IMG/VR virus record: IMGVR_UViG_3300036985_003389
Coordinates: 1-60,218 of that record
DNA: 60,218 nucleotides
Source of the DNA: a virus
Taxonomy: Duplodnaviria > Caudoviricetes
Direction: 5' to 3' (one strand)
Numbering within the stretch: the stretch's first letter is position 1; every line of letters begins with the position of its first letter. The notes under the pieces were generated by a model that had not been told where the DNA came from, searched no databases, and saw nothing but the letters and a program-made list of their open reading frames with translations. Positions 1 to 60,218 of this stretch are shown here, piece after piece. The translations under genes and the position numbers were made by a program.

Positions 1-2
1 CA

Positions 3-2051
3 TTCGGTCGAGTGGCGAGTTGGCTTGCATCGACGGAACACGATCCGAGTGCATGGGAGGCGGTGTTTTACGATGCCATCAACAACTTCGAGTTTTTGCC
101 GGCTGGTCGTATTCTTGCCGGCGCCGGAACTGGTCGAGACGTGACATGCGTCAACTGTTTCGTCATGGGGCGCATCGACGACTCGCTCGAGGGCATCATG
201 ACGGCCCTGCGAGACTCGGCGCTGACCCTGAAGCAGGGCGGCGGCATCGGCATGGATTTCTCGACACTGCGACCGCGCGGCGCAATTGTCCGTGGCGTCG
301 ATAGCGTGTCGTCCGGCGCCGTATCGTTCATGGGCCTCTGGGACTCCATGTGCAGCACGATCATGTCCGCAGGCGCAAGGCGCGGGGCCATGATGAGCTG
401 TTTGCGCTGCGATCACCCAGACATCGAGGAATTCATCGCGGCCAAGAGCGCTAAAGGCCGATTGACGAATTTCAACTTATCGGTCCTCGTGACCGATGCG
501 TTCATGCGTGCGGTCGCCGCCGATGATCCATGGCCACTCATCTTCGATGGCGTCACGTATCGAACCGTCGATGCCAAGAAATTGTGGGCGGAAATCACCG
601 AGCTGACATATGAGCACGCTGAGCCGGGCGTGATCTTCATCGACACGATCAACAGGGCAAATCCGCTCAGCCGCGCGGAGACGATCTACGCCACGAATCC
701 ATGCGGTGAGCAATGTCTGCCCCCATACGGGGCCTGCATTCTCGGGTCGATCAATCTCGCCCGTTTGGTGCGTCAGCCGTTTTCGGCCGGCGCCGTGATT
801 GACATGGATCGGCTCGAGCATCTCGCTGCGGTAGCCGTCCGCATGCTCGACAACGTCAATGATCTCTCGAACTACCCGCTACCGCAGCAGCAGGCCGAAG
901 CAGTCGCCAAGCGCCGCATCGGCATAGGCATCACAGGCCTTGGCAATGCCCTGATCATGCTCGGTCAGCGTTACGGCTCATCGAGCGCAGTCAAGACAGT
1001 TTCTCTGATCTGTTCCGCGATCGAAGGCAGCGCCGTGAGGGCATCGGAGGCGATCGGCCTGGAGAAGGGCAGTTTCCGGTTATTCGATGAGAGCGACTAT
1101 GGCAACGGGCTGAAGGCCCGCCGTAACAGTCACCTGACCAGCATCGCGCCGACGGGCACGATCTCGCTGCTGGCTGGTAACGTGTCGGGCGGCATCGAAC
1201 CAATCTTCGCGTTCACCGGCAGCCGTCGAGTGCTCAATGCCGACGGCTCCCATAGGATCGAGCGCACTGAAGATTACGCCTATCGGCTCGCACAGCACCT
1301 CGGAATGCCGACGACAGGCCCGGCATGGGTTACCGCCGATGATCTGACAGTCGATGACCATCTGGGCATGATGGCTGCGGCACAGGTCTACATCGACAGC
1401 GCGATTTCGAAGACGGTCAACTGCCCAACCGACATGACGCTACAGGCCTTCCAGGACGTGTACCGGCGCGCCCATGCCATGGGCCTGAAGGGGTGCGCCA
1501 CGTATCGGCCATCCGAAACCCGGGGCGCCGTGCTGATGCGCGATGAACCAGAACCAGCGCCGAGCAACGTGGTGCAGATCGGCGAGCCGCTGATCAGGCC
1601 GGAAGTGCTTCACGGCACGACGTACAAGGTCAAGGTAGGCGAACACGCGCTGTACGTGACCGTCAACGACGTCGACATCGGCGGCCGGTGCCGTCCCTTC
1701 GAGCTGTTCCTGTCGTCCAAGGAAGTGGATGGCTATCCCTGGCGAGTGGCTCTATCGCGCATGATCTCGGCGATATTCCGCAAGGGCGGTGACGTGTCGT
1801 TCGTGGCCGACGAGCTGAAAGCGGTCTTCGACCCACGTGGCGGCTGGTGGCATGACGGCCGGCTCATACCCAGTCAGCCCGCAGCGATCGGCGGCATGAT
1901 CGAGCGCCACATGGCAAGCCTTGGCCTATCCACCGCCAGCGACAACTCAGAACCGGTGAAACACCGCCATTGCCCGAGATGCCAAACTGGCGCGCTCGTC
2001 TTTCGCGAGGGCTGTCAGTCCTGCGATTCCTGCGACTACACGAAGTGCTGA
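3..2051 (+). CDS. nrdJ: Adenosylcobalamin-dependent (class II) ribonucleotide reductase with C-terminal TSCPD-like/Zn-ribbon region; 5'-truncated by the window edge
   Basis: Motifs NCFV, GGGIG, ATNPCGEQ, CILGSINL, RRIGIGITG, SIAPTGTIS, SAISKTVN, KGCATYR and C-terminal CPRC..CDSC. The frame is open to the window start (FGRVASWLA). Confidence 0.93.
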   Translation, partial: FGRVASWLASTEHDPSAWEAVFYDAINNFEFLPAGRILAGAGTGRDVTCVNCFVMGRIDDSLEGIMTALRDSALTLKQGGGIGMDFSTLRPRGAIVRGVDSVSSGAVSFMGLWDSMCSTIMSAGARRGAMMSCLRCDHPDIEEFIAAKSAKGRLTNFNLSVLVTDAFMRAVAADDPWPLIFDGVTYRTVDAKKLWAEITELTYEHAEPGVIFIDTINRANPLSRAETIYATNPCGEQCLPPYGACILGSINLARLVRQPFSAGAVIDMDRLEHLAAVAVRMLDNVNDLSNYPLPQQQAEAVAKRRIGIGITGLGNALIMLGQRYGSSSAVKTVSLICSAIEGSAVRASEAIGLEKGSFRLFDESDYGNGLKARRNSHLTSIAPTGTISLLAGNVSGGIEPIFAFTGSRRVLNADGSHRIERTEDYAYRLAQHLGMPTTGPAWVTADDLTVDDHLGMMAAAQVYIDSAISKTVNCPTDMTLQAFQDVYRRAHAMGLKGCATYRPSETRGAVLMRDEPEPAPSNVVQIGEPLIRPEVLHGTTYKVKVGEHALYVTVNDVDIGGRCRPFELFLSSKEVDGYPWRVALSRMISAIFRKGGDVSFVADELKAVFDPRGGWWHDGRLIPSQPAAIGGMIERHMASLGLSTASDNSEPVKHRHCPRCQTGALVFREGCQSCDSCDYTKC

Positions 2052-2064
2052 GAGGAGATGTACC

Positions 2065-2490
2065 ATGTTCGATGACGATCACACAGATGACCATTCAGAC
2101 TTTGGCCAGTGCTTCGAGCATTGCTGTCCACGCAGTGCTACAGAAAAACTGATCGAGGCGCTTCGTGCAGAACACCCAGAGGCGGAAACGACAATTGTCA
2201 CTCGCCCATCGACGCGGCAACCACCGCCTGCACCCATTGTGCATAGTAGAATACCAACAGGGCCAAAAACAAAACTCATCAACGAGGTGTTGGACAGGTC
2301 CGGTGTCAGTCGTGATGAGCTGTTCGGACGGTCACGGCATCGCATTGTAACCGAGGTCCGGCAGTCGGCAATGTTTCAACTGCGAGAGCTTGGTTACAGT
2401 TATTCGTCGATTGGCCGGTTTCTAAATCGTGATCACACTACGATACTATCCGGCGTGCGCAGCTACATTATGCGGCACGGGACAGGCTGA
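2065..2490 (+). CDS. Phage protein with DnaA C-terminal-like helix-turn-helix domain
   Basis: C-terminal RQSAMFQLRELGYSYSSIGRFLNRDHTTILSGVR resembles Bac_DnaA_C (RDHTTV). GAGGAG RBS upstream. Confidence 0.8.
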   Translation: MFDDDHTDDHSDFGQCFEHCCPRSATEKLIEALRAEHPEAETTIVTRPSTRQPPPAPIVHSRIPTGPKTKLINEVLDRSGVSRDELFGRSRHRIVTEVRQSAMFQLRELGYSYSSIGRFLNRDHTTILSGVRSYIMRHGTG

Positions 2491-2494
2491 ATAA

Positions 2495-2673
2495 CTCTCG
2501 GAGCAGGTTGGTGGCTCTCTGAACCCGACGTGGGTCGAGTGGCTGATGGGGGTCCCTCTCGGGTGGACCGACTTAGATGTCTCGGAAACAGCGTCGTCCC
2601 ACAATGTGTCGAGTTTGTTGCCGGATCAGTCATGACTGTTGTTGCTGGAGAAAACCGTGTCCCACCGGCATGA
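2495..2673 (+). pseudogene. Remnant 3' end of a dual-frame phage C5-cytosine methyltransferase
   Basis: Frame 1 reads WWLSEPDVGRVADGGPSRVDRLRCLGNSVVPQ (motif X, GNxV). Frame 2 reads LSEQVGGSLNPTWVEWLMGVPLGWTDL. Both are preceded by stops (TGA 2488-2490, TAA 2492-2494), and motifs I-VIII are absent. Confidence 0.75.
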
Positions 2674-2995
2674 ATTTTCGAAGCTCGTGCGCATCGCCGC
2701 ATTCGATCGGTCTGGCGGCCGGTGTGAGTGTGGCTGCCGACTGATTATCATCGGAACGCCTCATTACGATCACCACCCTGTCCCGGCCGCGATCGGCGGG
2801 TCTGGAGCGCTCGACAACTGCCGCGTCCTGGACCCGAAACACCATCGCCAGATCACGGCAGAGAAAGACGTTCCGGCCATCGCCAAGAGCACGCGCGTCT
2901 ACGAGAAGCGCATCGGTGCTCGTGTGACGCGGGGCACCTTTTGCAAGGCACCGGCTGGCTATGATCCGTGGTCGCGGAAGATGAAGGGCACATGA
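2657..2995 (+). CDS. HNH-type endonuclease
   Basis: RSGGRCECGC...YDHHPVP..IGGS..LDNCRVL..KHH pattern. GTG at 2657 follows GGAGA (ORF track starts at 2639). Confidence 0.75.
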   Translation: MSHRHEFSKLVRIAAFDRSGGRCECGCRLIIIGTPHYDHHPVPAAIGGSGALDNCRVLDPKHHRQITAEKDVPAIAKSTRVYEKRIGARVTRGTFCKAPAGYDPWSRKMKGT

Positions 2996-3342
2996 CTACT
3001 ATGCCGCATCTCATGCGACTGTCCGAAGCCGCGGCGAAGCTTGGGGTGAAGGTCTCGAGCCTTCGCACCGAGATACGTCGTGGCCGGTTGCGGCCGGTCG
3101 AGATCGCGGGCAAGTTCTACCTCACGCACGACTCGCTGGGGGAGATGATCGAGGCATGCCGCGCAAAAGCAAGGGGCCACGACTCTACCTCCGGCAATCC
3201 AGAAGCAGCGGCAACTGGTGGGTCATCCTCGACGGCAAATCCGAGCGTGGCACAGGATGCCGCGAACCTGACCTTGGCCAAGCTGAAAGAGAGCTTGCGC
3301 GCTACATCGCCGAAAAGTACCAGCCGGCGCGACGTGCCGTAG
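2992..3342 (+). CDS. Excisionase-like HTH protein
   Basis: LMRLSEAAAKLGVKVSSLRTEIRRGRL..IAGKFY is an Xis/MerR-type wHTH. It overlaps the integrase start, as is typical of xis-int pairs. Confidence 0.75.
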   Translation: MTTMPHLMRLSEAAAKLGVKVSSLRTEIRRGRLRPVEIAGKFYLTHDSLGEMIEACRAKARGHDSTSGNPEAAATGGSSSTANPSVAQDAANLTLAKLKESLRATSPKSTSRRDVP

Positions 3343-3482
3343 ATAGGCTCGATCAAATCCTGATCGCGGATGTGGTCAACATTTACCTGAAGGAGCGCGC
3401 ACCGCACACGGCCAATCCGAGCTTCATCGCGGCCACGGCCGAGCCCATCCTGACGTGGTGGGGCACGAAGGCCCTGTCAGAC
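3156..3482 (+). pseudogene. Tyrosine integrase, N-terminal ~109 codons only; truncated by IS21
   Basis: MPRKSKGPRLYLR..WVILDG..RGTGC..AERELARYIAEKY resembles alphaproteobacterial phage integrase N-termini. The sequence switches to the IS terminal repeat at 3483, and no catalytic domain resumes after the IS. Confidence 0.75.
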
Positions 3483-3580
3483 TGCCCGCACCGGTGCATC
3501 CCGATCAGTCGTTCCGATTGATTCCGATCGCAGTTTCCGATCGATCCCGATCACCCATTCCGGGCGATCCCGATCAGGGT
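3483..3580 (+). repeat. IS21 left end with tandem ~23-bp transposase-binding repeats
   Basis: ccgatcagtcgttccgattgatt / ccgatcgcagtttccgatcgatc / ccgatcacccattccgggcgatc / ccgatcaggg. Inverted counterparts lie at ~6453-6501. Confidence 0.85.
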
Positions 3581-3667
3581 CACGAGCCTGTGGAATGAAG
3601 TGATTTCGTCGTTGGGTGATCTGCGAATCGGCATCGCCTCGCCTCCCTTTGCAACAGGGAGCGGGAC

Positions 3668-5203
3668 ATGCCCACAGCGAGATTACCCATGCGCAAACTT
3701 CGCGAGGTGCTGCGGCTGCAGGCGTCCGGGCTGCCGAGCCGGCAGATCGGCGCGAGCCTCGGCATCGGCCAGAGCACGATCATCGATTATCTGGGCCGTG
3801 CGCGGCGTGCCGGCCTCGCTTGGCCGCTGCCCGATGAGGTGAGCGACGAGGCACTGGAAGCCCGCCTGTTCCCGCCGCCGCTGGCGATCGGCAAGGAGCA
3901 GCGCCCGAAGCCCGATTGGGCAGCCATCCATCGCGAGCTGAAGCGGCCCGGCGTGACGCTGCAGCTGATCTGGGAGGAGCACCGTGCGGTCCATCCCAGC
4001 AGCTACGGCTACAGCCGCTTTTGCGAGCTGTATCAGGACTGGCGCAAGCGCCTGTCGCCAACGATGCGGCAGACGCACACGGCTGGCGACAAGCTGTTCG
4101 TCGACTACGCCGGCACCACGATCGACATCTTCGACGGCCTGACCGGCGAGGTGCGCAGCTGCCAGCTGTTCGTCGCGGCGCTCGGGGCCTCCAGCTACAC
4201 CTACGCCGAGGCCACCTGGACGCAGACGCTACCCGACTGGATCGGTGCCCACGTCCGGACCTTCGACTTCCTCGGTGGCGTCGCAGCGTTGACGGTGTCC
4301 GACAACCTGAAGTCCGGCATCACCAAGGCGTGCTTTTACGAGCCGGCCGTCAACCGCTCTTACGCCGAGATGGCCGCACATTACGAAACGGCGATCCTGC
4401 CGGCGCGCCCCTACAAACCGCGCGACAAGGCCAAGGTCGAGGTGGCCGTGCTGCTGGCGACGCGCTGGATCATCGCCAAGCTCAGGAACATGAAGTTCTT
4501 CTCGCTGGCCGAGCTGAACGCCGCGATCCGTGACTGCGTAACGGACCTGAACTCCCGCACGTCACGGCATCTGGGCGCCAGCCGTCTGGCCTTGTTCGAG
4601 CAGCTGGATCGCCCCGCCCTCAAAGCCCTGCCGGCGGAGGCCTACGTCTTCGCCGAATGGAAGGAGTGCCGCGTCGGGCTCGATTATCACGTCGAGGTCG
4701 GCAAGCATTACTACTCGGTGCCGTTCACGCTGCTGCGCGAGAAGTTGTGGGCCCGCAGCACGGCCCGGACCGTCGAGCTGTTCCATCGGGGCAAGCGGGT
4801 TGCGGCCCACGTGCGCTCGTCCTCGAACAGGAAGCCGACGACGGTTGGCGAGCACATGCCGTCCAGCCACCGGCGCTATGCGGAGTGGACACCCGAGCGC
4901 TTGAAGAGGCGAGCCGGCGAGATCGGACCCAGCACGGCCACCTTGGTCGAAGTCATCATCGCCGCGCGTACGCATCCCGAGCAGGGCTTCCGCTCGTCGA
5001 TCGGCATCATCGGGCTCGCCAAGCGCTATGGCCCGGAACGGCTGGAGGCCGCCTGCCTCCGCGCGCTCGAGATCGGCGCCCGCTCCTACACGAGCGTCGC
5101 CTCCATCCTGAAGAACAACCTGGATCGCACTCGGCCCGAACCCGCCACGGACGGGCCGGCGATAACGCACACCAACATCCGTGGCTCCACCTACTTCCAC
5201 TGA
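3668..5203 (+). CDS. istA: IS21 transposase IstA
   Basis: N-terminal HTH, YGYSRFCELY, FVDYAG, SDNLKSG, PRDKAKVE (DDE) and HYYSVP. Confidence 0.96.
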   Translation: MPTARLPMRKLREVLRLQASGLPSRQIGASLGIGQSTIIDYLGRARRAGLAWPLPDEVSDEALEARLFPPPLAIGKEQRPKPDWAAIHRELKRPGVTLQLIWEEHRAVHPSSYGYSRFCELYQDWRKRLSPTMRQTHTAGDKLFVDYAGTTIDIFDGLTGEVRSCQLFVAALGASSYTYAEATWTQTLPDWIGAHVRTFDFLGGVAALTVSDNLKSGITKACFYEPAVNRSYAEMAAHYETAILPARPYKPRDKAKVEVAVLLATRWIIAKLRNMKFFSLAELNAAIRDCVTDLNSRTSRHLGASRLALFEQLDRPALKALPAEAYVFAEWKECRVGLDYHVEVGKHYYSVPFTLLREKLWARSTARTVELFHRGKRVAAHVRSSSNRKPTTVGEHMPSSHRRYAEWTPERLKRRAGEIGPSTATLVEVIIAARTHPEQGFRSSIGIIGLAKRYGPERLEAACLRALEIGARSYTSVASILKNNLDRTRPEPATDGPAITHTNIRGSTYFH

Positions 5204-5216
5204 GGAGAAGACCAGC

Positions 5217-6044
5217 ATGCTCACCCACCCGACCATCGACCAGCTGCGCGAACTGAAGCTCGACGGCATGGCCGACGCCTTTGCCGAGCTGCAACAGCAG
5301 GACGCCGCGCGCGATCTCGGCCACGCCGAATGGCTGGCGCTCCTGCTCGACCGGGAGGCGGCCAGCCGCAACACCAAGCGCTTCCAGAGTCGGCTCAAGG
5401 CTGCCCATCTGCGTCACGGCCAGGCCTCGGTCGAAGACGTCGACTATCGAACGCCCCGCCGTCTCGACAAGGCGCTGTTCCAGCAGCTGGCCACCGGCCG
5501 CTGGATCGCCGAGCACCGCTCGCTGTTGCTCACCGGGCCGTGCGGCGTCGGCAAGTCATGGCTCAGCTGCGCGCTGGCGCAGAAAGCCTGCCGCGACGGC
5601 TACAGCGTGCATTACGCCCGCGTGCCGCGGCTCTTCGCCGATCTGGAGTTGGCGCACGGGGATGGCCGCTTCGCCAAGCTGTTCCGGACGCTGACCAAGG
5701 TCGATCTGCTGATCCTCGACGACTGGGGGCCGGACCGGCTGTCGGCGAACCAGCGGCGCGACCTCATGGAGATCGTCGAGGACCGCTACGGCCGAGGCTC
5801 GGTGCTGATCACCAGCCAGCTGCCGATCGAGACCTGGCACGAGGTGATCGGCGAGCCGACCTTCGCCGACGCCATCCTCGACCGCCTCGTGCACAACGCC
5901 TACCGCCTCGCCCTCGATGGCGCGTCGATGCGCAAGATCAAGGCCGGTGAGGCGGAGATCACGGGTGAACCGGCGGCGGCGCCAGAGCCGGACAGCGCCA
6001 CCACGACCGCCTCGTCGAAAGCAACGAAGGGGAGCAAGCGATGA
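5217..6044 (+). CDS. istB: IS21 helper ATPase IstB
   Basis: Walker A GPCGVGKS, Walker B LLILDDWG, ITSQLP and AILDRLVH. ATG 5217 follows GAGGAG. Confidence 0.96.
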   Translation: MLTHPTIDQLRELKLDGMADAFAELQQQDAARDLGHAEWLALLLDREAASRNTKRFQSRLKAAHLRHGQASVEDVDYRTPRRLDKALFQQLATGRWIAEHRSLLLTGPCGVGKSWLSCALAQKACRDGYSVHYARVPRLFADLELAHGDGRFAKLFRTLTKVDLLILDDWGPDRLSANQRRDLMEIVEDRYGRGSVLITSQLPIETWHEVIGEPTFADAILDRLVHNAYRLALDGASMRKIKAGEAEITGEPAAAPEPDSATTTASSKATKGSKR

Positions 6045-6397
6045 GCGATCGCATCCCGCCCGCCCCCATGCGCCAACAGGGCCCTCCCACGCGCGTCGCT
6101 GCGTCAGACTCGCGGCGGTCACTCCGCGACGCGCGCGGGTCCCTCCCATTGACGCCCGGGGACGGCCTCCCGCAACGGCAGAGCCGCGACGACGTCAGGA
6201 TCCGTGTCGACGCCGCGAGCTGGCAGCAGGGCTACGACGCCGGCCTGTCGGGCGTGCCGTCCTGGCTGGGCCGAAGAAACCTCGCCGCCGAGATCGACGG
6301 TTGGTCGTGGATATCGGGCTACATCGAGGGCGAGGCTGCGCGACTCATGCGTGGCGCGCAGGGCACAAGCAAGCTTGACGCGAATCGCGAATACTGA
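6041..6397 (+). CDS. IS21 passenger ORF, possible Rmf/CrpP-fold small protein
   Basis: ATGA overlap with istB and lies inside the right IR. WQQGYDAGLSG...WSWISGYIEG resembles the RMF GYxAG...WLxGW pattern. Confidence 0.5.
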   Translation: MSDRIPPAPMRQQGPPTRVAASDSRRSLRDARGSLPLTPGDGLPQRQSRDDVRIRVDAASWQQGYDAGLSGVPSWLGRRNLAAEIDGWSWISGYIEGEAARLMRGAQGTSKLDANREY

Positions 6398-6508
6398 GAT
6401 CAGCCAACCCACCCGACGGCGCCGTCACAGACCGGCCCACACGCTCGCGACACCTGATCGCGATCCGTCGGAACACCCGATCGAGATCGCCGGAATGGGC
6501 AAACAACA

Positions 6509-6566
6509 GTAGAACGTCAGCTTCCCAAGCTGAATGTCGTCGGTTCAATCCCGATCGCCCGCTCCA
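6509..6566 (+). other. 3' part of tRNA-Gly(CCC); putative attachment-site core (attP)
   Basis: GTAGAAG-like D-arm remnant (gtagaacg), anticodon arm tcagc-ttCCCaa-gctga, T-arm gtcgg-ttcaatc-ccgat and acceptor 3' strand cgcccgc-t-CCA. The 5' acceptor strand is missing. Confidence 0.88.
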
Positions 6567-6649
6567 ACGTTTTCAAAGACTTAGCTAAAACTGCTCTGTT
6601 TGAGCGGCAGAAAAAGGCTCAAAAAAGGCTCAGACCAGGCCATCCACGC

Positions 6650-7285
6650 CTACTCAACGGCTACCGGAACCGACTGCGAGTGGTTGGAGTAGGTTTTCCA
6701 CTTTGGGTGGTAATCGGCTGCCGCCTCGTTCCCCCAGGTTGACCAATTCTTGCGGATGCCCCGAGCGAACAGTTCGATGTACGGGCCGGTCGAGCAAGCC
6801 TCGATGATGGGGTACTGCTCGTCGGGTTTGCGGCTGTGCTCGCGCTTCCTGGTCTGGATCATGTTGACCTGGCGGCGACCGGCTTCGCGGGTTCGTGCGT
6901 TTTTCCCACGCACACCGAATAATATAAGCTCGCTGACATTGCGAAAGTAGAAGCCAACGCCGCGACCGTCTGATCCGCCGTCTTTGCGGATTTTATGCCA
7001 AACAATGTTCGACTTGTACTCGAAGCCCCATGCCTGAAGTGTTTGAATTCCTTGGGGTAGTAGCGCGTTCGGGACCCATAGGTACAAGTGCGCTGTCGGC
7101 GCAGCGATTTGGTGCACGGGAATGCTGGAGATATCTTCGAAGGACAGGGTGTCGTACCGAGACAGTCGCTTGTGTTCTGGCGCCATCTTGCCGGTGCGGT
7201 TTTGGAACCGCCATGGTGGGTCAGCCAGGATGGTGCCGAAGCGGCGGTCTCCAACGAAAGAAATCAGTTCGTCAGTTGGATTCAT
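6650..7285 (-). CDS. MT-A70 family N6-adenine methyltransferase
   Basis: ILADPPW, HLYLWVP, AWGFEYK, HSRKP and IELFAR. The start overlaps the end of the REase gene. Confidence 0.92.
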   Translation of the reverse strand: MNPTDELISFVGDRRFGTILADPPWRFQNRTGKMAPEHKRLSRYDTLSFEDISSIPVHQIAAPTAHLYLWVPNALLPQGIQTLQAWGFEYKSNIVWHKIRKDGGSDGRGVGFYFRNVSELILFGVRGKNARTREAGRRQVNMIQTRKREHSRKPDEQYPIIEACSTGPYIELFARGIRKNWSTWGNEAAADYHPKWKTYSNHSQSVPVAVE

Positions 7286-7934
7286 CGCCGTCTTCCTCCA
7301 CGTCAACATCAACAGGTGCTTCGTCAGGGATAGGGTCTTCAACGTAGAGAGCACGGGTGATGCCAAAGATGAGGATCGGACAACCTCCCCCGCCACCACC
7401 TTCTATGCGGGGAACAAGCTTGTCGAGGTGAGTTGTTGAAGGACCGTAGGATTTTCCCCTGCCCATTGAATCGAAGATCGCCTGCAGGTGACTTGCTCTG
7501 CCTACAATGATTCCCACGCTGATGGCACGCAGGTCGAATAGCAGCCGGAAGTTGTTGAGGTCGCGGTCGTAGAATTCCGTTTTATTGTTCCACTCTACTT
7601 CCAGCGCGACGCTGTTCTTGTAGCAGTCGACCTTGTGGGTAGGGGTCTGTAGTTCCCTATCGTCAATCCGTATAGCGGTCTTGAATTGTTTCTCTACCCA
7701 TCCACGTTGCGTGAGCAGACTATCGAAGCGTGAGGCTACGAGCGACTTTCGGCCGCCCTTGCGATTGACCTCGCTGCGCATGAGCCGGAACTCGCGCAAT
7801 GCGAACTGGATGTCAGTCCATTCACTGGGCTGAGCAGTCGCGAGGACACCGGCCGCATTGCGCCATTCGTGGACCTCGTAGAGGGCCTGAATGTCATCGG
7901 GGATGAGGTGCTTTGTGCTCATGGACAGGACCAT
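7272..7934 (-). CDS. BglII/BstYI-family type II restriction endonuclease
   Basis: THKVDCYKNSVALEVEWNNK..YDRDLNNFRLL is a PD-(D/E)xK variant. It is coupled to the MTase. Alternative start at 7922. Confidence 0.85.
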   Translation of the reverse strand: MVLSMSTKHLIPDDIQALYEVHEWRNAAGVLATAQPSEWTDIQFALREFRLMRSEVNRKGGRKSLVASRFDSLLTQRGWVEKQFKTAIRIDDRELQTPTHKVDCYKNSVALEVEWNNKTEFYDRDLNNFRLLFDLRAISVGIIVGRASHLQAIFDSMGRGKSYGPSTTHLDKLVPRIEGGGGGGCPILIFGITRALYVEDPIPDEAPVDVDVEEDGDESN

Positions 7935-8047
7935 GAGTGCGAAAACGATTCGAGAGAAGGCGTGCTAGGCAGCTATTGCACAGGCAATTCGTGGATCGAG
8001 CCGCACGAAAATTGTGGATAAGCACACAGTCATGAGGGTCGGCAGCG

Positions 8048-8470
8048 TTATTCCCAGGTCGCCTTGGGTGGGGCCTTCGCTTTTGCCTTGGCGTCATGGC
8101 CAGACTTATCCTTGACTGGATCGACCGGACCAGCCGCAGCGGCCTGGCGTTCACGATACCACGCGAAGTGGGCGGCGGCGCATTTACGCTTAGCCTCGTC
8201 ACCCTTGGTCAGGATTGTCGCCGTCTCGTCAGCGGACTCGGTGGCTTTCAATGGCGTCGACAGGCACTTCACAACGGCCGGCGGAATATCAGGGAGCTTT
8301 GCCGGTGGGCTTGGCGGCGCTGCCACCACGACCGGTGCCGACGTCGCCTCTGGGGCCACCCCCGCCACTTCCCTGCCGGATAGCGTCGAGCACCCCGTCA
8401 GACAGACAACGAGGATCGCTGCCAGCCACGGGCCGCCGTTTCGATAGTTCGAATTCCAGATTGCGTACAT
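8048..8470 (-). CDS. Putative o-spanin (Rz1-like lipoprotein)
   Basis: Lipobox VCLTGC and Pro-rich body. It overlaps the 3' end of the upstream membrane/coiled-coil ORF after the endolysin. Confidence 0.65.
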   Translation of the reverse strand: MYAIWNSNYRNGGPWLAAILVVCLTGCSTLSGREVAGVAPEATSAPVVVAAPPSPPAKLPDIPPAVVKCLSTPLKATESADETATILTKGDEAKRKCAAAHFAWYRERQAAAAGPVDPVKDKSGHDAKAKAKAPPKATWE

Positions 8471-8765
8471 GCCCCTCGATCTCCTCTGTCACTCGTTGTG
8501 CGGCTGCTACTTCGTCCAGAGCCGTCCTGGCTCGTGCTCGTTCAGTGGCCAGCTCGTGCTCGACCTGGACGAGGCGGACCTCGCTCAGGCATTCCTTGCG
8601 CCCGCGCAGCACCTGCGCTGCTTCCTTGGCCGTTGATGCCTCGGCGCGGGCCTTCGTGTACTGGTGCCAGCCGGTGAGCAGCCCGATGACGAGCGCCGGC
8701 AACACCAGCGACTTCAGCCACGGGCCAGCCAGCTGCTCGGCGAGGTGTGCGAAGATCCTCATCAT
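8289..8765 (-). CDS. Putative i-spanin (Rz-like)
   Basis: N-terminal TM helix, coiled coil and C-terminal RCLSDGVLDAI. It lies directly downstream of the endolysin. Confidence 0.7.
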   Translation of the reverse strand: MMRIFAHLAEQLAGPWLKSLVLPALVIGLLTGWHQYTKARAEASTAKEAAQVLRGRKECLSEVRLVQVEHELATERARARTALDEVAAAQRVTEEIEGHVRNLEFELSKRRPVAGSDPRCLSDGVLDAIRQGSGGGGPRGDVGTGRGGSAAKPTGKAP

Positions 8766-8769
8766 GGGA

Positions 8770-10116
8770 TCACCGCCACAAGTTCAGGCCGCGGCGGGCC
8801 GCATCCAACCGCGCCTTGATGATGCCGTAGCCCTTCGCCCACATCCAAATCCCCAGGCAGATCATCGCGACCCACCACCAGTGCTGGACCGACCACTGCA
8901 TGGCCTCGATGACCGGGACCATGATGGATTTGGCCTGAGGAACCCAGCCGACCGCGTCCTTTATGAGCGGTGTCGGATCAACGGCCTCAGCCATGCGCAC
9001 GGGCTGATCCACCGGCTGACTGGCCCCGCCGATCGCGCCGATGCCGAGCATGGCTGGTCCGAGGCGCTGGATGTTGAGGCCTGCCTGGGCCTCGGTGGAG
9101 CCACTCGCGACCAAGTCTTTGATGGTCATCTTCTCGCGCTCGGGCCGCCGGATGGGCTCAGCCGTCGCCAGGGCGGCGCGCGTGGCCGAACTGACCACCT
9201 CGGCCGGATCCAGCTGCTGGCCCGTAGCGGCGGCCCAATCGGCTTTGAATGCGGCAACAGCGCGCCGACACTCCGGGCCAAAGATGCCATCTGGCGTGCC
9301 ACAGGCATAGCCCAGCTCGCGTAGACGGGTCTGGACGGCCTGCACCTCCGATCCTTGCGCACCGATGCCGATCTCGAGCGGAGACGGCAGGACAGCACCC
9401 TGGCCGAACACGGCCCATGCCCGGTCGAACCAGCGCTGCCGGCTCGGCCATCCATTCGGGTCTTTGCCGGAGTAGGGATTGCCGCGGTTGATCTGGTTCT
9501 GGATGGCTCTGAGGCAGTTGCGGTCGGCCAGCTCGCCGAGTTTGTAGCGCTGCCAGTACCAGATGCAGACCCTGAGCGAGATGCGCGGGTCCTCGATCTG
9601 CTCCGGCCGCCCTTCGAGGTCCACGCCAATGGCCTGCCCCGTCTCGCGATACCAAGCCCGGCCGGTGCCCTGGAACGGGCCGCCGCCGCGGTAGGTCCAG
9701 CCATCGCCCGGCTCGGTATTGCCGAGGCGTTGGCCAAGATCGCTCCAGCCGCCATAGGCCAGCTCGGCTATCTTTTCCTCGTCCTTGCCGCAGGCCATGT
9801 AGCGGGCGCGCGCCGGCACGCTCGATGACTGAAAGCGCTGCGGCCACAGCTCGCACATGCGCTCATAGCGCCACGTGCATTCCTCGCGCTCGATCGTCAG
9901 GCCGCCCGTCTCATGGCCGACGATGGTCATGAAATGGGCGATGCGCAGCGGCGTGTCGATGCCCTCTCGCATCATGTAGTCCCAGCTCGCCAACAGCGTC
10001 TCGACATAGGCCGCATGGATTTCCGGCCCATCATCGGCAACGCCGTTCGCGTCCGGTTTCTTGCGTGCCGGTGGTGGAGCGAACCGGTGCAGATCCTCGC
10101 GTGTCCATGGTTGCAT
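8770..10116 (-). CDS. Endolysin: GH19-like catalytic domain, peptidoglycan-binding domain and C-terminal hydrophobic segments
   Basis: AHFMTIVGHETGG, LGNTEPGDGWTYRGGGPFQGTGR, INRG and VQAVQTRLRELGY..DGIFGP (PG_binding_1). Confidence 0.88.
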   Translation of the reverse strand: MQPWTREDLHRFAPPPARKKPDANGVADDGPEIHAAYVETLLASWDYMMREGIDTPLRIAHFMTIVGHETGGLTIEREECTWRYERMCELWPQRFQSSSVPARARYMACGKDEEKIAELAYGGWSDLGQRLGNTEPGDGWTYRGGGPFQGTGRAWYRETGQAIGVDLEGRPEQIEDPRISLRVCIWYWQRYKLGELADRNCLRAIQNQINRGNPYSGKDPNGWPSRQRWFDRAWAVFGQGAVLPSPLEIGIGAQGSEVQAVQTRLRELGYACGTPDGIFGPECRRAVAAFKADWAAATGQQLDPAEVVSSATRAALATAEPIRRPEREKMTIKDLVASGSTEAQAGLNIQRLGPAMLGIGAIGGASQPVDQPVRMAEAVDPTPLIKDAVGWVPQAKSIMVPVIEAMQWSVQHWWWVAMICLGIWMWAKGYGIIKARLDAARRGLNLWR

Positions 10117-10117
10117 G

Positions 10118-11011
10118 CTACTCGCCCCCTATTGCCTCGATTGCTGTGATTGCTCCGGCCACGATGTCGTCTACCGGCTCGCCCGCGACCAGTCGGACAT
10201 TGGCTTCGATCTCGATAGCGTAGGCCTCCGATGCGATATGCGCGGCCTTGTCGTGCCGGCGAATGATCGTCGTGGCTGCATCCTCCCAACCCACGCCCAT
10301 GGCCCGGCCAACACGCTCCATCAGAGCAAGCGGAAATTCTTGCTGGGAACGGGCGAGATGAGCCGCTTCGACCACCTGCAGGGGTGGGGCAACGCGGCAA
10401 ATGGCTTGTCGTGATGCAGCCTGAATACGTTCGATGGGCGTCAGCACATTCAGCTCGGCTGCTGGTGTTATCGTCGGCGCCGAGCGCTGTGCAACCAGGC
10501 GCCGTTCCAGCGCTGTCATCCGGTCCAGCACGGCATTCGCAGCCAGTTGCTGGACCGGGCTCGGCGGCTCCGGGGGGAGGGGCTTGGATAGCTCAGCCAG
10601 TCGCTGCTCGATAGCTGCCATGCGCTCGGCCGTGTCGCGCGCTGCGTGACTGTCACCGGCAGGACGCCGCTCGCCCGGCTGGCGCATGAACGCCGGCAAG
10701 TCGAGGTTCTCACCGTCATCGCCGTCGCGCATCGGCTCGGTCGCAATCTCGATAATGCCGCGCTCGAGCGCGGCGATGCGATCAGCAATGCCGTCATCAC
10801 GCACGACAGGCTCGGGTCGCGCGCGCTCCAGCGCATCGATCCTGGCGAACACATGCGAGAGATCGACTGGCGTGGATGGCTCCGGTGATTGCGCCAGGCC
10901 GCGGCTCATGATCGATCGGAGCGGTACCATTTCCTCGCTGCGCGAGCTCTCGCGCGTGATCGAGATCAGGTATCCGTCTGGATCGATGGCACCGTCCCGG
11001 ATTTTCATCAA
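10118..11011 (-). CDS. Hypothetical phage protein (repeated RIxALE coils; possible tail-fibre-associated)
   Basis: Abuts its neighbours in the late operon and has repeated coiled-coil motifs. Confidence 0.55.
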   Translation of the reverse strand: MMKIRDGAIDPDGYLISITRESSRSEEMVPLRSIMSRGLAQSPEPSTPVDLSHVFARIDALERARPEPVVRDDGIADRIAALERGIIEIATEPMRDGDDGENLDLPAFMRQPGERRPAGDSHAARDTAERMAAIEQRLAELSKPLPPEPPSPVQQLAANAVLDRMTALERRLVAQRSAPTITPAAELNVLTPIERIQAASRQAICRVAPPLQVVEAAHLARSQQEFPLALMERVGRAMGVGWEDAATTIIRRHDKAAHIASEAYAIEIEANVRLVAGEPVDDIVAGAITAIEAIGGE

Positions 11012-11235
11012 TGCACCCGTGGCTCATCCAGGCCGTTCCCAGCCTTTTCAGGCTCCGCAAACACTGGCGGTGGATTGCCGTTGAGTAATGGGATGGCCGC
11101 TCCAACGACTTTCACACCCCACGCCTTGCCGACCAGCTCCTGCATCAGCTGACCGTTGATAATGACGGGCTCGCCGTTCTGGCGCAGCTCAGTTCCGTCG
11201 AAGGATCGCAAAACAGTCGAGAAATCGATTTTCAT
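11008..11235 (-). CDS. Small hypothetical protein
   Basis: MKIDFSTVL.. start follows GGAG. ATGA overlap with the next gene. Confidence 0.5.
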   Translation of the reverse strand: MKIDFSTVLRSFDGTELRQNGEPVIINGQLMQELVGKAWGVKVVGAAIPLLNGNPPPVFAEPEKAGNGLDEPRVH

Positions 11236-11291
11236 GTGTCCGGCTCCGTTTGTTAAAGCTGTTTCGATCAATCTCAAAGAGCAGTCACACG

Positions 11292-12143
11292 TCACGACAC
11301 GGTAAAGGTTCCTGTCGCCGTAAAGGTGTGGATCGTGTAGCCGCCGCTGCTTGTGATCGTGCCGCCGGTCTGCTGCAAAAACGTGTCGAGATAGCGAATA
11401 ACCACAACACCTGAGCCGCCCGCCCCGCTCGTGGTTCGCGTGGTGTTGGAACCGCCGCCGCCGCCGCCCGTGTTCGCCGTTCCGCTCACCGCCGCGACGG
11501 AACCGGACGCTTGCGCGCCAGCGCCACCGCCACCGGAGCCACCTGCCCCCAGCGTGCCCGCCGCTTGCGCCGCGCCGCCACCGCCGCCAGCATAGGTCAC
11601 TGACGATCCGGATATCGAGGAGGCGGTGCCGGCGCCACCAGGGCCGGCAGCGCTCGCTCCGCCCGCAGTGCCGGCAGCCGTTGCGCCACCACCACCGCCG
11701 CCCGTGCCCTGGCTCAAACTACTACCAACCGCGCCGTTGTTGCCCTGCCCGGCTGTGCCCGTACCCGCCGTCGGCCCGCTGTAGCCGCAACCGCCACCCG
11801 AGCCGCCGTTGGCGCCGTTGCCAGACCCAGACGAGCCGCCACCACCGCCGCCCGTTGACGTGATCGTCGAAAACACCGAGTTGGCGCCACTACCTCCTAC
11901 ACCCGAGGTAACGGCCGTGCCGCCGGCGCCAACTGTGATCGAGTACGCCTGGGGTGTGACAGCGAACCCGGATGCTGTCCTGAAGCCGCCCGCGCCGCCG
12001 CCACCGCCTGGTGCGCCCGAGCCTGGCCCGCCGCCAGCGCCGCCGCCTGCGACGACGAGATATTCAACTGTCGTCGGCGCGCTGCCACCAGAGGCATGCG
12101 CTCCGAACCCGACAAGATGCGTCAAACTGAAACTCATGCCCAC
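11292..12143 (-). CDS. Glycine-rich domain protein (tail-fibre/virion accessory)
   Basis: VEYLVVAGGGAGG...GGGGAGG...GGSGVVVIRY...YTIHTFT is the typical phage Gly-rich domain. Confidence 0.8.
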   Translation of the reverse strand: MGMSFSLTHLVGFGAHASGGSAPTTVEYLVVAGGGAGGGPGSGAPGGGGGAGGFRTASGFAVTPQAYSITVGAGGTAVTSGVGGSGANSVFSTITSTGGGGGGSSGSGNGANGGSGGGCGYSGPTAGTGTAGQGNNGAVGSSLSQGTGGGGGGATAAGTAGGASAAGPGGAGTASSISGSSVTYAGGGGGAAQAAGTLGAGGSGGGGAGAQASGSVAAVSGTANTGGGGGGSNTTRTTSGAGGSGVVVIRYLDTFLQQTGGTITSSGGYTIHTFTATGTFTVS

Positions 12144-12649
12144 CTCGCATCGGCATTATAATCCAGCGGGATTTCACCGAGCGCCTCGATGCCGTTGGAC
12201 CGAGCCCGCAGCGCTTTGATTCCCACCGCCAGATTGCGCAGCGCCACGGCTTCCTCGGCTTCGGCCTCGGTCAGCGTGCCTCCGTTAATGCGTTTGTCAT
12301 TCAGCTCGTTCGCCCTCATGTTAGCGTTGCTTTGCTTGATTATGCATTCGATGATGTCAACGGCGCCAGTCAACGCAACAATGCGGCGCTGACATTCAGC
12401 CTTGATCGCGGCAACCTGCTCATGGATCGGACGGCGCGTCACCGTCCAGCGCCGCACTACGTCGGCGCCATCGACGACGTAGGTAAATGCCACTGTCTCT
12501 AAGTCGCGCACATGCTGCGGAGGCTCGGTCTCGACATAGGGCAGCCAGCGATAGCTGGGCTTGGTTTGAGCCAAACTCAGGTCGAATTTGTGATATTCAT
12601 CGCTCGATTTGATAATGACGCCCTGAGCGTCAACAAGTGCGTAGCGCAT
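12134..12649 (-). CDS. Tail-fibre assembly/chaperone-like protein
   Basis: Directly after the fibre gene. IKAECQRRI...DYNADARW pattern; GGAGG RBS before ATG 12649. Confidence 0.6.
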   Translation of the reverse strand: MRYALVDAQGVIIKSSDEYHKFDLSLAQTKPSYRWLPYVETEPPQHVRDLETVAFTYVVDGADVVRRWTVTRRPIHEQVAAIKAECQRRIVALTGAVDIIECIIKQSNANMRANELNDKRINGGTLTEAEAEEAVALRNLAVGIKALRARSNGIEALGEIPLDYNADARWA

Positions 12650-12659
12650 TATGCCTCCG

Positions 12660-15600
12660 TTACGCGTCATTTGTGGCGTTGCTTGTAATCAGTATTTTGA
12701 TGCCGATTAGGCGCGCGTCTCCGGTCAGATTGTCAGACGCCACTACGCGCGTGATCTCAAAGATCACGCCGTCATTCTCGGCGGGTGTGCCGCCGATCGT
12801 GATGGCGGCCGTTGCGTCAGCGATATGCAAATCGTTTTGCGCCAGCCATGTGTCGTCCACCACGACCGCCGTGCCAAATGTCGTATTCAAGCTGTCGTCG
12901 TTGCTGACAGCAGCCCCCGCCACGGACCAGCGCACGGTTTCAGTCGTAAGTCCTGCCGTATTGGTCCAGTAGGCGACCGCCGTAACGGTCGATTCATTCC
13001 ACGACTTCGGCATGCCGATCATCGGCGTATGCGCATATTCCTGCGTCGTTGTGTCGAAATCGAATGTTTTGATGCTGACATCGTTCGATCCAGAATCGTA
13101 GGTGCTGGAGCCCGCGCCGTTCGTCGCCTTTGCCGTCATAGCCGCAGCAGGTATCCAGATCGTCTCAATGCCAGCGGTTTTGAGCACCGAGCCGGTGACA
13201 GCCGACGCGAGGTTGGTGTAGCTCGGCGTCGCCAAGAACGTCGCAACGCCGGTGCCGAGGCCGGAGACGCCGGTCGAGATGGGAAGACCGGTCAAGTTGG
13301 TGGCAACGCCCGACGCAGGCGTCCCGAGTGCGGGAGTGACTAGGGTCGGCGACGTTGCAAACACGAGCGCCCCGGTGCCCGTCTCATCCGTGACAGCCGT
13401 AATCAGATTGGCGCTCGACGGCGTCGCAAGGAATGTCGCCACACCAGTGCCTAGCCCAGACACGCCGGTGCTGATCGGCAATCCGGTCGCATTCGTGAGC
13501 GTGCCCGAGGTCGGCGTGCCCAGGATCGGCGTTACTAGCGTGGGTGACGTGGCGAATACGCTGGCGCCCGTGCCGGTTTCATCCGTCAGCAACGCTGCTA
13601 AGCTGGCGCTGGATGGCGTGCCAAGAAATGTCAGAGCGCCCGCCGCCGTGGTCGTCGTCGATGGCACGACACCGGCACCGCCGCCAATCACGATGGCATT
13701 CGCTGCCAGCGCGCCCGAGGAAGCCAGCACGCCCGCTGCCGTATAGGCGAGAACGCCGCCGCTGGTGCCTGCCGTGAGCGCCGTGCCGCCGTTGGCAACT
13801 GGCAACGCCCCCGTCACTTTCGTGGTGAGATCGATAGAGCCCGCCAGCATGGCGTTGGTGACCTTGGTGGCCCCGATAGCGACGACGCCCGCGTTGGTCA
13901 TCGTGATATCGCCAGACAGCGCCGCTACGGCTGGCGTCAGCCCCGTGCGTCCGATCAACAGTTGCCCGTCGGTAGCAGCCAGCGTCGAAGTGCCAGCCGT
14001 CGCGCCCGTCGCATACATGACGCCGTTGGCAGTCATGCCAGACAGCGAGCCAGAGCCCGCATCGCCCGTGCGCGTGAACAGCACCGAAATCGGGTCTGCC
14101 GCCGTGAACGAGCCCGACGACTGCACATGCGTGACGGCAAGCTCGGTCCAGCCGACGTTGTCGGTGCTCGCGCCCGTGATGTTAAAAATGGCGTAATTCT
14201 GCGGCGCTGAGCTTTTCTTGATGAGCAACGTGCCGCGCATCGTGGTTGTCGAGCTGTCGTCCCAGGCCAGCACGAACGTGGACACATCCGGGTTTCCGGT
14301 ATCGGCGGAGAGGTCCGACACGGCGACCGCCGTCACACTCGCCAGCGTGGCGTTGTTCAGGCGCAGATCACCCGTGCCGGGATCGGTCATGGACGTCGTC
14401 GAGTCGAACAACCAGCGAATCCCGGGGTCAGTGCCGTTCGTGCCGTTGGTGCCAGCCGCGCCAACATCACCGACACGCTCAAACAGCAGCGCCACGTTGA
14501 CTGCGGTCAAGGTCGAGACACCCGAGACATAGGAGACGTTGACCGTGTCATAGCTGCCGTTATCGGTGTTGCTGCCCGAAACCGAAAACCGTGTGCGGTT
14601 CGCCGGAGTCGCCACGTCAATCAGCGTGAGATAGCCGCGCACCGTCGTCGTGCTGTCGTCCCATTGCGCGATAGCCGTCGCCTGAGAAACACCCAGGCGG
14701 TCGGTTTCGTTGATATAGAGCGCGGTCGCGCTACTCAGCGTGGCGTTGTTGGCGCGCAGCTTGCCCGTGCCCGGATCGGCCGCCGTCGTGCCCGTGTCAA
14801 ATGTCCAGTCGAACGAATAGACACCAGCAGCACCCGTGGCACCAGCAGCGCCCGTTGCGCCGGTCGATCCCGCCGGACCTGTCGGCCCCGTTGCTCCCGT
14901 CGCGCCAGTTGCTCCCGTCGCGCCCGTTGCACCTGTCGCGCCCGCGTCGCCTCGTTCAATGACGAGCACCGCGCAGGCGTCGGCGTTGGCTATCGTGCCC
15001 GACGTGCTGACGTACGTAACCGGAATCGTCCAATAGGCGCCGGCGTCGGTGGCCGCCCCGGATATCGTAAAGGCGTGAAAATTTTGCGGCGCACTTTCCT
15101 TGGAGATTTTCACCCGCGCCCGCGCCGATGACGTGCTGTCATCCCACAGCGCGATGACGGCGGCCATGCCGCCGCCCGCGCTATCGGTCTCGCTAATGCT
15201 GAGCTGGGTAATAGATGCGATTGTCGCATTGTTGCCGAGCACTTTGCCCGAGCCAGGATCGCCGCTCGTCGATGTTGACCACCTATAGGGATAGGCAGCG
15301 TCTAAGCCGTCGGCACCCTGTGCGCCAACCGGGCCTTGCTCACTCTTCTGTGCCGCCAATTCCCAATAGCTATTGCTGGTCGTCGGGATTGTTGGCGGTG
15401 CATTGCCAGCGGCAGACGTGGCATTGACGTAAACCCACATACTGCCGTCGTCTTCGACCACATCGTTTTTCGCGTAGGTGGTCCCGACACCGTAAGCGCC
15501 ACGCCATGTCAGCGTAGACGGCGAGCGAATGCCGGTTGATCGCGTCGGTTGCAGGGTTGTGACGGAATGCAAATTGCCCGGCTGAACGCCGCCTTGGCCC

Positions 15601-17948
15601 TGATCGTTGCCGCCGACGTAGCGCAGCTCATTCTCTGTCGTCAGTATCTCGAGGCCCCACACCTGCCAGTCGCCGACAGTTTGCCAAAGAGAGATGTTGT
15701 CTCGCACGCCCTGCACGATACCGAAGGCCTCGCCGGCCGGCGTCACGTTGGCGCTGTTCTTGCCGCCCTGATACACGTTATTGTAGCCGGCCGAGGCTAG
15801 GTAATGCCGACCACCGTTCAACGCTTGAACATAAACGACGCAGTACGTGTTGCCGCCACCGATCCGGCCATCGATCGAAAATCCGGTCGCCGACCCATTC
15901 GCAAACTGACCAGGCAAGTTCGGCTTAAACATCGTCTCGCGGTTGACTGCCGTTCCGTCGCCGTGCTGGCCATAGGCGTTATACCCGCACTGCCACCAGT
16001 GGCCGGTACTATCTACCGCACCGAGCATTGGGTAATCACCACCGCCAGCATGGATGGACAGCAATGTTTCTGCAGCGATCGATCCGGCCCATGCTTGAAA
16101 CGTGGTCGTAGCAGCGCCCAAAAGAGCCGTGCCGTCACCGTTGCCGTAGTAACGACTGCCGGCCACTTTAGCCAAGCCATCAATCAACAACGCCGAGATC
16201 GCGCGGGAGCTATAGCCCGTAACCTCGATCTGATCGACCCCAGTCTGATTGACGCCAGATCCAACGCTGGTTTCCAGCATTGTCGGCCACGCGAGCGCGG
16301 CTGTGCTGCTGTTGCCGTGCGCGCCCTCAGTGCCCGCGCCCCACCGACACGCGGTGCCGTTCGTGAACAGCACCCAGACCGGCGTGTAGATGTTGCAGCA
16401 GGATACCTCGGCAACACCGGCAAGCGACACCAGCGTCGAAAATTTGACGGTCGTCGGGGTCGTTACGTTTGAAGTGCTGTTGTTTCCCTGGGTGTATGTG
16501 GCACCTGAGTATCCGCAGCCATAAAGCGTGCCGGTAGATGACCGCGCGAACCAGAACCCAGGCGATGCAGCCGAGCCGACGTTGGCCTCGGTCCACACCT
16601 TGTCGATCTTGATGCCGGCCAGCCCCGCGCAGCGCACGAAGTCTGTTCTGTCGGTCGTGCTCGCGTCGCCGATCTGGCCGTAGGTGCTTTTGCCAATGGC
16701 CCAGAGGTTGTTCGTTGCCGCATCAGTCTGCAACAGCAGGTAGTCGGTGCCCGCATAGAGCGCTTCGATCTCACCATTCGTCACGGCATCCCAGGGGATC
16801 TCGTAGGGCCCCCAGGAATCGCCAGCCCGGTCAAAGGTGAAAGTGGTGGCGTCACCCATAACGACAACGCGGTTGTCGGCCGTCCAGTGCGCGCGCCAGC
16901 GTGCGCCGCCGTGTCCATTGGTGATGGCCATGCCAACGATGCGACCATCGTCCGTGGAAGACCCGTCGCCCGATGAGGCGCCGTCCTCTACAGTCCAGAC
17001 CGTCCCGTCATAGTGCCACTCTGCGTCCGTATCGCGCGCGAATGCTCGCCACCCCCTGGCTGGAGTCTTGTATGTCCAGGCACCGGCAACGGCATACGCG
17101 ATCTTGCCAATCTGGGCAGACCATGCCCCCGATGCCCCATACGGGACCAGGTAGGCCTCACCATTGACGATCGTGGGCGGAGTCGTGGCAGTCGCACTCT
17201 CGACCACCCACTGGCCAATATCGCGCAACACCGCGGCGCCGTTGGCCTGGTTGTAGGCGGCAATGATCGTGTTGTGACTGAGTCCACCATGACCAGCCGT
17301 CATCTGTGAGCCGGTAACAGTGTCCTGCGTGGCGAGGTCGCCCAGCTCCAGCGCGGCGCGTGCCTCGCCGGCATCGTCAACCTGTACCAAGGCTGCGCCG
17401 AACGCTGACGTGGGAAGCGGTGTCCCACCCGGACCGCCCAAGCTTCCTGTCGTCGTCGAGCCTATCGAGACTTCACCGCTCGATACCTGCAGGACGGGCA
17501 CGGAATCGTCAGTCGCTGGTAACTCCAGGTCGCCATCAATCTCGAGATGGCGTGGAACCTTGATTGATCGGCGCACATCATCCCGGATTTCCTGCAAAAT
17601 CTCGGTGATGCGATCGAACGTACTCTCGTGATCGGCAGCCGCGAAGTCGCCGCCCGTGGCGAAATCGGTCTCTTGTGCAATGGGTTGCTCGCGCCAGATG
17701 GCGAGTGAGTAGCCGGACGGAAGCGCCCCGTCGATGCGGGTCAGTGTCCCCGACGATGGGCCACCGGCAATATTGTAGTTGGAGCCGAAAACAACAACAG
17801 TTTCAACGCCATCGTCATCGACCTCGATGGCGTGGATGTGGCTGGTGGAGCGATAGTAGATCGCATCGTCGCCGTTCGCGATCGGGAATACGGAAGTGGA
17901 GCCGTCTCCGGAGTAGATCACGCTCGGAGTCTGGGCGGCGATCGTCAT
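12660..17948 (-). CDS. Long mosaic tail fibre (~1,760 aa)
   Basis: T7 gp17-like N-terminus ([10 protein letters not shown]), DUF2793-like block ([19 protein letters not shown]), RCC1-like repeats (GxxxYGQxGD), GAT collagen repeats, three DPGxG..NNAT..WDDS repeats and ATSPTLVTP repeats. Confidence 0.85.
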
Positions 17949-18041
17949 GCTGATTCCCCAACGCAAAACACGTAGCCGCGCCGGGGGTCGCAGCCCCAGA
18001 CGACTAGCACGTGCCGATGATGATTTGAAGTGTCGTCTGAA

Positions 18042-21000
18042 CTACTTCACGCGGATGCGGCGGCTTCCCGAGACGCGCTCAGAGCCAGCGTCGCGCCAGC
18101 CCTCAAGCATCTCGTCGCGCAGCACCGGCCAGCCCTCGACCGTCTCTTTCCAGTCTGGGATGCGCACCTTCTGGAAGATTGTCGTACCGGAGGAGCCGCG
18201 GCTGACGCGCAGATCGAACTGGTTGGCCAGTTCCATCGATATGCTGGCCAGCAAGTCGATGGCCGGCTGAGGATCACGCAGCTTGCGAGTCGCGAACTGC
18301 TTATGCCTCAGCGCGATCAAGGCGTTTTCTGTTTCGATCGCGGCAAGCGTGTTCAGCACGTCGCGCGCCGAGTCGGCCTGCTTGGGCGTGAGCTTGATCG
18401 GCACCGGTTCCGTCCGGCTGCTGCTGTCGACCAGTCGCTCGGTCAGGATGTCGCCTTGCAGGCCCTTGACCACGCGCAGCATGTCACGGGCCCGGTTCAG
18501 CGGGTGCGCGTTCTTCTTTCGGTTGCTGGTTTGCTGCTCGATGACCGCATAGGCGCGAGCCTCGTCGCTCTCCAGCGTGGCCAGATAGGCGTTGGCCTGT
18601 GCCCGCCCGTTCTGATCGACGAGGCCGAGCTTCAGGTAGTGCTCGTAACCCTTGGCGGCTCGGATATAACCGTCGCCCTGCTTTCCCATCACCTCATAGT
18701 AGGCGCCGTGCGCGTCAGAGGCCCGGTCAGGATCGATCTGGAAGCGCTGCACCATCGTGCCGATCAGCGGGTACTCGATGATATTGCCGGTGCGCGGACC
18801 GTTCGGGCGCGAAACATTCGATGTCTTTTGGATGTCCTTGCCCCAATAGCCGAGCCCAGATTGCAAGGCGTAGTCGATAATAGCCGGCGTCAACTCGAAC
18901 TTGTTCTGGAAGATAGCCGATCCGACCTTTTCGACAGGCTTCTTGGCCGTGCTTTCGTTGACCATGCGCGACAATGATATCGCGAAATGCGATGCATAGG
19001 CACCGAACTGTTCCTGCGGCGGCAATGCCTGCATGTGCTCCGAGATGATCGACCGCTTGGACAGGCTGTTGTAGTTGGCACCGATGTCGCGCCACATGCG
19101 CACGGCTTGGGGAACGAGTGGCGGAGACAGCGAATCCCACAGCCCTTCGTTCACCCGCTCCCAGAAATTCGGATCGCCCTTCGTTTGCGCATCGATGGCG
19201 GCCTCGATGAAGATCGACGGGATGGCCAGCTCGAACGCCTTGGGGATCTGATACCACTCGCCGTTGATCTTGACCGGCTGGGCCTTGTTCTTGATGCGGG
19301 CGTTGATGCGCCGGTACTCGTCGTCATCGCGATAGAGCGCCATGAAGCTCAGCAGCACGCCCGTATAGAGCACGAGATTGGTCCAGGCCATGGCCGACGT
19401 GGCCAGCGCTTTCTCGGAATCGGCCGACAGAGGTAGGCCGTTCTGCTGCTTGTAGAACGGGGCCAACAGTTCGCGAACCGAATCGACCCGAGCAGCGGCG
19501 TGCGCCAGAATTGCCGCCGTGACCGTGCCAGCGATGGATCCGGCGATGGGCCCGCCGACGAGCGTACCGAGCGCACCGGCCACAACGATGGCGCCACCCA
19601 TCTTCGCGCTCGACAGTTCCTTGCCGCGATCGGACAAGGCGAGGAACGTCCGTTGGGCCTTGTCGAGGCCCTGGATCTGAGCATTGAGAAACGGCACCAG
19701 CTTAGCTGCAACCAGCATGCGTGATCCGTGTCGGCCGAAGTCGATCAAGTCGCGGGCAACGAATGCTGCCTCTTGTGCGGCTTGGTAGGGCGTGAGCGAG
19801 GGATTGTAGGCAAGCGCCGCCTTGTATGCCTGAGTGAACACACCAAGGCGCGTGGCCGTTTCCGACATATCCGAGAGGTAAGCCAGATTCGCGAACCACT
19901 TTGATGGACTGCCGCTCTGATGCGTGGCCGCGCCGACCATCGCGCCAGACATGGCACCAGCCGGGCCCATCATCATGCCGCCGGCAATGCCACCAGCCGC
20001 CATACTCAGCCCCATGCTCAGCGGCTTGATTTGAAGCCCCTTGGCCTTCAGTGCCATCACGTCGACCTTGTCGCGCGCAGCGGACAGCGCAGCCACGTTC
20101 TGGCCACCCATCAGGCCGGCTACCTCCTGGTAGAGGCGTGCCATGTCGGTCTGGGCCACCTCGTGGTAGAGGCCGCGAGCCTGCGTGATGATCGGCCACG
20201 TGCTCGGGTGCATGATGCTGCCCGTCAAGGTCCAGGCAGACACCATATCGCGAAGAATGTTGGTCGCGATGAATGCCGGATGGGTCGTGACGCCCATGCG
20301 CAGTAGTGTCGCTGGCTTCGCAATCATGTCGATCATCAGCGACGACATTTCACGGCCAATGCCGTTCAACGTCTCGACCACGCCGGCTGCAAATTCCGGA
20401 TCGTTGATCCGGATCATCTTGCGATCGCCATTCTCCCAGTACGGGATCAGCAATGGACGTTTGGCGCCAAAGCTGCCGGGTGCCCACTTGAGCAGTAGCT
20501 GCGTATCGGTAAAGTCGTGTTCGATGCGCTTGATCATCTCATCGGCATCGTGCGCGTCATAGCCGAGCGACACGAGATGCTCGCGAAGCCTATCGAACTC
20601 GGCCGCCGACGCCTCGACGATCTCGGACTGATCGACCACCTCGGCAATGGCCGATCCGCCAGGCCCGACACGCTCGGCCAGGGCCTTGAGTGACAGGATC
20701 ACCTCGTTGTAGTGCGTCGCCGCGGCACGGTGGAACGTCTGGTCCATGATCGTCTCGATCGGATGGATGACGTTGCGATCCGAGCCGAGGAACCGCTTGT
20801 CCTTCGAGAAGCGCTTGATGCCAGCCCCGCCCGGCCCGGCCGCGTCAGCATCCACGTCGGAAATGTCGCGGGCGAATGGCACATACCAATCCTTGCGCGT
20901 GCGGCGGTAGTCGACCTCCGCTTGCGTCAGGCGGCCGGCCTGCTGGTCGTGGAGCACCTGCTGCCACTGGAAGTCATAGACCATCTGAGCCGCGTCTTTG

Positions 21001-24000
21001 AATGTCGGGTTCTCGCTCTCCAGCCGCTCGATGCGCTGCTCGTGGATGTCCTGGCTGATGGCGTGGGGGTTGCGCTGCATGCCGTTCTTCTTCGTGTCGG
21101 CAAGCTCGGCGCTCAGTTCCCTGGCATAGGTGTCGATCCCCTTCAGGCGGTTGGCTGCATCCTCGGCCTGGGCCTGTAGCTGTTCGAGCATATTGCCCTG
21201 TGCCGACTCGCCGATCTCCCGCTCGTCTCGATCCGCAGTCACGCTTTCCATGCGGCGGACGGCATCGGCCTGCTTGCGCTCCCACATCGCAATCTGGCGC
21301 TGCTTGCGGCTGATCAGAGATTGCCGCTCATCCGAGTTCATGGCCGTTGCCATCTCGGCGCCGGCCAGCTCGTCCTTGAGTTGGTCCAGGCGCTGGCCGA
21401 TGTCGGCAAGCTCTTTCTCGGCTGCGGATGCCGAGCGCTGCCGGTCCTGGACCAGCGTCGCATCGCCGATCTGGCGCGAGATCAGGCGCTCGACCCGATC
21501 GGAAAGCTTTCGCGACAGGTCGGCAAGCGCCGGCCGAACCGCGTCGATGTTAGAAAGCTTTCCGGCAATATCGGCGATCTTGTACTGCTTGGCCGTCCAG
21601 ACCTTCCATTCCTCGGCCGCGCGCCGGCTTTCCAGATAGACACCGAACGACTGGTGCTTGCCAAGCGACCACGTCTTGCCCATGGCCAAGCTCAACGCAT
21701 CATGCAGCGATGGCGAGCGAAACGACGTGTCGCGATAGTTGGGCATGCCGTCCTGAATCCAGCGCAGCCCGGTCTTGAAGCTGTCGCCGATCGAACGCAT
21801 GAGCTTGTACGGGTTTTCGTGCACGGCAAGTGAGATGGCCCGGCCCTTGTCGTCAGCCTTCAGATTCTCGTCGGCGCGCGCCAGGAATTTACTGACGGCC
21901 AGATACCACTGGTGGTTCTGATCGACGCCAGCCTCATAGACCGCATGCGAGAATCCACTGATGGTCCGTGATTGCCCGATGCTCTCGTAGAAGTCGCTGA
22001 ACCGCTTCGTAAAGCTGTTGTCAGCCTCGCTCTTGAGGTTGGCATGTGCCCGTTCCAGATCGGTGGCGCGAATGTAGTCCTGCCATTCCTGACGCGATTG
22101 CAGCAGGTGCAACCGCTCGATGGCCTCCAGGATTTCAGGTCCGTGACCGTCCAGGAAGTCCTCGAACTCGGCCAGAAAGTTCGGTGCCATTTGCTGCACG
22201 TGATCTGGGCGCAGGATGTAGTCGCGGAAGAAATTAGCGAAGCCTTCCGATAGCTGGTTGCCCTGCTGTGTCGACAGCGCCTCGAGTTCGGCCCGGTGCC
22301 GCATTTTGATGTGCGCCAGATCGGTGCCGAACAGACGCTCGATGTGGTGGCCGCCCTCATGCGCCACGTTGTCGATGTCGGTGGACAGGCGATAGCGCTG
22401 AGTGCCCGTCAGACGGTCGTACTGGCCGGCAACGAACTGGGTTGGCCGGAACGTCCTCGACTTCTTGCCGGTTTGTACACCCTCGACAGTCAAGCCATAG
22501 AGGCCCTGTGTCGCATTCATGCCGAGCACGTCCTTCAGATTGGCGATGATCTCGGTGATGGGCTTGACCTTACGGTCGCGACCCTTGCCGAACATGAACT
22601 GCGGCGCGGCACCTCCACCACTGCCACCGTTATCATCGGCAATGGCCTGCTCCAACCCGATGAACTGCCAATTGCCACGGCCATCCCTGGCCCAGCCGGT
22701 GGACAGGAATATCTCGATCTCGGGAGAGCCATTGCTGGCCATGTCACGAGCTACGGCAAACGTGTCAGGATCGGCCGTGGGCTCATTTGGCATGGCTGTC
22801 TGACTGTCGTCGAACGCTCTGATGGAGAACAGAGGCATTCCGCCGAGCAGCTTCGTGACCGTGTTGGCGTAGTCGACGACGCTTGCCATGCTAGAGCCCA
22901 GGCTGACGCCGAGGCCATCTTGATCGGCCCGCGCCACCAGTTCGCTCGCGCGACGCGCAGCACCGCGAACGACGCCGAACAGCACATCCATGCGTGACTG
23001 AGCCAGCGCCTCCGGTGGAATACCGCGACGCAACTCGATCAGGTACTGTAGCCTGTCCGGCTCGTTCGCTGCTTCCATCGCAGCAATCATCCTGTCCAGT
23101 TGTGCCGGACCAATCCAGGCACCATCGAACATCGGCCCGCCATTGACGTGATGGGCAACACTCTCGCCATTGCGCTTCTGCCAGTAGCGATAGGCATCCT
23201 CGCTCAGCCAGCCATTGGACGAGACGACCGTGCTCAGATCACGCTCGACCGCATCAAACAGGGCCGAGCTGACACCGCGACCGAGCATCTCGTCTTTCAC
23301 ACGGATGCTGGCCACTTCATGCCGACCCATCGCGTCTCGACTGAGCACGAGCGAAGCCACACCATCGCCAATGCTGTAGGTGCGCAGTTCCGTGCCATCC
23401 TCGTTCGTGCGGATGCTCACACTGCCGGACATGCCTGCTGCCGAGAATGGCTGCTGCGTGGCTGGGCGTTGAACGGACGAGCCGAATGAAAATGAAGGTG
23501 TGCCACCCCACTGCTCCAGCACTGCCTGTCCAGCCGGCACATACAGGGCCAGAACCTGCGCTCGCTGCTCGAGTTGTTCCGGCGTGGTCAGGGACTTGAT
23601 TCGATCACGCAGCACGCCATCGGTCATGCGTGCGCGAATACCGGACACCTCGGCCCGCTCGAACAGGTCGGCAAGATCATTGAAGCCGTACTTGTTCAGC
23701 ACCGTCTTGATGGCCTGCATGATCTCGACCATGCGAGACAGCAAGGCATCGATCGCCGCGCCATAGCGGGTGCCGGACGACCAGTCCTGCGCCATCCGAG
23801 CAACGCGCTCCTGGTTCAGGCGCTCGACCACGAAGTCACGCACATCGCGCATGTCATTCATGCCCATGCGCCGAGCCTGCAGATAATAGGTCGTAGCATA
23901 TTCTGGCAATGCGGGATGGGATGTACCATCGGGGCGCAATGTTCGGATCTTCTCGTCGATCCCGATCTTGGCCGCCCGGTCAAGCAAGGACTTCCATTCA

Positions 24001-27000
24001 GCCGCTGTGAACGCGCCTGCCTCACGCAAGGCATGCACCGTCTCGTGCCATGCGCCACCGCGCGCCGTGTCTGGTCCGTACGCCAGCGTAACAGCCAGCA
24101 AGCGGCTGCCGTGCTCGTAGAAGCCGACCGGCTCGCCCTGGTCCTGCTGAGCCAGATGATCCGCCACACGGATTGCCACGTCGCGCGGGGCCATGCGCGC
24201 TATCTCAGCCTCGATGTCAGCGACGATCGCGGCCTTGCGCTCAGCGTAGCCAGGCCGGAATGAGCCGAGATTGCCGATCTGCGATTCCGCGGCTAGGCGA
24301 AAGAGGGGCTGGCCTTCCTCCATGACCGAACGCTTGACCGCCTCGGTCAGCGGGAATAGCGTGAAGCCCTTGCCAAGGCCAGTCTTGCCGCTTGGGCTGT
24401 CAAGAGTCTCGATCCTCTCGGGGGAAGGAGATGCCTTGTCGATCTTGGCGATCAAATTGCGAAGGTTCTTCGGGACAATGCCTTCGATCGCCGAGTTTTG
24501 AGCAACAAGCCGCTTAGCCGCCTTGAGGCCGGCTGCGTGCTCTTCCGCGGAAACACCGGAGGCGGCACCCTTCTCCAGTCTTTCAAGTTCACTCTTGTAA
24601 ACTTTCAGTTGTTTCGGCCTCTCGGCTCCGCCATAGAAGAACCGCATGCCAGCGTCGTCACCCGGATTATAGGACAGCACCGTATCGCCACTCGGGATGG
24701 CAATGTAGTCAGCCCCTGCCTCACTGGCCTGACGAATGGCACGGCGAAGGACAGTGTTAACCCACTGGTCAGTGGTGTTGACAAGGGGATTGCCGGGGGA
24801 ACCCGCTTCGGCAGTGGCAAGTTCAGCGCGAAGAAGACCTTGCTCAGAAATGGCGACATTCAAGTCAGTTGGCAGGCCGGTCGGATCGAGTTTTTTGATA
24901 CGGGCCAGGAAGCTCCGCACGTGGCCGGGAGGAATATCCTCGTATCGCGTTGCGCCAACGCTGTTTGTGAGGTTAGTCCAATCCATGCGCGACCTGTGGT
25001 CGGCGGGCAAGTCGGCAAGGTACTCGTCAATGTACGGCTTCGCCTGCGCCCGAAGATCGCCGACGCGATCATCTGCTGCTTTGGCCTTCGCCTTTAACTC
25101 AGCGATCTTCGCCTCGTCCCTGACGCCGCCATCGCGCAGATTCTGGCCCCAATCAGACTGAATCTGGTCAATCGTGAACACTGGCTTTCCACGATGCGTC
25201 GTCATAGACGTCATCATGTGGCCGATGATGTTGGGCTCGGGGAAATGACCAGATTGGAAGTTGCTGGCCTTGATCTCCTTCAATTCAGAAAGAAGTGCGG
25301 CATTCTCGCTTCTCGCTGCACGCAACGGTGCAAAGTCGGGGGTTGCCCGCAGATCCTTCGCCTGCTCGCTTATGTCATAAATGACGCGCTGATTTTCTTT
25401 CATACGCGCTTCAATTTCCTGCGCGCGTCGAGATTCCGGCAGATGCAGGACTGTCTCTCTGTATGTGGGGTTGGAAGAGTCGAGAGAGTGACGGGCCCAC
25501 TTGGTCGGGCCTGCTGCGCCAGACGGAACGGTGCTCGTTTCCGTGTAGGCTCCGCCACCGACAAGATCATTCATCATGTCGTCGTCGACTAAACCTCCGC
25601 CCAAGTCTTGCGTGTCGGTGGTTCCGTCGATCTGACCGCCATACTGCACTTCCTTCACCTGGACTCTATTCTCTTCCAGGAATTTGACGATTTCGGATTT
25701 AGTGACTTGTTTCAACGACGCCCGGCGGGGAGGAGACGCAGTGCGATCACCCTGGGGCTTCCATTCCCCAACAAAGGTGTCGCTCATGCGATCTTGCCCA
25801 GGGACAAGGGGGCGCATTTCGAGCGTCTCGATCACACCCTCTTTTGCGGGGGCCAGCAACTCACCAAGTTTTGTGGCTTCGATCTCTGCGTCCTTGACGC
25901 CAGCAGATTTGAGCTGTGCCAGCATTTGCTCTGGCGTGCCCTTGGCTTGCTTGAGCCCACGCGCTGCTTCCAGCGCCTTGCTGTAGTAGCCGAGTGCATC
26001 AAGATCGCGACGCATGGACTGGCCTGTGCCAGCATCCGGCGAGGATGGGCCACCGAACATGAACTGAGGTGTGCTGGTGTCGTCAGTGACTGGCGCCTGA
26101 GATGCGCCGGCAGTCAGCTGGCTAAGATCGGCCTCGGCTTTGGCGATCTCGGCCTGGGCTACTTCTTCTTGGGAGCCTTGTGCGGCTCCGCTTCGTTCAC
26201 CGCCGCGAGCAACCACTGGTCGTCGATCCACTCCATCCACTCGGGGGTTCCCCGAGGTGGCTCCGGCCCGAGGCCATAGTCCCTCGATTTCCAGTCCAGG
26301 AAGCCCGGCGACTTCCCACCGGTCGGCTCGCTCGTTGAAGGTGACTTTGGCGGTTTCATTGACCCTCCGATCCTCCTCTAGTATAGCAAGAAGCTTCGGA
26401 ATGTTCGAGTCTGTTAGGTCGAATTCCGTCGTCGGAACTGCACGGCCGGTCTTCCTCCAGCGCATGACTGCGCGTTCCATCGCCAGCGCCTTTGGCACAG
26501 ACACATGAACCACCGTGATCTGATAGCCATTGGCCGAGAACTGATCGACCAATTTATTGATACTGCTGCTGGAAGATCCAAGCTTTTCAACGATTATATT
26601 GCCGCCAGCGCTCACCATGCGCGCGACAGCATCCTTCATCATATTCGAGGCTTCTTCGTGCACGCCTCCGGAATTTTTGCCGTCGTCATATTCCGGGATA
26701 AGCAGCTTGGCATCGTCGCCGACCATGTGGGCCGCGCCGTGCCGTTCACCAACCTTCTTGGCAATGGTCGATTTGCCTGACCCTGGCATTCCCAGAAGAA
26801 TGAACAGCTTGCGCTCGTTCTTCTGCGCGCCTCCGGGAATCTTCTCGATCGCATCGTCAATCAGGAATTGAACGGCGTTGTCGTATCCAACGATTTCGCC
26901 CTGCGGCGTGTTGTAGGTACGCGCCGCCTTCCATTCTGGCGAGCCATAGCCTGGCTGTTTTTCCGTGTCCCGGCTCATGTCGGCAATGGTGGCCCGCGTC

Positions 27001-30000
27001 CATTCCTCGCTGTTCAGCGTCTGACGAATCGCGGCTTCGCGCTCGACATAGTCGGCCTCGGTGAACTTTTCCGGCGCCATCAATGTCCGATAGTAGGCAA
27101 GGAATTTCTGCCACTCCTGGCCGAGATAGGCTTGACCGCCGGCACTCGGATCGACAGGAGCCTTCTGCGAGAATGCGAAGTATTCCTTGTTGGCCCGATA
27201 GCGCGGCAACGACAGGCCGGCGCGCATCAGCGGAATCGCAGCCAAAGCCTTCGATGTCTTGCCGACACCATCCGCCCAGACATGATCGGTCATGTTGGTG
27301 CGCCACTCGATCCAGGCTGCGGTCTCCACCGGATCGGCATTCTCATCGTCGAGGCGCGCGGCAAGCTCCTCAGAGAATTGCTTGTAGGCAGCAGGCAAGT
27401 CTGCCACGCGCGTGTATGGGAACTTGTCGCTGTCGTCCTCGCGATAGAGAGCACCTTCCTTCAGAATGCCGCGATTGATCGCCAGTGCGATCTTGTCCAA
27501 TTCCTTGGCAAGTTCCGACGGCTTCAGAAGGGCCATCTGCTCGCGGCGCCGGTAGATGTCGGAGATCACACCCTGGAAATTCTCGACTGCGGAACGGGCG
27601 GCGAGATCCCCAGTCAGGCCTTCGGCCATCTGCCCGGCTTTGCCAACTGAGGCGCTGATGTCGACGATGCCGGCCGCCGTCCTGGACGTGGCCTTGAGAT
27701 TGGCCATGCCCTGTTCGACGTAAGCAGCCTCTGCCTTCGCATCATCGGGTGACTGCGTCTTGCCGAACTTGAGCACGCCCTCTAAGCGCTGCAGGCGCCT
27801 TGTTTTGCGGCGCAGTTCATCTGCACGCGGGAACGGTGTTGGCTGTGCTGCCTTGTCCAGGCCCGGCAGTTCCGTTTCCCAGCGCGCTATCCTGCCGCGT
27901 TGCATCTCGATGTGCTCGGGGATGGCGGCCACCATGCGCTCCCAGCGACGCACAAGCTGCACCGGATCGCTGGTCTCCGTGATCAGGAACGAGTCCATGG
28001 GGCTGTAGTCACGAACACCGACGATCTCGGGCTTGACCAGGATGCCATCGCTGGTGCGCTTGACGATCGCCTTCATCTGGAAGCCGGAGATGGTGCCGAT
28101 CTCGCTATCAGATCCGTAACCACCCCAGATTCTCGACCCAACGCCATGCAGATAGCCGCGGATCGCCTCGCCCGCCTTCTTGCGCTCCTTGAACCCGACG
28201 GGCCCGTCCGTGCCAACATCCAGTGTCACGCTGAACTTGTCGCCGGCCAGGTCCGTGACCTTCAGCGCATCTTCTTCATATGGGGCAAGATCAGCCTTGC
28301 TCTTTTCATTCATCGACCGGATCGTCGCGGCATTGGCTGCGGCGGCCTTGTGGCTCCGAACGTGGCCGCGTTCGGCCACCTGGAGCTGGCGCACCTCGCG
28401 CGACAACTCGGCATGCTCCATAATCAGCGGATTGCCGGTTGCTGCAGCTTTGAGCTCAGCCGCTTCTGGCAACGGCGGGTTGATATCCTCAGCATTTCGC
28501 ACGCCGAGCGCACCAGCGAACATTTGGCCAATAAAGATGGATTTGCGGTCAAGCAGCTGCCACCGGTAGGCATCGAACGAGCGCTTGGTGATGTAGCGCA
28601 GAATGCGAACTTCCGGGTTCTTGTTGCCCTGCCTGAGAATTCGGCCGTCGCGCTGCTCAACATCGGCTGGCTTCCACGGGGCATCGAGGTGGTGCATGGC
28701 GATCAACTGGCGCTGGACGTTGGTGCCAACGCCCATCTTGCCGGTCGATCCGAACAGCACACGCACCTCGCCGTTGCGCACCCTCTCGAACAGCTTGGCC
28801 TTCTTGTCATCGGTGTTCGCGTCGTGAATGAACGCGATCTGATCGGCGGGAATGCCCTTCTCGATCAGTCGGACCTTCATGTCCTCATAGAGATTGAACT
28901 TGCCGACCAGCATGGCCTTTGCTTCAACCTCGGCCTCGTCAACCTCGGCTTCAACCTCGGCATCCTCACTCGTCCCGCGCGCCTCATCGAGCAACTCGCG
29001 ACGGATTACATCGGCGATGTCAGTATCGACTGTGGCGCCAGATGTTCCAGTCGCTGGCGTGACCGTCGAACGCCTACCCCTTGAGCCAGGAACGCCCATG
29101 TCTAAAAAGACCAGCTGCGCCTTGTTGGGCGCGGCCGGATCGACGTTGCCGTCCTTCCAGATGTCGAAGATATTGCTGACCGCTCGACCGATCTTGCCAG
29201 TCGGATTGAACGGCGCGGTTGGATCTACCAAGCGCATGTCGGTTGCGAGCTGAATGCCCTTGGTGAACAGGGAAATGAACGGCGCACCCTCGCCCGGCTT
29301 CTTTCCCTTGGCCTCCTCCATCTCCTCGATCAGGCCTTGGATGGCCGATTCTTCGGTTTCGGATAGATCAACCTCGACAGCTTCGATTTTGCCCCCCTTC
29401 AGATTTGGGCGTGGCAGCTTCAGCATGTCAGCGGTCTGGGTATCCATGACCTCGCCGACGAGGCTCATCAGTTCTGGCATGTTGACGAACTGAGAGAACG
29501 ATTCCGTATCGACCCAATCGCGGGAATTCGATGACAGCTCGGATTTGGTGACGATCTTGCCGAACGTGCCGGCCCACGAATCGAATTGATGCAGGCCATA
29601 CTTGCGCAGCATTGGCCCCTGCAGATAGCGCTGCATCGTGTAAAGCTCGGCCATCGTGTTGGATACTAGCGTACCCGTCATGAACACAGCTGACCGGCCC
29701 GGCCGACTCTTTTCCAGATGCCCCATCTTCACATAGAGATCAGTGGCACGCTTAGACTCGCCCTTGTTCGAAATGCCCCTCACGCGACCATGACGAGTGG
29801 CGAAGTGCAGTGATTTGAACGTGTGGGCCTCGTCGACGAACATGAAATCGACACCCAGCTCCTCAAACGTTACGCCGTCGTCCTTCGACTCCTCGTCAGT
29901 CAATCTTTTCAGCCTGTTCTCAAGGCGTTTCTTGGCTTTTTCCAGATCCTTGACGGTCGGCGAATCTTCGCCCTCGTCTTTGGCTGCCTGATCTTTGGCG

Positions 30001-33000
30001 TCGAGCAAGTCCTGAATCTGCAGCTCGTAGTATTCGCGATACGTATCAGGCGACATGCCGACACGCGTGAACGCCGAGTGCGTGATGATGATGCCGTCCC
30101 ACGTGTCGGAAGCGACCTTGGCCGCAAACTCCCGGCGCCGATCACGGGACATCTGATCCTTGGTTGCAACCAGCAGCTTGGCATTCGGATAGGCTTGGTA
30201 GAACTCCGTCGAGAACTGCTCCAGCATGTGGTTCGGAACGACGAACATCGGGCGCTGCACCATGCCCAGACGCTTCATCTCCATGGATGCCATGATCGCC
30301 GTCCAGGTCTTGCCGGACCCGACAACGTGATTGAACAGCGTGTTGCCGCGCTGGATTACGCGCCAGATTGCATTGACGCGATGTGGCAGGAGATTGATCG
30401 TGCCTGTCGTGCCGTCGGGGAACGTGACGACACGGGCAAGCCCTGGAAATGTCAGATGCGAACCATCGTACTTCTGCGGCACGATGCGATTGAAGGTGTG
30501 ATTGTAAAGCTTTTCGAGTCGATCGGCCCGCTGCATGTCTTCCCATGCCCAGCCGTCAACGCCAAGATCCGAGTTGCCTGAAAACAAGTCTCGAATGGCA
30601 TCGATCTTAGCACGCGCCTCGGCTTCTGCCTCGGGGACGCGCACGCGGGTTTCGCCTTCCTCGCTCTGGACTGTATCTGTAATCACGACCGTATTGGAAT
30701 TGAGCGCATAATCCAGTATCTGGACAAGATTTTTTCGCGCTGTTCCGTAAGTATCGTTTGCCGCCAACGGGAAGTGACCAGACAGAACATTCCAGCGCGC
30801 ATTGGCCTCGTTGTAGACGAGCTCGACGCGGTGGCCTCCCAGCTTTTCCTCAAGGAATTTTTCATAGACCTCAGCTGGCACCCATGGGGCGCCAAACGGA
30901 ATCGTGATCTCAGACCTCGTGAGCTGTTCCGGCTGCACCTTTTCGAGAGATTCGACGTTGCGTCGATACCGCATAGGATCAAGCTCGGCTGCGATGCGCG
31001 CTTGGTCCAGTTTTTCGACGACATCGCCAGCCAGATACTCGGCATTGGTCTGCCAGATCTCGCCAGCCGGGTTCTCAAACACCTGATCGTCGAGGGACGC
31101 AATGGCCTCAGCTTGGTTGAGCCCGAGGCGCTTAGCGATCAACGGCATATCAACCTTGCCGGTCTCGTTCAGAGAAACGGCCAGGGCATCCGACGGCCCC
31201 GTGATGGCCGGTGTCTGGTAGGAGCCGACGATATCCTGATTGAAGATTGCCGCCTTCTTCGCGGTATCGGACTTCTCGTCGTAGACCTCGACCGCAGCCA
31301 CTTTGAAAGCGTCTGGATCTTCCTGGAACAGCGACAATGTCGGCTTGCGCCGGATGACAACCTCTTTGCCATCCTTGCGCGTCTGCTTGGTCACGATCGT
31401 GCGATTGATCGGCCCGTACCTCTCGACAAAATCATCATAGGCCTTGCCGAGCGCCTCCCGGTAGTCGTCCATACCAGCGCGATCGCCGCGCGCCTGCTTG
31501 GCCAGCATGTCATTGACGATGCTACGCAGGCCTATGAACCCGCGAACCTTGGCAGCAGCTTCCTTGCCGAAATTCTGTGGCTCGCCAACACCCTGCACCT
31601 TCCGATAGAGCGTGCCGTCCTTTTCGTAGAACGAGCCTTCCTTGATGCCGTCCGTCTCGGTATCAACATCCTGGCGCGGCTGATCGACGGCGGCAACGCC
31701 ACGCGGGATCATGGAGCCGGCCGGAATGTTGTCGGCGATGGCGTTGACGACCTTCATGCCGAGGCCGTCCGTAGAGCCGATCAGCACCGGCTCGCCCTTG
31801 CCGTACATCTTGCCAATCAGGCGCATCTTGCCGAGCATCATGTCGGGATGGGCCGCGAAGTAACCGTTGATGTCGGTCGCACCTTCCGGCGTCTTCACTT
31901 CAGACAGCGTGCGCCATTCCGGATTGCGATCTGGCTCGCCCTCCATCTTCTTGCGGAAGAAGATGATATCGGTGGTCACGTCCGTTCCGGCATTGGCCTT
32001 GAACGCGCCCTGGTTGCCGCCCGGCAAACGCACGGCGCCGAGGAACGTACCGCGCCTGTCCATCTCGCGCCGCGCCATCGTGCCGGCCTTGTCGAGCGTG
32101 CCGCTCGACGTGATGAAGGCAACGATGCCACCAGGCCGAACCTTGTCGAGCCCCTTGATGAAAAAATAATCGTGTAGCGTGAACTTGTTCTTGTAAGTCG
32201 GATCGTATGGACCTTCAGCGGCGAACGGCACATTCGAGATGGCCAGATCAAAATGATTGTCCGGCCACTTTTGCGTCTCGAAACCAGCAACGCGCACGTC
32301 GGCTGCCCCGTAGAGCGCCTTCGTGATCTCACCGGACAGGATATCGAGTTCGACCGCAGTCCACGCCGTATCGGCCCGCAGCTTGCCCGGCATGAGCCCA
32401 ATGAAGTGACCGATGCCAGCGGCCGGTTCGATCACGCGACCGCCCTTGAAACCCATGTGCTCCAAAGCGTCCCACATGGCCGTAATGACCTCAGGGGACG
32501 TGTAATGTGCGTTCGTGGTCGATGCTCGTGCTGCCGCATATTCGGCCGGCGTCAGCAAGTCTTTCAGCGCGTTGCGCTCGGCCTTCCATTCCGGCTTGTG
32601 ATCGGCGAACACGTCCTGGCTGAAAGCACCCCAACCCACATATTTGACGAGCTTGGCCTTTTCCTCGACCGTAGCCGGGCGCTTTTCTTCCTGCAGAACG
32701 CGAAGGATGCGAATCGCATCGATATTGCCGCGGACCTTGGCCTTGGGCCCGCCCTTGCCGATCTGGTCGGCCGGCGTGATCTGATAGTTTAGCGTCTCCC
32801 GGTCAGCACGAGCCAGCTCCTGCCGCTCGATCTCGGCGGCAACCTGATCGGCAACGGCTGCCTGTTGCTCGTCACTCAGGCTCGCGGAAGCGGGAGGTGG
32901 ATTAGCTCCGAGTTCACGATCTCCCGCACCTGTTCCGGTATTGCCTCCGTCACCTTCACCCTCTCCAGGTAGTCCGTCGGCAGGTCCGGATTGTCCATCA

Positions 33001-35678
33001 TCTGTGCGAACAGGTCGTCCCACATCTCCGTCGCTTCCTCCCCGATCTGCGAGAGGTGTTCCGCCAGCCGGCCCGATTTCTCCATTTCCTGATACTGCAT
33101 CGGATACGCCTTCTTCAGGAACTCTCTGCGCATCACCTCGAAGTGTTGTGCTGACGGCATTGGCGGCCCTCTCCGATCGCGTATCGAATAATGCTTTCAG
33201 CCTAACAAAAGCATCGCCCTTTGTCTTGGCCTTGAATCTCGTGCCCGTGTAGGCCGTGACGATCTCGTCCAGCACCTTCTTGGTGACAGCACGATCCTTG
33301 CGGATATCGGTCATGACAGCCGTGAACGCCGACTGATCGGTGCCGGCCGTTTCGAGCATGCCAGCGTAGTCCTTGGCAATCTCGGTCAGCTTGGTCCCGG
33401 TCTGGCGCTCGATGCTCTCGGCGCGCTTGAGCGCACGGAATGACGGATCGATCGTGATGGAAAACCCGCCATCGAACGTCTGCTTCGTGACTGGACCCGG
33501 CTCAGTGGCCGGCAGCTGCACAGTCTGTGCCGTCTTGGCCTTGGGCGTGCGCCTGATGGCCCCCTTCGCATCAACCCGGATCAGCCCTTGCTTGGCTGCC
33601 GCGTCGAGCATGGGCTTCATCTGAGCATCGGACACACCGAGCTGCTTGGCCCATGACTTGGCTGGCGTCTTGCCTGCGATGAGGCTGGCAAGCTGGGATT
33701 GTGGATTGGGTGGCGCGGCTGGGCCAGCAGGCTGGCCGCTGGTGGCCCCCCGGTCAGTCTTTAGATTGTTGGTCTCGTGATCGTATCGATCCAGAGATTG
33801 CCGGTAATAGGCCATCTCGGCCTTGCGCTCTGGCGTAGTCCCGTAGTCCCGCTCGTTCCCGAACGCAGACGTCTGGGCACGGCTTGCCCCGTTCTCACGC
33901 ACGGCCTTGTCGGCAATCGCATCGATCGCAGCCCGCCGTTCTACTGACAGGCCATCGCTGGAGGCCAGCGCGGGCTCCGGAGCGGCACTGCCGGCAAACA
34001 GGTCGGTCTGTCCCGCTTCAATCTCAGCCTGACGTGTCCGGCCGCGCTGCAATCCGTCCATGGTCTCGGACAGGTCGTCACGCTCGGCGACCAGATGCCG
34101 CCGCCTGGACGCGGCGGGGCCCTTGATGGCCGGACCGAGTGCTGCAATCTCCTGCTCGATCTCGGCCACCCGAGCCGTGCCACCGCGAATCGCCCGGTCA
34201 TACTCGACCGTGCTGTCCATCTCGACACTGGCCGTTGCCGTCGCGCCGTCCCATGCCTGGACTTCCTTGGCCCGCTCCAGTGCCTCGGCATCGGTGGCTT
34301 GTGCCACCTCCTGCTTGACCTGCTGCGCCATCAGCCCGTGCTTCTGGGCCGTCTCGGGATCGGCCGTGCGCACGAAATTGGCGACATCATCGAGATAGGG
34401 ATCGGGCGTGGCTGCCTTGGCCGGCGGTGCTTGCTCGTCCTTGCGCAATTGCGGTGATGAGCCGGGGCGCGCCTTGCCATCAGGTTCAGTCAGATAGGTT
34501 GCCGAGTCCGGGCCTTCCGTCGGCGTGGCTGGTCCGTCCGGCTTCTTTTCCGGTCGATTGCGCACCAGTGCACGGCTGCCGCCCTCTAATGGGCCGCCTG
34601 CGATGGCGCCCTGGATGAAGCTTTCCAGCATCTGGCTTTCGATCCCCTTCAGGAGATCGTCATGTGCCACGCCATAGGCATCGGCCAGCGAGCGCGTCTT
34701 GGCGTAGACCGGCGCCGTCAATTCAAGCGCGGTCTGGAGAAATTCGGTCGTTCCTTCCTTGACGCCACCGGCAGCGAAGCCCTTGACGAGGCTCTTGATC
34801 AGGTGATCCGAGACCTCCTTCTTGGCCTCGTGACTAAACGCCGTCATGATCTGCTTGAAACCCGGAATGTATTCCAGGGCACCGTGGGCAATACCGGCCG
34901 CATACAAAACGTCCTCGTGATCTTCCGGCTTCACGCCGTTGTCATCGAATGCCTTCCTGATCGCGCCAATACCCATTGTCGGCAGCAACACCGGCAGTAC
35001 CGCGCCACCGCTCGCAATGCCGGCCGCCACGATTGGCACGATCGAACCCATACCCTTGAAGAACGTGCTGTGCGCATATTCGCCAAGATCTGAAACGAAA
35101 TTCTCCTTACGGATATCGGCAGCGCTCTGCGGCGCTGATGGCTTCCAAAAAGGATTCTTGAGAAGCTCCTCGTTCTGATCAGCCATAGACTTGCCGTAGC
35201 CGGCAACGCCTTGGGAGATCGACTCGCCGAGCGAACCATCGTCAGTTCGCCTAGCTACGCTCTCGCCCATAGTTTGCATGCCGCGACCGAACTCACTTGC
35301 AACACCACGCGTCCCCTGAATGAAGCTCTTGCCTGTTTGGGTCGTAGCCGGGCCAATGACCGCATGCCCTGCAACCGTGCCGGCCACCGACGCCAAATCT
35401 CTAGACAGGTCATTCGCGAACGTATCGTTCTCCCAGCTTTGACGAGCCCAGTCGACCACTGCCGAGCCGATCGAATCGAAGAAACCACGCTCATGGCTCG
35501 ATCTCTGCTCAGCTTGACGCTGCTGCATCGTCTCGCTGATAATCTCGTCCGTGCCAGGAACCGCCGTCACTGGCGCCACCGGGGAACGAGGCATTTCAGT
35601 CATGCTGGGTGACGCACCGCCACTGTCCAGCGACCTCAATTCGTTGAGTAGATCGTCGTCGTTTCTATCGTCAGCCAT
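18042..35678 (-). CDS. Giant (5,878 aa) polyvalent internal virion protein: DarB-like N6-MTase + SNF2 helicase, Fic-like, zeta-toxin-like, two HExxH zincins, GNAT-like, LPD23/LPD38-like
   Basis: Uninterrupted ORF in the T7 gp16 position. Motifs: IEPAAGIGHF/SNVPF (~32220-32435), HVVGSGKT (~30310), VDEAH (~29830), QRDGRILRQGN (~28640), HVWADGVGKTSK (~27270), GMPGSGKST (~26780), HETVH (~24040), LGRGVSSALF (~23270), TGWARDGRGNWQF (~22690), HEGGH (~22350), YQIPKAFE (~19245). Confidence 0.9.
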   Translation of the reverse strand: MADDRNDDDLLNELRSLDSGGASPSMTEMPRSPVAPVTAVPGTDEIISETMQQRQAEQRSSHERGFFDSIGSAVVDWARQSWENDTFANDLSRDLASVAGTVAGHAVIGPATTQTGKSFIQGTRGVASEFGRGMQTMGESVARRTDDGSLGESISQGVAGYGKSMADQNEELLKNPFWKPSAPQSAADIRKENFVSDLGEYAHSTFFKGMGSIVPIVAAGIASGGAVLPVLLPTMGIGAIRKAFDDNGVKPEDHEDVLYAAGIAHGALEYIPGFKQIMTAFSHEAKKEVSDHLIKSLVKGFAAGGVKEGTTEFLQTALELTAPVYAKTRSLADAYGVAHDDLLKGIESQMLESFIQGAIAGGPLEGGSRALVRNRPEKKPDGPATPTEGPDSATYLTEPDGKARPGSSPQLRKDEQAPPAKAATPDPYLDDVANFVRTADPETAQKHGLMAQQVKQEVAQATDAEALERAKEVQAWDGATATASVEMDSTVEYDRAIRGGTARVAEIEQEIAALGPAIKGPAASRRRHLVAERDDLSETMDGLQRGRTRQAEIEAGQTDLFAGSAAPEPALASSDGLSVERRAAIDAIADKAVRENGASRAQTSAFGNERDYGTTPERKAEMAYYRQSLDRYDHETNNLKTDRGATSGQPAGPAAPPNPQSQLASLIAGKTPAKSWAKQLGVSDAQMKPMLDAAAKQGLIRVDAKGAIRRTPKAKTAQTVQLPATEPGPVTKQTFDGGFSITIDPSFRALKRAESIERQTGTKLTEIAKDYAGMLETAGTDQSAFTAVMTDIRKDRAVTKKVLDEIVTAYTGTRFKAKTKGDAFVRLKALFDTRSERAANAVSTTLRGDAQRVPEEGVSDAVSGNGEIGPAGGTPLADRGGSDGDVGRPVRTDDGQSGPADGLPGEGEGDGGNTGTGAGDRELGANPPPASASLSDEQQAAVADQVAAEIERQELARADRETLNYQITPADQIGKGGPKAKVRGNIDAIRILRVLQEEKRPATVEEKAKLVKYVGWGAFSQDVFADHKPEWKAERNALKDLLTPAEYAAARASTTNAHYTSPEVITAMWDALEHMGFKGGRVIEPAAGIGHFIGLMPGKLRADTAWTAVELDILSGEITKALYGAADVRVAGFETQKWPDNHFDLAISNVPFAAEGPYDPTYKNKFTLHDYFFIKGLDKVRPGGIVAFITSSGTLDKAGTMARREMDRRGTFLGAVRLPGGNQGAFKANAGTDVTTDIIFFRKKMEGEPDRNPEWRTLSEVKTPEGATDINGYFAAHPDMMLGKMRLIGKMYGKGEPVLIGSTDGLGMKVVNAIADNIPAGSMIPRGVAAVDQPRQDVDTETDGIKEGSFYEKDGTLYRKVQGVGEPQNFGKEAAAKVRGFIGLRSIVNDMLAKQARGDRAGMDDYREALGKAYDDFVERYGPINRTIVTKQTRKDGKEVVIRRKPTLSLFQEDPDAFKVAAVEVYDEKSDTAKKAAIFNQDIVGSYQTPAITGPSDALAVSLNETGKVDMPLIAKRLGLNQAEAIASLDDQVFENPAGEIWQTNAEYLAGDVVEKLDQARIAAELDPMRYRRNVESLEKVQPEQLTRSEITIPFGAPWVPAEVYEKFLEEKLGGHRVELVYNEANARWNVLSGHFPLAANDTYGTARKNLVQILDYALNSNTVVITDTVQSEEGETRVRVPEAEAEARAKIDAIRDLFSGNSDLGVDGWAWEDMQRADRLEKLYNHTFNRIVPQKYDGSHLTFPGLARVVTFPDGTTGTINLLPHRVNAIWRVIQRGNTLFNHVVGSGKTWTAIMASMEMKRLGMVQRPMFVVPNHMLEQFSTEFYQAYPNAKLLVATKDQMSRDRRREFAAKVASDTWDGIIITHSAFTRVGMSPDTYREYYELQIQDLLDAKDQAAKDEGEDSPTVKDLEKAKKRLENRLKRLTDEESKDDGVTFEELGVDFMFVDEAHTFKSLHFATRHGRVRGISNKGESKRATDLYVKMGHLEKSRPGRSAVFMTGTLVSNTMAELYTMQRYLQGPMLRKYGLHQFDSWAGTFGKIVTKSELSSNSRDWVDTESFSQFVNMPELMSLVGEVMDTQTADMLKLPRPNLKGGKIEAVEVDLSETEESAIQGLIEEMEEAKGKKPGEGAPFISLFTKGIQLATDMRLVDPTAPFNPTGKIGRAVSNIFDIWKDGNVDPAAPNKAQLVFLDMGVPGSRGRRSTVTPATGTSGATVDTDIADVIRRELLDEARGTSEDAEVEAEVDEAEVEAKAMLVGKFNLYEDMKVRLIEKGIPADQIAFIHDANTDDKKAKLFERVRNGEVRVLFGSTGKMGVGTNVQRQLIAMHHLDAPWKPADVEQRDGRILRQGNKNPEVRILRYITKRSFDAYRWQLLDRKSIFIGQMFAGALGVRNAEDINPPLPEAAELKAAATGNPLIMEHAELSREVRQLQVAERGHVRSHKAAAANAATIRSMNEKSKADLAPYEEDALKVTDLAGDKFSVTLDVGTDGPVGFKERKKAGEAIRGYLHGVGSRIWGGYGSDSEIGTISGFQMKAIVKRTSDGILVKPEIVGVRDYSPMDSFLITETSDPVQLVRRWERMVAAIPEHIEMQRGRIARWETELPGLDKAAQPTPFPRADELRRKTRRLQRLEGVLKFGKTQSPDDAKAEAAYVEQGMANLKATSRTAAGIVDISASVGKAGQMAEGLTGDLAARSAVENFQGVISDIYRRREQMALLKPSELAKELDKIALAINRGILKEGALYREDDSDKFPYTRVADLPAAYKQFSEELAARLDDENADPVETAAWIEWRTNMTDHVWADGVGKTSKALAAIPLMRAGLSLPRYRANKEYFAFSQKAPVDPSAGGQAYLGQEWQKFLAYYRTLMAPEKFTEADYVEREAAIRQTLNSEEWTRATIADMSRDTEKQPGYGSPEWKAARTYNTPQGEIVGYDNAVQFLIDDAIEKIPGGAQKNERKLFILLGMPGSGKSTIAKKVGERHGAAHMVGDDAKLLIPEYDDGKNSGGVHEEASNMMKDAVARMVSAGGNIIVEKLGSSSSSINKLVDQFSANGYQITVVHVSVPKALAMERAVMRWRKTGRAVPTTEFDLTDSNIPKLLAILEEDRRVNETAKVTFNERADRWEVAGLPGLEIEGLWPRAGATSGNPRVDGVDRRPVVARGGERSGAAQGSQEEVAQAEIAKAEADLSQLTAGASQAPVTDDTSTPQFMFGGPSSPDAGTGQSMRRDLDALGYYSKALEAARGLKQAKGTPEQMLAQLKSAGVKDAEIEATKLGELLAPAKEGVIETLEMRPLVPGQDRMSDTFVGEWKPQGDRTASPPRRASLKQVTKSEIVKFLEENRVQVKEVQYGGQIDGTTDTQDLGGGLVDDDMMNDLVGGGAYTETSTVPSGAAGPTKWARHSLDSSNPTYRETVLHLPESRRAQEIEARMKENQRVIYDISEQAKDLRATPDFAPLRAARSENAALLSELKEIKASNFQSGHFPEPNIIGHMMTSMTTHRGKPVFTIDQIQSDWGQNLRDGGVRDEAKIAELKAKAKAADDRVGDLRAQAKPYIDEYLADLPADHRSRMDWTNLTNSVGATRYEDIPPGHVRSFLARIKKLDPTGLPTDLNVAISEQGLLRAELATAEAGSPGNPLVNTTDQWVNTVLRRAIRQASEAGADYIAIPSGDTVLSYNPGDDAGMRFFYGGAERPKQLKVYKSELERLEKGAASGVSAEEHAAGLKAAKRLVAQNSAIEGIVPKNLRNLIAKIDKASPSPERIETLDSPSGKTGLGKGFTLFPLTEAVKRSVMEEGQPLFRLAAESQIGNLGSFRPGYAERKAAIVADIEAEIARMAPRDVAIRVADHLAQQDQGEPVGFYEHGSRLLAVTLAYGPDTARGGAWHETVHALREAGAFTAAEWKSLLDRAAKIGIDEKIRTLRPDGTSHPALPEYATTYYLQARRMGMNDMRDVRDFVVERLNQERVARMAQDWSSGTRYGAAIDALLSRMVEIMQAIKTVLNKYGFNDLADLFERAEVSGIRARMTDGVLRDRIKSLTTPEQLEQRAQVLALYVPAGQAVLEQWGGTPSFSFGSSVQRPATQQPFSAAGMSGSVSIRTNEDGTELRTYSIGDGVASLVLSRDAMGRHEVASIRVKDEMLGRGVSSALFDAVERDLSTVVSSNGWLSEDAYRYWQKRNGESVAHHVNGGPMFDGAWIGPAQLDRMIAAMEAANEPDRLQYLIELRRGIPPEALAQSRMDVLFGVVRGAARRASELVARADQDGLGVSLGSSMASVVDYANTVTKLLGGMPLFSIRAFDDSQTAMPNEPTADPDTFAVARDMASNGSPEIEIFLSTGWARDGRGNWQFIGLEQAIADDNGGSGGGAAPQFMFGKGRDRKVKPITEIIANLKDVLGMNATQGLYGLTVEGVQTGKKSRTFRPTQFVAGQYDRLTGTQRYRLSTDIDNVAHEGGHHIERLFGTDLAHIKMRHRAELEALSTQQGNQLSEGFANFFRDYILRPDHVQQMAPNFLAEFEDFLDGHGPEILEAIERLHLLQSRQEWQDYIRATDLERAHANLKSEADNSFTKRFSDFYESIGQSRTISGFSHAVYEAGVDQNHQWYLAVSKFLARADENLKADDKGRAISLAVHENPYKLMRSIGDSFKTGLRWIQDGMPNYRDTSFRSPSLHDALSLAMGKTWSLGKHQSFGVYLESRRAAEEWKVWTAKQYKIADIAGKLSNIDAVRPALADLSRKLSDRVERLISRQIGDATLVQDRQRSASAAEKELADIGQRLDQLKDELAGAEMATAMNSDERQSLISRKQRQIAMWERKQADAVRRMESVTADRDEREIGESAQGNMLEQLQAQAEDAANRLKGIDTYARELSAELADTKKNGMQRNPHAISQDIHEQRIERLESENPTFKDAAQMVYDFQWQQVLHDQQAGRLTQAEVDYRRTRKDWYVPFARDISDVDADAAGPGGAGIKRFSKDKRFLGSDRNVIHPIETIMDQTFHRAAATHYNEVILSLKALAERVGPGGSAIAEVVDQSEIVEASAAEFDRLREHLVSLGYDAHDADEMIKRIEHDFTDTQLLLKWAPGSFGAKRPLLIPYWENGDRKMIRINDPEFAAGVVETLNGIGREMSSLMIDMIAKPATLLRMGVTTHPAFIATNILRDMVSAWTLTGSIMHPSTWPIITQARGLYHEVAQTDMARLYQEVAGLMGGQNVAALSAARDKVDVMALKAKGLQIKPLSMGLSMAAGGIAGGMMMGPAGAMSGAMVGAATHQSGSPSKWFANLAYLSDMSETATRLGVFTQAYKAALAYNPSLTPYQAAQEAAFVARDLIDFGRHGSRMLVAAKLVPFLNAQIQGLDKAQRTFLALSDRGKELSSAKMGGAIVVAGALGTLVGGPIAGSIAGTVTAAILAHAAARVDSVRELLAPFYKQQNGLPLSADSEKALATSAMAWTNLVLYTGVLLSFMALYRDDDEYRRINARIKNKAQPVKINGEWYQIPKAFELAIPSIFIEAAIDAQTKGDPNFWERVNEGLWDSLSPPLVPQAVRMWRDIGANYNSLSKRSIISEHMQALPPQEQFGAYASHFAISLSRMVNESTAKKPVEKVGSAIFQNKFELTPAIIDYALQSGLGYWGKDIQKTSNVSRPNGPRTGNIIEYPLIGTMVQRFQIDPDRASDAHGAYYEVMGKQGDGYIRAAKGYEHYLKLGLVDQNGRAQANAYLATLESDEARAYAVIEQQTSNRKKNAHPLNRARDMLRVVKGLQGDILTERLVDSSSRTEPVPIKLTPKQADSARDVLNTLAAIETENALIALRHKQFATRKLRDPQPAIDLLASISMELANQFDLRVSRGSSGTTIFQKVRIPDWKETVEGWPVLRDEMLEGWRDAGSERVSGSRRIRVK
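26159..26359 (-). CDS. Nested +1-frame 66-aa ORF overlapping the end of the zeta-toxin-like domain (candidate antitoxin)
   Basis: Preceded by GAGGAGGATCGGAGGGTCA-ATG. The host frame here is a low-complexity G/R-rich linker. The product has an amphipathic acidic/Trp helix (TPEWMEWIDDQWLLAAV). Confidence 0.5.
   Translation of the reverse strand: MKPPKSPSTSEPTGGKSPGFLDWKSRDYGLGPEPPRGTPEWMEWIDDQWLLAAVNEAEPHKAPKKK
32876..33160 (-). CDS. Nested +1-frame TnpV-like protein inside the giant gene
   Basis: MRREFLKKAYPMQYQEMEKSGRLAEHLSQIGEEATEMWDDLFAQM...ERVKVTEAIPEQVREIVNSELI follows the TnpV pattern. GGAGAGG RBS lies 7 nt before ATG. The host frame is a disordered G/D linker. Confidence 0.72.
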   Translation of the reverse strand: MPSAQHFEVMRREFLKKAYPMQYQEMEKSGRLAEHLSQIGEEATEMWDDLFAQMMDNPDLPTDYLERVKVTEAIPEQVREIVNSELIHLPLPRA

Positions 35679-35687
35679 GAGGTTCCG

Positions 35688-35978
35688 ATGCTGGATTACA
35701 TGATCAACACAACGGCACTAACGCTCGGTGCGACCGTCATTGCATTGCCGGTCATTTTATTGATTCGTGGACCGCTATGGGTGCGGATAGTAGTTGGTGC
35801 CGTGCTCGGCGCTGCCCCTTCGGCATTCATCGCGTGGACAGGAAGCCTCGATGCTGGCACCGACGATCATCTGTTGCGCATGGCACTTGGCGCGATGATC
35901 GGAGCGTCCACTGCCTGGCTCGTCTGGGGTGCGCAAAGGAACGCCAGAACCGAGCCACCAGCGCGCCCGTGGCGATAG
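35688..35978 (+). CDS. Small three-TM membrane protein, opposite to the late operon
   Basis: Three hydrophobic segments. It fills exactly the gap between two - strand virion genes. Confidence 0.65.
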   Translation: MLDYMINTTALTLGATVIALPVILLIRGPLWVRIVVGAVLGAAPSAFIAWTGSLDAGTDDHLLRMALGAMIGASTAWLVWGAQRNARTEPPARPWR

Positions 35979-35981
35979 CCC

Positions 35982-38351
35982 CTACTTCCCGACAGCCTGC
36001 TTGAGCACACGTGCGGTACTGCCAGCGCCGAACTCGCGGTCGAAGACGGCACGCCGCTTCTCGGGATCGGCCATCAACCACTTCATGTGGGCATCGTTCG
36101 GCTGCCGGCCAGCTGGCATGGCCCGGCCCTTCACCGCGTCATCGCGCGACATCGACGGCGTGGCGAAAAGAGCGAGGCGCGATGCGTCGACCGCTGCTGT
36201 TCCTGGCGCTTGCTCGCCGAACCAGATCCGGTCCGTGATCTCGGATTGCTTGAGCCGTCGCACATCATCCGCCGTGACTGGCTGGCCCTTGACGGCCTTG
36301 AGAATCGTATCGCTGGCCACGTCCTTATACTTGTCGCCAGTCAGCTTGTAGCCGATGGCCTCGCGAAACGCAGTTGGGCCATGCACCGGGCCATAAATTT
36401 TCAGTGCCCGGTCGGCACCGGCCCGCAAGTGCTTCTCGATCTGGGCATCATCGAGCCCCTTCGCATCCGGCATTTGAAGGATGCCGCTAGCTTCCGCCCG
36501 CGTGATGATCTTTCGCTCATACGAGGGAATGCCGATCTTCTCCTGCAGGGCCAGCCGTGCCTCAACCAAGCGCTGATGCGCGGCTTCCGGCGTGATCCGA
36601 CCCTTATCCTTGGCGATCTCGTTGCGTGCCGCGATCATCTCGGGCTCGCGCTCCAAGGTCAGCGCCAGATCGCGCTTGCGGGCCTCCTCCGTTCGCTTCC
36701 AGGCTCGTTCGGCCTTTTCCATCACGCGCGTATTGCGCCTGAAGGTTTCCGAGCCCTCGTCGGCATCCGGCAGGTTCTTCGTGATGTGCTCGATCGCCTG
36801 ATCCTGATTCATGCGGCGCAACGGCAGCACCACGCGGGCCTCGAGCCGAGCTTCCTCAACCTGTTCCTGGAGCTTCGTGTGCTGGTTCTTGGTAATCACC
36901 TGACCGGCCCGGTCAAGCGAAGTGCGACCGTCGGTGCCCGCTACCGGCTCCTTGCCCTGGCGGATCAGTTCGAGATCGTTCGCCGTCTCGGATTGCAGCT
37001 TGTTGCGCAACGCCACCCGCGCCACGTTCAGCAGCTTCTGGCGCTCGACGAACGGCAAGTGCCGGAACGGGGCCTGATCGGTGAACTGGTAGAGCTCGAC
37101 CGCCGCTTGCCCTTCCTCGCCAGTTGTGCCGGGCCCTGCCTCGCCAACGGCCAGCAACTCGCCGCGCTTGACCTCGCCCATACCAGCGAAGGACGTGATA
37201 CCTCGCCGCTCTATCGGCGTTTCCTTTGACGGTTTGATCGACGGATCGACCTCGAAGTGCATGGGGTCTGGCTTCGAGAAATCACCACCCCATTTCAAGC
37301 CGTGCTTTGCTGCGATCTCGCGCAACTTGTCCGCACCGATCTGTCCTGCAATCGCGCCCATCCCGCCATCTCGCGGGTTGTCCGTCCAGTTCACATCGAT
37401 GGCACGTCCAAACGAGTGCTCGCTCGGCTTGTTCGTGCCGGCGATGTTGCGCTTGGCGAAGCCGCCCGATTGATCACCTTTGACATCCAGGCCCTCGGCT
37501 TCCAAATCCGCCAGCAGCCCCGCGAAGCGATCGGAATGCTCGCCATTGACACGAAAGCGGGCGCCAGATGCCGTCGACAAAACGGTCATGTCGCCAGATT
37601 CTTCGCGCTTGATTTCCGACGTAACCGGCGCGTCCTGATCGCCCTTGGGCCGCATCTGTAAGCGCTGAATGGCGCGTTCCGGGTCTTTCTCGACCTCGAC
37701 CCGAGCCGCGATCTGCTCGAGCTGGGCCGGCAACTTGCGCATGATCGAATCGCGCTTGCCGATGGGAATACGTGACGAGCCAATCAGCTGCCGGGCCGCG
37801 GCGATGTGTTCCTGCACGCGATCTGGGGCTTCCTGAACCCTCCCCTCGAAGTCCAGCAGGCTCTTTTGAACGTCCTCGATGTGGAAACGATCACGCTCGT
37901 CAAGCTCGGCGTGCCACGCCTTAGTGTGAAACCGCTCGCCCCACTCCAGCATCTTGCTGTCGAGCTTCTTCAGCGTGCCAGGGCCGTAGTTCCGCTCCTT
38001 GGCAGCTGCGAAGGTATCGCGCGCCAGCGCATCATAGCCGCCCTTGAACTGATCGGCGAAGCCATCTCCGCCCGGCGTCATGTTGCGCTTTTCTTCGTCC
38101 AGCTTGCGCTCGGTATCGCGCTGGAAGCTGATCAGAGTCTTGGTGACCTCGTAGTCGTCAGCCTCGTTCTGGGCTGCCAACATGCCGCCGAAGATCTGCT
38201 CGCCAGCCTTGGCTATCACCGGTCCAGAACGGGCGATATCCCGCCCCGGCTCCTCGATGTTGATCCGGTCCTGCTTGTCGAACGCAATGACGTTCCGGCC
38301 AGGACTCGGCAGCTGCGTTTCGAGCGCGAAGGACGTCGGGATCTTGGCCAT
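35982..38351 (-). CDS. Internal virion protein with M15-family peptidoglycan peptidase domain
   Basis: RNIAGTNKPSEHSFGRAIDVN...GLKWGGDF..PDPMHFE (~37250-37470) within a helical gp15-position protein. Confidence 0.85.
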   Translation of the reverse strand: MAKIPTSFALETQLPSPGRNVIAFDKQDRINIEEPGRDIARSGPVIAKAGEQIFGGMLAAQNEADDYEVTKTLISFQRDTERKLDEEKRNMTPGGDGFADQFKGGYDALARDTFAAAKERNYGPGTLKKLDSKMLEWGERFHTKAWHAELDERDRFHIEDVQKSLLDFEGRVQEAPDRVQEHIAAARQLIGSSRIPIGKRDSIMRKLPAQLEQIAARVEVEKDPERAIQRLQMRPKGDQDAPVTSEIKREESGDMTVLSTASGARFRVNGEHSDRFAGLLADLEAEGLDVKGDQSGGFAKRNIAGTNKPSEHSFGRAIDVNWTDNPRDGGMGAIAGQIGADKLREIAAKHGLKWGGDFSKPDPMHFEVDPSIKPSKETPIERRGITSFAGMGEVKRGELLAVGEAGPGTTGEEGQAAVELYQFTDQAPFRHLPFVERQKLLNVARVALRNKLQSETANDLELIRQGKEPVAGTDGRTSLDRAGQVITKNQHTKLQEQVEEARLEARVVLPLRRMNQDQAIEHITKNLPDADEGSETFRRNTRVMEKAERAWKRTEEARKRDLALTLEREPEMIAARNEIAKDKGRITPEAAHQRLVEARLALQEKIGIPSYERKIITRAEASGILQMPDAKGLDDAQIEKHLRAGADRALKIYGPVHGPTAFREAIGYKLTGDKYKDVASDTILKAVKGQPVTADDVRRLKQSEITDRIWFGEQAPGTAAVDASRLALFATPSMSRDDAVKGRAMPAGRQPNDAHMKWLMADPEKRRAVFDREFGAGSTARVLKQAVGK

Positions 38352-38905
38352 CAGCCGTATTTCACCGTTGTTCCAGACTTCCACGAGGCAGCCGTCGGCA
38401 TGTCATAAGCATACTTCGGTGTTGTCCCGACCCCGCCCTTGTAGGCTGATCCCGCCATCGATCCAACGCCGGACAGGATTGTCGAAGACATGGCAATGCC
38501 TTGCCCGCTCGCACCCACTTTCGACGCATAGCGCTTGTTCACGGCCTGAGCGTCGAGGCTGCCTGCTGCTTCCTCACCCTCCCAGAGCTTCAGGTTGGAA
38601 TTGTACTCGCCGCGCGCCGCGGTATTTCCGAGAATCTCCGAAACAGACCCTTCCAAGCCGCCACCGGATGCCGCCGCCCGTGCGCGCTGATCACCCATCA
38701 GGCGCTCAGCCCGCTCGCGCTCAGCCTCCGCACGTCGCTGCGCCGACGCTCTCTGCTGTCCCGCCTGTGTTTCCAGCGCCGCCGCATCATGCTCGGCAAT
38801 CGTCTGGCTGGCATCGTTCTTCTTCGATTCACCCAGCACACTCATGGCGGTACCGGCCGCCGTCGTAGCCAGCTGCATGAGAATCAGCGGCTCAACGCCC
38901 GACAT
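38351..38905 (-). CDS. Internal virion protein (T7 gp14-like position)
   Basis: QRARAAASGGGLEGS motif, hydrophobic ends and synteny. Confidence 0.75.
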   Translation of the reverse strand: MSGVEPLILMQLATTAAGTAMSVLGESKKNDASQTIAEHDAAALETQAGQQRASAQRRAEAERERAERLMGDQRARAAASGGGLEGSVSEILGNTAARGEYNSNLKLWEGEEAAGSLDAQAVNKRYASKVGASGQGIAMSSTILSGVGSMAGSAYKGGVGTTPKYAYDMPTAASWKSGTTVKYG

Positions 38906-39302
38906 GCAACCACGCCTTCTGACTGATCGATGCCTCTACCGTAACGATCGCCGTGTCCTTCTCGTCGTCGCTCGCCGGTCTAAACCCCAGCGCGTCTAGC
39001 CACGTCTCGGCGCGCGGCATGTCCGTATCACACATGGCCCAGATGTTCGTGACACCCAAGGCCATGGCAGCGGCCAGCCAGCGCCGGGTTGTCCGGTGCA
39101 GAAACATGCCATTCCTGACTGACGGATCATTCGAGCGAAAAAACACCCAAGCTCGGCCGCCGAAGAAATGCAGACCGGCATAGCCGATTGGTTGGCCATC
39201 GCGCACCGCGGTCAAACCAAATGCTGGATTGGTACTGATCACGCGTTCGAGCTTCTCGAAGTCGCTGGGATGAAACGGCCGGATCTTGAAGTCAGCGCTC
39301 AT
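38892..39302 (-). CDS. GNAT-fold virion assembly protein (T7 gp13-like)
   Basis: PIGYAG..WVF..RAETWLDALGF; follows tail tube B. Confidence 0.65.
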   Translation of the reverse strand: MSADFKIRPFHPSDFEKLERVISTNPAFGLTAVRDGQPIGYAGLHFFGGRAWVFFRSNDPSVRNGMFLHRTTRRWLAAAMALGVTNIWAMCDTDMPRAETWLDALGFRPASDDEKDTAIVTVEASISQKAWLHVGR

Positions 39303-41937
39303 TCTTGAACTCCGAGAGTACGAAACCGTGCAACTGAACCCAGTACGGGCTTTCCATCTCGAGACAGATGCGCGGGTCTTTGCTCAGCCCTTCCGGGATT
39401 GGTAGATCGTCGGTGGTTGCTGTCGTCAGGCCGGGACCGGAATCGTACTGGCTTTCCAGAGAGCGCTCTTTCAGTTCGTCCATGGCCGTAAACGACTGGC
39501 CATAGCGCAGCACCGGCATGCTCTCGTACAGCATGAACGAGATCCGCGTCGGCCGGCCTCGCATCGTCAAAGCCGTACCGCCCTGAGCGCCATAGGCCAG
39601 CTTCGAGCTCTTGTACCGCCCGCGATAGTAGAGCCCATAGCAGACTGGCGTCTTGGCCGACAACAGCTCAAAGGTGCCGTTGCTGGCCACCACGCGATCA
39701 GGATGGCGGGCTCCATCAGCCCATATCCGCACCGTCTTGCCTGCAAGGTGCTCGGCGCCCGTGATCGTCGCTGTAGCTGCGCCCGTGTAGAGTACGTTAC
39801 TGTCGAGCTGACGCGCATCCTGTGCATCGTCGAGATAGAGCGAGACCATGCGTTCCAGGTAGCGCCGGGTCAGGCTATTGATGGTCCGCTTGACCATCAC
39901 ATAGACCTCATCCTCATCCGCCGCCGGCAATACAGCCACGCTCTCGATCTCGCCATCTGTGACAATGCGCGACCATGCCGAGACATTCTCGTCCGGCTCC
40001 TGCAAGAGAACCAGCAATTGCCCGTCGCTACGCACGAACCAGTAGCGCGTGTCGGGATGGCGAGAGACGGCTATTTGCTTGAGCCCTGGCCGCCCGATCT
40101 TCTTGTGCATGCGATGCAGTGAGCGCGCCCGATAGCCCTGCCCCTCCACGTCATAGACCAGCTGCATGGCCCGAGTACCGGACCGGGCAATGAAGGCGGC
40201 GCGATTATCAACCACGATCGGATGCACCGGCGCCGCCCCGTAGGTGCTCACATTGCGCACCGTCAGATTGCTCGGCGTGATCGGCTCATCGAATGACGAG
40301 GCCCGCAACTCGACTTCGGAGCCGCTGGTCAACGCCACCAATCTCGAAAGCGGCACGATCGCGACAATCGGCTCTACACGACCCGTTGCCACCGTTCGCA
40401 ACACCGCGTCGTCGGCATCCTCGCCGAGCCCGAAGCTCTCGTAGGCGTCCGATGCCGACCCTGCGAAGCGGTCGCCGTAGCCCTCATAGAGGCGGCCATC
40501 ATAAAGACCGGTCCCCTTCGGCCAACCCTGCACCTCGCTCCAGGCACCTTCGCTCCATTCGCTCGTGGCCGTCGTACCGGCTAGCGTATCGACCACCTCG
40601 ACGCTGACGACCGTGGCCGACGTGAACCCAGTCACGCGGGCAACGCCCGTGCTCGACCCGCCCTGATACGTCAGGGTCACCACCGCCGTGCCGCTCGTGT
40701 AGGCGCTGCCAATGCCGATCCGGTAGTAGACGGTCTGATTGTCCAGACCATCACTAAATGACGTGTCGGCATTGCTCGCCGTTGATAGGTAGTCGGACCA
40801 GCCAGACGTATTGCCGATCGAACGCTGAATGACGACCGTTGCCGCCCATGTGCCGGTAACCCTGTAGGCCACGGTTCTGGCCGTTGTGCCGGCTCCCTGC
40901 ACCTTGATCGGCTCGGACCACTGGCTGACGCCGCTACTCGAGCGCGTGACCAGCTGGCCGTTGTGGGTGATCTCGAACAGGGCCCCGACATGGCCGGCCT
41001 TGAACAGCGACTTGTTGGCCGTCAGCGTGCCATTGCCCTGGATCACGCTGGGCGTGACCGTGATCGACTCGTCGGTGTTTGGCGACAGGAATGGCCCGTT
41101 GATCTCGTCTGTCGATACCAGAGACCACGATGCAGGCCCGCGGCGCTCGATCCGCTTCTTAGGCCCGACACCGCTCGAAATGAACATCACGTCGATGGAC
41201 TGCTCGCGTTCGAGCGTCGGAATGACAGCCTCGGTCCATGGCGTGGTCAGCACCAGATCGCCAGCCGCCGCAATGCCAACGCTCGTCACGTGGCGCGTGG
41301 CATAGGCCGTCGATGTGATGTCGAGATAGTAGGTCGCAGCCGTCGGCGTGAAGGCCAGCGAGTGCGAGCCCGTGCGCAGCGTCTGCTCAATCAGGATGTC
41401 ATCGGCCCCCGCCGTGCTGCCGATCCTGACTTTGACCGGACCGCGCGCGATCTCGACATTCAGGCCGTGCACCGTCCCGACATTGGCGGTCGTAATGGCC
41501 TGCCGCACGCCGGCAACGCTAGTCCCGTCCGATGACAGCACCAGGCCAGGTGCCGCCGATGTTGCAGTGCCGCCCCCCGACGATATGTTGGTCCAGACCG
41601 CCAAGTGCGGGAATGTGCCATCCGTGATCGCCGACGTGACAGCCTCGCGGATGACAACGCCGTCATCGTCGAAGATCCGCAATTCCAGATCGGACAGCAG
41701 CAGCAGATACTTGACCGTCGTCGAGTAGAAGAAGGGGATCAGGGTCGTGCGATCATCGGCCAGATTGGGCCGGACCAGGAATTCAAAGCCAGGCCGGAGC
41801 ATCATGGTCCCGGCCGTATCCGGCATGGTGTTCTCCATGATCTCGGCCGTCGCCGAATAGCCCTCCAGTGACACACGCGCCATGGCCTCCTTGCCAAGCT
41901 CGCCGCCGGCAAAGTTGACGAATGGTGCGTTGGCCAT
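39292..41937 (-). CDS. Tail tubular protein B / nozzle (gp12-like)
   Basis: NFAGGEL..RPGF start, 881 aa beta-rich, AWSR motif and synteny. Confidence 0.88.
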   Translation of the reverse strand: MANAPFVNFAGGELGKEAMARVSLEGYSATAEIMENTMPDTAGTMMLRPGFEFLVRPNLADDRTTLIPFFYSTTVKYLLLLSDLELRIFDDDGVVIREAVTSAITDGTFPHLAVWTNISSGGGTATSAAPGLVLSSDGTSVAGVRQAITTANVGTVHGLNVEIARGPVKVRIGSTAGADDILIEQTLRTGSHSLAFTPTAATYYLDITSTAYATRHVTSVGIAAAGDLVLTTPWTEAVIPTLEREQSIDVMFISSGVGPKKRIERRGPASWSLVSTDEINGPFLSPNTDESITVTPSVIQGNGTLTANKSLFKAGHVGALFEITHNGQLVTRSSSGVSQWSEPIKVQGAGTTARTVAYRVTGTWAATVVIQRSIGNTSGWSDYLSTASNADTSFSDGLDNQTVYYRIGIGSAYTSGTAVVTLTYQGGSSTGVARVTGFTSATVVSVEVVDTLAGTTATSEWSEGAWSEVQGWPKGTGLYDGRLYEGYGDRFAGSASDAYESFGLGEDADDAVLRTVATGRVEPIVAIVPLSRLVALTSGSEVELRASSFDEPITPSNLTVRNVSTYGAAPVHPIVVDNRAAFIARSGTRAMQLVYDVEGQGYRARSLHRMHKKIGRPGLKQIAVSRHPDTRYWFVRSDGQLLVLLQEPDENVSAWSRIVTDGEIESVAVLPAADEDEVYVMVKRTINSLTRRYLERMVSLYLDDAQDARQLDSNVLYTGAATATITGAEHLAGKTVRIWADGARHPDRVVASNGTFELLSAKTPVCYGLYYRGRYKSSKLAYGAQGGTALTMRGRPTRISFMLYESMPVLRYGQSFTAMDELKERSLESQYDSGPGLTTATTDDLPIPEGLSKDPRICLEMESPYWVQLHGFVLSEFKNER

Positions 41938-42540
41938 CTACCGCCCTTGCTCGCGATTGCCACGGCTCATCGGGGCCCGCGCCCACGATGACATGCGATG
42001 TAGCTTGGCCGGCTGCTGCAAAGCATCGAGATTGCGAGCCTCGGATTTGCGCTTCTTGGCCTGCCCCATCGCGAACTCGACCGATTTCGGATTGAGCTTC
42101 GGCGCCACACGGCTGGCCAGTTCAGCAGCCACCCAATCGGCAAAGGTTTGCGACCACTGGCCGGGCCGGTCGAACTTGTCGTGACTGAGATAGCGCACGT
42201 AGATCGTGTCGGCATCCGATGCGATGCGACCGCCTTCCAGCTTGTAGCGGATTGTCACGTCATTCTCGACGCCCGATTCCAACACGGCCAATAAACGGAT
42301 GCAGTCGGCCGGTAACTGGTAGAAATAGGCGTAGCCGAACTCAGGTGCCGCCACGAGCCGCGATAGCTGTGCTCGCTTTTCGGCCATCTGCCAGCCGGAC
42401 TGCTCGAAGCAGTAGGCCACACAGCCATCCCAGGCATTGCGCAACTGCAGCCCCGTCTCGCCCGTCTCATCGACGGTTTGCAAGGCCGATGTCGAACAGA
42501 TCCTGGCCGCCTCGTTGAAAATGTAGAGCTTATCCGCCAT
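41938..42540 (-). CDS. Tail tubular protein A / adaptor (gp11-like)
   Basis: W..AEKRAQL..FGYAYFYQLPADCIR..FADWVAAELA pattern. Confidence 0.85.
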   Translation of the reverse strand: MADKLYIFNEAARICSTSALQTVDETGETGLQLRNAWDGCVAYCFEQSGWQMAEKRAQLSRLVAAPEFGYAYFYQLPADCIRLLAVLESGVENDVTIRYKLEGGRIASDADTIYVRYLSHDKFDRPGQWSQTFADWVAAELASRVAPKLNPKSVEFAMGQAKKRKSEARNLDALQQPAKLHRMSSWARAPMSRGNREQGR

Positions 42541-43016
42541 CAGGCCGGCTCGGGCACGCGCTGCGTCGGGCTCGTGCGGCGATCATCCAGCCATTCCTCG
42601 GCGTCGGCCTTCTCCTTGTGGCCGATACTGAGCTTGACCACGCCCAGGATCACGCACCACTTCTCCGCCTTGCCCTTGAATTCGATGCGCGCCGCGTTCA
42701 GATCGGCAACCGGCAGCGATTCACCGGACCAGTCGTACTGCTCCATGACGCGGGAGAAAATGGATTGCGTCTCGGGGTCGACCTTAATGACGTACATCCG
42801 GGCGTAGAACTTGTGGTTCTCGTGCCCGATCTCGATCATATCGCCGGCCTTGATCCGGGCGTGACCGTGCCAGGCGAAGCCGGGGTCCATGGCCTCCTCG
42901 ATCCTCGTGCCGTGCTCGCACATGACGCAATGGCTGTTGCGGGCGTCGGCGGAATACTTGATGTCGCGAATGTGGGCCCGCTTCTTCTGCGATGGCCGGA
43001 ATTTGACGTTTGACAT
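42540..43016 (-). CDS. Hypothetical head-tail region protein
   Basis: GGAG RBS; translationally coupled to the adaptor gene. Confidence 0.6.
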   Translation of the reverse strand: MSNVKFRPSQKKRAHIRDIKYSADARNSHCVMCEHGTRIEEAMDPGFAWHGHARIKAGDMIEIGHENHKFYARMYVIKVDPETQSIFSRVMEQYDWSGESLPVADLNAARIEFKGKAEKWCVILGVVKLSIGHKEKADAEEWLDDRRTSPTQRVPEPA

Positions 43017-43075
43017 GTGGTGCTCCAGTTGGGGAGCGAGGGACACGATTGCCCCCCGCCGCTAAGCGTCCGTAC

Positions 43076-43372
43076 TCAGTCGGTATCGGTGCCACTCAAA
43101 GCTACCGCATCGGCCACGTCGATGGCCGTTGCCGACTTGGCATTGACGACATGCAGCCCTTGCGTGCCGTAAGCCTCGTTCGATGCGTTGAGGTTCGAGA
43201 CCGTCGTGCGCAAGATGAGATCGTAGATCTTAAGCCCCATGGGAATGGCGTCGACGAAGTAGTCAGCCGTGTCCAAGGTGGCCGCAGCATCAGCCGTCTT
43301 GTATGACCACATATTCGGATGGTCCGGGCCGCCCGACACGAGCAGCTTGAGATAAGCGCCGTTGAAAGCCAT
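43076..43372 (-). CDS. Small virion protein following the capsid (decoration-like)
   Basis: WSYKTADA..ADYF pattern; strong AGGAG RBS after the capsid gene. Confidence 0.7.
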   Translation of the reverse strand: MAFNGAYLKLLVSGGPDHPNMWSYKTADAAATLDTADYFVDAIPMGLKIYDLILRTTVSNLNASNEAYGTQGLHVVNAKSATAIDVADAVALSGTDTD

Positions 43373-43399
43373 TGTTGTGTTCTCCTGTTGTGTTGGCGC

Positions 43400-44227
43400 T
43401 TAGGTCAGGGCTGCGGTGTCGTCGTGGACCAGCTCGAAGATGCCGGAGAGCTGCAAGGCCTTGCTGCCCTGATAGCTCGTCACGCGAGCCCAGCTATAAT
43501 CGTGCTCCTCGTTCTGGCCGATCTTGGTTTGCATCTCGTCCATGTTCATGGCGTGCCCGACCGATGCCTTGTGGAACACGAAGCAACTGGCCGAGTTGGT
43601 CGTGACGCCGGGCAGATTGGGGTGCTTGGTCCACTTCACGCCCATCCACTGGCGCCACTGGACGTACTTCATGAACGGCTTGTCCGGCACCCAGTCACCC
43701 GAGGCGAACTGGTTGACGCGCATGGCCTGTGCCCACGCCATCGGCGTCAGCAGGCCGTACCGTTCGCCGTCATCCGGCACGTGGTTCTCGTCCAGCGTGG
43801 CCGTGGCCTCCAGCATCTTGGCCAAGCTGTTGGCCGCGGCAGCGCCCGACGTGAGCGTGGCCGTTTCGAGCTGATCGAGCACCAGCTGGTCGGTCTTGTA
43901 GTTGATGGACACCACGCCGCGGCTCTGCATCGACATGCGCTGCGGCACGCTCGACGAAAAGATGCGAAAGTTGTTCTTGCGCGCGAGGTGATGGTACTCC
44001 TTGAGCGTGCAAGTCAGGCTGGTCTGATCGTCGGTGGCGTAGGGGATGTTGCCGTTCGCGGCACGTTCCTTGGCCTCGTCGGCGACGCCCTCGATGATGA
44101 ACACGAAGTTGTCGCCCTTGACCTCGCCCTCGACCGACACGCAGCCGCGGAGATAGGACTCCTTCTGCTCATGCGCCTTGATCCACTCTTTCGAGTAGAG
44201 AGTCTGCATTACGGTATTGTCCGCCAT
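43400..44227 (-). CDS. Major capsid protein
   Basis: 275 aa between scaffold and tail tubes. LDENHVPDDGERY, WMGVKW and CFVFHKASVG motifs; strongly biased codons. Confidence 0.88.
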   Translation of the reverse strand: MADNTVMQTLYSKEWIKAHEQKESYLRGCVSVEGEVKGDNFVFIIEGVADEAKERAANGNIPYATDDQTSLTCTLKEYHHLARKNNFRIFSSSVPQRMSMQSRGVVSINYKTDQLVLDQLETATLTSGAAAANSLAKMLEATATLDENHVPDDGERYGLLTPMAWAQAMRVNQFASGDWVPDKPFMKYVQWRQWMGVKWTKHPNLPGVTTNSASCFVFHKASVGHAMNMDEMQTKIGQNEEHDYSWARVTSYQGSKALQLSGIFELVHDDTAALT

Positions 44228-44237
44228 TTTGGTTATT

Positions 44238-44410
44238 CCTGTGTGTTGTCAGATGGTTAATCGCTGATAACAACAGGCATCGCGTACCCATACATTCGGC
44301 AGCCGGTGTGCCCTTGCGGGGCCAGCTCGCGAATACTCGGGACAATGCTGCTGTGGGTCGGCAAGTGCTCGTAATGTGACGGGGCCGCCTGCAATGGCGG
44401 TGTGCCCGTC
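44238..44410 (-). promoter_or_regulatory. Structured leader upstream of the capsid gene
   Basis: Three stem-loops. Two share a GGGCACACC/GGCCCC internal-loop motif, and the third overlaps the capsid RBS. Confidence 0.5.
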
Positions 44411-44442
44411 GGGTCGTGATCGTGCAAAGTGCCTAATGAATG

Positions 44443-44760
44443 CTAGCCGCCGACGATGCCGAAGTAGCGCTTGCGAGGCTCGGGCCTCGGACGCACCACC
44501 TTCGGAAAGTCCTCGACATTGTGCGCCTCGGCTGCTTGCGCCTCGGCATGAGCGGCAGCAGCCCGGTCAGCCATTTCCCGCTCGACCTCGCCTGGCAATC
44601 GCTCCAGGCGCTGCTCAAGCCACAAGCCAAGCTCCTGGCGGGTCGTGAGTGCTGCGACCGCAACATCACCTTCCCAGGCAATGAAGCCGCGATCGGCCGG
44701 ACCGGTCACGCGAAAGCTCGTCGCCGACCGTGTTGGGAGTTCTGGCGGTGCGTCACCCAA
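44443..44760 (-). CDS. Hypothetical protein
   Basis: Part of an overlapping ORF chain between scaffold and capsid. Confidence 0.5.
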   Translation of the reverse strand: MGDAPPELPTRSATSFRVTGPADRGFIAWEGDVAVAALTTRQELGLWLEQRLERLPGEVEREMADRAAAAHAEAQAAEAHNVEDFPKVVRPRPEPRKRYFGIVGG

Positions 44761-45094
44761 AGGCTTTGGCCTTGTCCTGCATGGCAGCGGCTACCGGGTC
44801 CATTGCAATGTCGATCTCCCGACCATTCAGGATCTCGGATGCGGACTCGTAGTCGATACCCTGCTCCATCATGGCGGCCTTGTAGGCGCCGATCCATTGG
44901 GACCGCGTCTCGATCTTGATGGGCACTGGCGCCCGCCGCTTGCTGGCTTGGGATGGCGCGGCGCTGGCCGGCTCATCATCGGTGATGTCGGCAATCTTGG
45001 CCTTGATGCGCTCCCATTGACTGGCAGTCGGAGAATTCTCGACGTTCTCGGCAAAGCCCTCGAACCAGGACAGGAAATGAGCGAGCGTCGTCAT
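44753..45094 (-). CDS. Hypothetical protein (F..WFEGF.E...PT..QW..IK motif)
   Basis: TGATG coupling and a recurrent phage N-terminal motif. Confidence 0.65.
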   Translation of the reverse strand: MTTLAHFLSWFEGFAENVENSPTASQWERIKAKIADITDDEPASAAPSQASKRRAPVPIKIETRSQWIGAYKAAMMEQGIDYESASEILNGREIDIAMDPVAAAMQDKAKAFG

Positions 45095-45381
45095 CAGCTT
45101 TTCAGCATCCTCGTGACTTCGATAGCGTCATGGATCGTCTTCACCCCGCGAATCAGCCGGGTCACCTTGTCGGGGTTCGTTCGTGGCTGCCATGGACCAA
45201 CATCGACATAGTGCGGGCAGTCGATGATGGCTTGGCGAACCTGCTGCGGCGCCGCGTCGAAGCGCTCCATGAGCTTGCGCGATGCTTCTTCCTGACTGGC
45301 AATGTGGCGCTGCTCAGCCTCGGTCGGCGCCGGGCGCGGGCCAAGCTGCCGATACCTGTTCCTGTGCAGCAACCGTTTCAT
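45094..45381 (-). CDS. Hypothetical protein
   Basis: ATGA overlap with the scaffold stop. Confidence 0.55.
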   Translation of the reverse strand: MKRLLHRNRYRQLGPRPAPTEAEQRHIASQEEASRKLMERFDAAPQQVRQAIIDCPHYVDVGPWQPRTNPDKVTRLIRGVKTIHDAIEVTRMLKS

Positions 45382-46448
45382 GCCGCCCGTCCATTGCCCT
45401 GCCGACGCATCTGCACCGCGGTCAGACGCTGGACTTCCTGTTGCACAGCCGGGCTCGCATACTTGGCCCGGTCGGTACTCATCAGCCCCATCAGCTCGTT
45501 CAGGCGCTTGTCCACGTCGATGCCCTCCGTGCTCTCGCCGATCACGATCGCACCGTCGTCAGCCGCTTCCTTGGCGAGCTTGATGATGCCCTTGACGAAG
45601 CCGGTATGCTCGCCGAGCGCCGTCCCGTCGGCAAAGCGCTTGTCCAGGATGTTGCCGCCATTGGCATCGCGCAATTCCGGAAAGGTCTCCGACAGGAAGC
45701 GATTGGCCAGCTCGACATTCGGATTATAGTCCCGGCCGTACTCGACGCGAAGATCTTCCTGTGACTTCTCAGCAGCTGCCTTGGCCCGGTTGATGATCTC
45801 GCGCTGTGCCGTCTCCTGCACGCGATAATGAGCCTTGGCAAACAAATCGACCTGTTTTTGGCCGACATTGTTGGCGTGAGCGTCTTTCAGTACCTCGCCC
45901 CACATTTCCTTGTCTGTATCCGACATATCTCCGGCACCGTCCGGCCGCCAGATGGCGTACTTGTCGGCAGCTTCCGGCACACCGAAAGCTTTCCGGAAAG
46001 CTTGCACGTCCTCGGGCTTGTCATCCTTGCCCGTCGGCACCTTGACCCGGCCCTGTGCCAGTTCCTGGATCTTGGCATCGGCGTTGTAGGCGCCCTTGAA
46101 CAGATCAGAGATGCTCGACCGCGTACCCAGCCACTTCTCGGCCTTGGCCTTGGCATCCGTGCCTAACCCACCCAGCAGGAACTGGCGCATCTCGGCCGTG
46201 AGACTGTAGTCGGGCATGTTGCCCTTGGCCTCGATAGGCTTGCCATCGGCGCCAATCTTGGCCGCTTGGCCCTTGTCACCGCCGCCGGCATCGCCAGCCA
46301 CGCCAGCCTTGGCCGGATCGATCGCACCAGTAGCCGGTATCGTCTCAGTCGTGGCCGGCTTATCCAGCACAGCTACGCCGCCATCGCCAGTCCCTTGCTC
46401 ACCCTCAGGCGCACGAACCGGATTATTCAACCACGCAGTACGAAACAT
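45378..46448 (-). CDS. Capsid scaffolding/assembly protein
   Basis: VKVPTGKDDKPEDVQAFRKAFGVPEAADKY and LRVEYGRDY motifs. Located between portal and capsid; AGGAG RBS. Confidence 0.78.
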   Translation of the reverse strand: MFRTAWLNNPVRAPEGEQGTGDGGVAVLDKPATTETIPATGAIDPAKAGVAGDAGGGDKGQAAKIGADGKPIEAKGNMPDYSLTAEMRQFLLGGLGTDAKAKAEKWLGTRSSISDLFKGAYNADAKIQELAQGRVKVPTGKDDKPEDVQAFRKAFGVPEAADKYAIWRPDGAGDMSDTDKEMWGEVLKDAHANNVGQKQVDLFAKAHYRVQETAQREIINRAKAAAEKSQEDLRVEYGRDYNPNVELANRFLSETFPELRDANGGNILDKRFADGTALGEHTGFVKGIIKLAKEAADDGAIVIGESTEGIDVDKRLNELMGLMSTDRAKYASPAVQQEVQRLTAVQMRRQGNGRAA

Positions 46449-46550
46449 TCACGTCTCCTGATATTAATGCCGAGCATTTACCACGGCATGATCGCATTCA
46501 GCAGCAAATCGGCCACCACCATGTTGCCAACCACATCACAACCAACCACT

Positions 46551-46877
46551 TCATCGGCTTTCTTTCCGCGGCTGCGTCTGCAACACCAGCCGAATGGCCA
46601 GCGCAATCGAGTATCGGCCGAGCGCGAATGCCACGTCATCCGACTTGCCAGCACGGTACGGCGGATCACTGTCGCCACATGCAAAGAGCAACCAGCCCAA
46701 CGCACGCTGCTGCTGAATGGTATCCGCACGCCCGTCTCGCAGCGCCACGATCGCGCTTCTGTCGCTGTCGTCGAATGGGGGTGGTAGCTCGACATTGCGC
46801 GGCAGGGCTGTAGACCGGTCACGCTCGTCGATGTAGCCGTGCGCTTGGCCAACTTTGGCCCGCACCGGCCTACGCAT
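46551..46877 (-). CDS. Small post-portal protein (Bbp19-like position)
   Basis: QQRALGWLL..AFALGRYSIA; overlaps the portal stop. Confidence 0.65.
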   Translation of the reverse strand: MRRPVRAKVGQAHGYIDERDRSTALPRNVELPPPFDDSDRSAIVALRDGRADTIQQQRALGWLLFACGDSDPPYRAGKSDDVAFALGRYSIALAIRLVLQTQPRKESR

Positions 46878-48654
46878 CGATCAGTTCCTCGTCAGTCGGC
46901 GCGTCCGGCCAGCCGACCGCCTCGGGATAGCCCTGCCCGGTAACGTCCTGATAGGGCACGCCATCGACCATCGGGCCAACACCTTCGGGCGCCGGGAGCA
47001 TGCCAACCTTCTGAGCCGCGTCAATGCCGGTGTTGGCCACGTCAGCCATGCCCTGCATGTTGTCGACCGTCTCGGTTGCGGCCTGGCGCTGTGCGGCTTG
47101 CTCGACAAGCTGAGCCGCCTGCGCGCGCTTGGCCATGACCTGATCCATCGGCACGATCCAATCGGCATCGCCATCAATTGCCCGGCCAGCCGAGCGGGCG
47201 ATCTTGTCCAGATCGTAGTTGTCGAGGATGTCCTGGCGTCCGGTGGCCTGCACCGTCTCGCCCAACATGGTAACCGTCTCACGGGCGCGCATGAACTTCT
47301 GGCGCTCGTAGGCGATCTGGATCGGTGTGTCGAAGTCGTAGCCGAGATCGGCATCGACAAGTTCTGGCGGCAGTTCCTGTGGCGTGCCAAACCGGCCAAG
47401 CCGGAGACCCATCTGAAATGTCGCATCGAGCAGCCCGGTGTTGTCCTGCTCGAACGGCTCGACGACTGGTCCAATAGAGCGGATATACTCGCTGATGCGC
47501 TCACCAACCTCGTAGGCCGTCATGTCCTTGTCACTGGGTAGCGTGAGCTTGTTCAGGAAAAACGCCGCAGACAGCAATTGCCGCGTGTCCTGCTTCATCT
47601 CGAGGCCAATGCTGAGGTTCTGCCCCATCTCGATTGGGCGAATGGCATCGCCGAGCCGCTCGTCGTACTCGCTCGAGATGTAGTTGACGGCGCCAGCATA
47701 GATCTGCGCCTCGCCGATCACCTCGTCACGGGCCAGCATCGGCGGGCGGGCGCTGAACTCTCCTGCGTCCAGGATCACGCGTGACTGTGCTTGCAGCACA
47801 CGAGCATCAATCAGCCCGATCATGCTGGCCGGCGAGTAACCGTAGGGCGATCCATGCCGGAGGTTCCAGCGGCGCACGAGATACGGGAATTCCATGTACC
47901 CGCCCTCACGCACGATCTTGCGCGACTCGGGGCAGATGTAGACCGACATAAACGGCTTGTTCGGCTTCTTGAGCTTGGGCGATATCGGATTGTACTTGTC
48001 CGATTCCATGGCCACATGGATGATATCGACCTCGTGGAACGGATCTTTCTCGCAAATGCGGGAGTGCTTTTCGTCCATGGGAACGCCTGGGAAGGTGGCC
48101 TCCCAATTGCGCAGCGCCAGCTTGAACTTGCGAGCCAGCCAGTTGACCGTGCGCGTCCGGTCCTCCTGCCAGGCGCAGTCACGCAGATGATGGGTCTCGT
48201 AGATGATCGACCGATCGCGGGCCGGCCCCTCGGTCATGCTGTGCACGGCATTGCCGAACGCGATTACGTCGTTGTCGCCCTCTTGCAGCGAGGCCTGCCA
48301 ACGCGACTTGCCGGAGTAGATCAGCGACCGCATATCGTCGTTGGCATTGCCCAGCCACATCATGGCATGATCGGTAGCCCGCCGACGATCGCGCGGCTTT
48401 AACTTGAACCACTTCTTGGCCGGCGGGCGCATCAGTGATCCCATGGCATAGGCCAGCTCACGACGGTTCTGCGCCGGCGTGCTCTCGAACATGTTCTCGG
48501 CGAATTCCTCGCCCTCGCTGCGTACGCGCGTGAAATCGGCGCGTTCTGGATAGAACTCCTCGGCCAAACGCTGCCATAGACTGTCCAGGCCGAGCTTCTT
48601 CGAGAAGACCCGATCAGTCAGGCGAATGAGTTCGTCGGCGTTGGAGTCGGCCAT
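46870..48654 (-). CDS. Portal (head-to-tail connector) protein
   Basis: LWQRLAEEFYP, FGNA, EFPYLVRRW..YGYSP and MTAYEV motifs. Confidence 0.92.
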   Translation of the reverse strand: MADSNADELIRLTDRVFSKKLGLDSLWQRLAEEFYPERADFTRVRSEGEEFAENMFESTPAQNRRELAYAMGSLMRPPAKKWFKLKPRDRRRATDHAMMWLGNANDDMRSLIYSGKSRWQASLQEGDNDVIAFGNAVHSMTEGPARDRSIIYETHHLRDCAWQEDRTRTVNWLARKFKLALRNWEATFPGVPMDEKHSRICEKDPFHEVDIIHVAMESDKYNPISPKLKKPNKPFMSVYICPESRKIVREGGYMEFPYLVRRWNLRHGSPYGYSPASMIGLIDARVLQAQSRVILDAGEFSARPPMLARDEVIGEAQIYAGAVNYISSEYDERLGDAIRPIEMGQNLSIGLEMKQDTRQLLSAAFFLNKLTLPSDKDMTAYEVGERISEYIRSIGPVVEPFEQDNTGLLDATFQMGLRLGRFGTPQELPPELVDADLGYDFDTPIQIAYERQKFMRARETVTMLGETVQATGRQDILDNYDLDKIARSAGRAIDGDADWIVPMDQVMAKRAQAAQLVEQAAQRQAATETVDNMQGMADVANTGIDAAQKVGMLPAPEGVGPMVDGVPYQDVTGQGYPEAVGWPDAPTDEELIDA

Positions 48655-48869
48655 CAGTACGCGGAAGCCTTGTCCTGGCGGTTTTCTTCCATGCTCAGAA
48701 TGGACGAATTGGGCGGGGTCACGGCCCGCCGACGACGGCGCTCGTCCTCGTCGTCTGGCTTCATCATGTCGATTGCACCCATACCGCCGCCCTTGCCCTT
48801 CATGCTGCTCATGAGCATCGGGGCAAAGCCCATCATGCCGCTAGTAGCCAGCTTCTCTGCACTCGCCAT
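48654..48869 (-). CDS. Small hypothetical protein
   Basis: TGATG coupling to the portal gene. Confidence 0.5.
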   Translation of the reverse strand: MASAEKLATSGMMGFAPMLMSSMKGKGGGMGAIDMMKPDDEDERRRRRAVTPPNSSILSMEENRQDKASAY

Positions 48870-48872
48870 TGA

Positions 48873-49097
48873 TCACCCCGTCAAAACTTGCGAGCCGTAG
48901 CCCGATCTGGTTTCAGCCGATCCCATGTCGCCCATGCGGGACGATGTGAGCATTGTCGATTGCCGGCCACCGCTCTGGCCCGTCTTGGCAATGGTGCGCA
49001 GCCTCGTACGCCGTCCTGCCTCGCTGTCCTCGAACGGCATGGGCGTGACTGGCTTGGCTGCCGGCGCAGCGGGTGTGTCACCAAACATGCTGCTCAT
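48873..49097 (-). CDS. Small pre-portal virion protein
   Basis: GRQSTMLT...VLTG pattern typical of genes just before podoviral portals. Confidence 0.6.
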   Translation of the reverse strand: MSSMFGDTPAAPAAKPVTPMPFEDSEAGRRTRLRTIAKTGQSGGRQSTMLTSSRMGDMGSAETRSGYGSQVLTG

Positions 49098-49159
49098 GAA
49101 ATTATATTCCCGGCCGAAAGTGTCATGTGGTTTATCCTGGCACTTGTTGGAATGGTTTT

Positions 49160-50752
49160 CTAACGTCTACTGCCCCAACGACCACCGGGCGGTGTCGTGT
49201 TGTACGTTCCCGGCCGCGTGTGCCGGCCATGCGCGATCTTGGCGGCGCGAATAACTGACGATGATGCCCATGCCATAACAACCACGTCGGCCTTGCCGGG
49301 CGAGCGCCCCAGCCGCTTTCGCAGGTTCTCCTTGGGCTCGACCAGGATCAGGCTGCGCTGCTCGAGCGCGCGCGGATCATAGGTCGGTGCCGTCAGGTCC
49401 GCCCGCAGCTCGGCATCGGGCGGTAATGCGATCTCTGACCCGCCAGACTGGCTCGGGTCCAGTGCCTCCCGGAAACGCCAGAACGCCTCAGCCCGCTTGT
49501 TCGCGAACTGGAGGTTGGAGTCCTTGGTCCGCCCATGCCCGGCCGCGGCGCCATTGAAGCGCTCGAAAGGCACCTCGTTGTCGCCAAGCCGTGTCAAGAT
49601 CGCACCGGCATAGCCGCCACCGGCATCGACGATGACCGGCGCATTGTCCCGACGGTTCAGGAAGATCGCCGCGGCCGCACCTTGCGCGCCGCTTGTCTTC
49701 TCGCCCTGCGCGCTGATGATCTCGCTGAACCACCAGCCATGCCGCCAGATCAGTTCCTCACTGTCCTTGCCGCCACCGGCCGGGTCCAGTGACATAACCG
49801 TCATGTCGTGCGCCTTGTGGCCGTCCGGCTTCCAGCGCGACTGGGCAGCAACAACCCACTCGGTCGGGATGACCTGCCACTCGGCATCCTGGCGCATGGC
49901 CATGAAATTGCCGTCACGGATGGCACTGCGCAGCGGCTCGGGCAGGCCGTCCAGCTTGGCCTCGTAGTCGGTGTTGGCCAGGAACGGGTTGTCTGCCGTC
50001 TTGGCGGGAATGAACGACCGCGACATCGGCTTGACCGGACGATCGGCGCCGGGCAGCTGAATCGGCTTGGGCCCGTCGACTTCGAGATCGGTTCCGTCCG
50101 GTGCCGTCACGAACCAGCGCAGATCGCCCGGTTTGGCCGGCTTCGGATGCGTCAGATCCAGCCATGGCCGGAACATCTTGATGATAAAATCACCGTCGGC
50201 ACTGATCGGCGGATTGGAACCTATGACCGCCCGGCATCTGATATTCTCACCATCAGCCGGACGAAGCCAACCTAAATGAAATCGAATTTGGCTTTCAAGA
50301 AACTGTGTTCCCTCGTCGAAATACTTGAAATCAAATGCATGCCCCTGCCAGTCTTCCTCGTCGCCAGGATGTTGGTTGGCACCGAATTGAATATACCGGC
50401 CGTCCTTCGTGCGAAGCAATGGGGGTGGACTGCCGTTGAAACCATCCCGATTGCCATTTATTTTCACGGCTCGCTCGGTTAATGCTGACAGATTGGCGTA
50501 TCGCCTACGCAGTATCAGAGAGCGTTTATGGGCTGTGAATGCAAGGCCAAGACCAAGATCACTCTTACCGCCCCCTCCCGCGCCGCCATACAAGAGAATA
50601 TCGGCCTTGCTGAAATACGCATCCGTCTGCGCGCCTGGATTTGGTATCCACTGCATGTCGGCAGTGGCATCCATGGCCATTTTCTCGATGGCCTTCCGCT
50701 CATCTGCCGGCATGGCCGTCAGCTTGGCGGTGATCTCCTCAAGCAGCCCCAT
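49160..50752 (-). CDS. Terminase large subunit
   Basis: LYGGAGGGGKS (Walker A), FDEGTQF, SNPP, DNPFL, LDPAGGGKD and LGRSPGKAD. Confidence 0.93.
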   Translation of the reverse strand: MGLLEEITAKLTAMPADERKAIEKMAMDATADMQWIPNPGAQTDAYFSKADILLYGGAGGGGKSDLGLGLAFTAHKRSLILRRRYANLSALTERAVKINGNRDGFNGSPPPLLRTKDGRYIQFGANQHPGDEEDWQGHAFDFKYFDEGTQFLESQIRFHLGWLRPADGENIRCRAVIGSNPPISADGDFIIKMFRPWLDLTHPKPAKPGDLRWFVTAPDGTDLEVDGPKPIQLPGADRPVKPMSRSFIPAKTADNPFLANTDYEAKLDGLPEPLRSAIRDGNFMAMRQDAEWQVIPTEWVVAAQSRWKPDGHKAHDMTVMSLDPAGGGKDSEELIWRHGWWFSEIISAQGEKTSGAQGAAAAIFLNRRDNAPVIVDAGGGYAGAILTRLGDNEVPFERFNGAAAGHGRTKDSNLQFANKRAEAFWRFREALDPSQSGGSEIALPPDAELRADLTAPTYDPRALEQRSLILVEPKENLRKRLGRSPGKADVVVMAWASSSVIRAAKIAHGRHTRPGTYNTTPPGGRWGSRR

Positions 50753-51287
50753 CAGCCTCGATCACTTCGGCCGGATCAGCATTGGCCCGTATGAGCGCAA
50801 AAGCCATGCGCCGGGCGAGCTCGGTCGGATTGGTAACGCTCTCGGTTTGGATGGGCCCGCCATCCTTGCCGACGAGCTCGTTCACGACACGATCGCCGTA
50901 GTCGTCACGAAACATGGACTTCATGTTGCCGAGCCAAAGCGAGGTATTGAAATTGCGATCCTGCAAACCGTCATGGCCGCGCCGCTCCCAATAAGCTTGG
51001 CTAAGAGTGCGGGCGCGCGTGAGAGCGTCAGAAAAGTTTTTGTGTTGCTTGGACCAATCGGTGATTGTTTGCTTGGAGACGCCAATCTCGGCAGCCATTC
51101 TCGCTTGGCTGTAGCCCTGGCATCCCAGCCCTATGATGTCCTCGCAGAAATGGGCTCGATATGTCGGCGGTCGGCCCATGGGGCGCTTGATGGCAACTGA
51201 CGGCAACGGCTCATACGGCAATGTGCCCTCAACCTCGAACTTGATGGGCTCGTCTTCCTCTTGCTCTGGCTCGCGGGGGCTTGCCAT
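50739..51287 (-). CDS. Terminase small subunit
   Basis: GRPPTY..HTH (IGVSKQTITDW)..ELVGKDGGPIQ; overlaps terL. Confidence 0.85.
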   Translation of the reverse strand: MASPREPEQEEDEPIKFEVEGTLPYEPLPSVAIKRPMGRPPTYRAHFCEDIIGLGCQGYSQARMAAEIGVSKQTITDWSKQHKNFSDALTRARTLSQAYWERRGHDGLQDRNFNTSLWLGNMKSMFRDDYGDRVVNELVGKDGGPIQTESVTNPTELARRMAFALIRANADPAEVIEADGAA

Positions 51288-51291
51288 GGGT

Positions 51292-51540
51292 TTACTCCGG
51301 GAACTGCTGTCGATACTTGGCCAACAGCTTGTTGGCCTCGTCTGGGCCGAACGCCCACTTGGCGATGATGGCGTTGATCGTCTCGTCACAGGGACGGCAC
51401 ACGGCGGTATAGGCATTGGTGCAGCAGATGCGCCACTGGTGGTGGGATGGGGAGCCGCACTTGACGCATGGAATGCGGGATATGCCCCGCTCGGTATAGG
51501 GGGTTCGTCGCTTGTGAGATCGTGGCGTGTGTTTGATCAT
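51292..51540 (-). CDS. Small Cys-rich (Zn-finger-like) protein
   Basis: CVKC..CC..CRPC; coupled to the upstream ORF. Confidence 0.6.
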   Translation of the reverse strand: MIKHTPRSHKRRTPYTERGISRIPCVKCGSPSHHQWRICCTNAYTAVCRPCDETINAIIAKWAFGPDEANKLLAKYRQQFPE

Positions 51541-51920
51541 CAATGGCGCGTCGGTGACTTCCAGCGGCCTGTCAGGACGAGATGGGCTTTGAGGGGTGGG
51601 GTGAGCTTGACGACGCAGGGATAGAACAGCCAGTTGGGTGTGCGCTGGAAGGCTTTGCGACCGAAGTGAGCGAAGACAAAGGCGATGCGACCTTGTGCGT
51701 GGTACTCTTGGACGAGAACGGTCTGCTCGGTGAATGATGGGGCTGAGATACTGGCCTTGCGAAAGACCTGATCGGCTCGACGGCAGGCCTCGGCCCAGAT
51801 CGGCGTGTCCGCCCACTTGGAGAGGGGCACGATCACGTAATCCTGGCCGAGCGCATCGAGTGTCTCGCCGGCTTGATGGTCGAGAGGCGGCTTGTTGCGG
51901 TTAACGGTGGCCTCGATCAT
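51540..51920 (-). CDS. Hypothetical protein
   Basis: ORF in the operon chain; start chosen at MIEAT. Confidence 0.45.
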   Translation of the reverse strand: MIEATVNRNKPPLDHQAGETLDALGQDYVIVPLSKWADTPIWAEACRRADQVFRKASISAPSFTEQTVLVQEYHAQGRIAFVFAHFGRKAFQRTPNWLFYPCVVKLTPPLKAHLVLTGRWKSPTRH

Positions 51921-51963
51921 GGGGTGACCGCCTTCGTGTAGTTGGTCATGTGGCTTGCTGGGC

Positions 51964-52311
51964 TCATGGCTGCAACGGCAAGTGCACGAATACCTCGGCA
52001 CAGGCCCTGCGATTTGGACCTTCCTGCTCGGCAGTAATGGCTTCGATGCGGCCGAGGTGGTTGACCACGGCCATGACGTGGCACGTACCGAGACCGAACC
52101 CTACATCCCAATGGATACGCCGGTAGCCGGCACCGCTCGGCTCAGCCTGGCCCTTACCCCACTTGCGCTGCACGTCGGAGACGTGCTGACCGATGTACCA
52201 CTGCGCCGCTTCGTTCGGCTCGTCCGTGGGTGGCGTGGTGCAGGACGTCATGACCAGCGTGGCCATAACAGCATAGAGCGATACGAGGCACTGAGGGGCG
52301 ATCTCGATCAC
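51964..52311 (-). CDS. Putative lipoprotein
   Basis: Hydrophobic leader ending VMTSC, then YIGQHVSDVQRKWG. Confidence 0.5.
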   Translation of the reverse strand: MIEIAPQCLVSLYAVMATLVMTSCTTPPTDEPNEAAQWYIGQHVSDVQRKWGKGQAEPSGAGYRRIHWDVGFGLGTCHVMAVVNHLGRIEAITAEQEGPNRRACAEVFVHLPLQP

Positions 52312-52878
52312 ACGTGCCTCGCAGCAGCAGCGCCGATCAGGATGGCAGCGGCATCGAGAGCCATCTGCTTGGCCTTGGGATCGATTGCCATTCGTGCTCC
52401 TGAATGTTCCGGACGGCGCCGCGGTCCAACATGTTGCAGCCAGAGCGCAGCGCCGTCATACAGATCCCCCCGGACCTGTATCTATGGATTGGGTTGGCCT
52501 ACCTGATGAGGTGGCTGATGAGATTGGCGACCTGATAGCCGCATGCAATGACGAGGATGGCGAGCAGCAGCCAGATCCCGGCAATCAATTCTTGCCGTCT
52601 ATGGATGCTCGGCGCCGACGATCGCGCGGCACAATCGTGTCGACGTAATCGGGATGGTGCAGCCATGTGCGGCCCGGGACATCCGTGACGCGCTCGATAC
52701 GCAAGTCGGCCAGCAATCGCGCCACGTCCTGCTCGCGCCGTTCAGGCGTCACCTTGGCGCTGGCCGCGGCAATGATCGCCTGTAAAATTGTGGTTGGCTC
52801 AGCCGCTGCTGGCATCGATCCGCCCCAGATTGCCGCCAGTAATATCGGCGCCGGCTGCTCAGGCGCCTCTCCCCCGAG

Positions 52879-53550
52879 CTAGTTGAGCTTGAAGCTGATG
52901 CCGGCACGAATGACGGTATCGGCCTGGCCGATGGTCGCCGTCTCGCCGGCCAGCGTGAACTTCTCGTCCGACCATGCGTAATGCAGCCCTTCCAGGCGCA
53001 GCGTGACCGTGTTGGTCAGTGCCGCCTCGATACCGGCGCCGACCACGAGGCCGACAACGTAGGCCTTGTCGCTGGCGTTGATGCCCTGGTCGTCGACCTT
53101 GAGCACGGACTCCTGCATAGCCAGGCCGCCGGTGCCATAGATCAGCGCCAGACCAATCGGAACGCCGAGCCGGGCGCGGGCACTGGCCATCCAGCGATTG
53201 GACATCGTGACCGTCGTAGAGCCGTCCGTGATGGACGGCTTCACATCGCGCAACATGCCGTCCAGCTCGAGGCCGTAGTAGAGGCCGCCGGCCACGACAC
53301 CCCAGCCGATGTAGAGGCCACCGAACGCACCATCATCGGCAATGCTCGGCATCTCCGACGTCTTGAGCGACGACGCATTGAGACCACCAGTCACGCCGAT
53401 ATAGCCACCGTCATGCATGCTGCCGATCGACTCGGCCGTCGGTGCGGCGCCGGTCGCCAGCATGGGCTGCTGCTGAGCAATGGCCGGCGTGTTGAACAGC
53501 AGGCATAGGCCGGCACCCGCCAGGATGGCGGCGGTAACGCGCTTGATCAT
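52879..53550 (-). CDS. Outer-membrane beta-barrel protein (Omp25/RopB-like)
   Basis: Signal peptide, GGYIGVTGG, ASARARLG, LIYGTGGLA, GAGIEAAL, LRLEG and terminal RAGISFKL. Confidence 0.85.
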   Translation of the reverse strand: MIKRVTAAILAGAGLCLLFNTPAIAQQQPMLATGAAPTAESIGSMHDGGYIGVTGGLNASSLKTSEMPSIADDGAFGGLYIGWGVVAGGLYYGLELDGMLRDVKPSITDGSTTVTMSNRWMASARARLGVPIGLALIYGTGGLAMQESVLKVDDQGINASDKAYVVGLVVGAGIEAALTNTVTLRLEGLHYAWSDEKFTLAGETATIGQADTVIRAGISFKLN

Positions 53551-53642
53551 GGTACCCCCCTCGAGATGAACCGATCAGAGAAACAGCGAGACGCCCAAGG
53601 CGACCGCGCCACCGTAAAGGGCGGCATCTGGCCCCCTCGTCT

Positions 53643-53954
53643 TCAAGATCCGCCAAGCATGGCTCCACCCGCCTTCTCGAGCAGCTGAGCCCCCTTGCCG
53701 CTGACGAGCCCGGATTGCGCGACGACGAGCATGAGCATCCCCCCAGCTGCCTTCAGGAGGCTGACCGCCATCTCCACCCGCCGGAGGCGATCCTGATGCT
53801 CCCGCAGGCCATGCAGCAGGGTCGAATGATCCCGCATTTGGCGCTCGATCGCCGTCAGCCGGCCAGCCTGTGTCTGACTGTCCCGGCGCAGGTAGGAAAC
53901 GTGCACCTCCTGCCGGGCCAGCGAGGCCGTGGTCTGGTGATCGTCCCGGCTCAT
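53643..53954 (-). CDS. Coiled-coil plus C-terminal TM protein (holin/antiholin candidate)
   Basis: RLTAIER..RLRRVE coil followed by a hydrophobic helix. Confidence 0.45.
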   Translation of the reverse strand: MSRDDHQTTASLARQEVHVSYLRRDSQTQAGRLTAIERQMRDHSTLLHGLREHQDRLRRVEMAVSLLKAAGGMLMLVVAQSGLVSGKGAQLLEKAGGAMLGGS

Positions 53955-54104
53955 CGTCAGTGACCGTTACAAGCCGGCAATGCGCAGCAGACTGACGAGA
54001 CATGGATTGACAACTCCAGCGATGAGGATCTTGGCCGTCATTCCCCACCCCCAACGCAAAATGGCCCGCGATTCACATCGGGGCCACCTACTATTTCTCG
54101 ATCC

Positions 54105-54140
54105 TGCCGAATCTTGAACATAATCTATCGATGCGGTCAA
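54105..54140 (-). promoter_or_regulatory. Candidate late-operon sigma70-type promoter
   Basis: TTGACC (54140-54135) with CAAGAT 18 nt downstream, in an AT-richer gap ahead of the ~46-kb - strand gene run. Confidence 0.35.
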
Positions 54141-54323
54141 TACCTTAATCGCGCACGGGCCAGTCTGGGGGCCTGTAGCCTGCCAGATACGCCTCTATGA
54201 AACGCCGCTGCGCCCCGCGAATTTCCCTGGACGACGCTTATCGGGTTACATGACGCGGGCGCGAGCTATCGTCTCCCCGTCACACGCGAATACAGTGATT
54301 TGGTGAATCGTGTCTAGACGCAT

Positions 54324-54599
54324 TTACGCCTCAGTTGAGGACAATCGCGCTTTCTTGCTTTCGAAATAGCCGAAGCCCTCGCACGCGTCGCAGAACTCGG
54401 GGTGGCCCTCCGAGTCGATGCGATCCACCTGATGCCCATCGCAGACGGGGCAGACCGAGAGCCCGTGCTGCTCCACCACGTCGCAAAGCTTGGAATCCAC
54501 GAAGTTGCTCAGGCTCCGTCGGTCCATGACCGCGAGCTTTTTCAGTGCGTCCCTGAGTCCGGGACGCAGCCGCATTGAGAAGGGTGTTGTCTGTTTCAT
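54324..54599 (-). CDS. Ribbon-helix-helix (Arc-like) regulator with C-terminal Zn ribbon
   Basis: PFSMRLRPGLRDALKKLAVMDRRSLSNFV followed by CPVC..CDAC. Confidence 0.8.
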   Translation of the reverse strand: MKQTTPFSMRLRPGLRDALKKLAVMDRRSLSNFVDSKLCDVVEQHGLSVCPVCDGHQVDRIDSEGHPEFCDACEGFGYFESKKARLSSTEA

Positions 54600-54608
54600 G
54601 TACTCATT

Positions 54609-54684
54609 GTAGCGCATTTGATTGCGTTTGCCATGCACGAATATGTGAACGTAGCGCCGTTGATACGTAGCGCAATGTAGCGCA
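54609..54684. promoter_or_regulatory. Four GTAGCGC direct repeats in a divergent intergenic region (putative RHH operator)
   Basis: tGTAGCGCa (~54609), cGTAGCGCc (~54651), cGTAGCGCa (~54667) and tGTAGCGCa (~54677). Confidence 0.6.
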
Positions 54685-54704
54685 TATTGGTTACGTCAAC
54701 TGAC

Positions 54705-54745
54705 GGGCTGCATCGGTTTTGATCGCACCAATGCAGCCCTTTTTT
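54705..54745 (+). terminator. Intrinsic terminator-like hairpin in the leader of the 54781 gene
   Basis: gggctgcatcggt-loop-accaatgcagccc followed by TTTTTT. Confidence 0.65.
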
Positions 54746-54780
54746 AAACCCCACCACCTGAGGCAACAGGAGATAGAGCT

Positions 54781-55698
54781 ATGTCTACCGAATACCGCTG
54801 GACGCATGCCGTTGCAACCGGGCTCGCATGCGGAGCCATTGCTTATCAAACCGCCGTCATCTGGGAACAGCTAATCGGCGTCTCGACGACAACCAAGATG
54901 GGCGTGCCACTGGCTACCGTCTCGGCCGCCCTACTGCCGGTGCTGGCCGAGGCCGCATGGCGCGGTGGCGAGCGCACCAAGGCGCTGTTGCTGGGCCTGC
55001 CGGTGCTGGTCCTGCTGGCCTTCGTGCTGCCGTCTGGCATCAGTCGGCTGGGTGAAGTCCAGGAGGCCCGCGTCTCGGCAGCCGTCGTCGGACAGGCCGA
55101 TCAGGCTAAGGCCCGCTCCGATCTAACCAAGGCCGACAAACTGGTTACCCAGGCTGAAGGATGGGTGGCGAGCGAATGCGGATCGGGTGCCGGTCCGAAG
55201 TGCAAGGGCGTCACCTACACGCTGAACCAGCGACAGGCCTACCAGCGCGAACTCGCGGCAAAGGTCGAGGGCAGCAGCCCCGTCACGACGCCCTGGCTGC
55301 CGGCGTGGCACCCGGCGCTGCTGCCGATCGGCCTCGAGATCGCAATCCTGGCCAGCCTGTTCTACGGCATGGGCCCGCTCACACGAGTTCAGGCTGCCGC
55401 GGCGATTGCCTTCCCGACTCCGGTCGAAAGTTCTTCGGCCTTGGCCAATCCAGTGCCCGGAACTTTTTTCGCCATTACTGAACGGGACTTCGCGGTCGAG
55501 CCGATCACCGAGAAGGAGATCGACGAGATCAAGCGCGTGGTCGGCGCCGAAGGTCTCATGAACAAGGAACTGGCCGCGAAGCTCCAGGTCAGCCAAGGCC
55601 AGTGCAGCAAGCTCGTCACTGCCGCAATCGCCGATGGGAAACTTTCCAAGATCGTCAATCCGGCCAATCGTCGGGCAGTTTTGATCCGCGCTGCCTGA
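54781..55698 (+). CDS. Multi-TM membrane protein with C-terminal winged HTH
   Basis: Four hydrophobic segments, a C..G.GPKC loop and NKELAAKLQVSQGQCSKLV..NPANRRAV (MarR-like). AGGAG RBS. Confidence 0.75.
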   Translation: MSTEYRWTHAVATGLACGAIAYQTAVIWEQLIGVSTTTKMGVPLATVSAALLPVLAEAAWRGGERTKALLLGLPVLVLLAFVLPSGISRLGEVQEARVSAAVVGQADQAKARSDLTKADKLVTQAEGWVASECGSGAGPKCKGVTYTLNQRQAYQRELAAKVEGSSPVTTPWLPAWHPALLPIGLEIAILASLFYGMGPLTRVQAAAAIAFPTPVESSSALANPVPGTFFAITERDFAVEPITEKEIDEIKRVVGAEGLMNKELAAKLQVSQGQCSKLVTAAIADGKLSKIVNPANRRAVLIRAA

Positions 55699-55858
55699 TC
55701 CACGAAAGCTTTCCGGCCGGAATGTTCGGGCCCGATAGGATCATCCTGCCGGGCTCTTTATCCCGTTCATACCTCCGTAACGGTAATCACGACATCATCA
55801 AAGAGTTCCGCATCGTCTGGTTGAGCAAGCCCTAAGGTCGCCGCCAAACAGCCACGCG

Positions 55859-56170
55859 TCATTCCCGGACGATCCGTGACCACACCACCGGCTTAGCCGT
55901 CGCGTCGCGATAGTCTTTCGGCTTCCGGCCACGACCCGCGTAGACCGCGCCAGTCCTGGTATTCACCATCTTGACGGGCTTGGCCTTGCGCTTCGTCGGC
56001 ACCGACGTGGACTTGCCGGGCTTGTTCGACTTCGCGACCTTCGCAGCTTTGGCCGTCGCCGATTTCACAGCCTTGACCTCCTTCGTCTTGGCGATCGGCA
56101 TGGCGACGATCAGGCGCGATTTGAGGTCGCGCATTTCCGCGTAGGAAAGCGTTCGGATATCGATTTTCAT
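55859..56170 (-). CDS. H-NS-like nucleoid-associated protein
   Basis: IDIRTLSYAEMRDL N-terminus, Lys/Ala-rich linker and TGAVYAGRGRKP (H-NS C-terminal motif). Confidence 0.7.
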   Translation of the reverse strand: MKIDIRTLSYAEMRDLKSRLIVAMPIAKTKEVKAVKSATAKAAKVAKSNKPGKSTSVPTKRKAKPVKMVNTRTGAVYAGRGRKPKDYRDATAKPVVWSRIVRE

Positions 56171-56290
56171 GGATACTCCAGTTTCAAAGAAATGCAGCAT
56201 TACCAAAAATTTTTCGACTTGACAATATGTCCGATGTTGACATCCACCGGACATTGATTTTCTGGACCGATATTTCAGGCCGCTATCCGG

Positions 56291-56917
56291 TCATCCTTCG
56301 TCGTAGTGCTGGTGCAGCTGGTAGAGCGCGTCACGCAATGTCGCCATGCCCGCTGCCACGGCCTGAGCACGATTGGCGCACGTCGAACACGCCCGGCCGA
56401 TGTCTTCGAGCGTGTGCGGCAGCGACGTCTCGTGCTTGCTCGTCACGGCCATGACCAGCGCCTTGCGGCCATGTGGGGAACCGATCGATTGCTGAGCTGT
56501 TTCGATGCGCCGGTGTGCGGCTGCCTTGCGCAATTCGCCGATGCCGTCGCCATCCCGCGTGGAGTTGATGCGCTCGCCATAGCTGCCGATGCCGGACGAT
56601 GTCCGATTAGCCACGGCCCAGTCGTGCTCGAATCGGGCGTAGGCCTTCAGGCAATCATCGCTGATCTTGTTGTCGCGGTGCATGGCCTCGACCAATGGCA
56701 CCAGCCGCCACGCCCGGCGTGACCGTGCCTGATTGACCTCGGGCGCGTCGATCAATCCTGCCGCATGTGCGATGCGCTCCCGCATCGGCGACATATCATC
56801 GGGGTCCCGCTCGCGCCGGCCGCGACTGCGAATGCCCAGCTGGTCGCCCTGGATGGCCAGACGCGCCCGGCTTTCACGAACTCGATCAAGCGCGACCTTA
56901 TCAATCGTATTGGTCAT
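56291..56917 (-). CDS. Putative late transcription regulator (DUF6456/Q-like position)
   Basis: C-terminal TLEDIG..LRDALYQL.QHY; last gene of the replication operon. Confidence 0.55.
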   Translation of the reverse strand: MTNTIDKVALDRVRESRARLAIQGDQLGIRSRGRRERDPDDMSPMRERIAHAAGLIDAPEVNQARSRRAWRLVPLVEAMHRDNKISDDCLKAYARFEHDWAVANRTSSGIGSYGERINSTRDGDGIGELRKAAAHRRIETAQQSIGSPHGRKALVMAVTSKHETSLPHTLEDIGRACSTCANRAQAVAAGMATLRDALYQLHQHYDEG

Positions 56918-56969
56918 TCGATCCCCCAGTTTTCCGCAGTTTCCCGCTGTGCGTGATCCCCCGTGACGG

Positions 56970-57647
56970 CTATTTCATTGGATGGCCTCCTTCTTCCCAG
57001 GCCGACATGGCGACTGGCACGATTAACGTGGCCAGCTCGCGCATCGCGTTCGCGTAGACCCTGATCTCGTACTGAGCGTGCTCGTCACACCGCAGCGTCA
57101 GGAACTTCATCAGGTTGAGCAGATCAACCGTCGCGAACATATGACTGTAGGTGGCAACGGGCAGCACCGACCGGGCCAACTCGCGTGGAACACCCAGAGC
57201 GAACAACTCCTTGTACTTCCTGAATGCGTTGCGGCAAGCAGCATCAATGACCGCCGCAGCCTCGACGTTGTTACCGACGAACACGCGGCCCTGCTTGTTG
57301 TCCTTGGCCTGCTTTCCGATCACGGACCCATCTGGGACGTAGTATTCCTCCGGCAGTTCCCGGTATCTGGCACTCAGTTCGTTGAAGCTCCACGTCCGAT
57401 GACGATGCCATTGCCGGAAAACGAAGATCGGCGCCTTTACTTCAAACGTGAACGTCACCGCCTCGAACGGCGTGGTGTGGTGGTTCTTCCACAGATACCG
57501 GATCAGCTTTTCATCACTGCCTTGATCCTCGCCGGCACGCCACGCGGCATCATAGGACACGCGCGCCGCACGGGAAATGGACAGATCAGAGCCCATGTGA
57601 TCCACGAGGCGCACGAAGCCATGATCCAGAACGTCGATTTTCTTCAT
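56970..57647 (-). CDS. thyX: Flavin-dependent thymidylate synthase
   Basis: AARVSY, HTTPFE, RQWHRHRTWSFNELSARY, ELARSVLP and HAQYEIR. Confidence 0.96.
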   Translation of the reverse strand: MKKIDVLDHGFVRLVDHMGSDLSISRAARVSYDAAWRAGEDQGSDEKLIRYLWKNHHTTPFEAVTFTFEVKAPIFVFRQWHRHRTWSFNELSARYRELPEEYYVPDGSVIGKQAKDNKQGRVFVGNNVEAAAVIDAACRNAFRKYKELFALGVPRELARSVLPVATYSHMFATVDLLNLMKFLTLRCDEHAQYEIRVYANAMRELATLIVPVAMSAWEEGGHPMK

Positions 57648-57865
57648 TTCGCCTCTCCGGCCAAGTTGGCAATCTCGCGGTCCAGATACCAGCGCGCCTT
57701 GCGGAGGTCCTCTAGGTGATTGCCCTTCTTCCCGGCCCGGCTCACGTACTTGACCGTATTGCCGAGATTAAAGCCAAGCCCCCACGCCTCAATGACTTTG
57801 ATGGCTTCGTAGGGATTATCGGCTCCGCCATAATGGGGCGGATGGTCTACTGTTTCTTTATTCAC
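57644..57865 (-). CDS. DUF3310-family protein
   Basis: VDHPPHY..EAIKVI..FNLGNTVKYVSRAGKK..EDLRKARWYL. Confidence 0.9.
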   Translation of the reverse strand: MNKETVDHPPHYGGADNPYEAIKVIEAWGLGFNLGNTVKYVSRAGKKGNHLEDLRKARWYLDREIANLAGEAK

Positions 57866-57868
57866 GAC

Positions 57869-59362
57869 TCAAACCCTCCCCAGGAATTTATATGTCCCCT
57901 GTTGCTGCACGTATTCCATGCGCACACTGCCTGGAATGCCCATGATGTCGTAGTCTTTCGACTTGTCGATTTTGATGATCGTTTCAGCCGAGGCCAGATC
58001 CGCCCGGTACACCACGATGCCGTGATCCGCCTTGTTTTTCCATGCCGCTGAGCCGCTGATGTCGTACAGCGACAGATCGTCGATGCTCTTTCCCGCGGCG
58101 CCCTTGGTCGGATGCGCAACGACAATCAGAATGATCTGCAGCTGCCGCGTCAGGCGCTTCAGCACCCGCAGCGCCTGGTTGGTATATGCCGTCTCGTTCT
58201 CGTTGCGGCTCCAGACGTGCTCGATCTCATTCCAGGGATCGATAATCACCCATTTGCAGCCGTGGCGCCGGGCAGCCTCGGTGATCGTGTCCTGAAGCCA
58301 CGACAGGCTCATGCAATCGTCGGCGTCCTCCCGCTCCGGCGGCGGGATGACCTTGAACATCCGGTCGATCCACTCGACGGCGTTTTCGTCAATGCCGTTT
58401 TTCTGGCCGGACCATGCCGCAACATAGGCCATCAGGCTGAGACGGTTGCGGTCCGGGTGGTCCTCGAGTTGCAGAATCGCGCCTCGAAGGCCACGCAGCC
58501 GGGCGAGATTGGCCGCCAGCGCCAGCGTCCACTGCGACTTGCCAGCGCCGGGTGTCCCAGTCACGACCACCAGCTCGGGCGGGCAGAAACGTAGGTGTGG
58601 ATCCAGGTCCGGCCAGCCTGACGAATAGGATTCGCCTTTTGGACGCGGCGGGATCGCACTGTACGACGCCAGCCGGTCGGGCACGATCGGGAGCAGGTTG
58701 CGCATGATGCGTCCGAGCCCCTCGAGGCCATGCTGCATCAGCACGTCGTTGGCATCCTTCGAGCCGGCCGGGTACTGGAACCAAAAGCACTTCGACCGAC
58801 CAATTCGAACGGCCAGCTCCTCACGCAGCGCGACACCCGGCTCGTCGCCATCGGTCGACAGCACGACACGATCGAACTTCGCGATGTCGGGATGCAACCG
58901 GCCGGCCTGCCACAGATAGGCAAATCCGGTGTCGGTCTCCGGCAGAATGTCCCCCTCGCCCGGCTTGCTAGAATTCGATCCGTTCGGAACTGAGATGACG
59001 TACGGCGCGCCCGCTGCTGCCCACGCTACCGTATCGAACTCGCCTTCCGTGATGATCAGCGTGTCCCCGCGTCCCGACGCTTCGATCAGGCTGTCGAGGT
59101 TCCAGACGTACGGCGCGATCCCGCTGGGCTGCTGCCACATCCGCGACTTGTCGAGCGCCCGCCACTTGACGTGTGTCGGCTGACCGTTGCGCTGGTACAG
59201 AAACCCGATCGTACCGGTGTCCTGCCGGTGACTGACCAGCCCCATTTCCGAGGCCACCTCGCTCGGCAGGCCGCGCTTGTCCTCCAGCCAGGCGGCGTGC
59301 TCGTGCGAGAGCTGCAGCCGTGGCCTTGCCGGCTGGATCGTTGGACTGATCGTAGAACGCAT
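57869..59362 (-). CDS. TOPRIM primase + DnaB/RecA-type helicase (T7 gp4/Twinkle-like), lacking its Zn-binding domain
   Basis: ITEGEFD, SVPNG, TDGDEPG, KDANDVL, TGTPGAGKS, IIDPW, VAHP and ISGSAAWKNKAD. Confidence 0.9.
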   Translation of the reverse strand: MRSTISPTIQPARPRLQLSHEHAAWLEDKRGLPSEVASEMGLVSHRQDTGTIGFLYQRNGQPTHVKWRALDKSRMWQQPSGIAPYVWNLDSLIEASGRGDTLIITEGEFDTVAWAAAGAPYVISVPNGSNSSKPGEGDILPETDTGFAYLWQAGRLHPDIAKFDRVVLSTDGDEPGVALREELAVRIGRSKCFWFQYPAGSKDANDVLMQHGLEGLGRIMRNLLPIVPDRLASYSAIPPRPKGESYSSGWPDLDPHLRFCPPELVVVTGTPGAGKSQWTLALAANLARLRGLRGAILQLEDHPDRNRLSLMAYVAAWSGQKNGIDENAVEWIDRMFKVIPPPEREDADDCMSLSWLQDTITEAARRHGCKWVIIDPWNEIEHVWSRNENETAYTNQALRVLKRLTRQLQIILIVVAHPTKGAAGKSIDDLSLYDISGSAAWKNKADHGIVVYRADLASAETIIKIDKSKDYDIMGIPGSVRMEYVQQQGTYKFLGRV

Positions 59363-59561
59363 GGTCTTTATACCCACAATGGATGCAATAGAGCCGGATT
59401 CCGCGATCGTCGATCCAGACGGCCAGGCACGGCTTGCGGCGGTTGGCGGGCTTGCGGTCGTGGGAACACTGCGGGCACGTCGTGACGTGCTTGCCGGGCG
59501 CGTAGCTGTCGCCGTTGCGAAGCGTGACCCGGAATTGCTGGCACAGATCAGAAGGCGACAT
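58968..59561 (-). CDS. Primase zinc-binding domain in a separate, overlapping reading frame
   Basis: TCPQCSHDRK..KPCLAVWID..YCIHCG; AGGAGG RBS before ATG 59561. The part beyond ~70 aa looks like shadow of the primase frame. Confidence 0.7.
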   Translation of the reverse strand: MSPSDLCQQFRVTLRNGDSYAPGKHVTTCPQCSHDRKPANRRKPCLAVWIDDRGIRLYCIHCGYKDHAFYDQSNDPAGKATAAALARARRLAGGQARPAERGGLGNGAGQSPAGHRYDRVSVPAQRSADTRQVAGARQVADVAAAQRDRAVRLEPRQPDRSVGTRGHADHHGRRVRYGSVGSSGRAVRHLSSERIEF

Positions 59562-60216
59562 CGGCGACCTCCTGGCGAGCTGCTCTCGACGCCATCCAGG
59601 CCTTGTGGCTCTCGGATGCCTTCCTGTCGTACTCGGCCGCCTTTTCAGCGCTTTGGCGTTTTTCCTCAGCGACGCGTTTGACGTGAGCGGCCAACATCGC
59701 ATCGGCGTCGATTTTCTTCGGCGGAGGCCGCTTGGCTGCGGCGTCAGTGATCGGCTGTGCCTTTCGCGTGCCGTCCAGACGCCGGTCGCGCGCTTCGTAG
59801 ACAGCGTCAGTGAAGTAATCCCAGGCTCTGACCTTGCCGCCCCGCTTCCGGCTGGCAACCGCTGCCAGCGTCGGCAAAACGTCGAATTCGAGATCGCAAC
59901 CGCCTCCGATCCACGACAGCGGAATTGCACAGGTTGCCAGCCCATGTCGGTTAACCGGATCGTCCAGTGATCGCTCGGCAGCAGCGATCAGGCGCCGGGA
60001 CAACTCGACAAGATCGACGCCAGAAACAGGAGGTCCACTCCAATTTTTATGAACATCGTTCTCGATGGCGGCAGCATCTACTGCTACTGCTCTTCTTTGG
60101 CTATTGGCTAGTGGCTCACTAAGAGGCCCATTGATTTCATTGACTGATTTCGAAAAGACTAGGGGGGTATCTAGGGGGGTATCTAGGGGGGTATCTAGGG
60201 GGGTATCTAGGGGGGT
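59548..60216 (-). CDS. Replication initiator-like protein, 5'-truncated by the window edge
   Basis: The frame is open from the window end: (TPLD)n-VFSKSVNEING...WIGGGCDLEFDVLP..WDYF..AV. It lies upstream of the primase-helicase. Confidence 0.65.
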   Translation of the reverse strand, partial: TPLDTPLDTPLDTPLDTPLVFSKSVNEINGPLSEPLANSQRRAVAVDAAAIENDVHKNWSGPPVSGVDLVELSRRLIAAAERSLDDPVNRHGLATCAIPLSWIGGGCDLEFDVLPTLAAVASRKRGGKVRAWDYFTDAVYEARDRRLDGTRKAQPITDAAAKRPPPKKIDADAMLAAHVKRVAEEKRQSAEKAAEYDRKASESHKAWMASRAARQEVADVAF

Positions 60217-60218
60217 AT
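60159..60218. repeat. At least five perfect 12-bp tandem repeats (CTAGGGGGGTAT); probable origin iterons
   Basis: Directly visible. They are in-frame within the initiator gene and next to an AT-rich tract (60131-60158). Confidence 0.8.

Follow-up and report, generated by a model that had tools for sequence, protein, structure and literature searches.

Background

Polyvalent proteins are thought to be delivered alongside DNA, disarming the new host. How the cell that produces them tolerates their toxic domains is a question that the main text of the study describing polyvalent proteins (PMC5512222) leaves unaddressed. In this study, we analyzed a window of 60,218 nucleotides (the whole stretch of DNA under analysis) from IMG/VR virus record IMGVR_UViG_3300036985_003389, in which a small open reading frame is nested in the +1 frame of a giant polyvalent gene, where the zeta-toxin-like kinase domain of that gene comes to an end. 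The locus raises the questions of whether the nested frame is a gene and whether its product may act as a guard of the kinase. Start signals, composition, conservation and a predicted complex were analyzed to answer them.

The giant gene and its kinase domain

The giant gene (GC content 61%) is situated within the virion/tail module of a podovirus-like phage record, and its PHROGs neighbours are a tail protein, portal, terminase and tail fibre. Pfam matches of its product are ResIII, Helicase_C, Zeta_toxin, LPD23 and LPD38. The main-frame features are listed below.

18042-35678, minus strand: giant polyvalent gene, 5878 aa (17.6 kb), the main frame hosting the nested ORFs (from the ORF list and translation)
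26277-26891, minus strand: zeta-toxin-like P-loop kinase domain, about aa 2930-3134 of the giant protein
26139-26270, minus strand: main-frame linker rich in G, R, P and A, about aa 3137-3180, read across the nested gene

The Zeta_toxin match (E 3.6e-23) covers aa 2952-3110 of the giant protein. An AF2 model of 251 residues is folded over residues 1 to about 205, that is, to about aa 3134, and the linker that follows has pLDDT below 50 over model residues 208-251 (from aa 3137). The best Foldseek matches of the kinase were zeta (1gvn/3q8x, E 3e-11), PezT (2p5t) and AvrRxo1 (4z8u), with E values of 3e-11 to 1e-8 against 1gvn, 3q8x and 2p5t, and each of these structures was solved with a small partner protein. 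Residues K40, D60, E102, R144 and R150 align to zeta K46, D67, E116, R158 and R171 and are invariant in all six relatives; the domain possesses both the fold and the catalytic residues of zeta and PezT. By sequence profile the kinase is equally near the RNA-repair kinase Pnkp1 and zeta (both E 1.6e-9), and the fold search ranked zeta, PezT and AvrRxo1 above the polynucleotide kinases.

Relatives of the whole module are few. Named phage and plasmid records contained distant zeta domains only (26-39% identity), none reaching the linker. A scan of IMG/VR with aa 2900-3300 returned 22 loci, each matching the next domain only (aa 3167 onward) and none with an upstream zeta domain, and the zeta part alone as query gave no match in viral or genome contigs. 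Alignment-based scans for relatives of the zeta module yielded 1 + 1 + 4 loci.

Position and start signals of the nested ORF

The nested ORF, designated P0001 like its product, and its parts are as follows.

26159-26359, minus strand: nested +1-frame gene P0001, 66 aa plus TAG stop (from the sequence and ORF list)
26363-26378, minus strand: two Shine-Dalgarno (SD)-like words, GAGGAGGA (26378-26371) and GGAGGG (26368-26363)
26219-26293, minus strand: conserved core of the nested protein, residues 23-47, where the nested frame is better conserved (from the codon alignment)

Read from the minus strand, GAGGAGGATCGGAGGGTCA-ATG opens an ORF of 66 codons with its ATG at 26359-26357 and its TAG stop at 26161-26159. 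The ORF lies wholly inside 18042-35678 on the same strand in the +1 frame, and its own start is about 9.3 kb into the giant mRNA. The spacer between GGAGGG and the ATG is TCA. Both SD-like words fall within the main-frame codons E-E-D-R-R, and the ATG falls within the main-frame codons AAT-GAA (N3107-E3108). Since the Zeta_toxin match runs to aa 3110 and pLDDT is below 50 from aa 3137, P0001 spans the domain end together with the linker. The initial annotation had described an SD word and ATG opening a 66-aa ORF, which is borne out by the sequence, with the start at 26359; it had also placed this ORF over the zeta-domain end and linker, in agreement with the Pfam and model boundaries.

The predicted product begins with a disordered stretch, followed by a Pro-rich DYGxGPEPPR segment and a Trp-rich helix (EWxEWIE...); its AF2 model has a pLDDT of 85 across residues 31-50 and a helix at residues 39-56. 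Core residues 23-47 are W-K-S-R-D-Y-G-L-G-P-E-P-P-R-G-T-P-E-W-M-E-W-I-D-D.

A second nested ORF is found in another linker of the same gene.

32876-33160, minus strand: companion nested gene, TnpV-like, 94 aa (P0014), +1 frame, in the linker before the methyltransferase domain

P0014 matches Pfam TnpV (PF14198) at E 2.9e-15, with 56.6 bits against a cut-off of 27, and has GC contents of 0.65/0.32/0.81 by codon position. Relative L034 has a homologue nested in the equivalent position, with identity of 63/92 in the nested frame versus 45/93 in the main frame, a value reached in 0 of 2000 resamplings. Judged by these comparisons, the TnpV-like ORF is a real and conserved gene, and it is a precedent for P0001 within the same giant gene. 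The +1 offset and AAT-G start context that P0001 was said to share with it were confirmed.

Chance expectation and composition

The giant ORF contains 20 ATG-started +1 ORFs of at least 60 aa. A GGAGG, AGGAG or GAGGA word stands 4-12 nt upstream of 2.6% of giant-ORF positions; about 0.5 of the 20 ORFs would be expected to bear an SD word by chance, and P0001 is the sole one observed. In the window alone, the P0001 ORF and its SD are within chance expectation. The openness of the +1 frame was dropped as evidence for a gene, as it is expected given the main-frame protein (probability 0.47 in the window, 0.47-0.79 overall). The significance of P0001 therefore lies in its composition and in the comparison with relatives, beyond the count of ORFs and SD words in the window.

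The GC contents of P0001 by codon position (0.58/0.53/0.80) are coding-like. Such a signature, with position 3 at about 0.80, was found in only two of the 20 +1 ORFs, P0001 and the TnpV-like ORF, and not in the other 18. Windows of GC1-GC3 gave z values of 3.3 and 5.1 at these two ORFs and of at most 2.1 elsewhere. A third +1 ORF (24605-24859) was not accepted as a gene, having a weak GC anomaly (z about 2), a resampling P of 0.02-0.04 and a much higher identity in the main frame.

Conservation across related loci

DNA was compared at seven loci: the window, L025, L026 and L027 (one lineage), L028, L023 and L024. An ATG-started +1 ORF of 60-82 aa was found at the 3' end of the zeta domain in all seven. 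Five related loci of three lineages retain the ATG, a GGAGG-type SD and the motif DYG(L/I)GPEPPR(G/Y)(S/T)xEWxEWIE. A GGAGGA or AGGAGG word stands 5-7 nt before the homologous ATG in L025, L026, L027, L028 and L023, and two SD-like words occupy this place in the window, so that the ribosome-binding site and start codon of the nested gene are themselves conserved, weakly so in L024. The main-frame residues beneath the SD word vary among loci (EEDRR, DGGLA, NGGRA, QEDV and SEEAV). A survey for a conserved ribosome-binding site and ORF in the +1 frame of relatives had been proposed as a check, and both were thus found, with SD and ATG together in L025-L028 and L023.

Differences between loci by main-frame codon position 1/2/3 were 0.32/0.23/0.53 in the zeta domain versus 0.34/0.32/0.34 in the nested region. 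Third-position differences fell from 108/177 in the zeta domain to 23/65 in the nested region between the window and L025 (Fisher P 0.0005), from 61/176 to 12/65 between L025 and L027 (P 0.018), and from 105/174 to 27/58 between the window and L028 (P 0.09). Over the 25-codon core, pN/pS was 0.34-0.93 in the nested frame versus 0.81-2.41 in the main frame (eight pairs yielding both ratios), and core identity between the window and L028 was 14/24 in the nested frame versus 7/24 in the main frame. In a resampling test, main-frame proteins were held fixed and codons resampled. The null for the window-L028 nested identity had a mean of 5.2 and a maximum of 12 in 4000 trials, and for the core P was at most 0.0013 in all six pairs. 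Three other +1 ORFs with tblastn matches (at aa 2332, 3215 and 3607), used as controls, gave P 0.02-0.52, and their main-frame identity far exceeds that of the alternative frame.

If the nested protein is kept constant, the probability that the main frame stays open is 0.02-0.12 per locus. It is open through the nested region in all seven loci, which argues that both frames are maintained. Nested-frame constraint is limited to about 25-30 codons of P0001; main-frame constraint prevails in the first 22 nested codons, whereas the last 19 carry clear constraint in neither frame. This division agrees with the kinase fold extending to about aa 3134 and with the disordered linker. Purifying selection on both frames is read from the core, from main-frame continuity and from the first 22 codons.

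The site of the kinase module differs among giant proteins, at aa 2930 here versus aa 835-1265 in P0003-P0007, and the nested gene adjoins the module in all five loci where its family is recognisable. The ORFs of L023 and L024 show weak mutual likeness (12/39), and their assignment to the family is unsupported, the family HMM built without them giving no match to either at E up to 10. Support at the DNA level for the P0001 gene is drawn from three lineages. Part of the stretch is present in 17 entries of public sequencing runs; the contigs from four of these runs are DNA and short, are identical over 26033-26285, and none spans 26316-26366; as the sole variant contig lies downstream of the nested stop, they offer no population variation to read. 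Overall, the comparison of related sequences supports the conclusion that P0001 has the behaviour of a real gene, under selection and with a start of its own, which accompanies the zeta-like kinase module from one related polyvalent gene to another.

A family of small proteins

Searches with the profile of the nested peptide returned 11 matches among 1.84 billion proteins, all of 58-144 aa and none to a long protein, and 22 matches of 54-144 aa, none with a Pfam domain, in a 5.8-billion collection searched among proteins of 31-226 aa only. In a 27-row family alignment including 20 of these 22 database proteins, the start position and the motif are common to most rows. All of these database entries were predicted by gene callers from short contigs (0.7-15 kb). 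In P0017 and P0024 the nested frame continues into the main-frame sequence of relatives; splitting or fusion of the genes, or faulty assembly, may account for this.

P0001 matched no Pfam family at E up to 0.01, and its family has no model in Pfam, NCBIfam or PHROGs. A profile of 15 members gave no PDB match below E 0.5, and neither the Pfam search nor the PDB profile indicated homology to epsilon (PF08998) or PezA. Assignment of the family to TnpV (PF14198) was rejected (hhalign probability 0.1; no Pfam match). No member was found by tblastn with P0022 in the named phage or plasmid collections, and a peptide-family scan of IMG/VR gave 23 pattern matches, 0 of them confirmed. Among 401 genomes of the order of G001 the family was found in one, the centre itself. 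A search of the ESM Atlas gave no usable match. Pfam Epsilon_antitox (PF08998) had no match in the window, nor in the control genomes. The statement of the initial annotation that no free-standing antitoxin is evident in the window was checked with this profile alone, for which the control was uninformative.

Predicted complex of the nested peptide and the kinase

The structure of the complex had been suggested as a further check. The model of the kinase domain with P0001 reached an ipSAE of 0.80 (runs 0.81, 0.80 and 0.78) versus 0.00 for the best of three controls, which supports binding; partner pLDDT was at least 69 and the runs agreed in at least 77% of contacts. Of 80 solved complexes, 58 reach the mark used for such models, as do 2 of 110 mismatched pairs; these counts are approximate here because shallow self-made alignments were used. 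Part of the score may be memory of complexes between zeta-like kinases and small partners, since such complexes have been solved. The P0001 product is therefore predicted by modelling to bind the zeta-like kinase domain.

The model puts the peptide helix of P0001 on the kinase, with a predicted footprint of domain residues 27, 58, 75-96, 101-122 and 151-156. In the model, P0001 lies over kinase helix 74-95, strand 97-104 and helix 108-120 and adjoins the catalytic Asp as well as the Glu and the second Arg, its predicted contacts flanking the residues aligned to zeta D67, E116 and R171. On the peptide side, the predicted contacts involve residues 45-61. The footprint of epsilon on zeta comprises aa 8-25, 43-58, 67-75 and 149-165 (PMC4963854). 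Mapped to this kinase, it corresponds to about 3-19, 37-52, 60-68 and 135-151 and does not coincide with that of P0001; a known inhibitory mode is thus not reproduced.

Function of the nested gene

We assign a probability of about 0.5 to the reading that P0001 is a genuine overlapping gene, with both frames selected, whose product probably binds and silences the kinase as a guard or antitoxin. The main frame completes the last two beta-strands of the kinase and continues as the disordered G/R/P/A-rich linker, and the +1 frame would be translated from its own SD and ATG into a protein of about 66 aa belonging to a new family. This small protein would bind the kinase domain encoded by the same stretch of mRNA and, as a non-covalent guard, would keep it silent in the cell that builds the virions. 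Such a guard could be lost at packaging or ejection of the giant protein, and its loss would leave the kinase free in the next host. The initial annotation had proposed that linker frames encode domain-specific guards; real, selected genes and predicted kinase binding speak for this proposal, and the missing likeness to epsilon or PezA and the different footprint speak against it.

The alternative with the best standing, unlikely in our estimate but possible, is that the nested gene is real and translated and its product is something other than a kinase inhibitor. It might activate the kinase or set its specificity, assist the folding or packaging of that module, or have an unrelated role and simply share the DNA; the gene might also be a relic, bridged when its neighbours fused into one giant ORF. 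All evidence that the gene is real fits this equally, and the predicted footprint is unlike that of epsilon. The kinase sequence is as near Pnkp1, a member of a multi-protein complex (Pnkp1/Rnl/Hen1, 4xrp), as it is to zeta, but in the fold search zeta, PezT and AvrRxo1 come ahead of the polynucleotide kinases. The TnpV-like nested gene belongs, by its Pfam name, to no antitoxin family. However, contacts flanking the equivalents of D67, E116 and R171 would be expected to interfere with substrate access, and the gene is kept at the kinase module in five of five recognisable loci despite the differing position of the module.

Ribosomal slippage into the +1 frame near the kinase end, with termination at the TAG at 26159-26161, would yield a truncated polyvalent protein that ends in the conserved peptide. 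This we regard as improbable. SD-like words inside genes stimulate +1 slippage in prfB, and the intragenic SD-like words here could act likewise; the first 22 nested codons, lacking nested-frame constraint, are also as expected if they are unread in that frame. Nevertheless, the window, L025-L028 and L023 all have the ATG at the equivalent site, even though just 45-47% of D/N/Y codons end in T, and the SD spacing of 5-7 nt suits initiation. A nested-frame stop stands 1-6 codons before the ATG in five of six loci (15 codons in L023), and in L025 and L027 it falls within the spacer between SD and ATG. Most gene-caller proteins start at the same M in the family alignment, a choice to which gene callers are biased. 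No slippery or stop-codon site that would mark a programmed +1 frameshift is shared in the codon alignment.

That there is no second gene, but a chance open frame in a gene of 61% GC whose conservation is a by-product of the main frame, is already disfavoured and the least probable reading of all: the giant gene has 20 comparable +1 ORFs, +1 openness is expected given the main-frame protein, other +1 ORFs also match relatives by tblastn as a by-product and the database proteins are gene-caller output from contigs of 0.7-15 kb, but the core is better conserved in the nested frame with changes synonymous at nested third positions, the by-product control ORFs behave otherwise, the SD word is retained beneath changing main-frame residues and the GC signature of P0001 is coding-like.

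The guard reading of P0001 may be extended, tentatively, to polyvalent genes at large, which would carry small partner genes in alternative frames of their linkers, each beside the domain that it serves and shed in capsid transit. The kinase guard at the zeta-like domain and the TnpV-like protein before the methyltransferase would be two instances. Each partner would be made from the same mRNA beside the nascent domain, bound non-covalently and shed as the giant protein threads into or out of the capsid. If this is true, a weapon would do no harm in the producer and become armed in the next host, with effector and immunity encoded in two frames of one gene.

Significance

A conserved small second-frame linker gene whose product is a predicted kinase binder may provide a concrete, testable answer to how the producer cell tolerates a polyvalent toxic domain, and a true guard would represent a novel means by which a virus keeps its own weapon safe. 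Gene callers miss real genes within giant polyvalent ORFs, two of them in 18042-35678, both in the +1 frame. P0001 defines a new small-protein family. Its overlap with the giant gene is also a clean natural example of dual coding, one frame being dominant in one part and the other frame in another. A search of the open literature found no description of linker-nested genes in polyvalent proteins.

Comparison with known systems

The kinase resembles those of epsilon/zeta and PezA/PezT (1gvn, 3q8x and 2p5t) in being a zeta-fold P-loop kinase with the Walker A Lys, the Asp, the Glu and two Arg residues kept, and in having a small, partly helical partner, predicted to bind it, from the same transcription unit. 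P0001 has no likeness to either antitoxin, and its predicted footprint differs from that of epsilon on zeta (PMC4963854). The antitoxin gene in those systems is separate and upstream, whereas P0001 is inside the kinase ORF, at its 3' end and in another frame. Zeta and PezT are free toxins, whereas the kinase here is one domain of a 5878-aa virion protein.

In the AvrRxo1 system, the partner gene is downstream of the kinase gene. AvrRxo1-ORF1/ORF2 (4z8q and 4z8u) likewise combines a zeta-like kinase with a small partner, and its fold is among the best matches of the present kinase; however, P0001 resembles no solved chain, and the partner gene here is embedded out of frame. The AvrRxo1 system has been described as a toxin-antitoxin component (PMC4938570). 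EzeT of E. coli is a zeta toxin whose own polypeptide includes a cis-acting antitoxin domain (PMC10532202). Toxin and neutraliser would be packed in one gene in both cases, the neutralising role here being proposed; the antitoxin of EzeT is an in-frame N-terminal domain, whereas the candidate here is a separate chain from the +1 frame.

The giant protein itself is like the polyvalent proteins of Iyer et al. 2017 (PMC5512222), giant multidomain proteins with methylase, helicase and LPD domains and a zeta-toxin-like kinase, which those authors noted and proposed to weaken the cell wall. The words "overlapping", "frameshift" and "TnpV" have 0 occurrences in the main text of that paper, and linker-nested genes are undescribed there. 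In lambda, Rz1 is a complete small gene inside Rz, with its own start and in another frame, and the two products are partners (PMC6139136, PMC5295617). The host gene of P0001 differs from Rz in being a 17.6-kb polyvalent gene, with an overlap made up of a domain end and a disordered linker and a function other than lysis, whereas the arrangement of a complete small gene with its own start, placed within a larger gene in another frame, is common to both.

The giant gene and the nested reading frame

The window, a virus record with a GC content of about 61%, carries tail, portal, terminase and tail-fibre genes around a giant open reading frame (ORF), and such a block is the usual place of ejected internal virion proteins. 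The 800-aa ORF directly upstream of the giant gene (35982-38384, minus strand) has a stretch that weakly resembles an endolysin (phrog_2649, E 2.2e-6), which fits an ejected virion protein carrying a cell-wall hydrolase and supports this placement. A 511-aa ORF (3668-5203, plus strand) was matched in PHROGs to a transposase family (phrog_1157, E 3.8e-82) and may be an insertion element because its strand is opposite to that of most genes of the phage record. The features analyzed were:

18042-35678, minus strand: giant ORF (main frame), uninterrupted, 5878 codons
26159-26359, minus strand: nested ORF, 66 codons, TAG at 26161-26159
32876-33160, minus strand: TnpV-like +1-frame ORF, 94 aa (Pfam TnpV E 2.9e-15, 56.6 bits, cut-off 27)

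The Pfam domains of the giant ORF are ResIII, Helicase_C, Zeta_toxin (aa 2952-3110 of the giant protein, E 3.6e-23), LPD23 and LPD38, which makes the product a polyvalent protein by the definition of Iyer et al. 2017 (PMC5512222). The main-frame motif P-Q-F-M-F-G occurs twice (26052-26066 and 22587-22601, minus strand; aa 3205 and 4360), each time after a G/S/T-rich linker and at the start of the next module, and a similar R-Q-M-M-F opens the homologous module of P0006, a giant relative; the motif may serve for processing or docking between modules.

The initial annotation had read the nested ORF, with its strong ribosome-binding site, as a candidate internal antitoxin of the zeta-like domain, and the start sequence that it quoted was borne out, with GAGGAGGA at 26378-26371, GGAGGG at 26368-26363, TCA, and the ATG at 26359. 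As this ATG sits within the main-frame codons AAT-GAA, the nested ORF lies in the +1 frame.

Conservation of the nested ORF in related loci

Named phages and plasmids yielded distant zeta domains only. Protein searches recovered five giant relatives that share this kinase subfamily (P0003-P0007, 41-64% identity), in which the kinase module stands at aa 835-1265 as against aa 2930 in the window, indicating that the module moves as a unit; P0004 and P0005 each have two zeta-like domains (about aa 870 and aa 4800). DNA was available for six loci, namely L025, L026 and L027 (three contigs from a single assembly, at about 60% identity), L028 (49%), L023 (42%) and L024 (44%).

In all seven loci, the window included, the main frame is open and an ATG-started +1 ORF of 60-82 aa is found where the kinase domain ends. 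The products from L025-L028 align to that of the window over their full length and have in common with it the core DYG(L/I)GPEPP(R/K)(G/Y)(S/T)xEW(M/F)EW(I/V)E. Those of L023 and L024 have just a short EW-rich stretch in common with the family and were undetected by a family HMM built without them, so that at these two loci the ORF is present and its homology to the family is not supported by sequence comparison. At the DNA level, three lineages support the nested gene. Contigs from public sequencing runs offered no sequence variation to compare. The +1 ORF of L023, the most distant relative, is the least family-like; in the main frame of this locus (about 2660-2690) S-D-I-P-K replaces D-D-A-K, the catalytic Asp pair invariant in the others, and its kinase may be inactive or working differently.

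A family of small proteins

Against 1.84 billion proteins, a profile of six nested peptides gave 11 matches, all of 58-144 aa and none of them long, so no giant protein in that library carries the motif as an in-frame domain. A larger collection, searched among proteins of 31-226 aa, gave 22 members of 54-144 aa, nearly all singletons from contigs of 0.7-5 kb and none with a Pfam domain. Most rows of a 27-row alignment, which includes 20 of these proteins, have a common start M, a common core and a short basic tail, and the motif is doubled in tandem in two members, P0015 and P0025. Pfam, NCBIfam, PHROGs and PDB sequence searches assigned the nested peptide to no known family; by these searches, the nested peptides are shown to form a new small-protein family. 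In P0017 and P0024 the nested-frame peptide continues into main-frame sequence of the relatives (e.g. ...EEGAPEAPLVSQ as in L025), and these may be natural variants, with the giant ORF split and the peptide fused downstream, or indel errors on short contigs. In the AlphaFold model of the nested peptide (mean pLDDT 66, core 85), the N-terminus is disordered and is followed by a short turn, a Pro-rich segment in extended form and a helix spanning residues 39-56.

Kinase domain, predicted complex and proposed role

Of the 251 residues modelled, the kinase is predicted with confidence up to about residue 205 (aa 3134), and the main-frame linker behind it has a pLDDT below 50. The best structural matches of the kinase were zeta (1gvn, 3q8x; E 3e-11), PezT and AvrRxo1, followed by polynucleotide kinases, and the positions aligned to zeta K46, D67, E116, R158 and R171 are invariant in six relatives; the kinase is thus shown to have a zeta fold with intact catalytic residues.

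A complex of the kinase domain with the peptide was modelled with an ipSAE of 0.80 (runs 0.81, 0.80 and 0.78), the best of three controls reaching 0.00, with a partner pLDDT of at least 69 and at least 77% agreement of contacts between runs. The mark used for ipSAE is reached by 58/80 solved complexes and 2/110 mismatched pairs, a benchmark that holds only roughly here because the alignments were shallow and own-made, and model memory may contribute to the score since zeta-like kinases have been solved in complex with small partners. The predicted interface involves peptide residues 20-61, chiefly the helix 45-61, and domain residues 27, 58, 75-96, 101-122 and 151-156, which places it next to the positions aligned to D67, E116 and R171 rather than on them. 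It mismatches the epsilon footprint on zeta as given in PMC4963854 (aa 8-25, 43-58, 67-75 and 149-165) and would not be a copy of the epsilon mode. Wherever the family can be recognised, it is linked to the kinase, and the model makes it rather likely that the peptide binds the kinase domain.

We propose that ribosomes initiating internally on the giant late mRNA would produce the peptide beside the nascent kinase, and that the peptide would hold the kinase silent during virion building and, being non-covalent, would be lost on packaging or ejection. To this guard or antitoxin reading as a whole we assign a probability of about 0.5. That the nested product is a kinase partner with another role is a less probable alternative.

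Start signals

GGAGGA or AGGAGG precedes the nested ATG by 7 nt in L025, L026 and L027, by 5 nt in L028 and by 6 nt in L023, and L024 has TGGAGA only. It is the nucleotide sequence of the Shine-Dalgarno (SD) word that is kept, as the main-frame residues beneath it differ (EEDRR, DGGLA, NGGRA, QEDV and SEEAV). A +1 frameshift isoform of the giant protein is an improbable source of the peptide, because a nested-frame stop lies 1-6 codons upstream of the ATG in 6/7 loci, and in L025 and L027 between the SD and the ATG, which fits initiation and not slippage out of the main frame.

Selection on the two frames

Taken alone, the window does not place the nested ORF beyond chance. In the giant ORF, 20 +1 ORFs begin with ATG and reach 60 aa or more, stop-free runs of at least 66 codons hold 45% of its +1 codons, and the probability of an open +1 frame at the nested ORF, given the main-frame protein, is 0.47. 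SD-like words occur 4-12 nt upstream of 2.6% of positions (about 0.5 expected in 20); the nested ORF is the sole one of the 20 with such a word, and its SD is the strongest among the mechanical ORF starts inspected in the window. GC by codon position in the giant ORF is 0.64/0.45/0.72, a pattern inverted only at aa 814-978 (z 5.1) and aa 3094-3212 (z 3.3), and only two of the 20 have coding-like GC in their own frame, the TnpV-like ORF (0.65/0.32/0.81) and the nested ORF (0.58/0.53/0.80).

At main-frame positions 1/2/3, pairwise differences were 0.32/0.23/0.53 across the kinase domain, against 0.34/0.32/0.34 for the nested region. The drop at third positions was significant for window-L025 (23/65 in the nested region vs 108/177 in the kinase domain, P 0.0005) and L025-L027 (P 0.018), and was not significant for window-L028 (P 0.09). 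The first 22 nested codons overlap the last two beta-strands of the kinase; here the main frame dominates in closer pairs (pN/pS main 0.10-0.50, nested 0.35-1.92) and neither frame in the three L028 pairs (main 0.95-1.39, nested 0.75-0.79). In the 25-codon core the nested frame dominates (nested 0.34-0.93, main 0.81-2.41), and in the alignment its G, P, P and P codons vary only at nested third positions, altering main-frame residues. The last 19 codons show clear constraint in neither frame.

When the main-frame protein of each locus was fixed, codons were redrawn and nested identity was scored, the null for the core was about 5-8 of 24-25 residues and the observed identity 13-18 (P<=0.0013 in 6/6 pairs), with 14/24 nested and 7/24 main-frame identities for window-L028; the absence of any second gene, with which the window alone is compatible, thus becomes very improbable. 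In three other +1 ORFs with tblastn matches in relatives, taken as controls, main-frame identity far exceeded alternative-frame identity (P 0.02-0.52). One of these, an 84-aa third +1 ORF (24605-24859, minus strand; aa 3607) with a weak GC-by-position anomaly (z about 2), matched L001-L004 with identities of 39/49 to 46/61 in the main frame and 24/48 to 28/60 in its own; with main-frame identity so much higher and resampling P just 0.02-0.04, it is probably a by-product and was rejected as a gene. In the reverse test, with the nested protein fixed, codons redrawn and main-frame openness scored, the main frame stayed open in just 2-12% of trials per locus, as against 7/7 observed, so continuity of the giant ORF is selected too. 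The nested region is truly dual-coding, with both frames selected, and the nested ORF is very probably a real, selected gene.

The TnpV-like ORF, which has a GGAGAGGG word upstream of its ATG, is placed in a G/D/P-rich linker preceding a methyltransferase domain, and its homologue in a relative, L034 (1474-1809, minus strand), is nested at the corresponding position. Identity between the two is 63/92 in their own frame and 45/93 in the main frame, and 0/2000 resamplings were as high; it therefore behaves like the 66-codon ORF in this test.

Comparison with known systems

The open literature searched yielded no description of overlapping or TnpV-like genes in polyvalent genes, and the main text of PMC5512222 mentions the zeta-like kinase and not overlapping genes. 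The nested peptide falls outside the epsilon and PezA families and, unlike the antitoxin of EzeT, which is an in-frame domain (PMC10532202), it is encoded in the +1 frame. In its proposed role the arrangement would work like a zeta-class toxin-antitoxin pair, and its build is that of Rz1 in Rz, likewise an embedded phage gene (PMC6139136). The nested gene would represent known kinds of arrangement in a new form, built on a new protein family.

Follow-up and report, generated by a model that had tools for sequence, protein, structure and literature searches.

Complete small genes that lie on the same strand as a larger gene, in its +1 frame and with a start signal of their own, are exemplified by Rz1 within Rz of phage lambda and by comS within srfAB of Bacillus subtilis, and tnpV of Tn4451 is a free-standing gene. 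The DarB protein of phage P1 has the accessory proteins Ulx, DdrA, DdrB, Hdf and DarA, and in the accessible part of PMC12810830 it is described as requiring Ulx, a small partner of 146 aa that is encoded downstream of darB. DarB-like giant virion proteins are found in Bcep22-like phages (JC1 gp69, Bcep22 gp75), and the accessible part of the JC1 paper (PMC9144972) reports no known homologs of the DarB partners in JC1 and Bcep22-like phages and has the small partners of giant injected anti-defense proteins as known only in P1. The polyvalent proteins of phages and conjugative elements were described by Iyer et al. (2017, PMC5512222); the terms “TnpV”, “overlapping” and “frameshift” are absent from the main text of that article as available, and its supplementary domain tables might list the region considered here under another name. 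Among the articles listed for TnpV and PF14198, none was seen to describe the nested layout presented below.

We analyzed a window of 60,218 nucleotides (the whole stretch of DNA examined) from a tailed phage of the Caudoviricetes, IMG/VR record IMGVR_UViG_3300036985_003389. A tnpV-like ORF with an ATG start and 94 codons plus a stop occupies positions 32876-33160 of the minus strand and is wholly enclosed, in the +1 frame, by a giant minus-strand ORF of 5,878 codons (18042-35678), and a Shine-Dalgarno-like GGAGAGG (33168-33174, minus strand) lies 7 nt 5' of its ATG. A sequence-only reading of this DNA had proposed such an ORF with its own ribosome-binding site, and its coordinates, frame and GGAGAGG were all verified. 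We consider it probable, at roughly three chances in four, that these 285 bases constitute a real, selected dual-coding segment that yields two products, the smaller by separate internal initiation. The segment is open in both frames, encodes a member of a known family in one of them and is constrained between lineages, while separate translation of the nested TnpV is what we infer. The length of 94 codons is by itself unremarkable and not beyond chance, as the giant gene is 60% G+C and its open runs reach 94 codons or more 11 times in the +1 frame and 14 times in the +2 frame, with a mean +1-frame run of 36 codons. What does go beyond chance is the Pfam TnpV match, the placement of the GGAG and the openness of both frames in four of four phage lineages. 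A promoter scan of positions 32500-36200 returned no candidate on the minus strand.

The enclosing gene encodes a polyvalent protein that, judging from its ORF, Pfam domains and neighbors, is probably carried in the virion. It is flanked by internal-virion and tail-tube genes on one side and a tail-fiber gene on the other; PHROGs assigned terminase, portal/adaptor, tail tubular proteins and an internal virion protein upstream and the tail fiber downstream. Its Pfam matches comprise ResIII (27.7 bits, passing at a threshold of 22.5), Helicase_C (23.4 bits, marginally short of its threshold of 23.5), Zeta_toxin, LPD38 and, weakly, LPD23. The first conserved block after a low-complexity linker is an LPD36-like module with an IGKGG (GxGU-type) motif (32679-32873, minus strand), which is conserved across four phages and helical in the predicted structure, and whose name follows the description of LPD36 in the accessible part of PMC5512222 rather than a profile. 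It is followed by a DarB-like N6-adenine methyltransferase core (31944-32651, minus strand), assigned by its motif NVPF at residues 1149-1152, by alignment and by tblastn, in which the methylase part found 92 phage records, a DarB-like antirestriction or DNA methylase annotation being frequent among them; Pfam N6_Mtase had no match in the giant protein at E up to 0.01. An SF2/SNF2-type helicase part (28626-30386, minus strand) has ResIII spanning residues 1765-1956 and Helicase_C spanning residues 2279-2351, the motif order in the giant protein being IGKGG at 973, NVPF at 1149, GSGKTW at 1787 and DEAHTFK at 1949. The nested ORF does lie directly ahead of this DarB-like module, as had been proposed. 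Of the spacing given with that proposal, about 85 nt, the distance itself stands, since 87 nt separate the stop at 32876 from the conserved “LNYQIT” block of the host frame, but the conserved alignment of the module already begins at “LSDEQ”, overlapping the last codons of the nested ORF.

Searched against Pfam, the nested product matched TnpV (PF14198) at 56.6 bits (E 2.9e-15), well over the gathering cut-off of 27, and the homologous ORFs of the other lineages pass as well, at 56.9 (L011), 52.0 (L007) and 34.1 bits (L009), which bears out the family assignment made in the sequence-only reading. The match spans profile positions 26-111 of 111 and leaves positions 1-25 unmatched; the canonical TnpV of a Gram-positive-type element, L010, covers positions 1-111 at 134 bits. 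Because only positions 26-111 match and a +1-frame stop lies 14 codons 5' of the nested ATG (14-16 codons across the window and L011), we assign the product to an N-terminally shorter TnpV subfamily. Proteins of this subfamily start with MP(S/T)A, and this start and the stop position are kept in the phage lineages and in 4 further database proteins. Database homologs are free proteins of 86-100 residues that begin at the same Met, and the best 150 of 455 TnpV profile hits are mostly 89-125 residues long and include no giant fusion, the longest of these being a protein of 710 residues with 7 short stretches. With 94 residues, and in a virus record, the nested product has the size of a small mobile-element protein (about 90-125 residues), and its nearest ESM Atlas clusters are TnpV. 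The protein is acidic (pI 4.8), and an AlphaFold model built on an alignment of 6 sequences only predicts four helices (pLDDT 87.1); a Foldseek search of this model against PDB and BFVD gave no match at E up to 0.001, so the fold offers no hint to TnpV function. No NCBIfam or PADLOC family was matched, PHROGs returned only the unnamed family phrog_24764, and tblastn of the 94-residue protein found one phage record and zero plasmids. A collection of 5.8 billion proteins holds none with more than 77% identity to the nested product, though both the window and L005 encode one, and the records of five cultured phages with DarB-like modules contain no nested CDS of its own, in agreement with the earlier expectation that standard gene callers would miss the ORF.

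Four metagenomic phage lineages (the window with L005; L007; L009 with L006; L011) could be compared over the overlap. In all four the +1 ORF is full-length and the host frame uninterrupted, a count that, like the other counts of four of four given here, is not fully independent because the lineages share ancestry; the frequent +1-frame stops in close homologs that had been named as evidence against a nested gene are absent from these lineages. Nucleotide identity to the window is 66-71% for L007 and L009, TnpV protein identity among all four lineages ranges from 41 to 68%, and TnpV identity exceeds linker identity in each of the 6 lineage pairs. The ATG, the stop and the upstream GGAG are retained in every one of these diverged lineages, the GGAG always at -17 to -5 of the ATG, where the background is 2.7-6.1% of host-gene positions, and in the 45 nt that precede the nested ATG, conservation is limited to the GGAG and GCCAATGCC.

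Selection on the two frames, which the sequence-only reading had suggested comparing, was examined by codon position. At third positions of the host frame, divergence is 0.48 in the methylase but 0.24 in the overlap (Fisher p 1e-5), and TnpV third-position divergence is also damped (0.31 vs 0.48, p 0.002), both of which speak for selection on the TnpV frame. The TnpV mismatches at codon positions 1/2/3 number 23/22/29 between the window and L007 and 44/31/36 between the window and L009, a pattern in which the wobble excess is weak and not clear, so that purifying selection on TnpV rests on family conservation and frame integrity and not on a clean dN/dS. A single low-depth contig, X6, which is 96% alike, keeps both frames open despite at least 11 substitutions in the ORF among the differences listed, and of the 11 listed, 6 are silent for TnpV and 4 for the host frame. 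In the best reading, both frames are kept by selection. If instead the giant gene had swallowed a tnpV whose +1 ORF is no longer translated, the ORF might persist merely because little time has passed or because the host frame spares it, and the weak wobble excess, together with the abundance of alternative-frame ORFs of 94 codons or more noted above, speaks for such a relic. A relic is hard to reconcile with an ORF that stays intact, its start and stop unmoved, in lineages as diverged as 41% protein identity when the mean +1 run is 36 codons, that still passes the Pfam threshold in all four lineages and that keeps its GGAG while the adjoining upstream bases diverge, or with the constraint on host-frame third positions; we consider a relic unlikely.

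The same arrangement appears beyond these lineages. All five cultured DarB-like phages examined, among them Ralstonia phage AhaGv (L016), Vibrio phage VvAW1 (L015) and Pseudomonas phage Itty13 (L013), have a TnpV-like frame, though a diverged one, in the corresponding place: when an HMM of the short subfamily, built in this analysis, was run against 362 six-frame ORFs drawn from the five cultured phages and L002, the six best were the frame directly ahead of the methylase module, one per genome, each in the +1 of the methylase frame (E 3e-6 to 0.018). These matches depend on our own subfamily HMM against a small database and lie below the Pfam cut-off throughout, Pfam TnpV giving 0/5 cultured phages above cut-off and 2/5 weak matches. 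The +1 ORF of L002 is a candidate TnpV-like frame, with an hhalign probability of 20% (P 0.0011), a subfamily HMM E of 0.018 and no Pfam match. In PBC5, the TnpV-like part lies inside orf33, in frame with the upstream ORF, which ends at the TnpV-like stop. The canonical TnpV of the Gram-positive-type element has the +1 layout too, within a methylase-bearing ORF of 1,298 codons; here TnpV lies about 700 residues ahead of the methylase, so the adjacency of the two is not universal. Since the nested layout is common to the four lineages, the cultured phages (in diverged form) and the Gram-positive-type element, it was inherited or moved as a unit. The idea that a gene pair was captured into this particular polyprotein is not supported in that form, as the nested +1 layout recurs elsewhere and is not special to the phage of the window.

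Read in the host frame, the overlap is a Gly/Asp/Ala/Pro-rich linker (32874-33185, minus strand; giant residues about 832-935) that is coextensive with the nested ORF and reads NAVSTTLRGDAQRVPEEG...GEGDGGNTGTGAGD. Its degenerate character, which had been pointed out before, is evident both in its composition (G 24%, A 10%, D 10%, P 9%) and in an AlphaFold prediction of a 300-residue piece, where pLDDT stays below 50 at residues 72-171, or giant residues 832-931, so that the predicted disorder of the host reading coincides exactly with the overlap. A different possibility is that the region holds separate genes for an upstream protein, tnpV and a methylase-helicase with its own start, the host frame not being translated through the overlap. 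In favor of such an organization, the lineages have little in common N-terminal of the overlap and conservation sets in sharply after it, and the giant frame is broken upstream of the TnpV segment in L005 and split at it in PBC5, which implies that split forms exist or are tolerated. Against this, the four lineages have no host-frame stop, whereas only 1.8%, 9.4%, 3.0% and 3.5% of synonymous recodings of their TnpV leave the host frame open. The glycine content of the host reading also exceeds what TnpV coding imposes, being 24.5% in the window linker vs 16.5% +/- 2.4 in open recodings, and 22-26% vs 13-17% across all four lineages, with at most 0.2% of recodings reaching the real value. JC1 gp69 was detected in virions by mass spectrometry, according to the accessible part of PMC9144972, records of cultured relatives have the giant gene annotated as a single CDS, and the upstream 839 codons offer a translating ribosome no stop. 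An organization into separate genes is, in our judgment, quite improbable.

Alternatively, ribosomes on the giant gene might slip by +1 near the nested start and produce a fusion of the N-terminal region to TnpV, the GGAG then acting as a stimulator and not as a start signal. An internal Shine-Dalgarno-like element does stimulate frameshifting in prfB and dnaX, and the PBC5 upstream ORF, in frame with the TnpV-like segment and ending at its stop, looks as such a fusion would look. Yet conservation extends to the ATG and to the MP(S/T)A N-terminus, the +1-frame stop upstream of the ATG in the window and L011 intervenes, no slippery motif is recognizable by eye in the conserved GCCAATGCC context, and the database homologs are free proteins from the same Met, all of which renders a frameshift very improbable. 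That an in-frame TnpV domain was displaced by two compensating sequencing or assembly errors might be asked of any metagenome-derived virus contig such as this one, but this is next to inconceivable, since independent assemblies (L005, L007, L009/L006 and L011) have the same frame offset, as do the GenBank records L010, L012, L013, L015 and L016, and contigs of four sequencing runs over the stretch contain zero insertions or deletions.

We therefore return to dual coding with internal initiation, for which the following mechanism may be envisaged. Ribosomes translating the giant frame would read the 285 bases as a glycine-rich disordered spacer between the N-terminal region, which is poorly conserved, and the conserved LPD36-like/adenine-methylase/SNF2-helicase module. 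Other ribosomes would initiate at the internal Shine-Dalgarno sequence and ATG, one base out of step, and release a TnpV-family protein of 94 residues, acidic and made up of four helices, as a free product. As TnpV is a widespread family of small mobile-element proteins, it is likely the older of the two readings, and the linker would be a younger reading laid over it, in a layout apparently common to related phages and to polyvalent genes of other mobile elements. What the free protein might do is a matter for tentative suggestion: while still in the producing cell, it could act on the giant protein with which it shares an mRNA, either as a packaging escort or by restraining the methylase-helicase, as a small acidic partner that does not travel as a domain of the giant protein.

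A bolder speculation, which we regard as rather doubtful, is that an out-of-frame linker TnpV is a near-universal companion of DarB-like modules, made from the same mRNA and needed for loading or silencing. If this were true, its range would take in conjugative elements of Gram-positives as well as proteobacterial, cyanobacterial and freshwater phages, and TnpV would either silence the enzymes of the giant protein in the producer or load that protein, whether into the capsid or into a transfer channel, as the missing accessory factor that P1 provides as Ulx. The overlap would then be adaptive because partner and client are welded together and inseparable by recombination. A homology of P1 Ulx to TnpV was considered and rejected, as Ulx matches neither a Pfam family at E up to 10 nor the subfamily HMM, and that HMM found no TnpV-like frame in the P1 darB-ulx region (best E 4.6).

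In bacteria and phages, few long gene pairs on one strand are both fully nested and backed by comparative data. The present pair is cleanly testable: its nested ATG spans the host codons AAT-GCC, and a T-to-C change abolishes this start but leaves Asn in the host frame. The finding would add an unannotated protein to the giant injected anti-defense proteins, a class of interest in work on phage host range, and it points to a systematic blind spot in gene calling, the nested frame being left without a CDS of its own in 5/5 cultured-phage records. It would also represent an unusual route to gene fusion, in which a large gene reads through a small conserved gene out of frame and uses it as a flexible spacer.

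Set beside the known systems, the nested product most resembles TnpV of Tn4451/Tn4453-type mobilizable transposons and MOBQ2 integrative mobilizable elements (PF14198), by its profile match and as a small helical mobile-element protein. It differs from Tn4451-type TnpV in being shorter (94 vs about 111-125 residues, lacking the first 25 profile positions) and in that its gene sits in the linker of another gene in a tailed phage. The giant host gene shares with P1 DarB and its counterparts in Bcep22-like phages what appears to be the LPD36-like/adenine-methylase/SNF2 module and the location in the virion module, but its protein is 2.6 times the length of DarB, with many further domains. In these many domains, its LPDs and its putative methylase-helicase-LPD36 triad it is like the polyvalent proteins that the accessible part of PMC5512222 describes from phages and conjugative elements. 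As an embedded gene, the window ORF is like Rz1 in Rz and comS in srfAB in being complete, in the +1 frame of the same strand, wholly enclosed and equipped with its own start signal. Unlike in those pairs, the embedded gene here belongs to an old, widespread family while the enclosing reading appears to be the derived, low-complexity one, and the pair is found repeatedly, in phages as well as in conjugative-type elements.

We note that the small ORF was accurately described in the sequence-only reading of this virus record (the whole IMG/VR entry, 60,218 bases; CheckV completeness 93%): 94 codons opening with ATG, running from 33160 to 32876 on the minus strand in the +1 frame of the giant gene (35678 to 18042, minus strand; 5,878 codons), with GGAGAGG (33168-33174, minus strand) 7 bases 5' of its ATG. 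Its length by itself is unremarkable; the giant gene, at 60% G+C, contains 11 open runs of at least 94 codons in the +1 frame and 14 in the +2 frame. The TnpV resemblance suggested at that stage was borne out by Pfam, where PF14198 (TnpV) matched the product at E 2.9e-15 and 56.6 bits, above the curated cut-off of 27, with product residues 7-87 aligned to profile positions 26-111 of 111. In the ESM Atlas the clusters closest to the product are those of TnpV (score 0.91), the PHROGs match is an unnamed family (2e-8), and a search of NCBIfam returned no family. AlphaFold, given six sequences as input, produced a confident four-helix model of the product (pLDDT 87.1, pTM 0.70), for which Foldseek found no informative neighbour; the product is acidic (pI 4.8). 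The small ORF is a member of the TnpV family.

Over the same bases the giant gene's own frame (the host frame) reads as a low-complexity linker, as had also been proposed, rich in Gly, Ala, Asp and Pro (G 24%, pI 4.05), and AlphaFold gave this reading a pLDDT below 50 at giant residues 832-931; the helical segments on either side are predicted with more confidence (70-81 in their best 10-residue blocks). Pfam recognized ResIII in the N-terminal half of the giant protein, with Helicase_C just below its cut-off, and Zeta_toxin and LPD38 in the C-terminal half, with LPD23 below cut-off; PHROGs matches run from terminase, portal/adaptor, tail-tube and internal-virion-protein genes to the giant gene and then a tail-fibre gene. 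From these domains and this setting among virion genes, the giant protein is polyvalent, in the sense in which Iyer et al. 2017 (PMC5512222) use the term, and probably virion-carried. That paper describes LPD36 (four helices, GxGU motif), an adenine methylase and a SWI2/SNF2 helicase as a triad, its archetype being P1 DarB. In the window, a conserved block starting with LSDEQ at giant residue 933 overlaps the last codons of the nested ORF and is followed by IGKGG at residue 973, NVPF at 1149 and helicase motifs from 1787; the nested ORF thus occupies exactly the spacer before the DarB-like module.

The virion module itself (35982-50752, minus strand) has a podovirus-like order of terminase, portal/adaptor, tail tubular proteins and internal virion proteins, one of the last having a lysozyme-like part, and the giant gene, which precedes a 1,768-codon tail fibre, takes the position of genes for ejected internal core proteins. 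Only one further ATG ORF of 60 codons or more, read in an alternative frame of the giant gene, has GGAG at -17 to -5: a 66-codon +1-frame ORF (26159-26359, minus strand) close to the end of the Zeta_toxin-like domain. Its product had no Pfam match at E up to 1.

The window's DNA was compared with that of metagenomic relatives, giving four lineages: the window with L005 (98% identical), L007 (71% nucleotide identity over 2.2 kb), L009 (66% in the methylase) with the 98%-alike L006, and L011, a 68-kb virus contig. The preservation of a nested gene, as had been proposed, is seen when the homologous giant genes are aligned: the host frame is unbroken across the region and a +1 ORF of 91-95 codons, with an MP(S/T)A start and a common end point, passes the Pfam TnpV cut-off in all four lineages, which are mutually related, a point that bears on every such count. 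Four further database proteins (86-95 residues, 62-77% identical) share this start and end, and a profile search of 1.84 billion representatives found 455 relatives, the best 150 of which are, with few exceptions, free proteins of 89-125 residues. In L005 (1359-1602, about window 33720-33970), some 0.55-0.8 kb 5' of the nested ORF, a segment is swapped for one 154 nt shorter, which puts the upstream part in another frame and splits the giant ORF there; this could be a split form that occurs in nature, or an artefact of assembly.

When each TnpV protein was held fixed and its codons were redrawn according to codon usage in the host gene, few redraws kept the host frame open: 1.8% (window), 9.4% (L007), 3.0% (L009) and 3.5% (L011). 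Glycine makes up 22-26% of the real host readings versus 13-17% among open redraws, and in none of the four lineages did more than 0.2% of redraws attain the real value; hydrophobic content did not differ between real host readings and open redraws. Between the window and L007, host-frame third-position divergence is 0.24 in the overlap versus 0.48 in the methylase (p 1e-5), and that of TnpV, 0.31, is also below 0.48 (p 0.002); such damped third positions are the pattern expected of dual coding, and the wobble excess of the TnpV frame itself is slight. Identity is higher for TnpV (0.41-0.68) than for the linker (0.31-0.48) in six of six pairs, both lying below the methylase (0.61-0.71). GGAG stands at -17 to -5 of the nested ATG in all four lineages, against 2.7-6.1% of positions in the host genes, and the remainder of the upstream sequence is poorly conserved. 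These results point to selection on each of the two frames, and we infer a genuine, conserved dual-coding segment.

A scaffold from the human gut, recorded as 'Bacteriophage sp.' (L010, 43% G+C) and of Gram-positive type, carries a full-length canonical TnpV (134 bits) nested out of frame (+1) in a 1,298-codon ORF, with N6_Mtase about 700 residues further on and a SpaA-type pilin gene adjoining the locus; the overlap is G/D/E/S-rich in the host frame, and AAAGGAG precedes the likely TnpV start. The host peptides over the TnpV end are alike, GGNTGTGAGD in the window (32900-32960, minus strand) and GGNTGAGDG in the scaffold (L010:6150-6250), a likeness most simply explained by conserved TnpV residues being read one base out of step, and one that shows the same frame offset in both.

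A tblastn search with the window's LPD36-methylase piece matched 92 phage records, and five cultured phages were taken up: Microcystis phage Mwe-JY07, Pseudomonas phage Itty13, Sinorhizobium phage PBC5, Vibrio phage VvAW1 and Ralstonia phage AhaGv. The Pfam TnpV model gave two hits in these, both weak. An HMM of 45 short-subfamily members was used to search all 362 six-frame ORFs (50 codons or longer) of the five cultured loci and of L002, a metagenomic relative; the six best matches of the 362 were the frame directly before the methylase module, one per locus (E 3e-6 to 0.018). This frame is +1 of the methylase frame at all six loci and a short nested ORF in L002 and four of the five cultured phages, and none of the five cultured-phage records annotates a separate CDS for it. 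The L002 ORF (IMGVR_UViG_3300034150_000083, 2678-2980, plus strand; 100 codons, +1 frame), which immediately precedes the LPD36-like block in a giant gene of 39% identity, is weakly TnpV-like (hhalign P 0.0011; E 0.018 with the subfamily HMM; no Pfam match) and may be a TnpV that has shortened and diverged, as in PBC5 and other cultured phages. Itty13 (NC_070969.1) has RefSeq CDSs over the DarB-like region on the opposite strand to a methylase-matching open frame longer than 2,035 codons, and its giant gene seems mis-annotated. The nested TnpV layout appears to be general, extending beyond this phage. Of the earlier interpretation, TnpV membership and nesting before a DarB-like module stand; capture into this particular polyprotein is not supported as worded, given that the nested layout recurs elsewhere.

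PBC5 (AF448724.1, 1421-1997) bears on the rival reading of a frameshift product: its TnpV-like segment continues the frame of the upstream orf33 (2,185 codons) and forms the end of that ORF, and the methylase ORF, separate from orf33, opens at 1421 and overlaps the segment. The arrangement is either a genuine split-and-fused variant or the result of an error of one base in an old sequence. The simplest reading is that the nested ORF would be read by internal initiation on the giant gene's mRNA; a scan of 32500-36200 for sigma-70-like promoters found none on the minus strand. Because the TnpV family is widespread, while the linker is without a family and faster evolving, TnpV is the earlier of the two readings, on which the linker was superimposed.

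TnpV is reported from 16 of 24 MOBQ2 mobilisable elements, as a family of unknown function (PMC12084326). We speculate that it might serve in the producer cell as a partner of the giant protein, either a packaging escort or a brake on the giant protein's enzymes, a role that we tentatively favour, at about one in three, because TnpV stays a free chain inside a gene designed to fuse domains. We found no description of the nested-TnpV layout in the main texts of the papers searched. The proposed role is drawn by analogy only, from P1 DarB, which according to PMC12810830 needs Ulx (considered as a TnpV relative and rejected, being unrelated), and from small acidic chaperones. The kind of arrangement is already known as the embedded out-of-frame gene, and the overlap described here is a variant of that kind.
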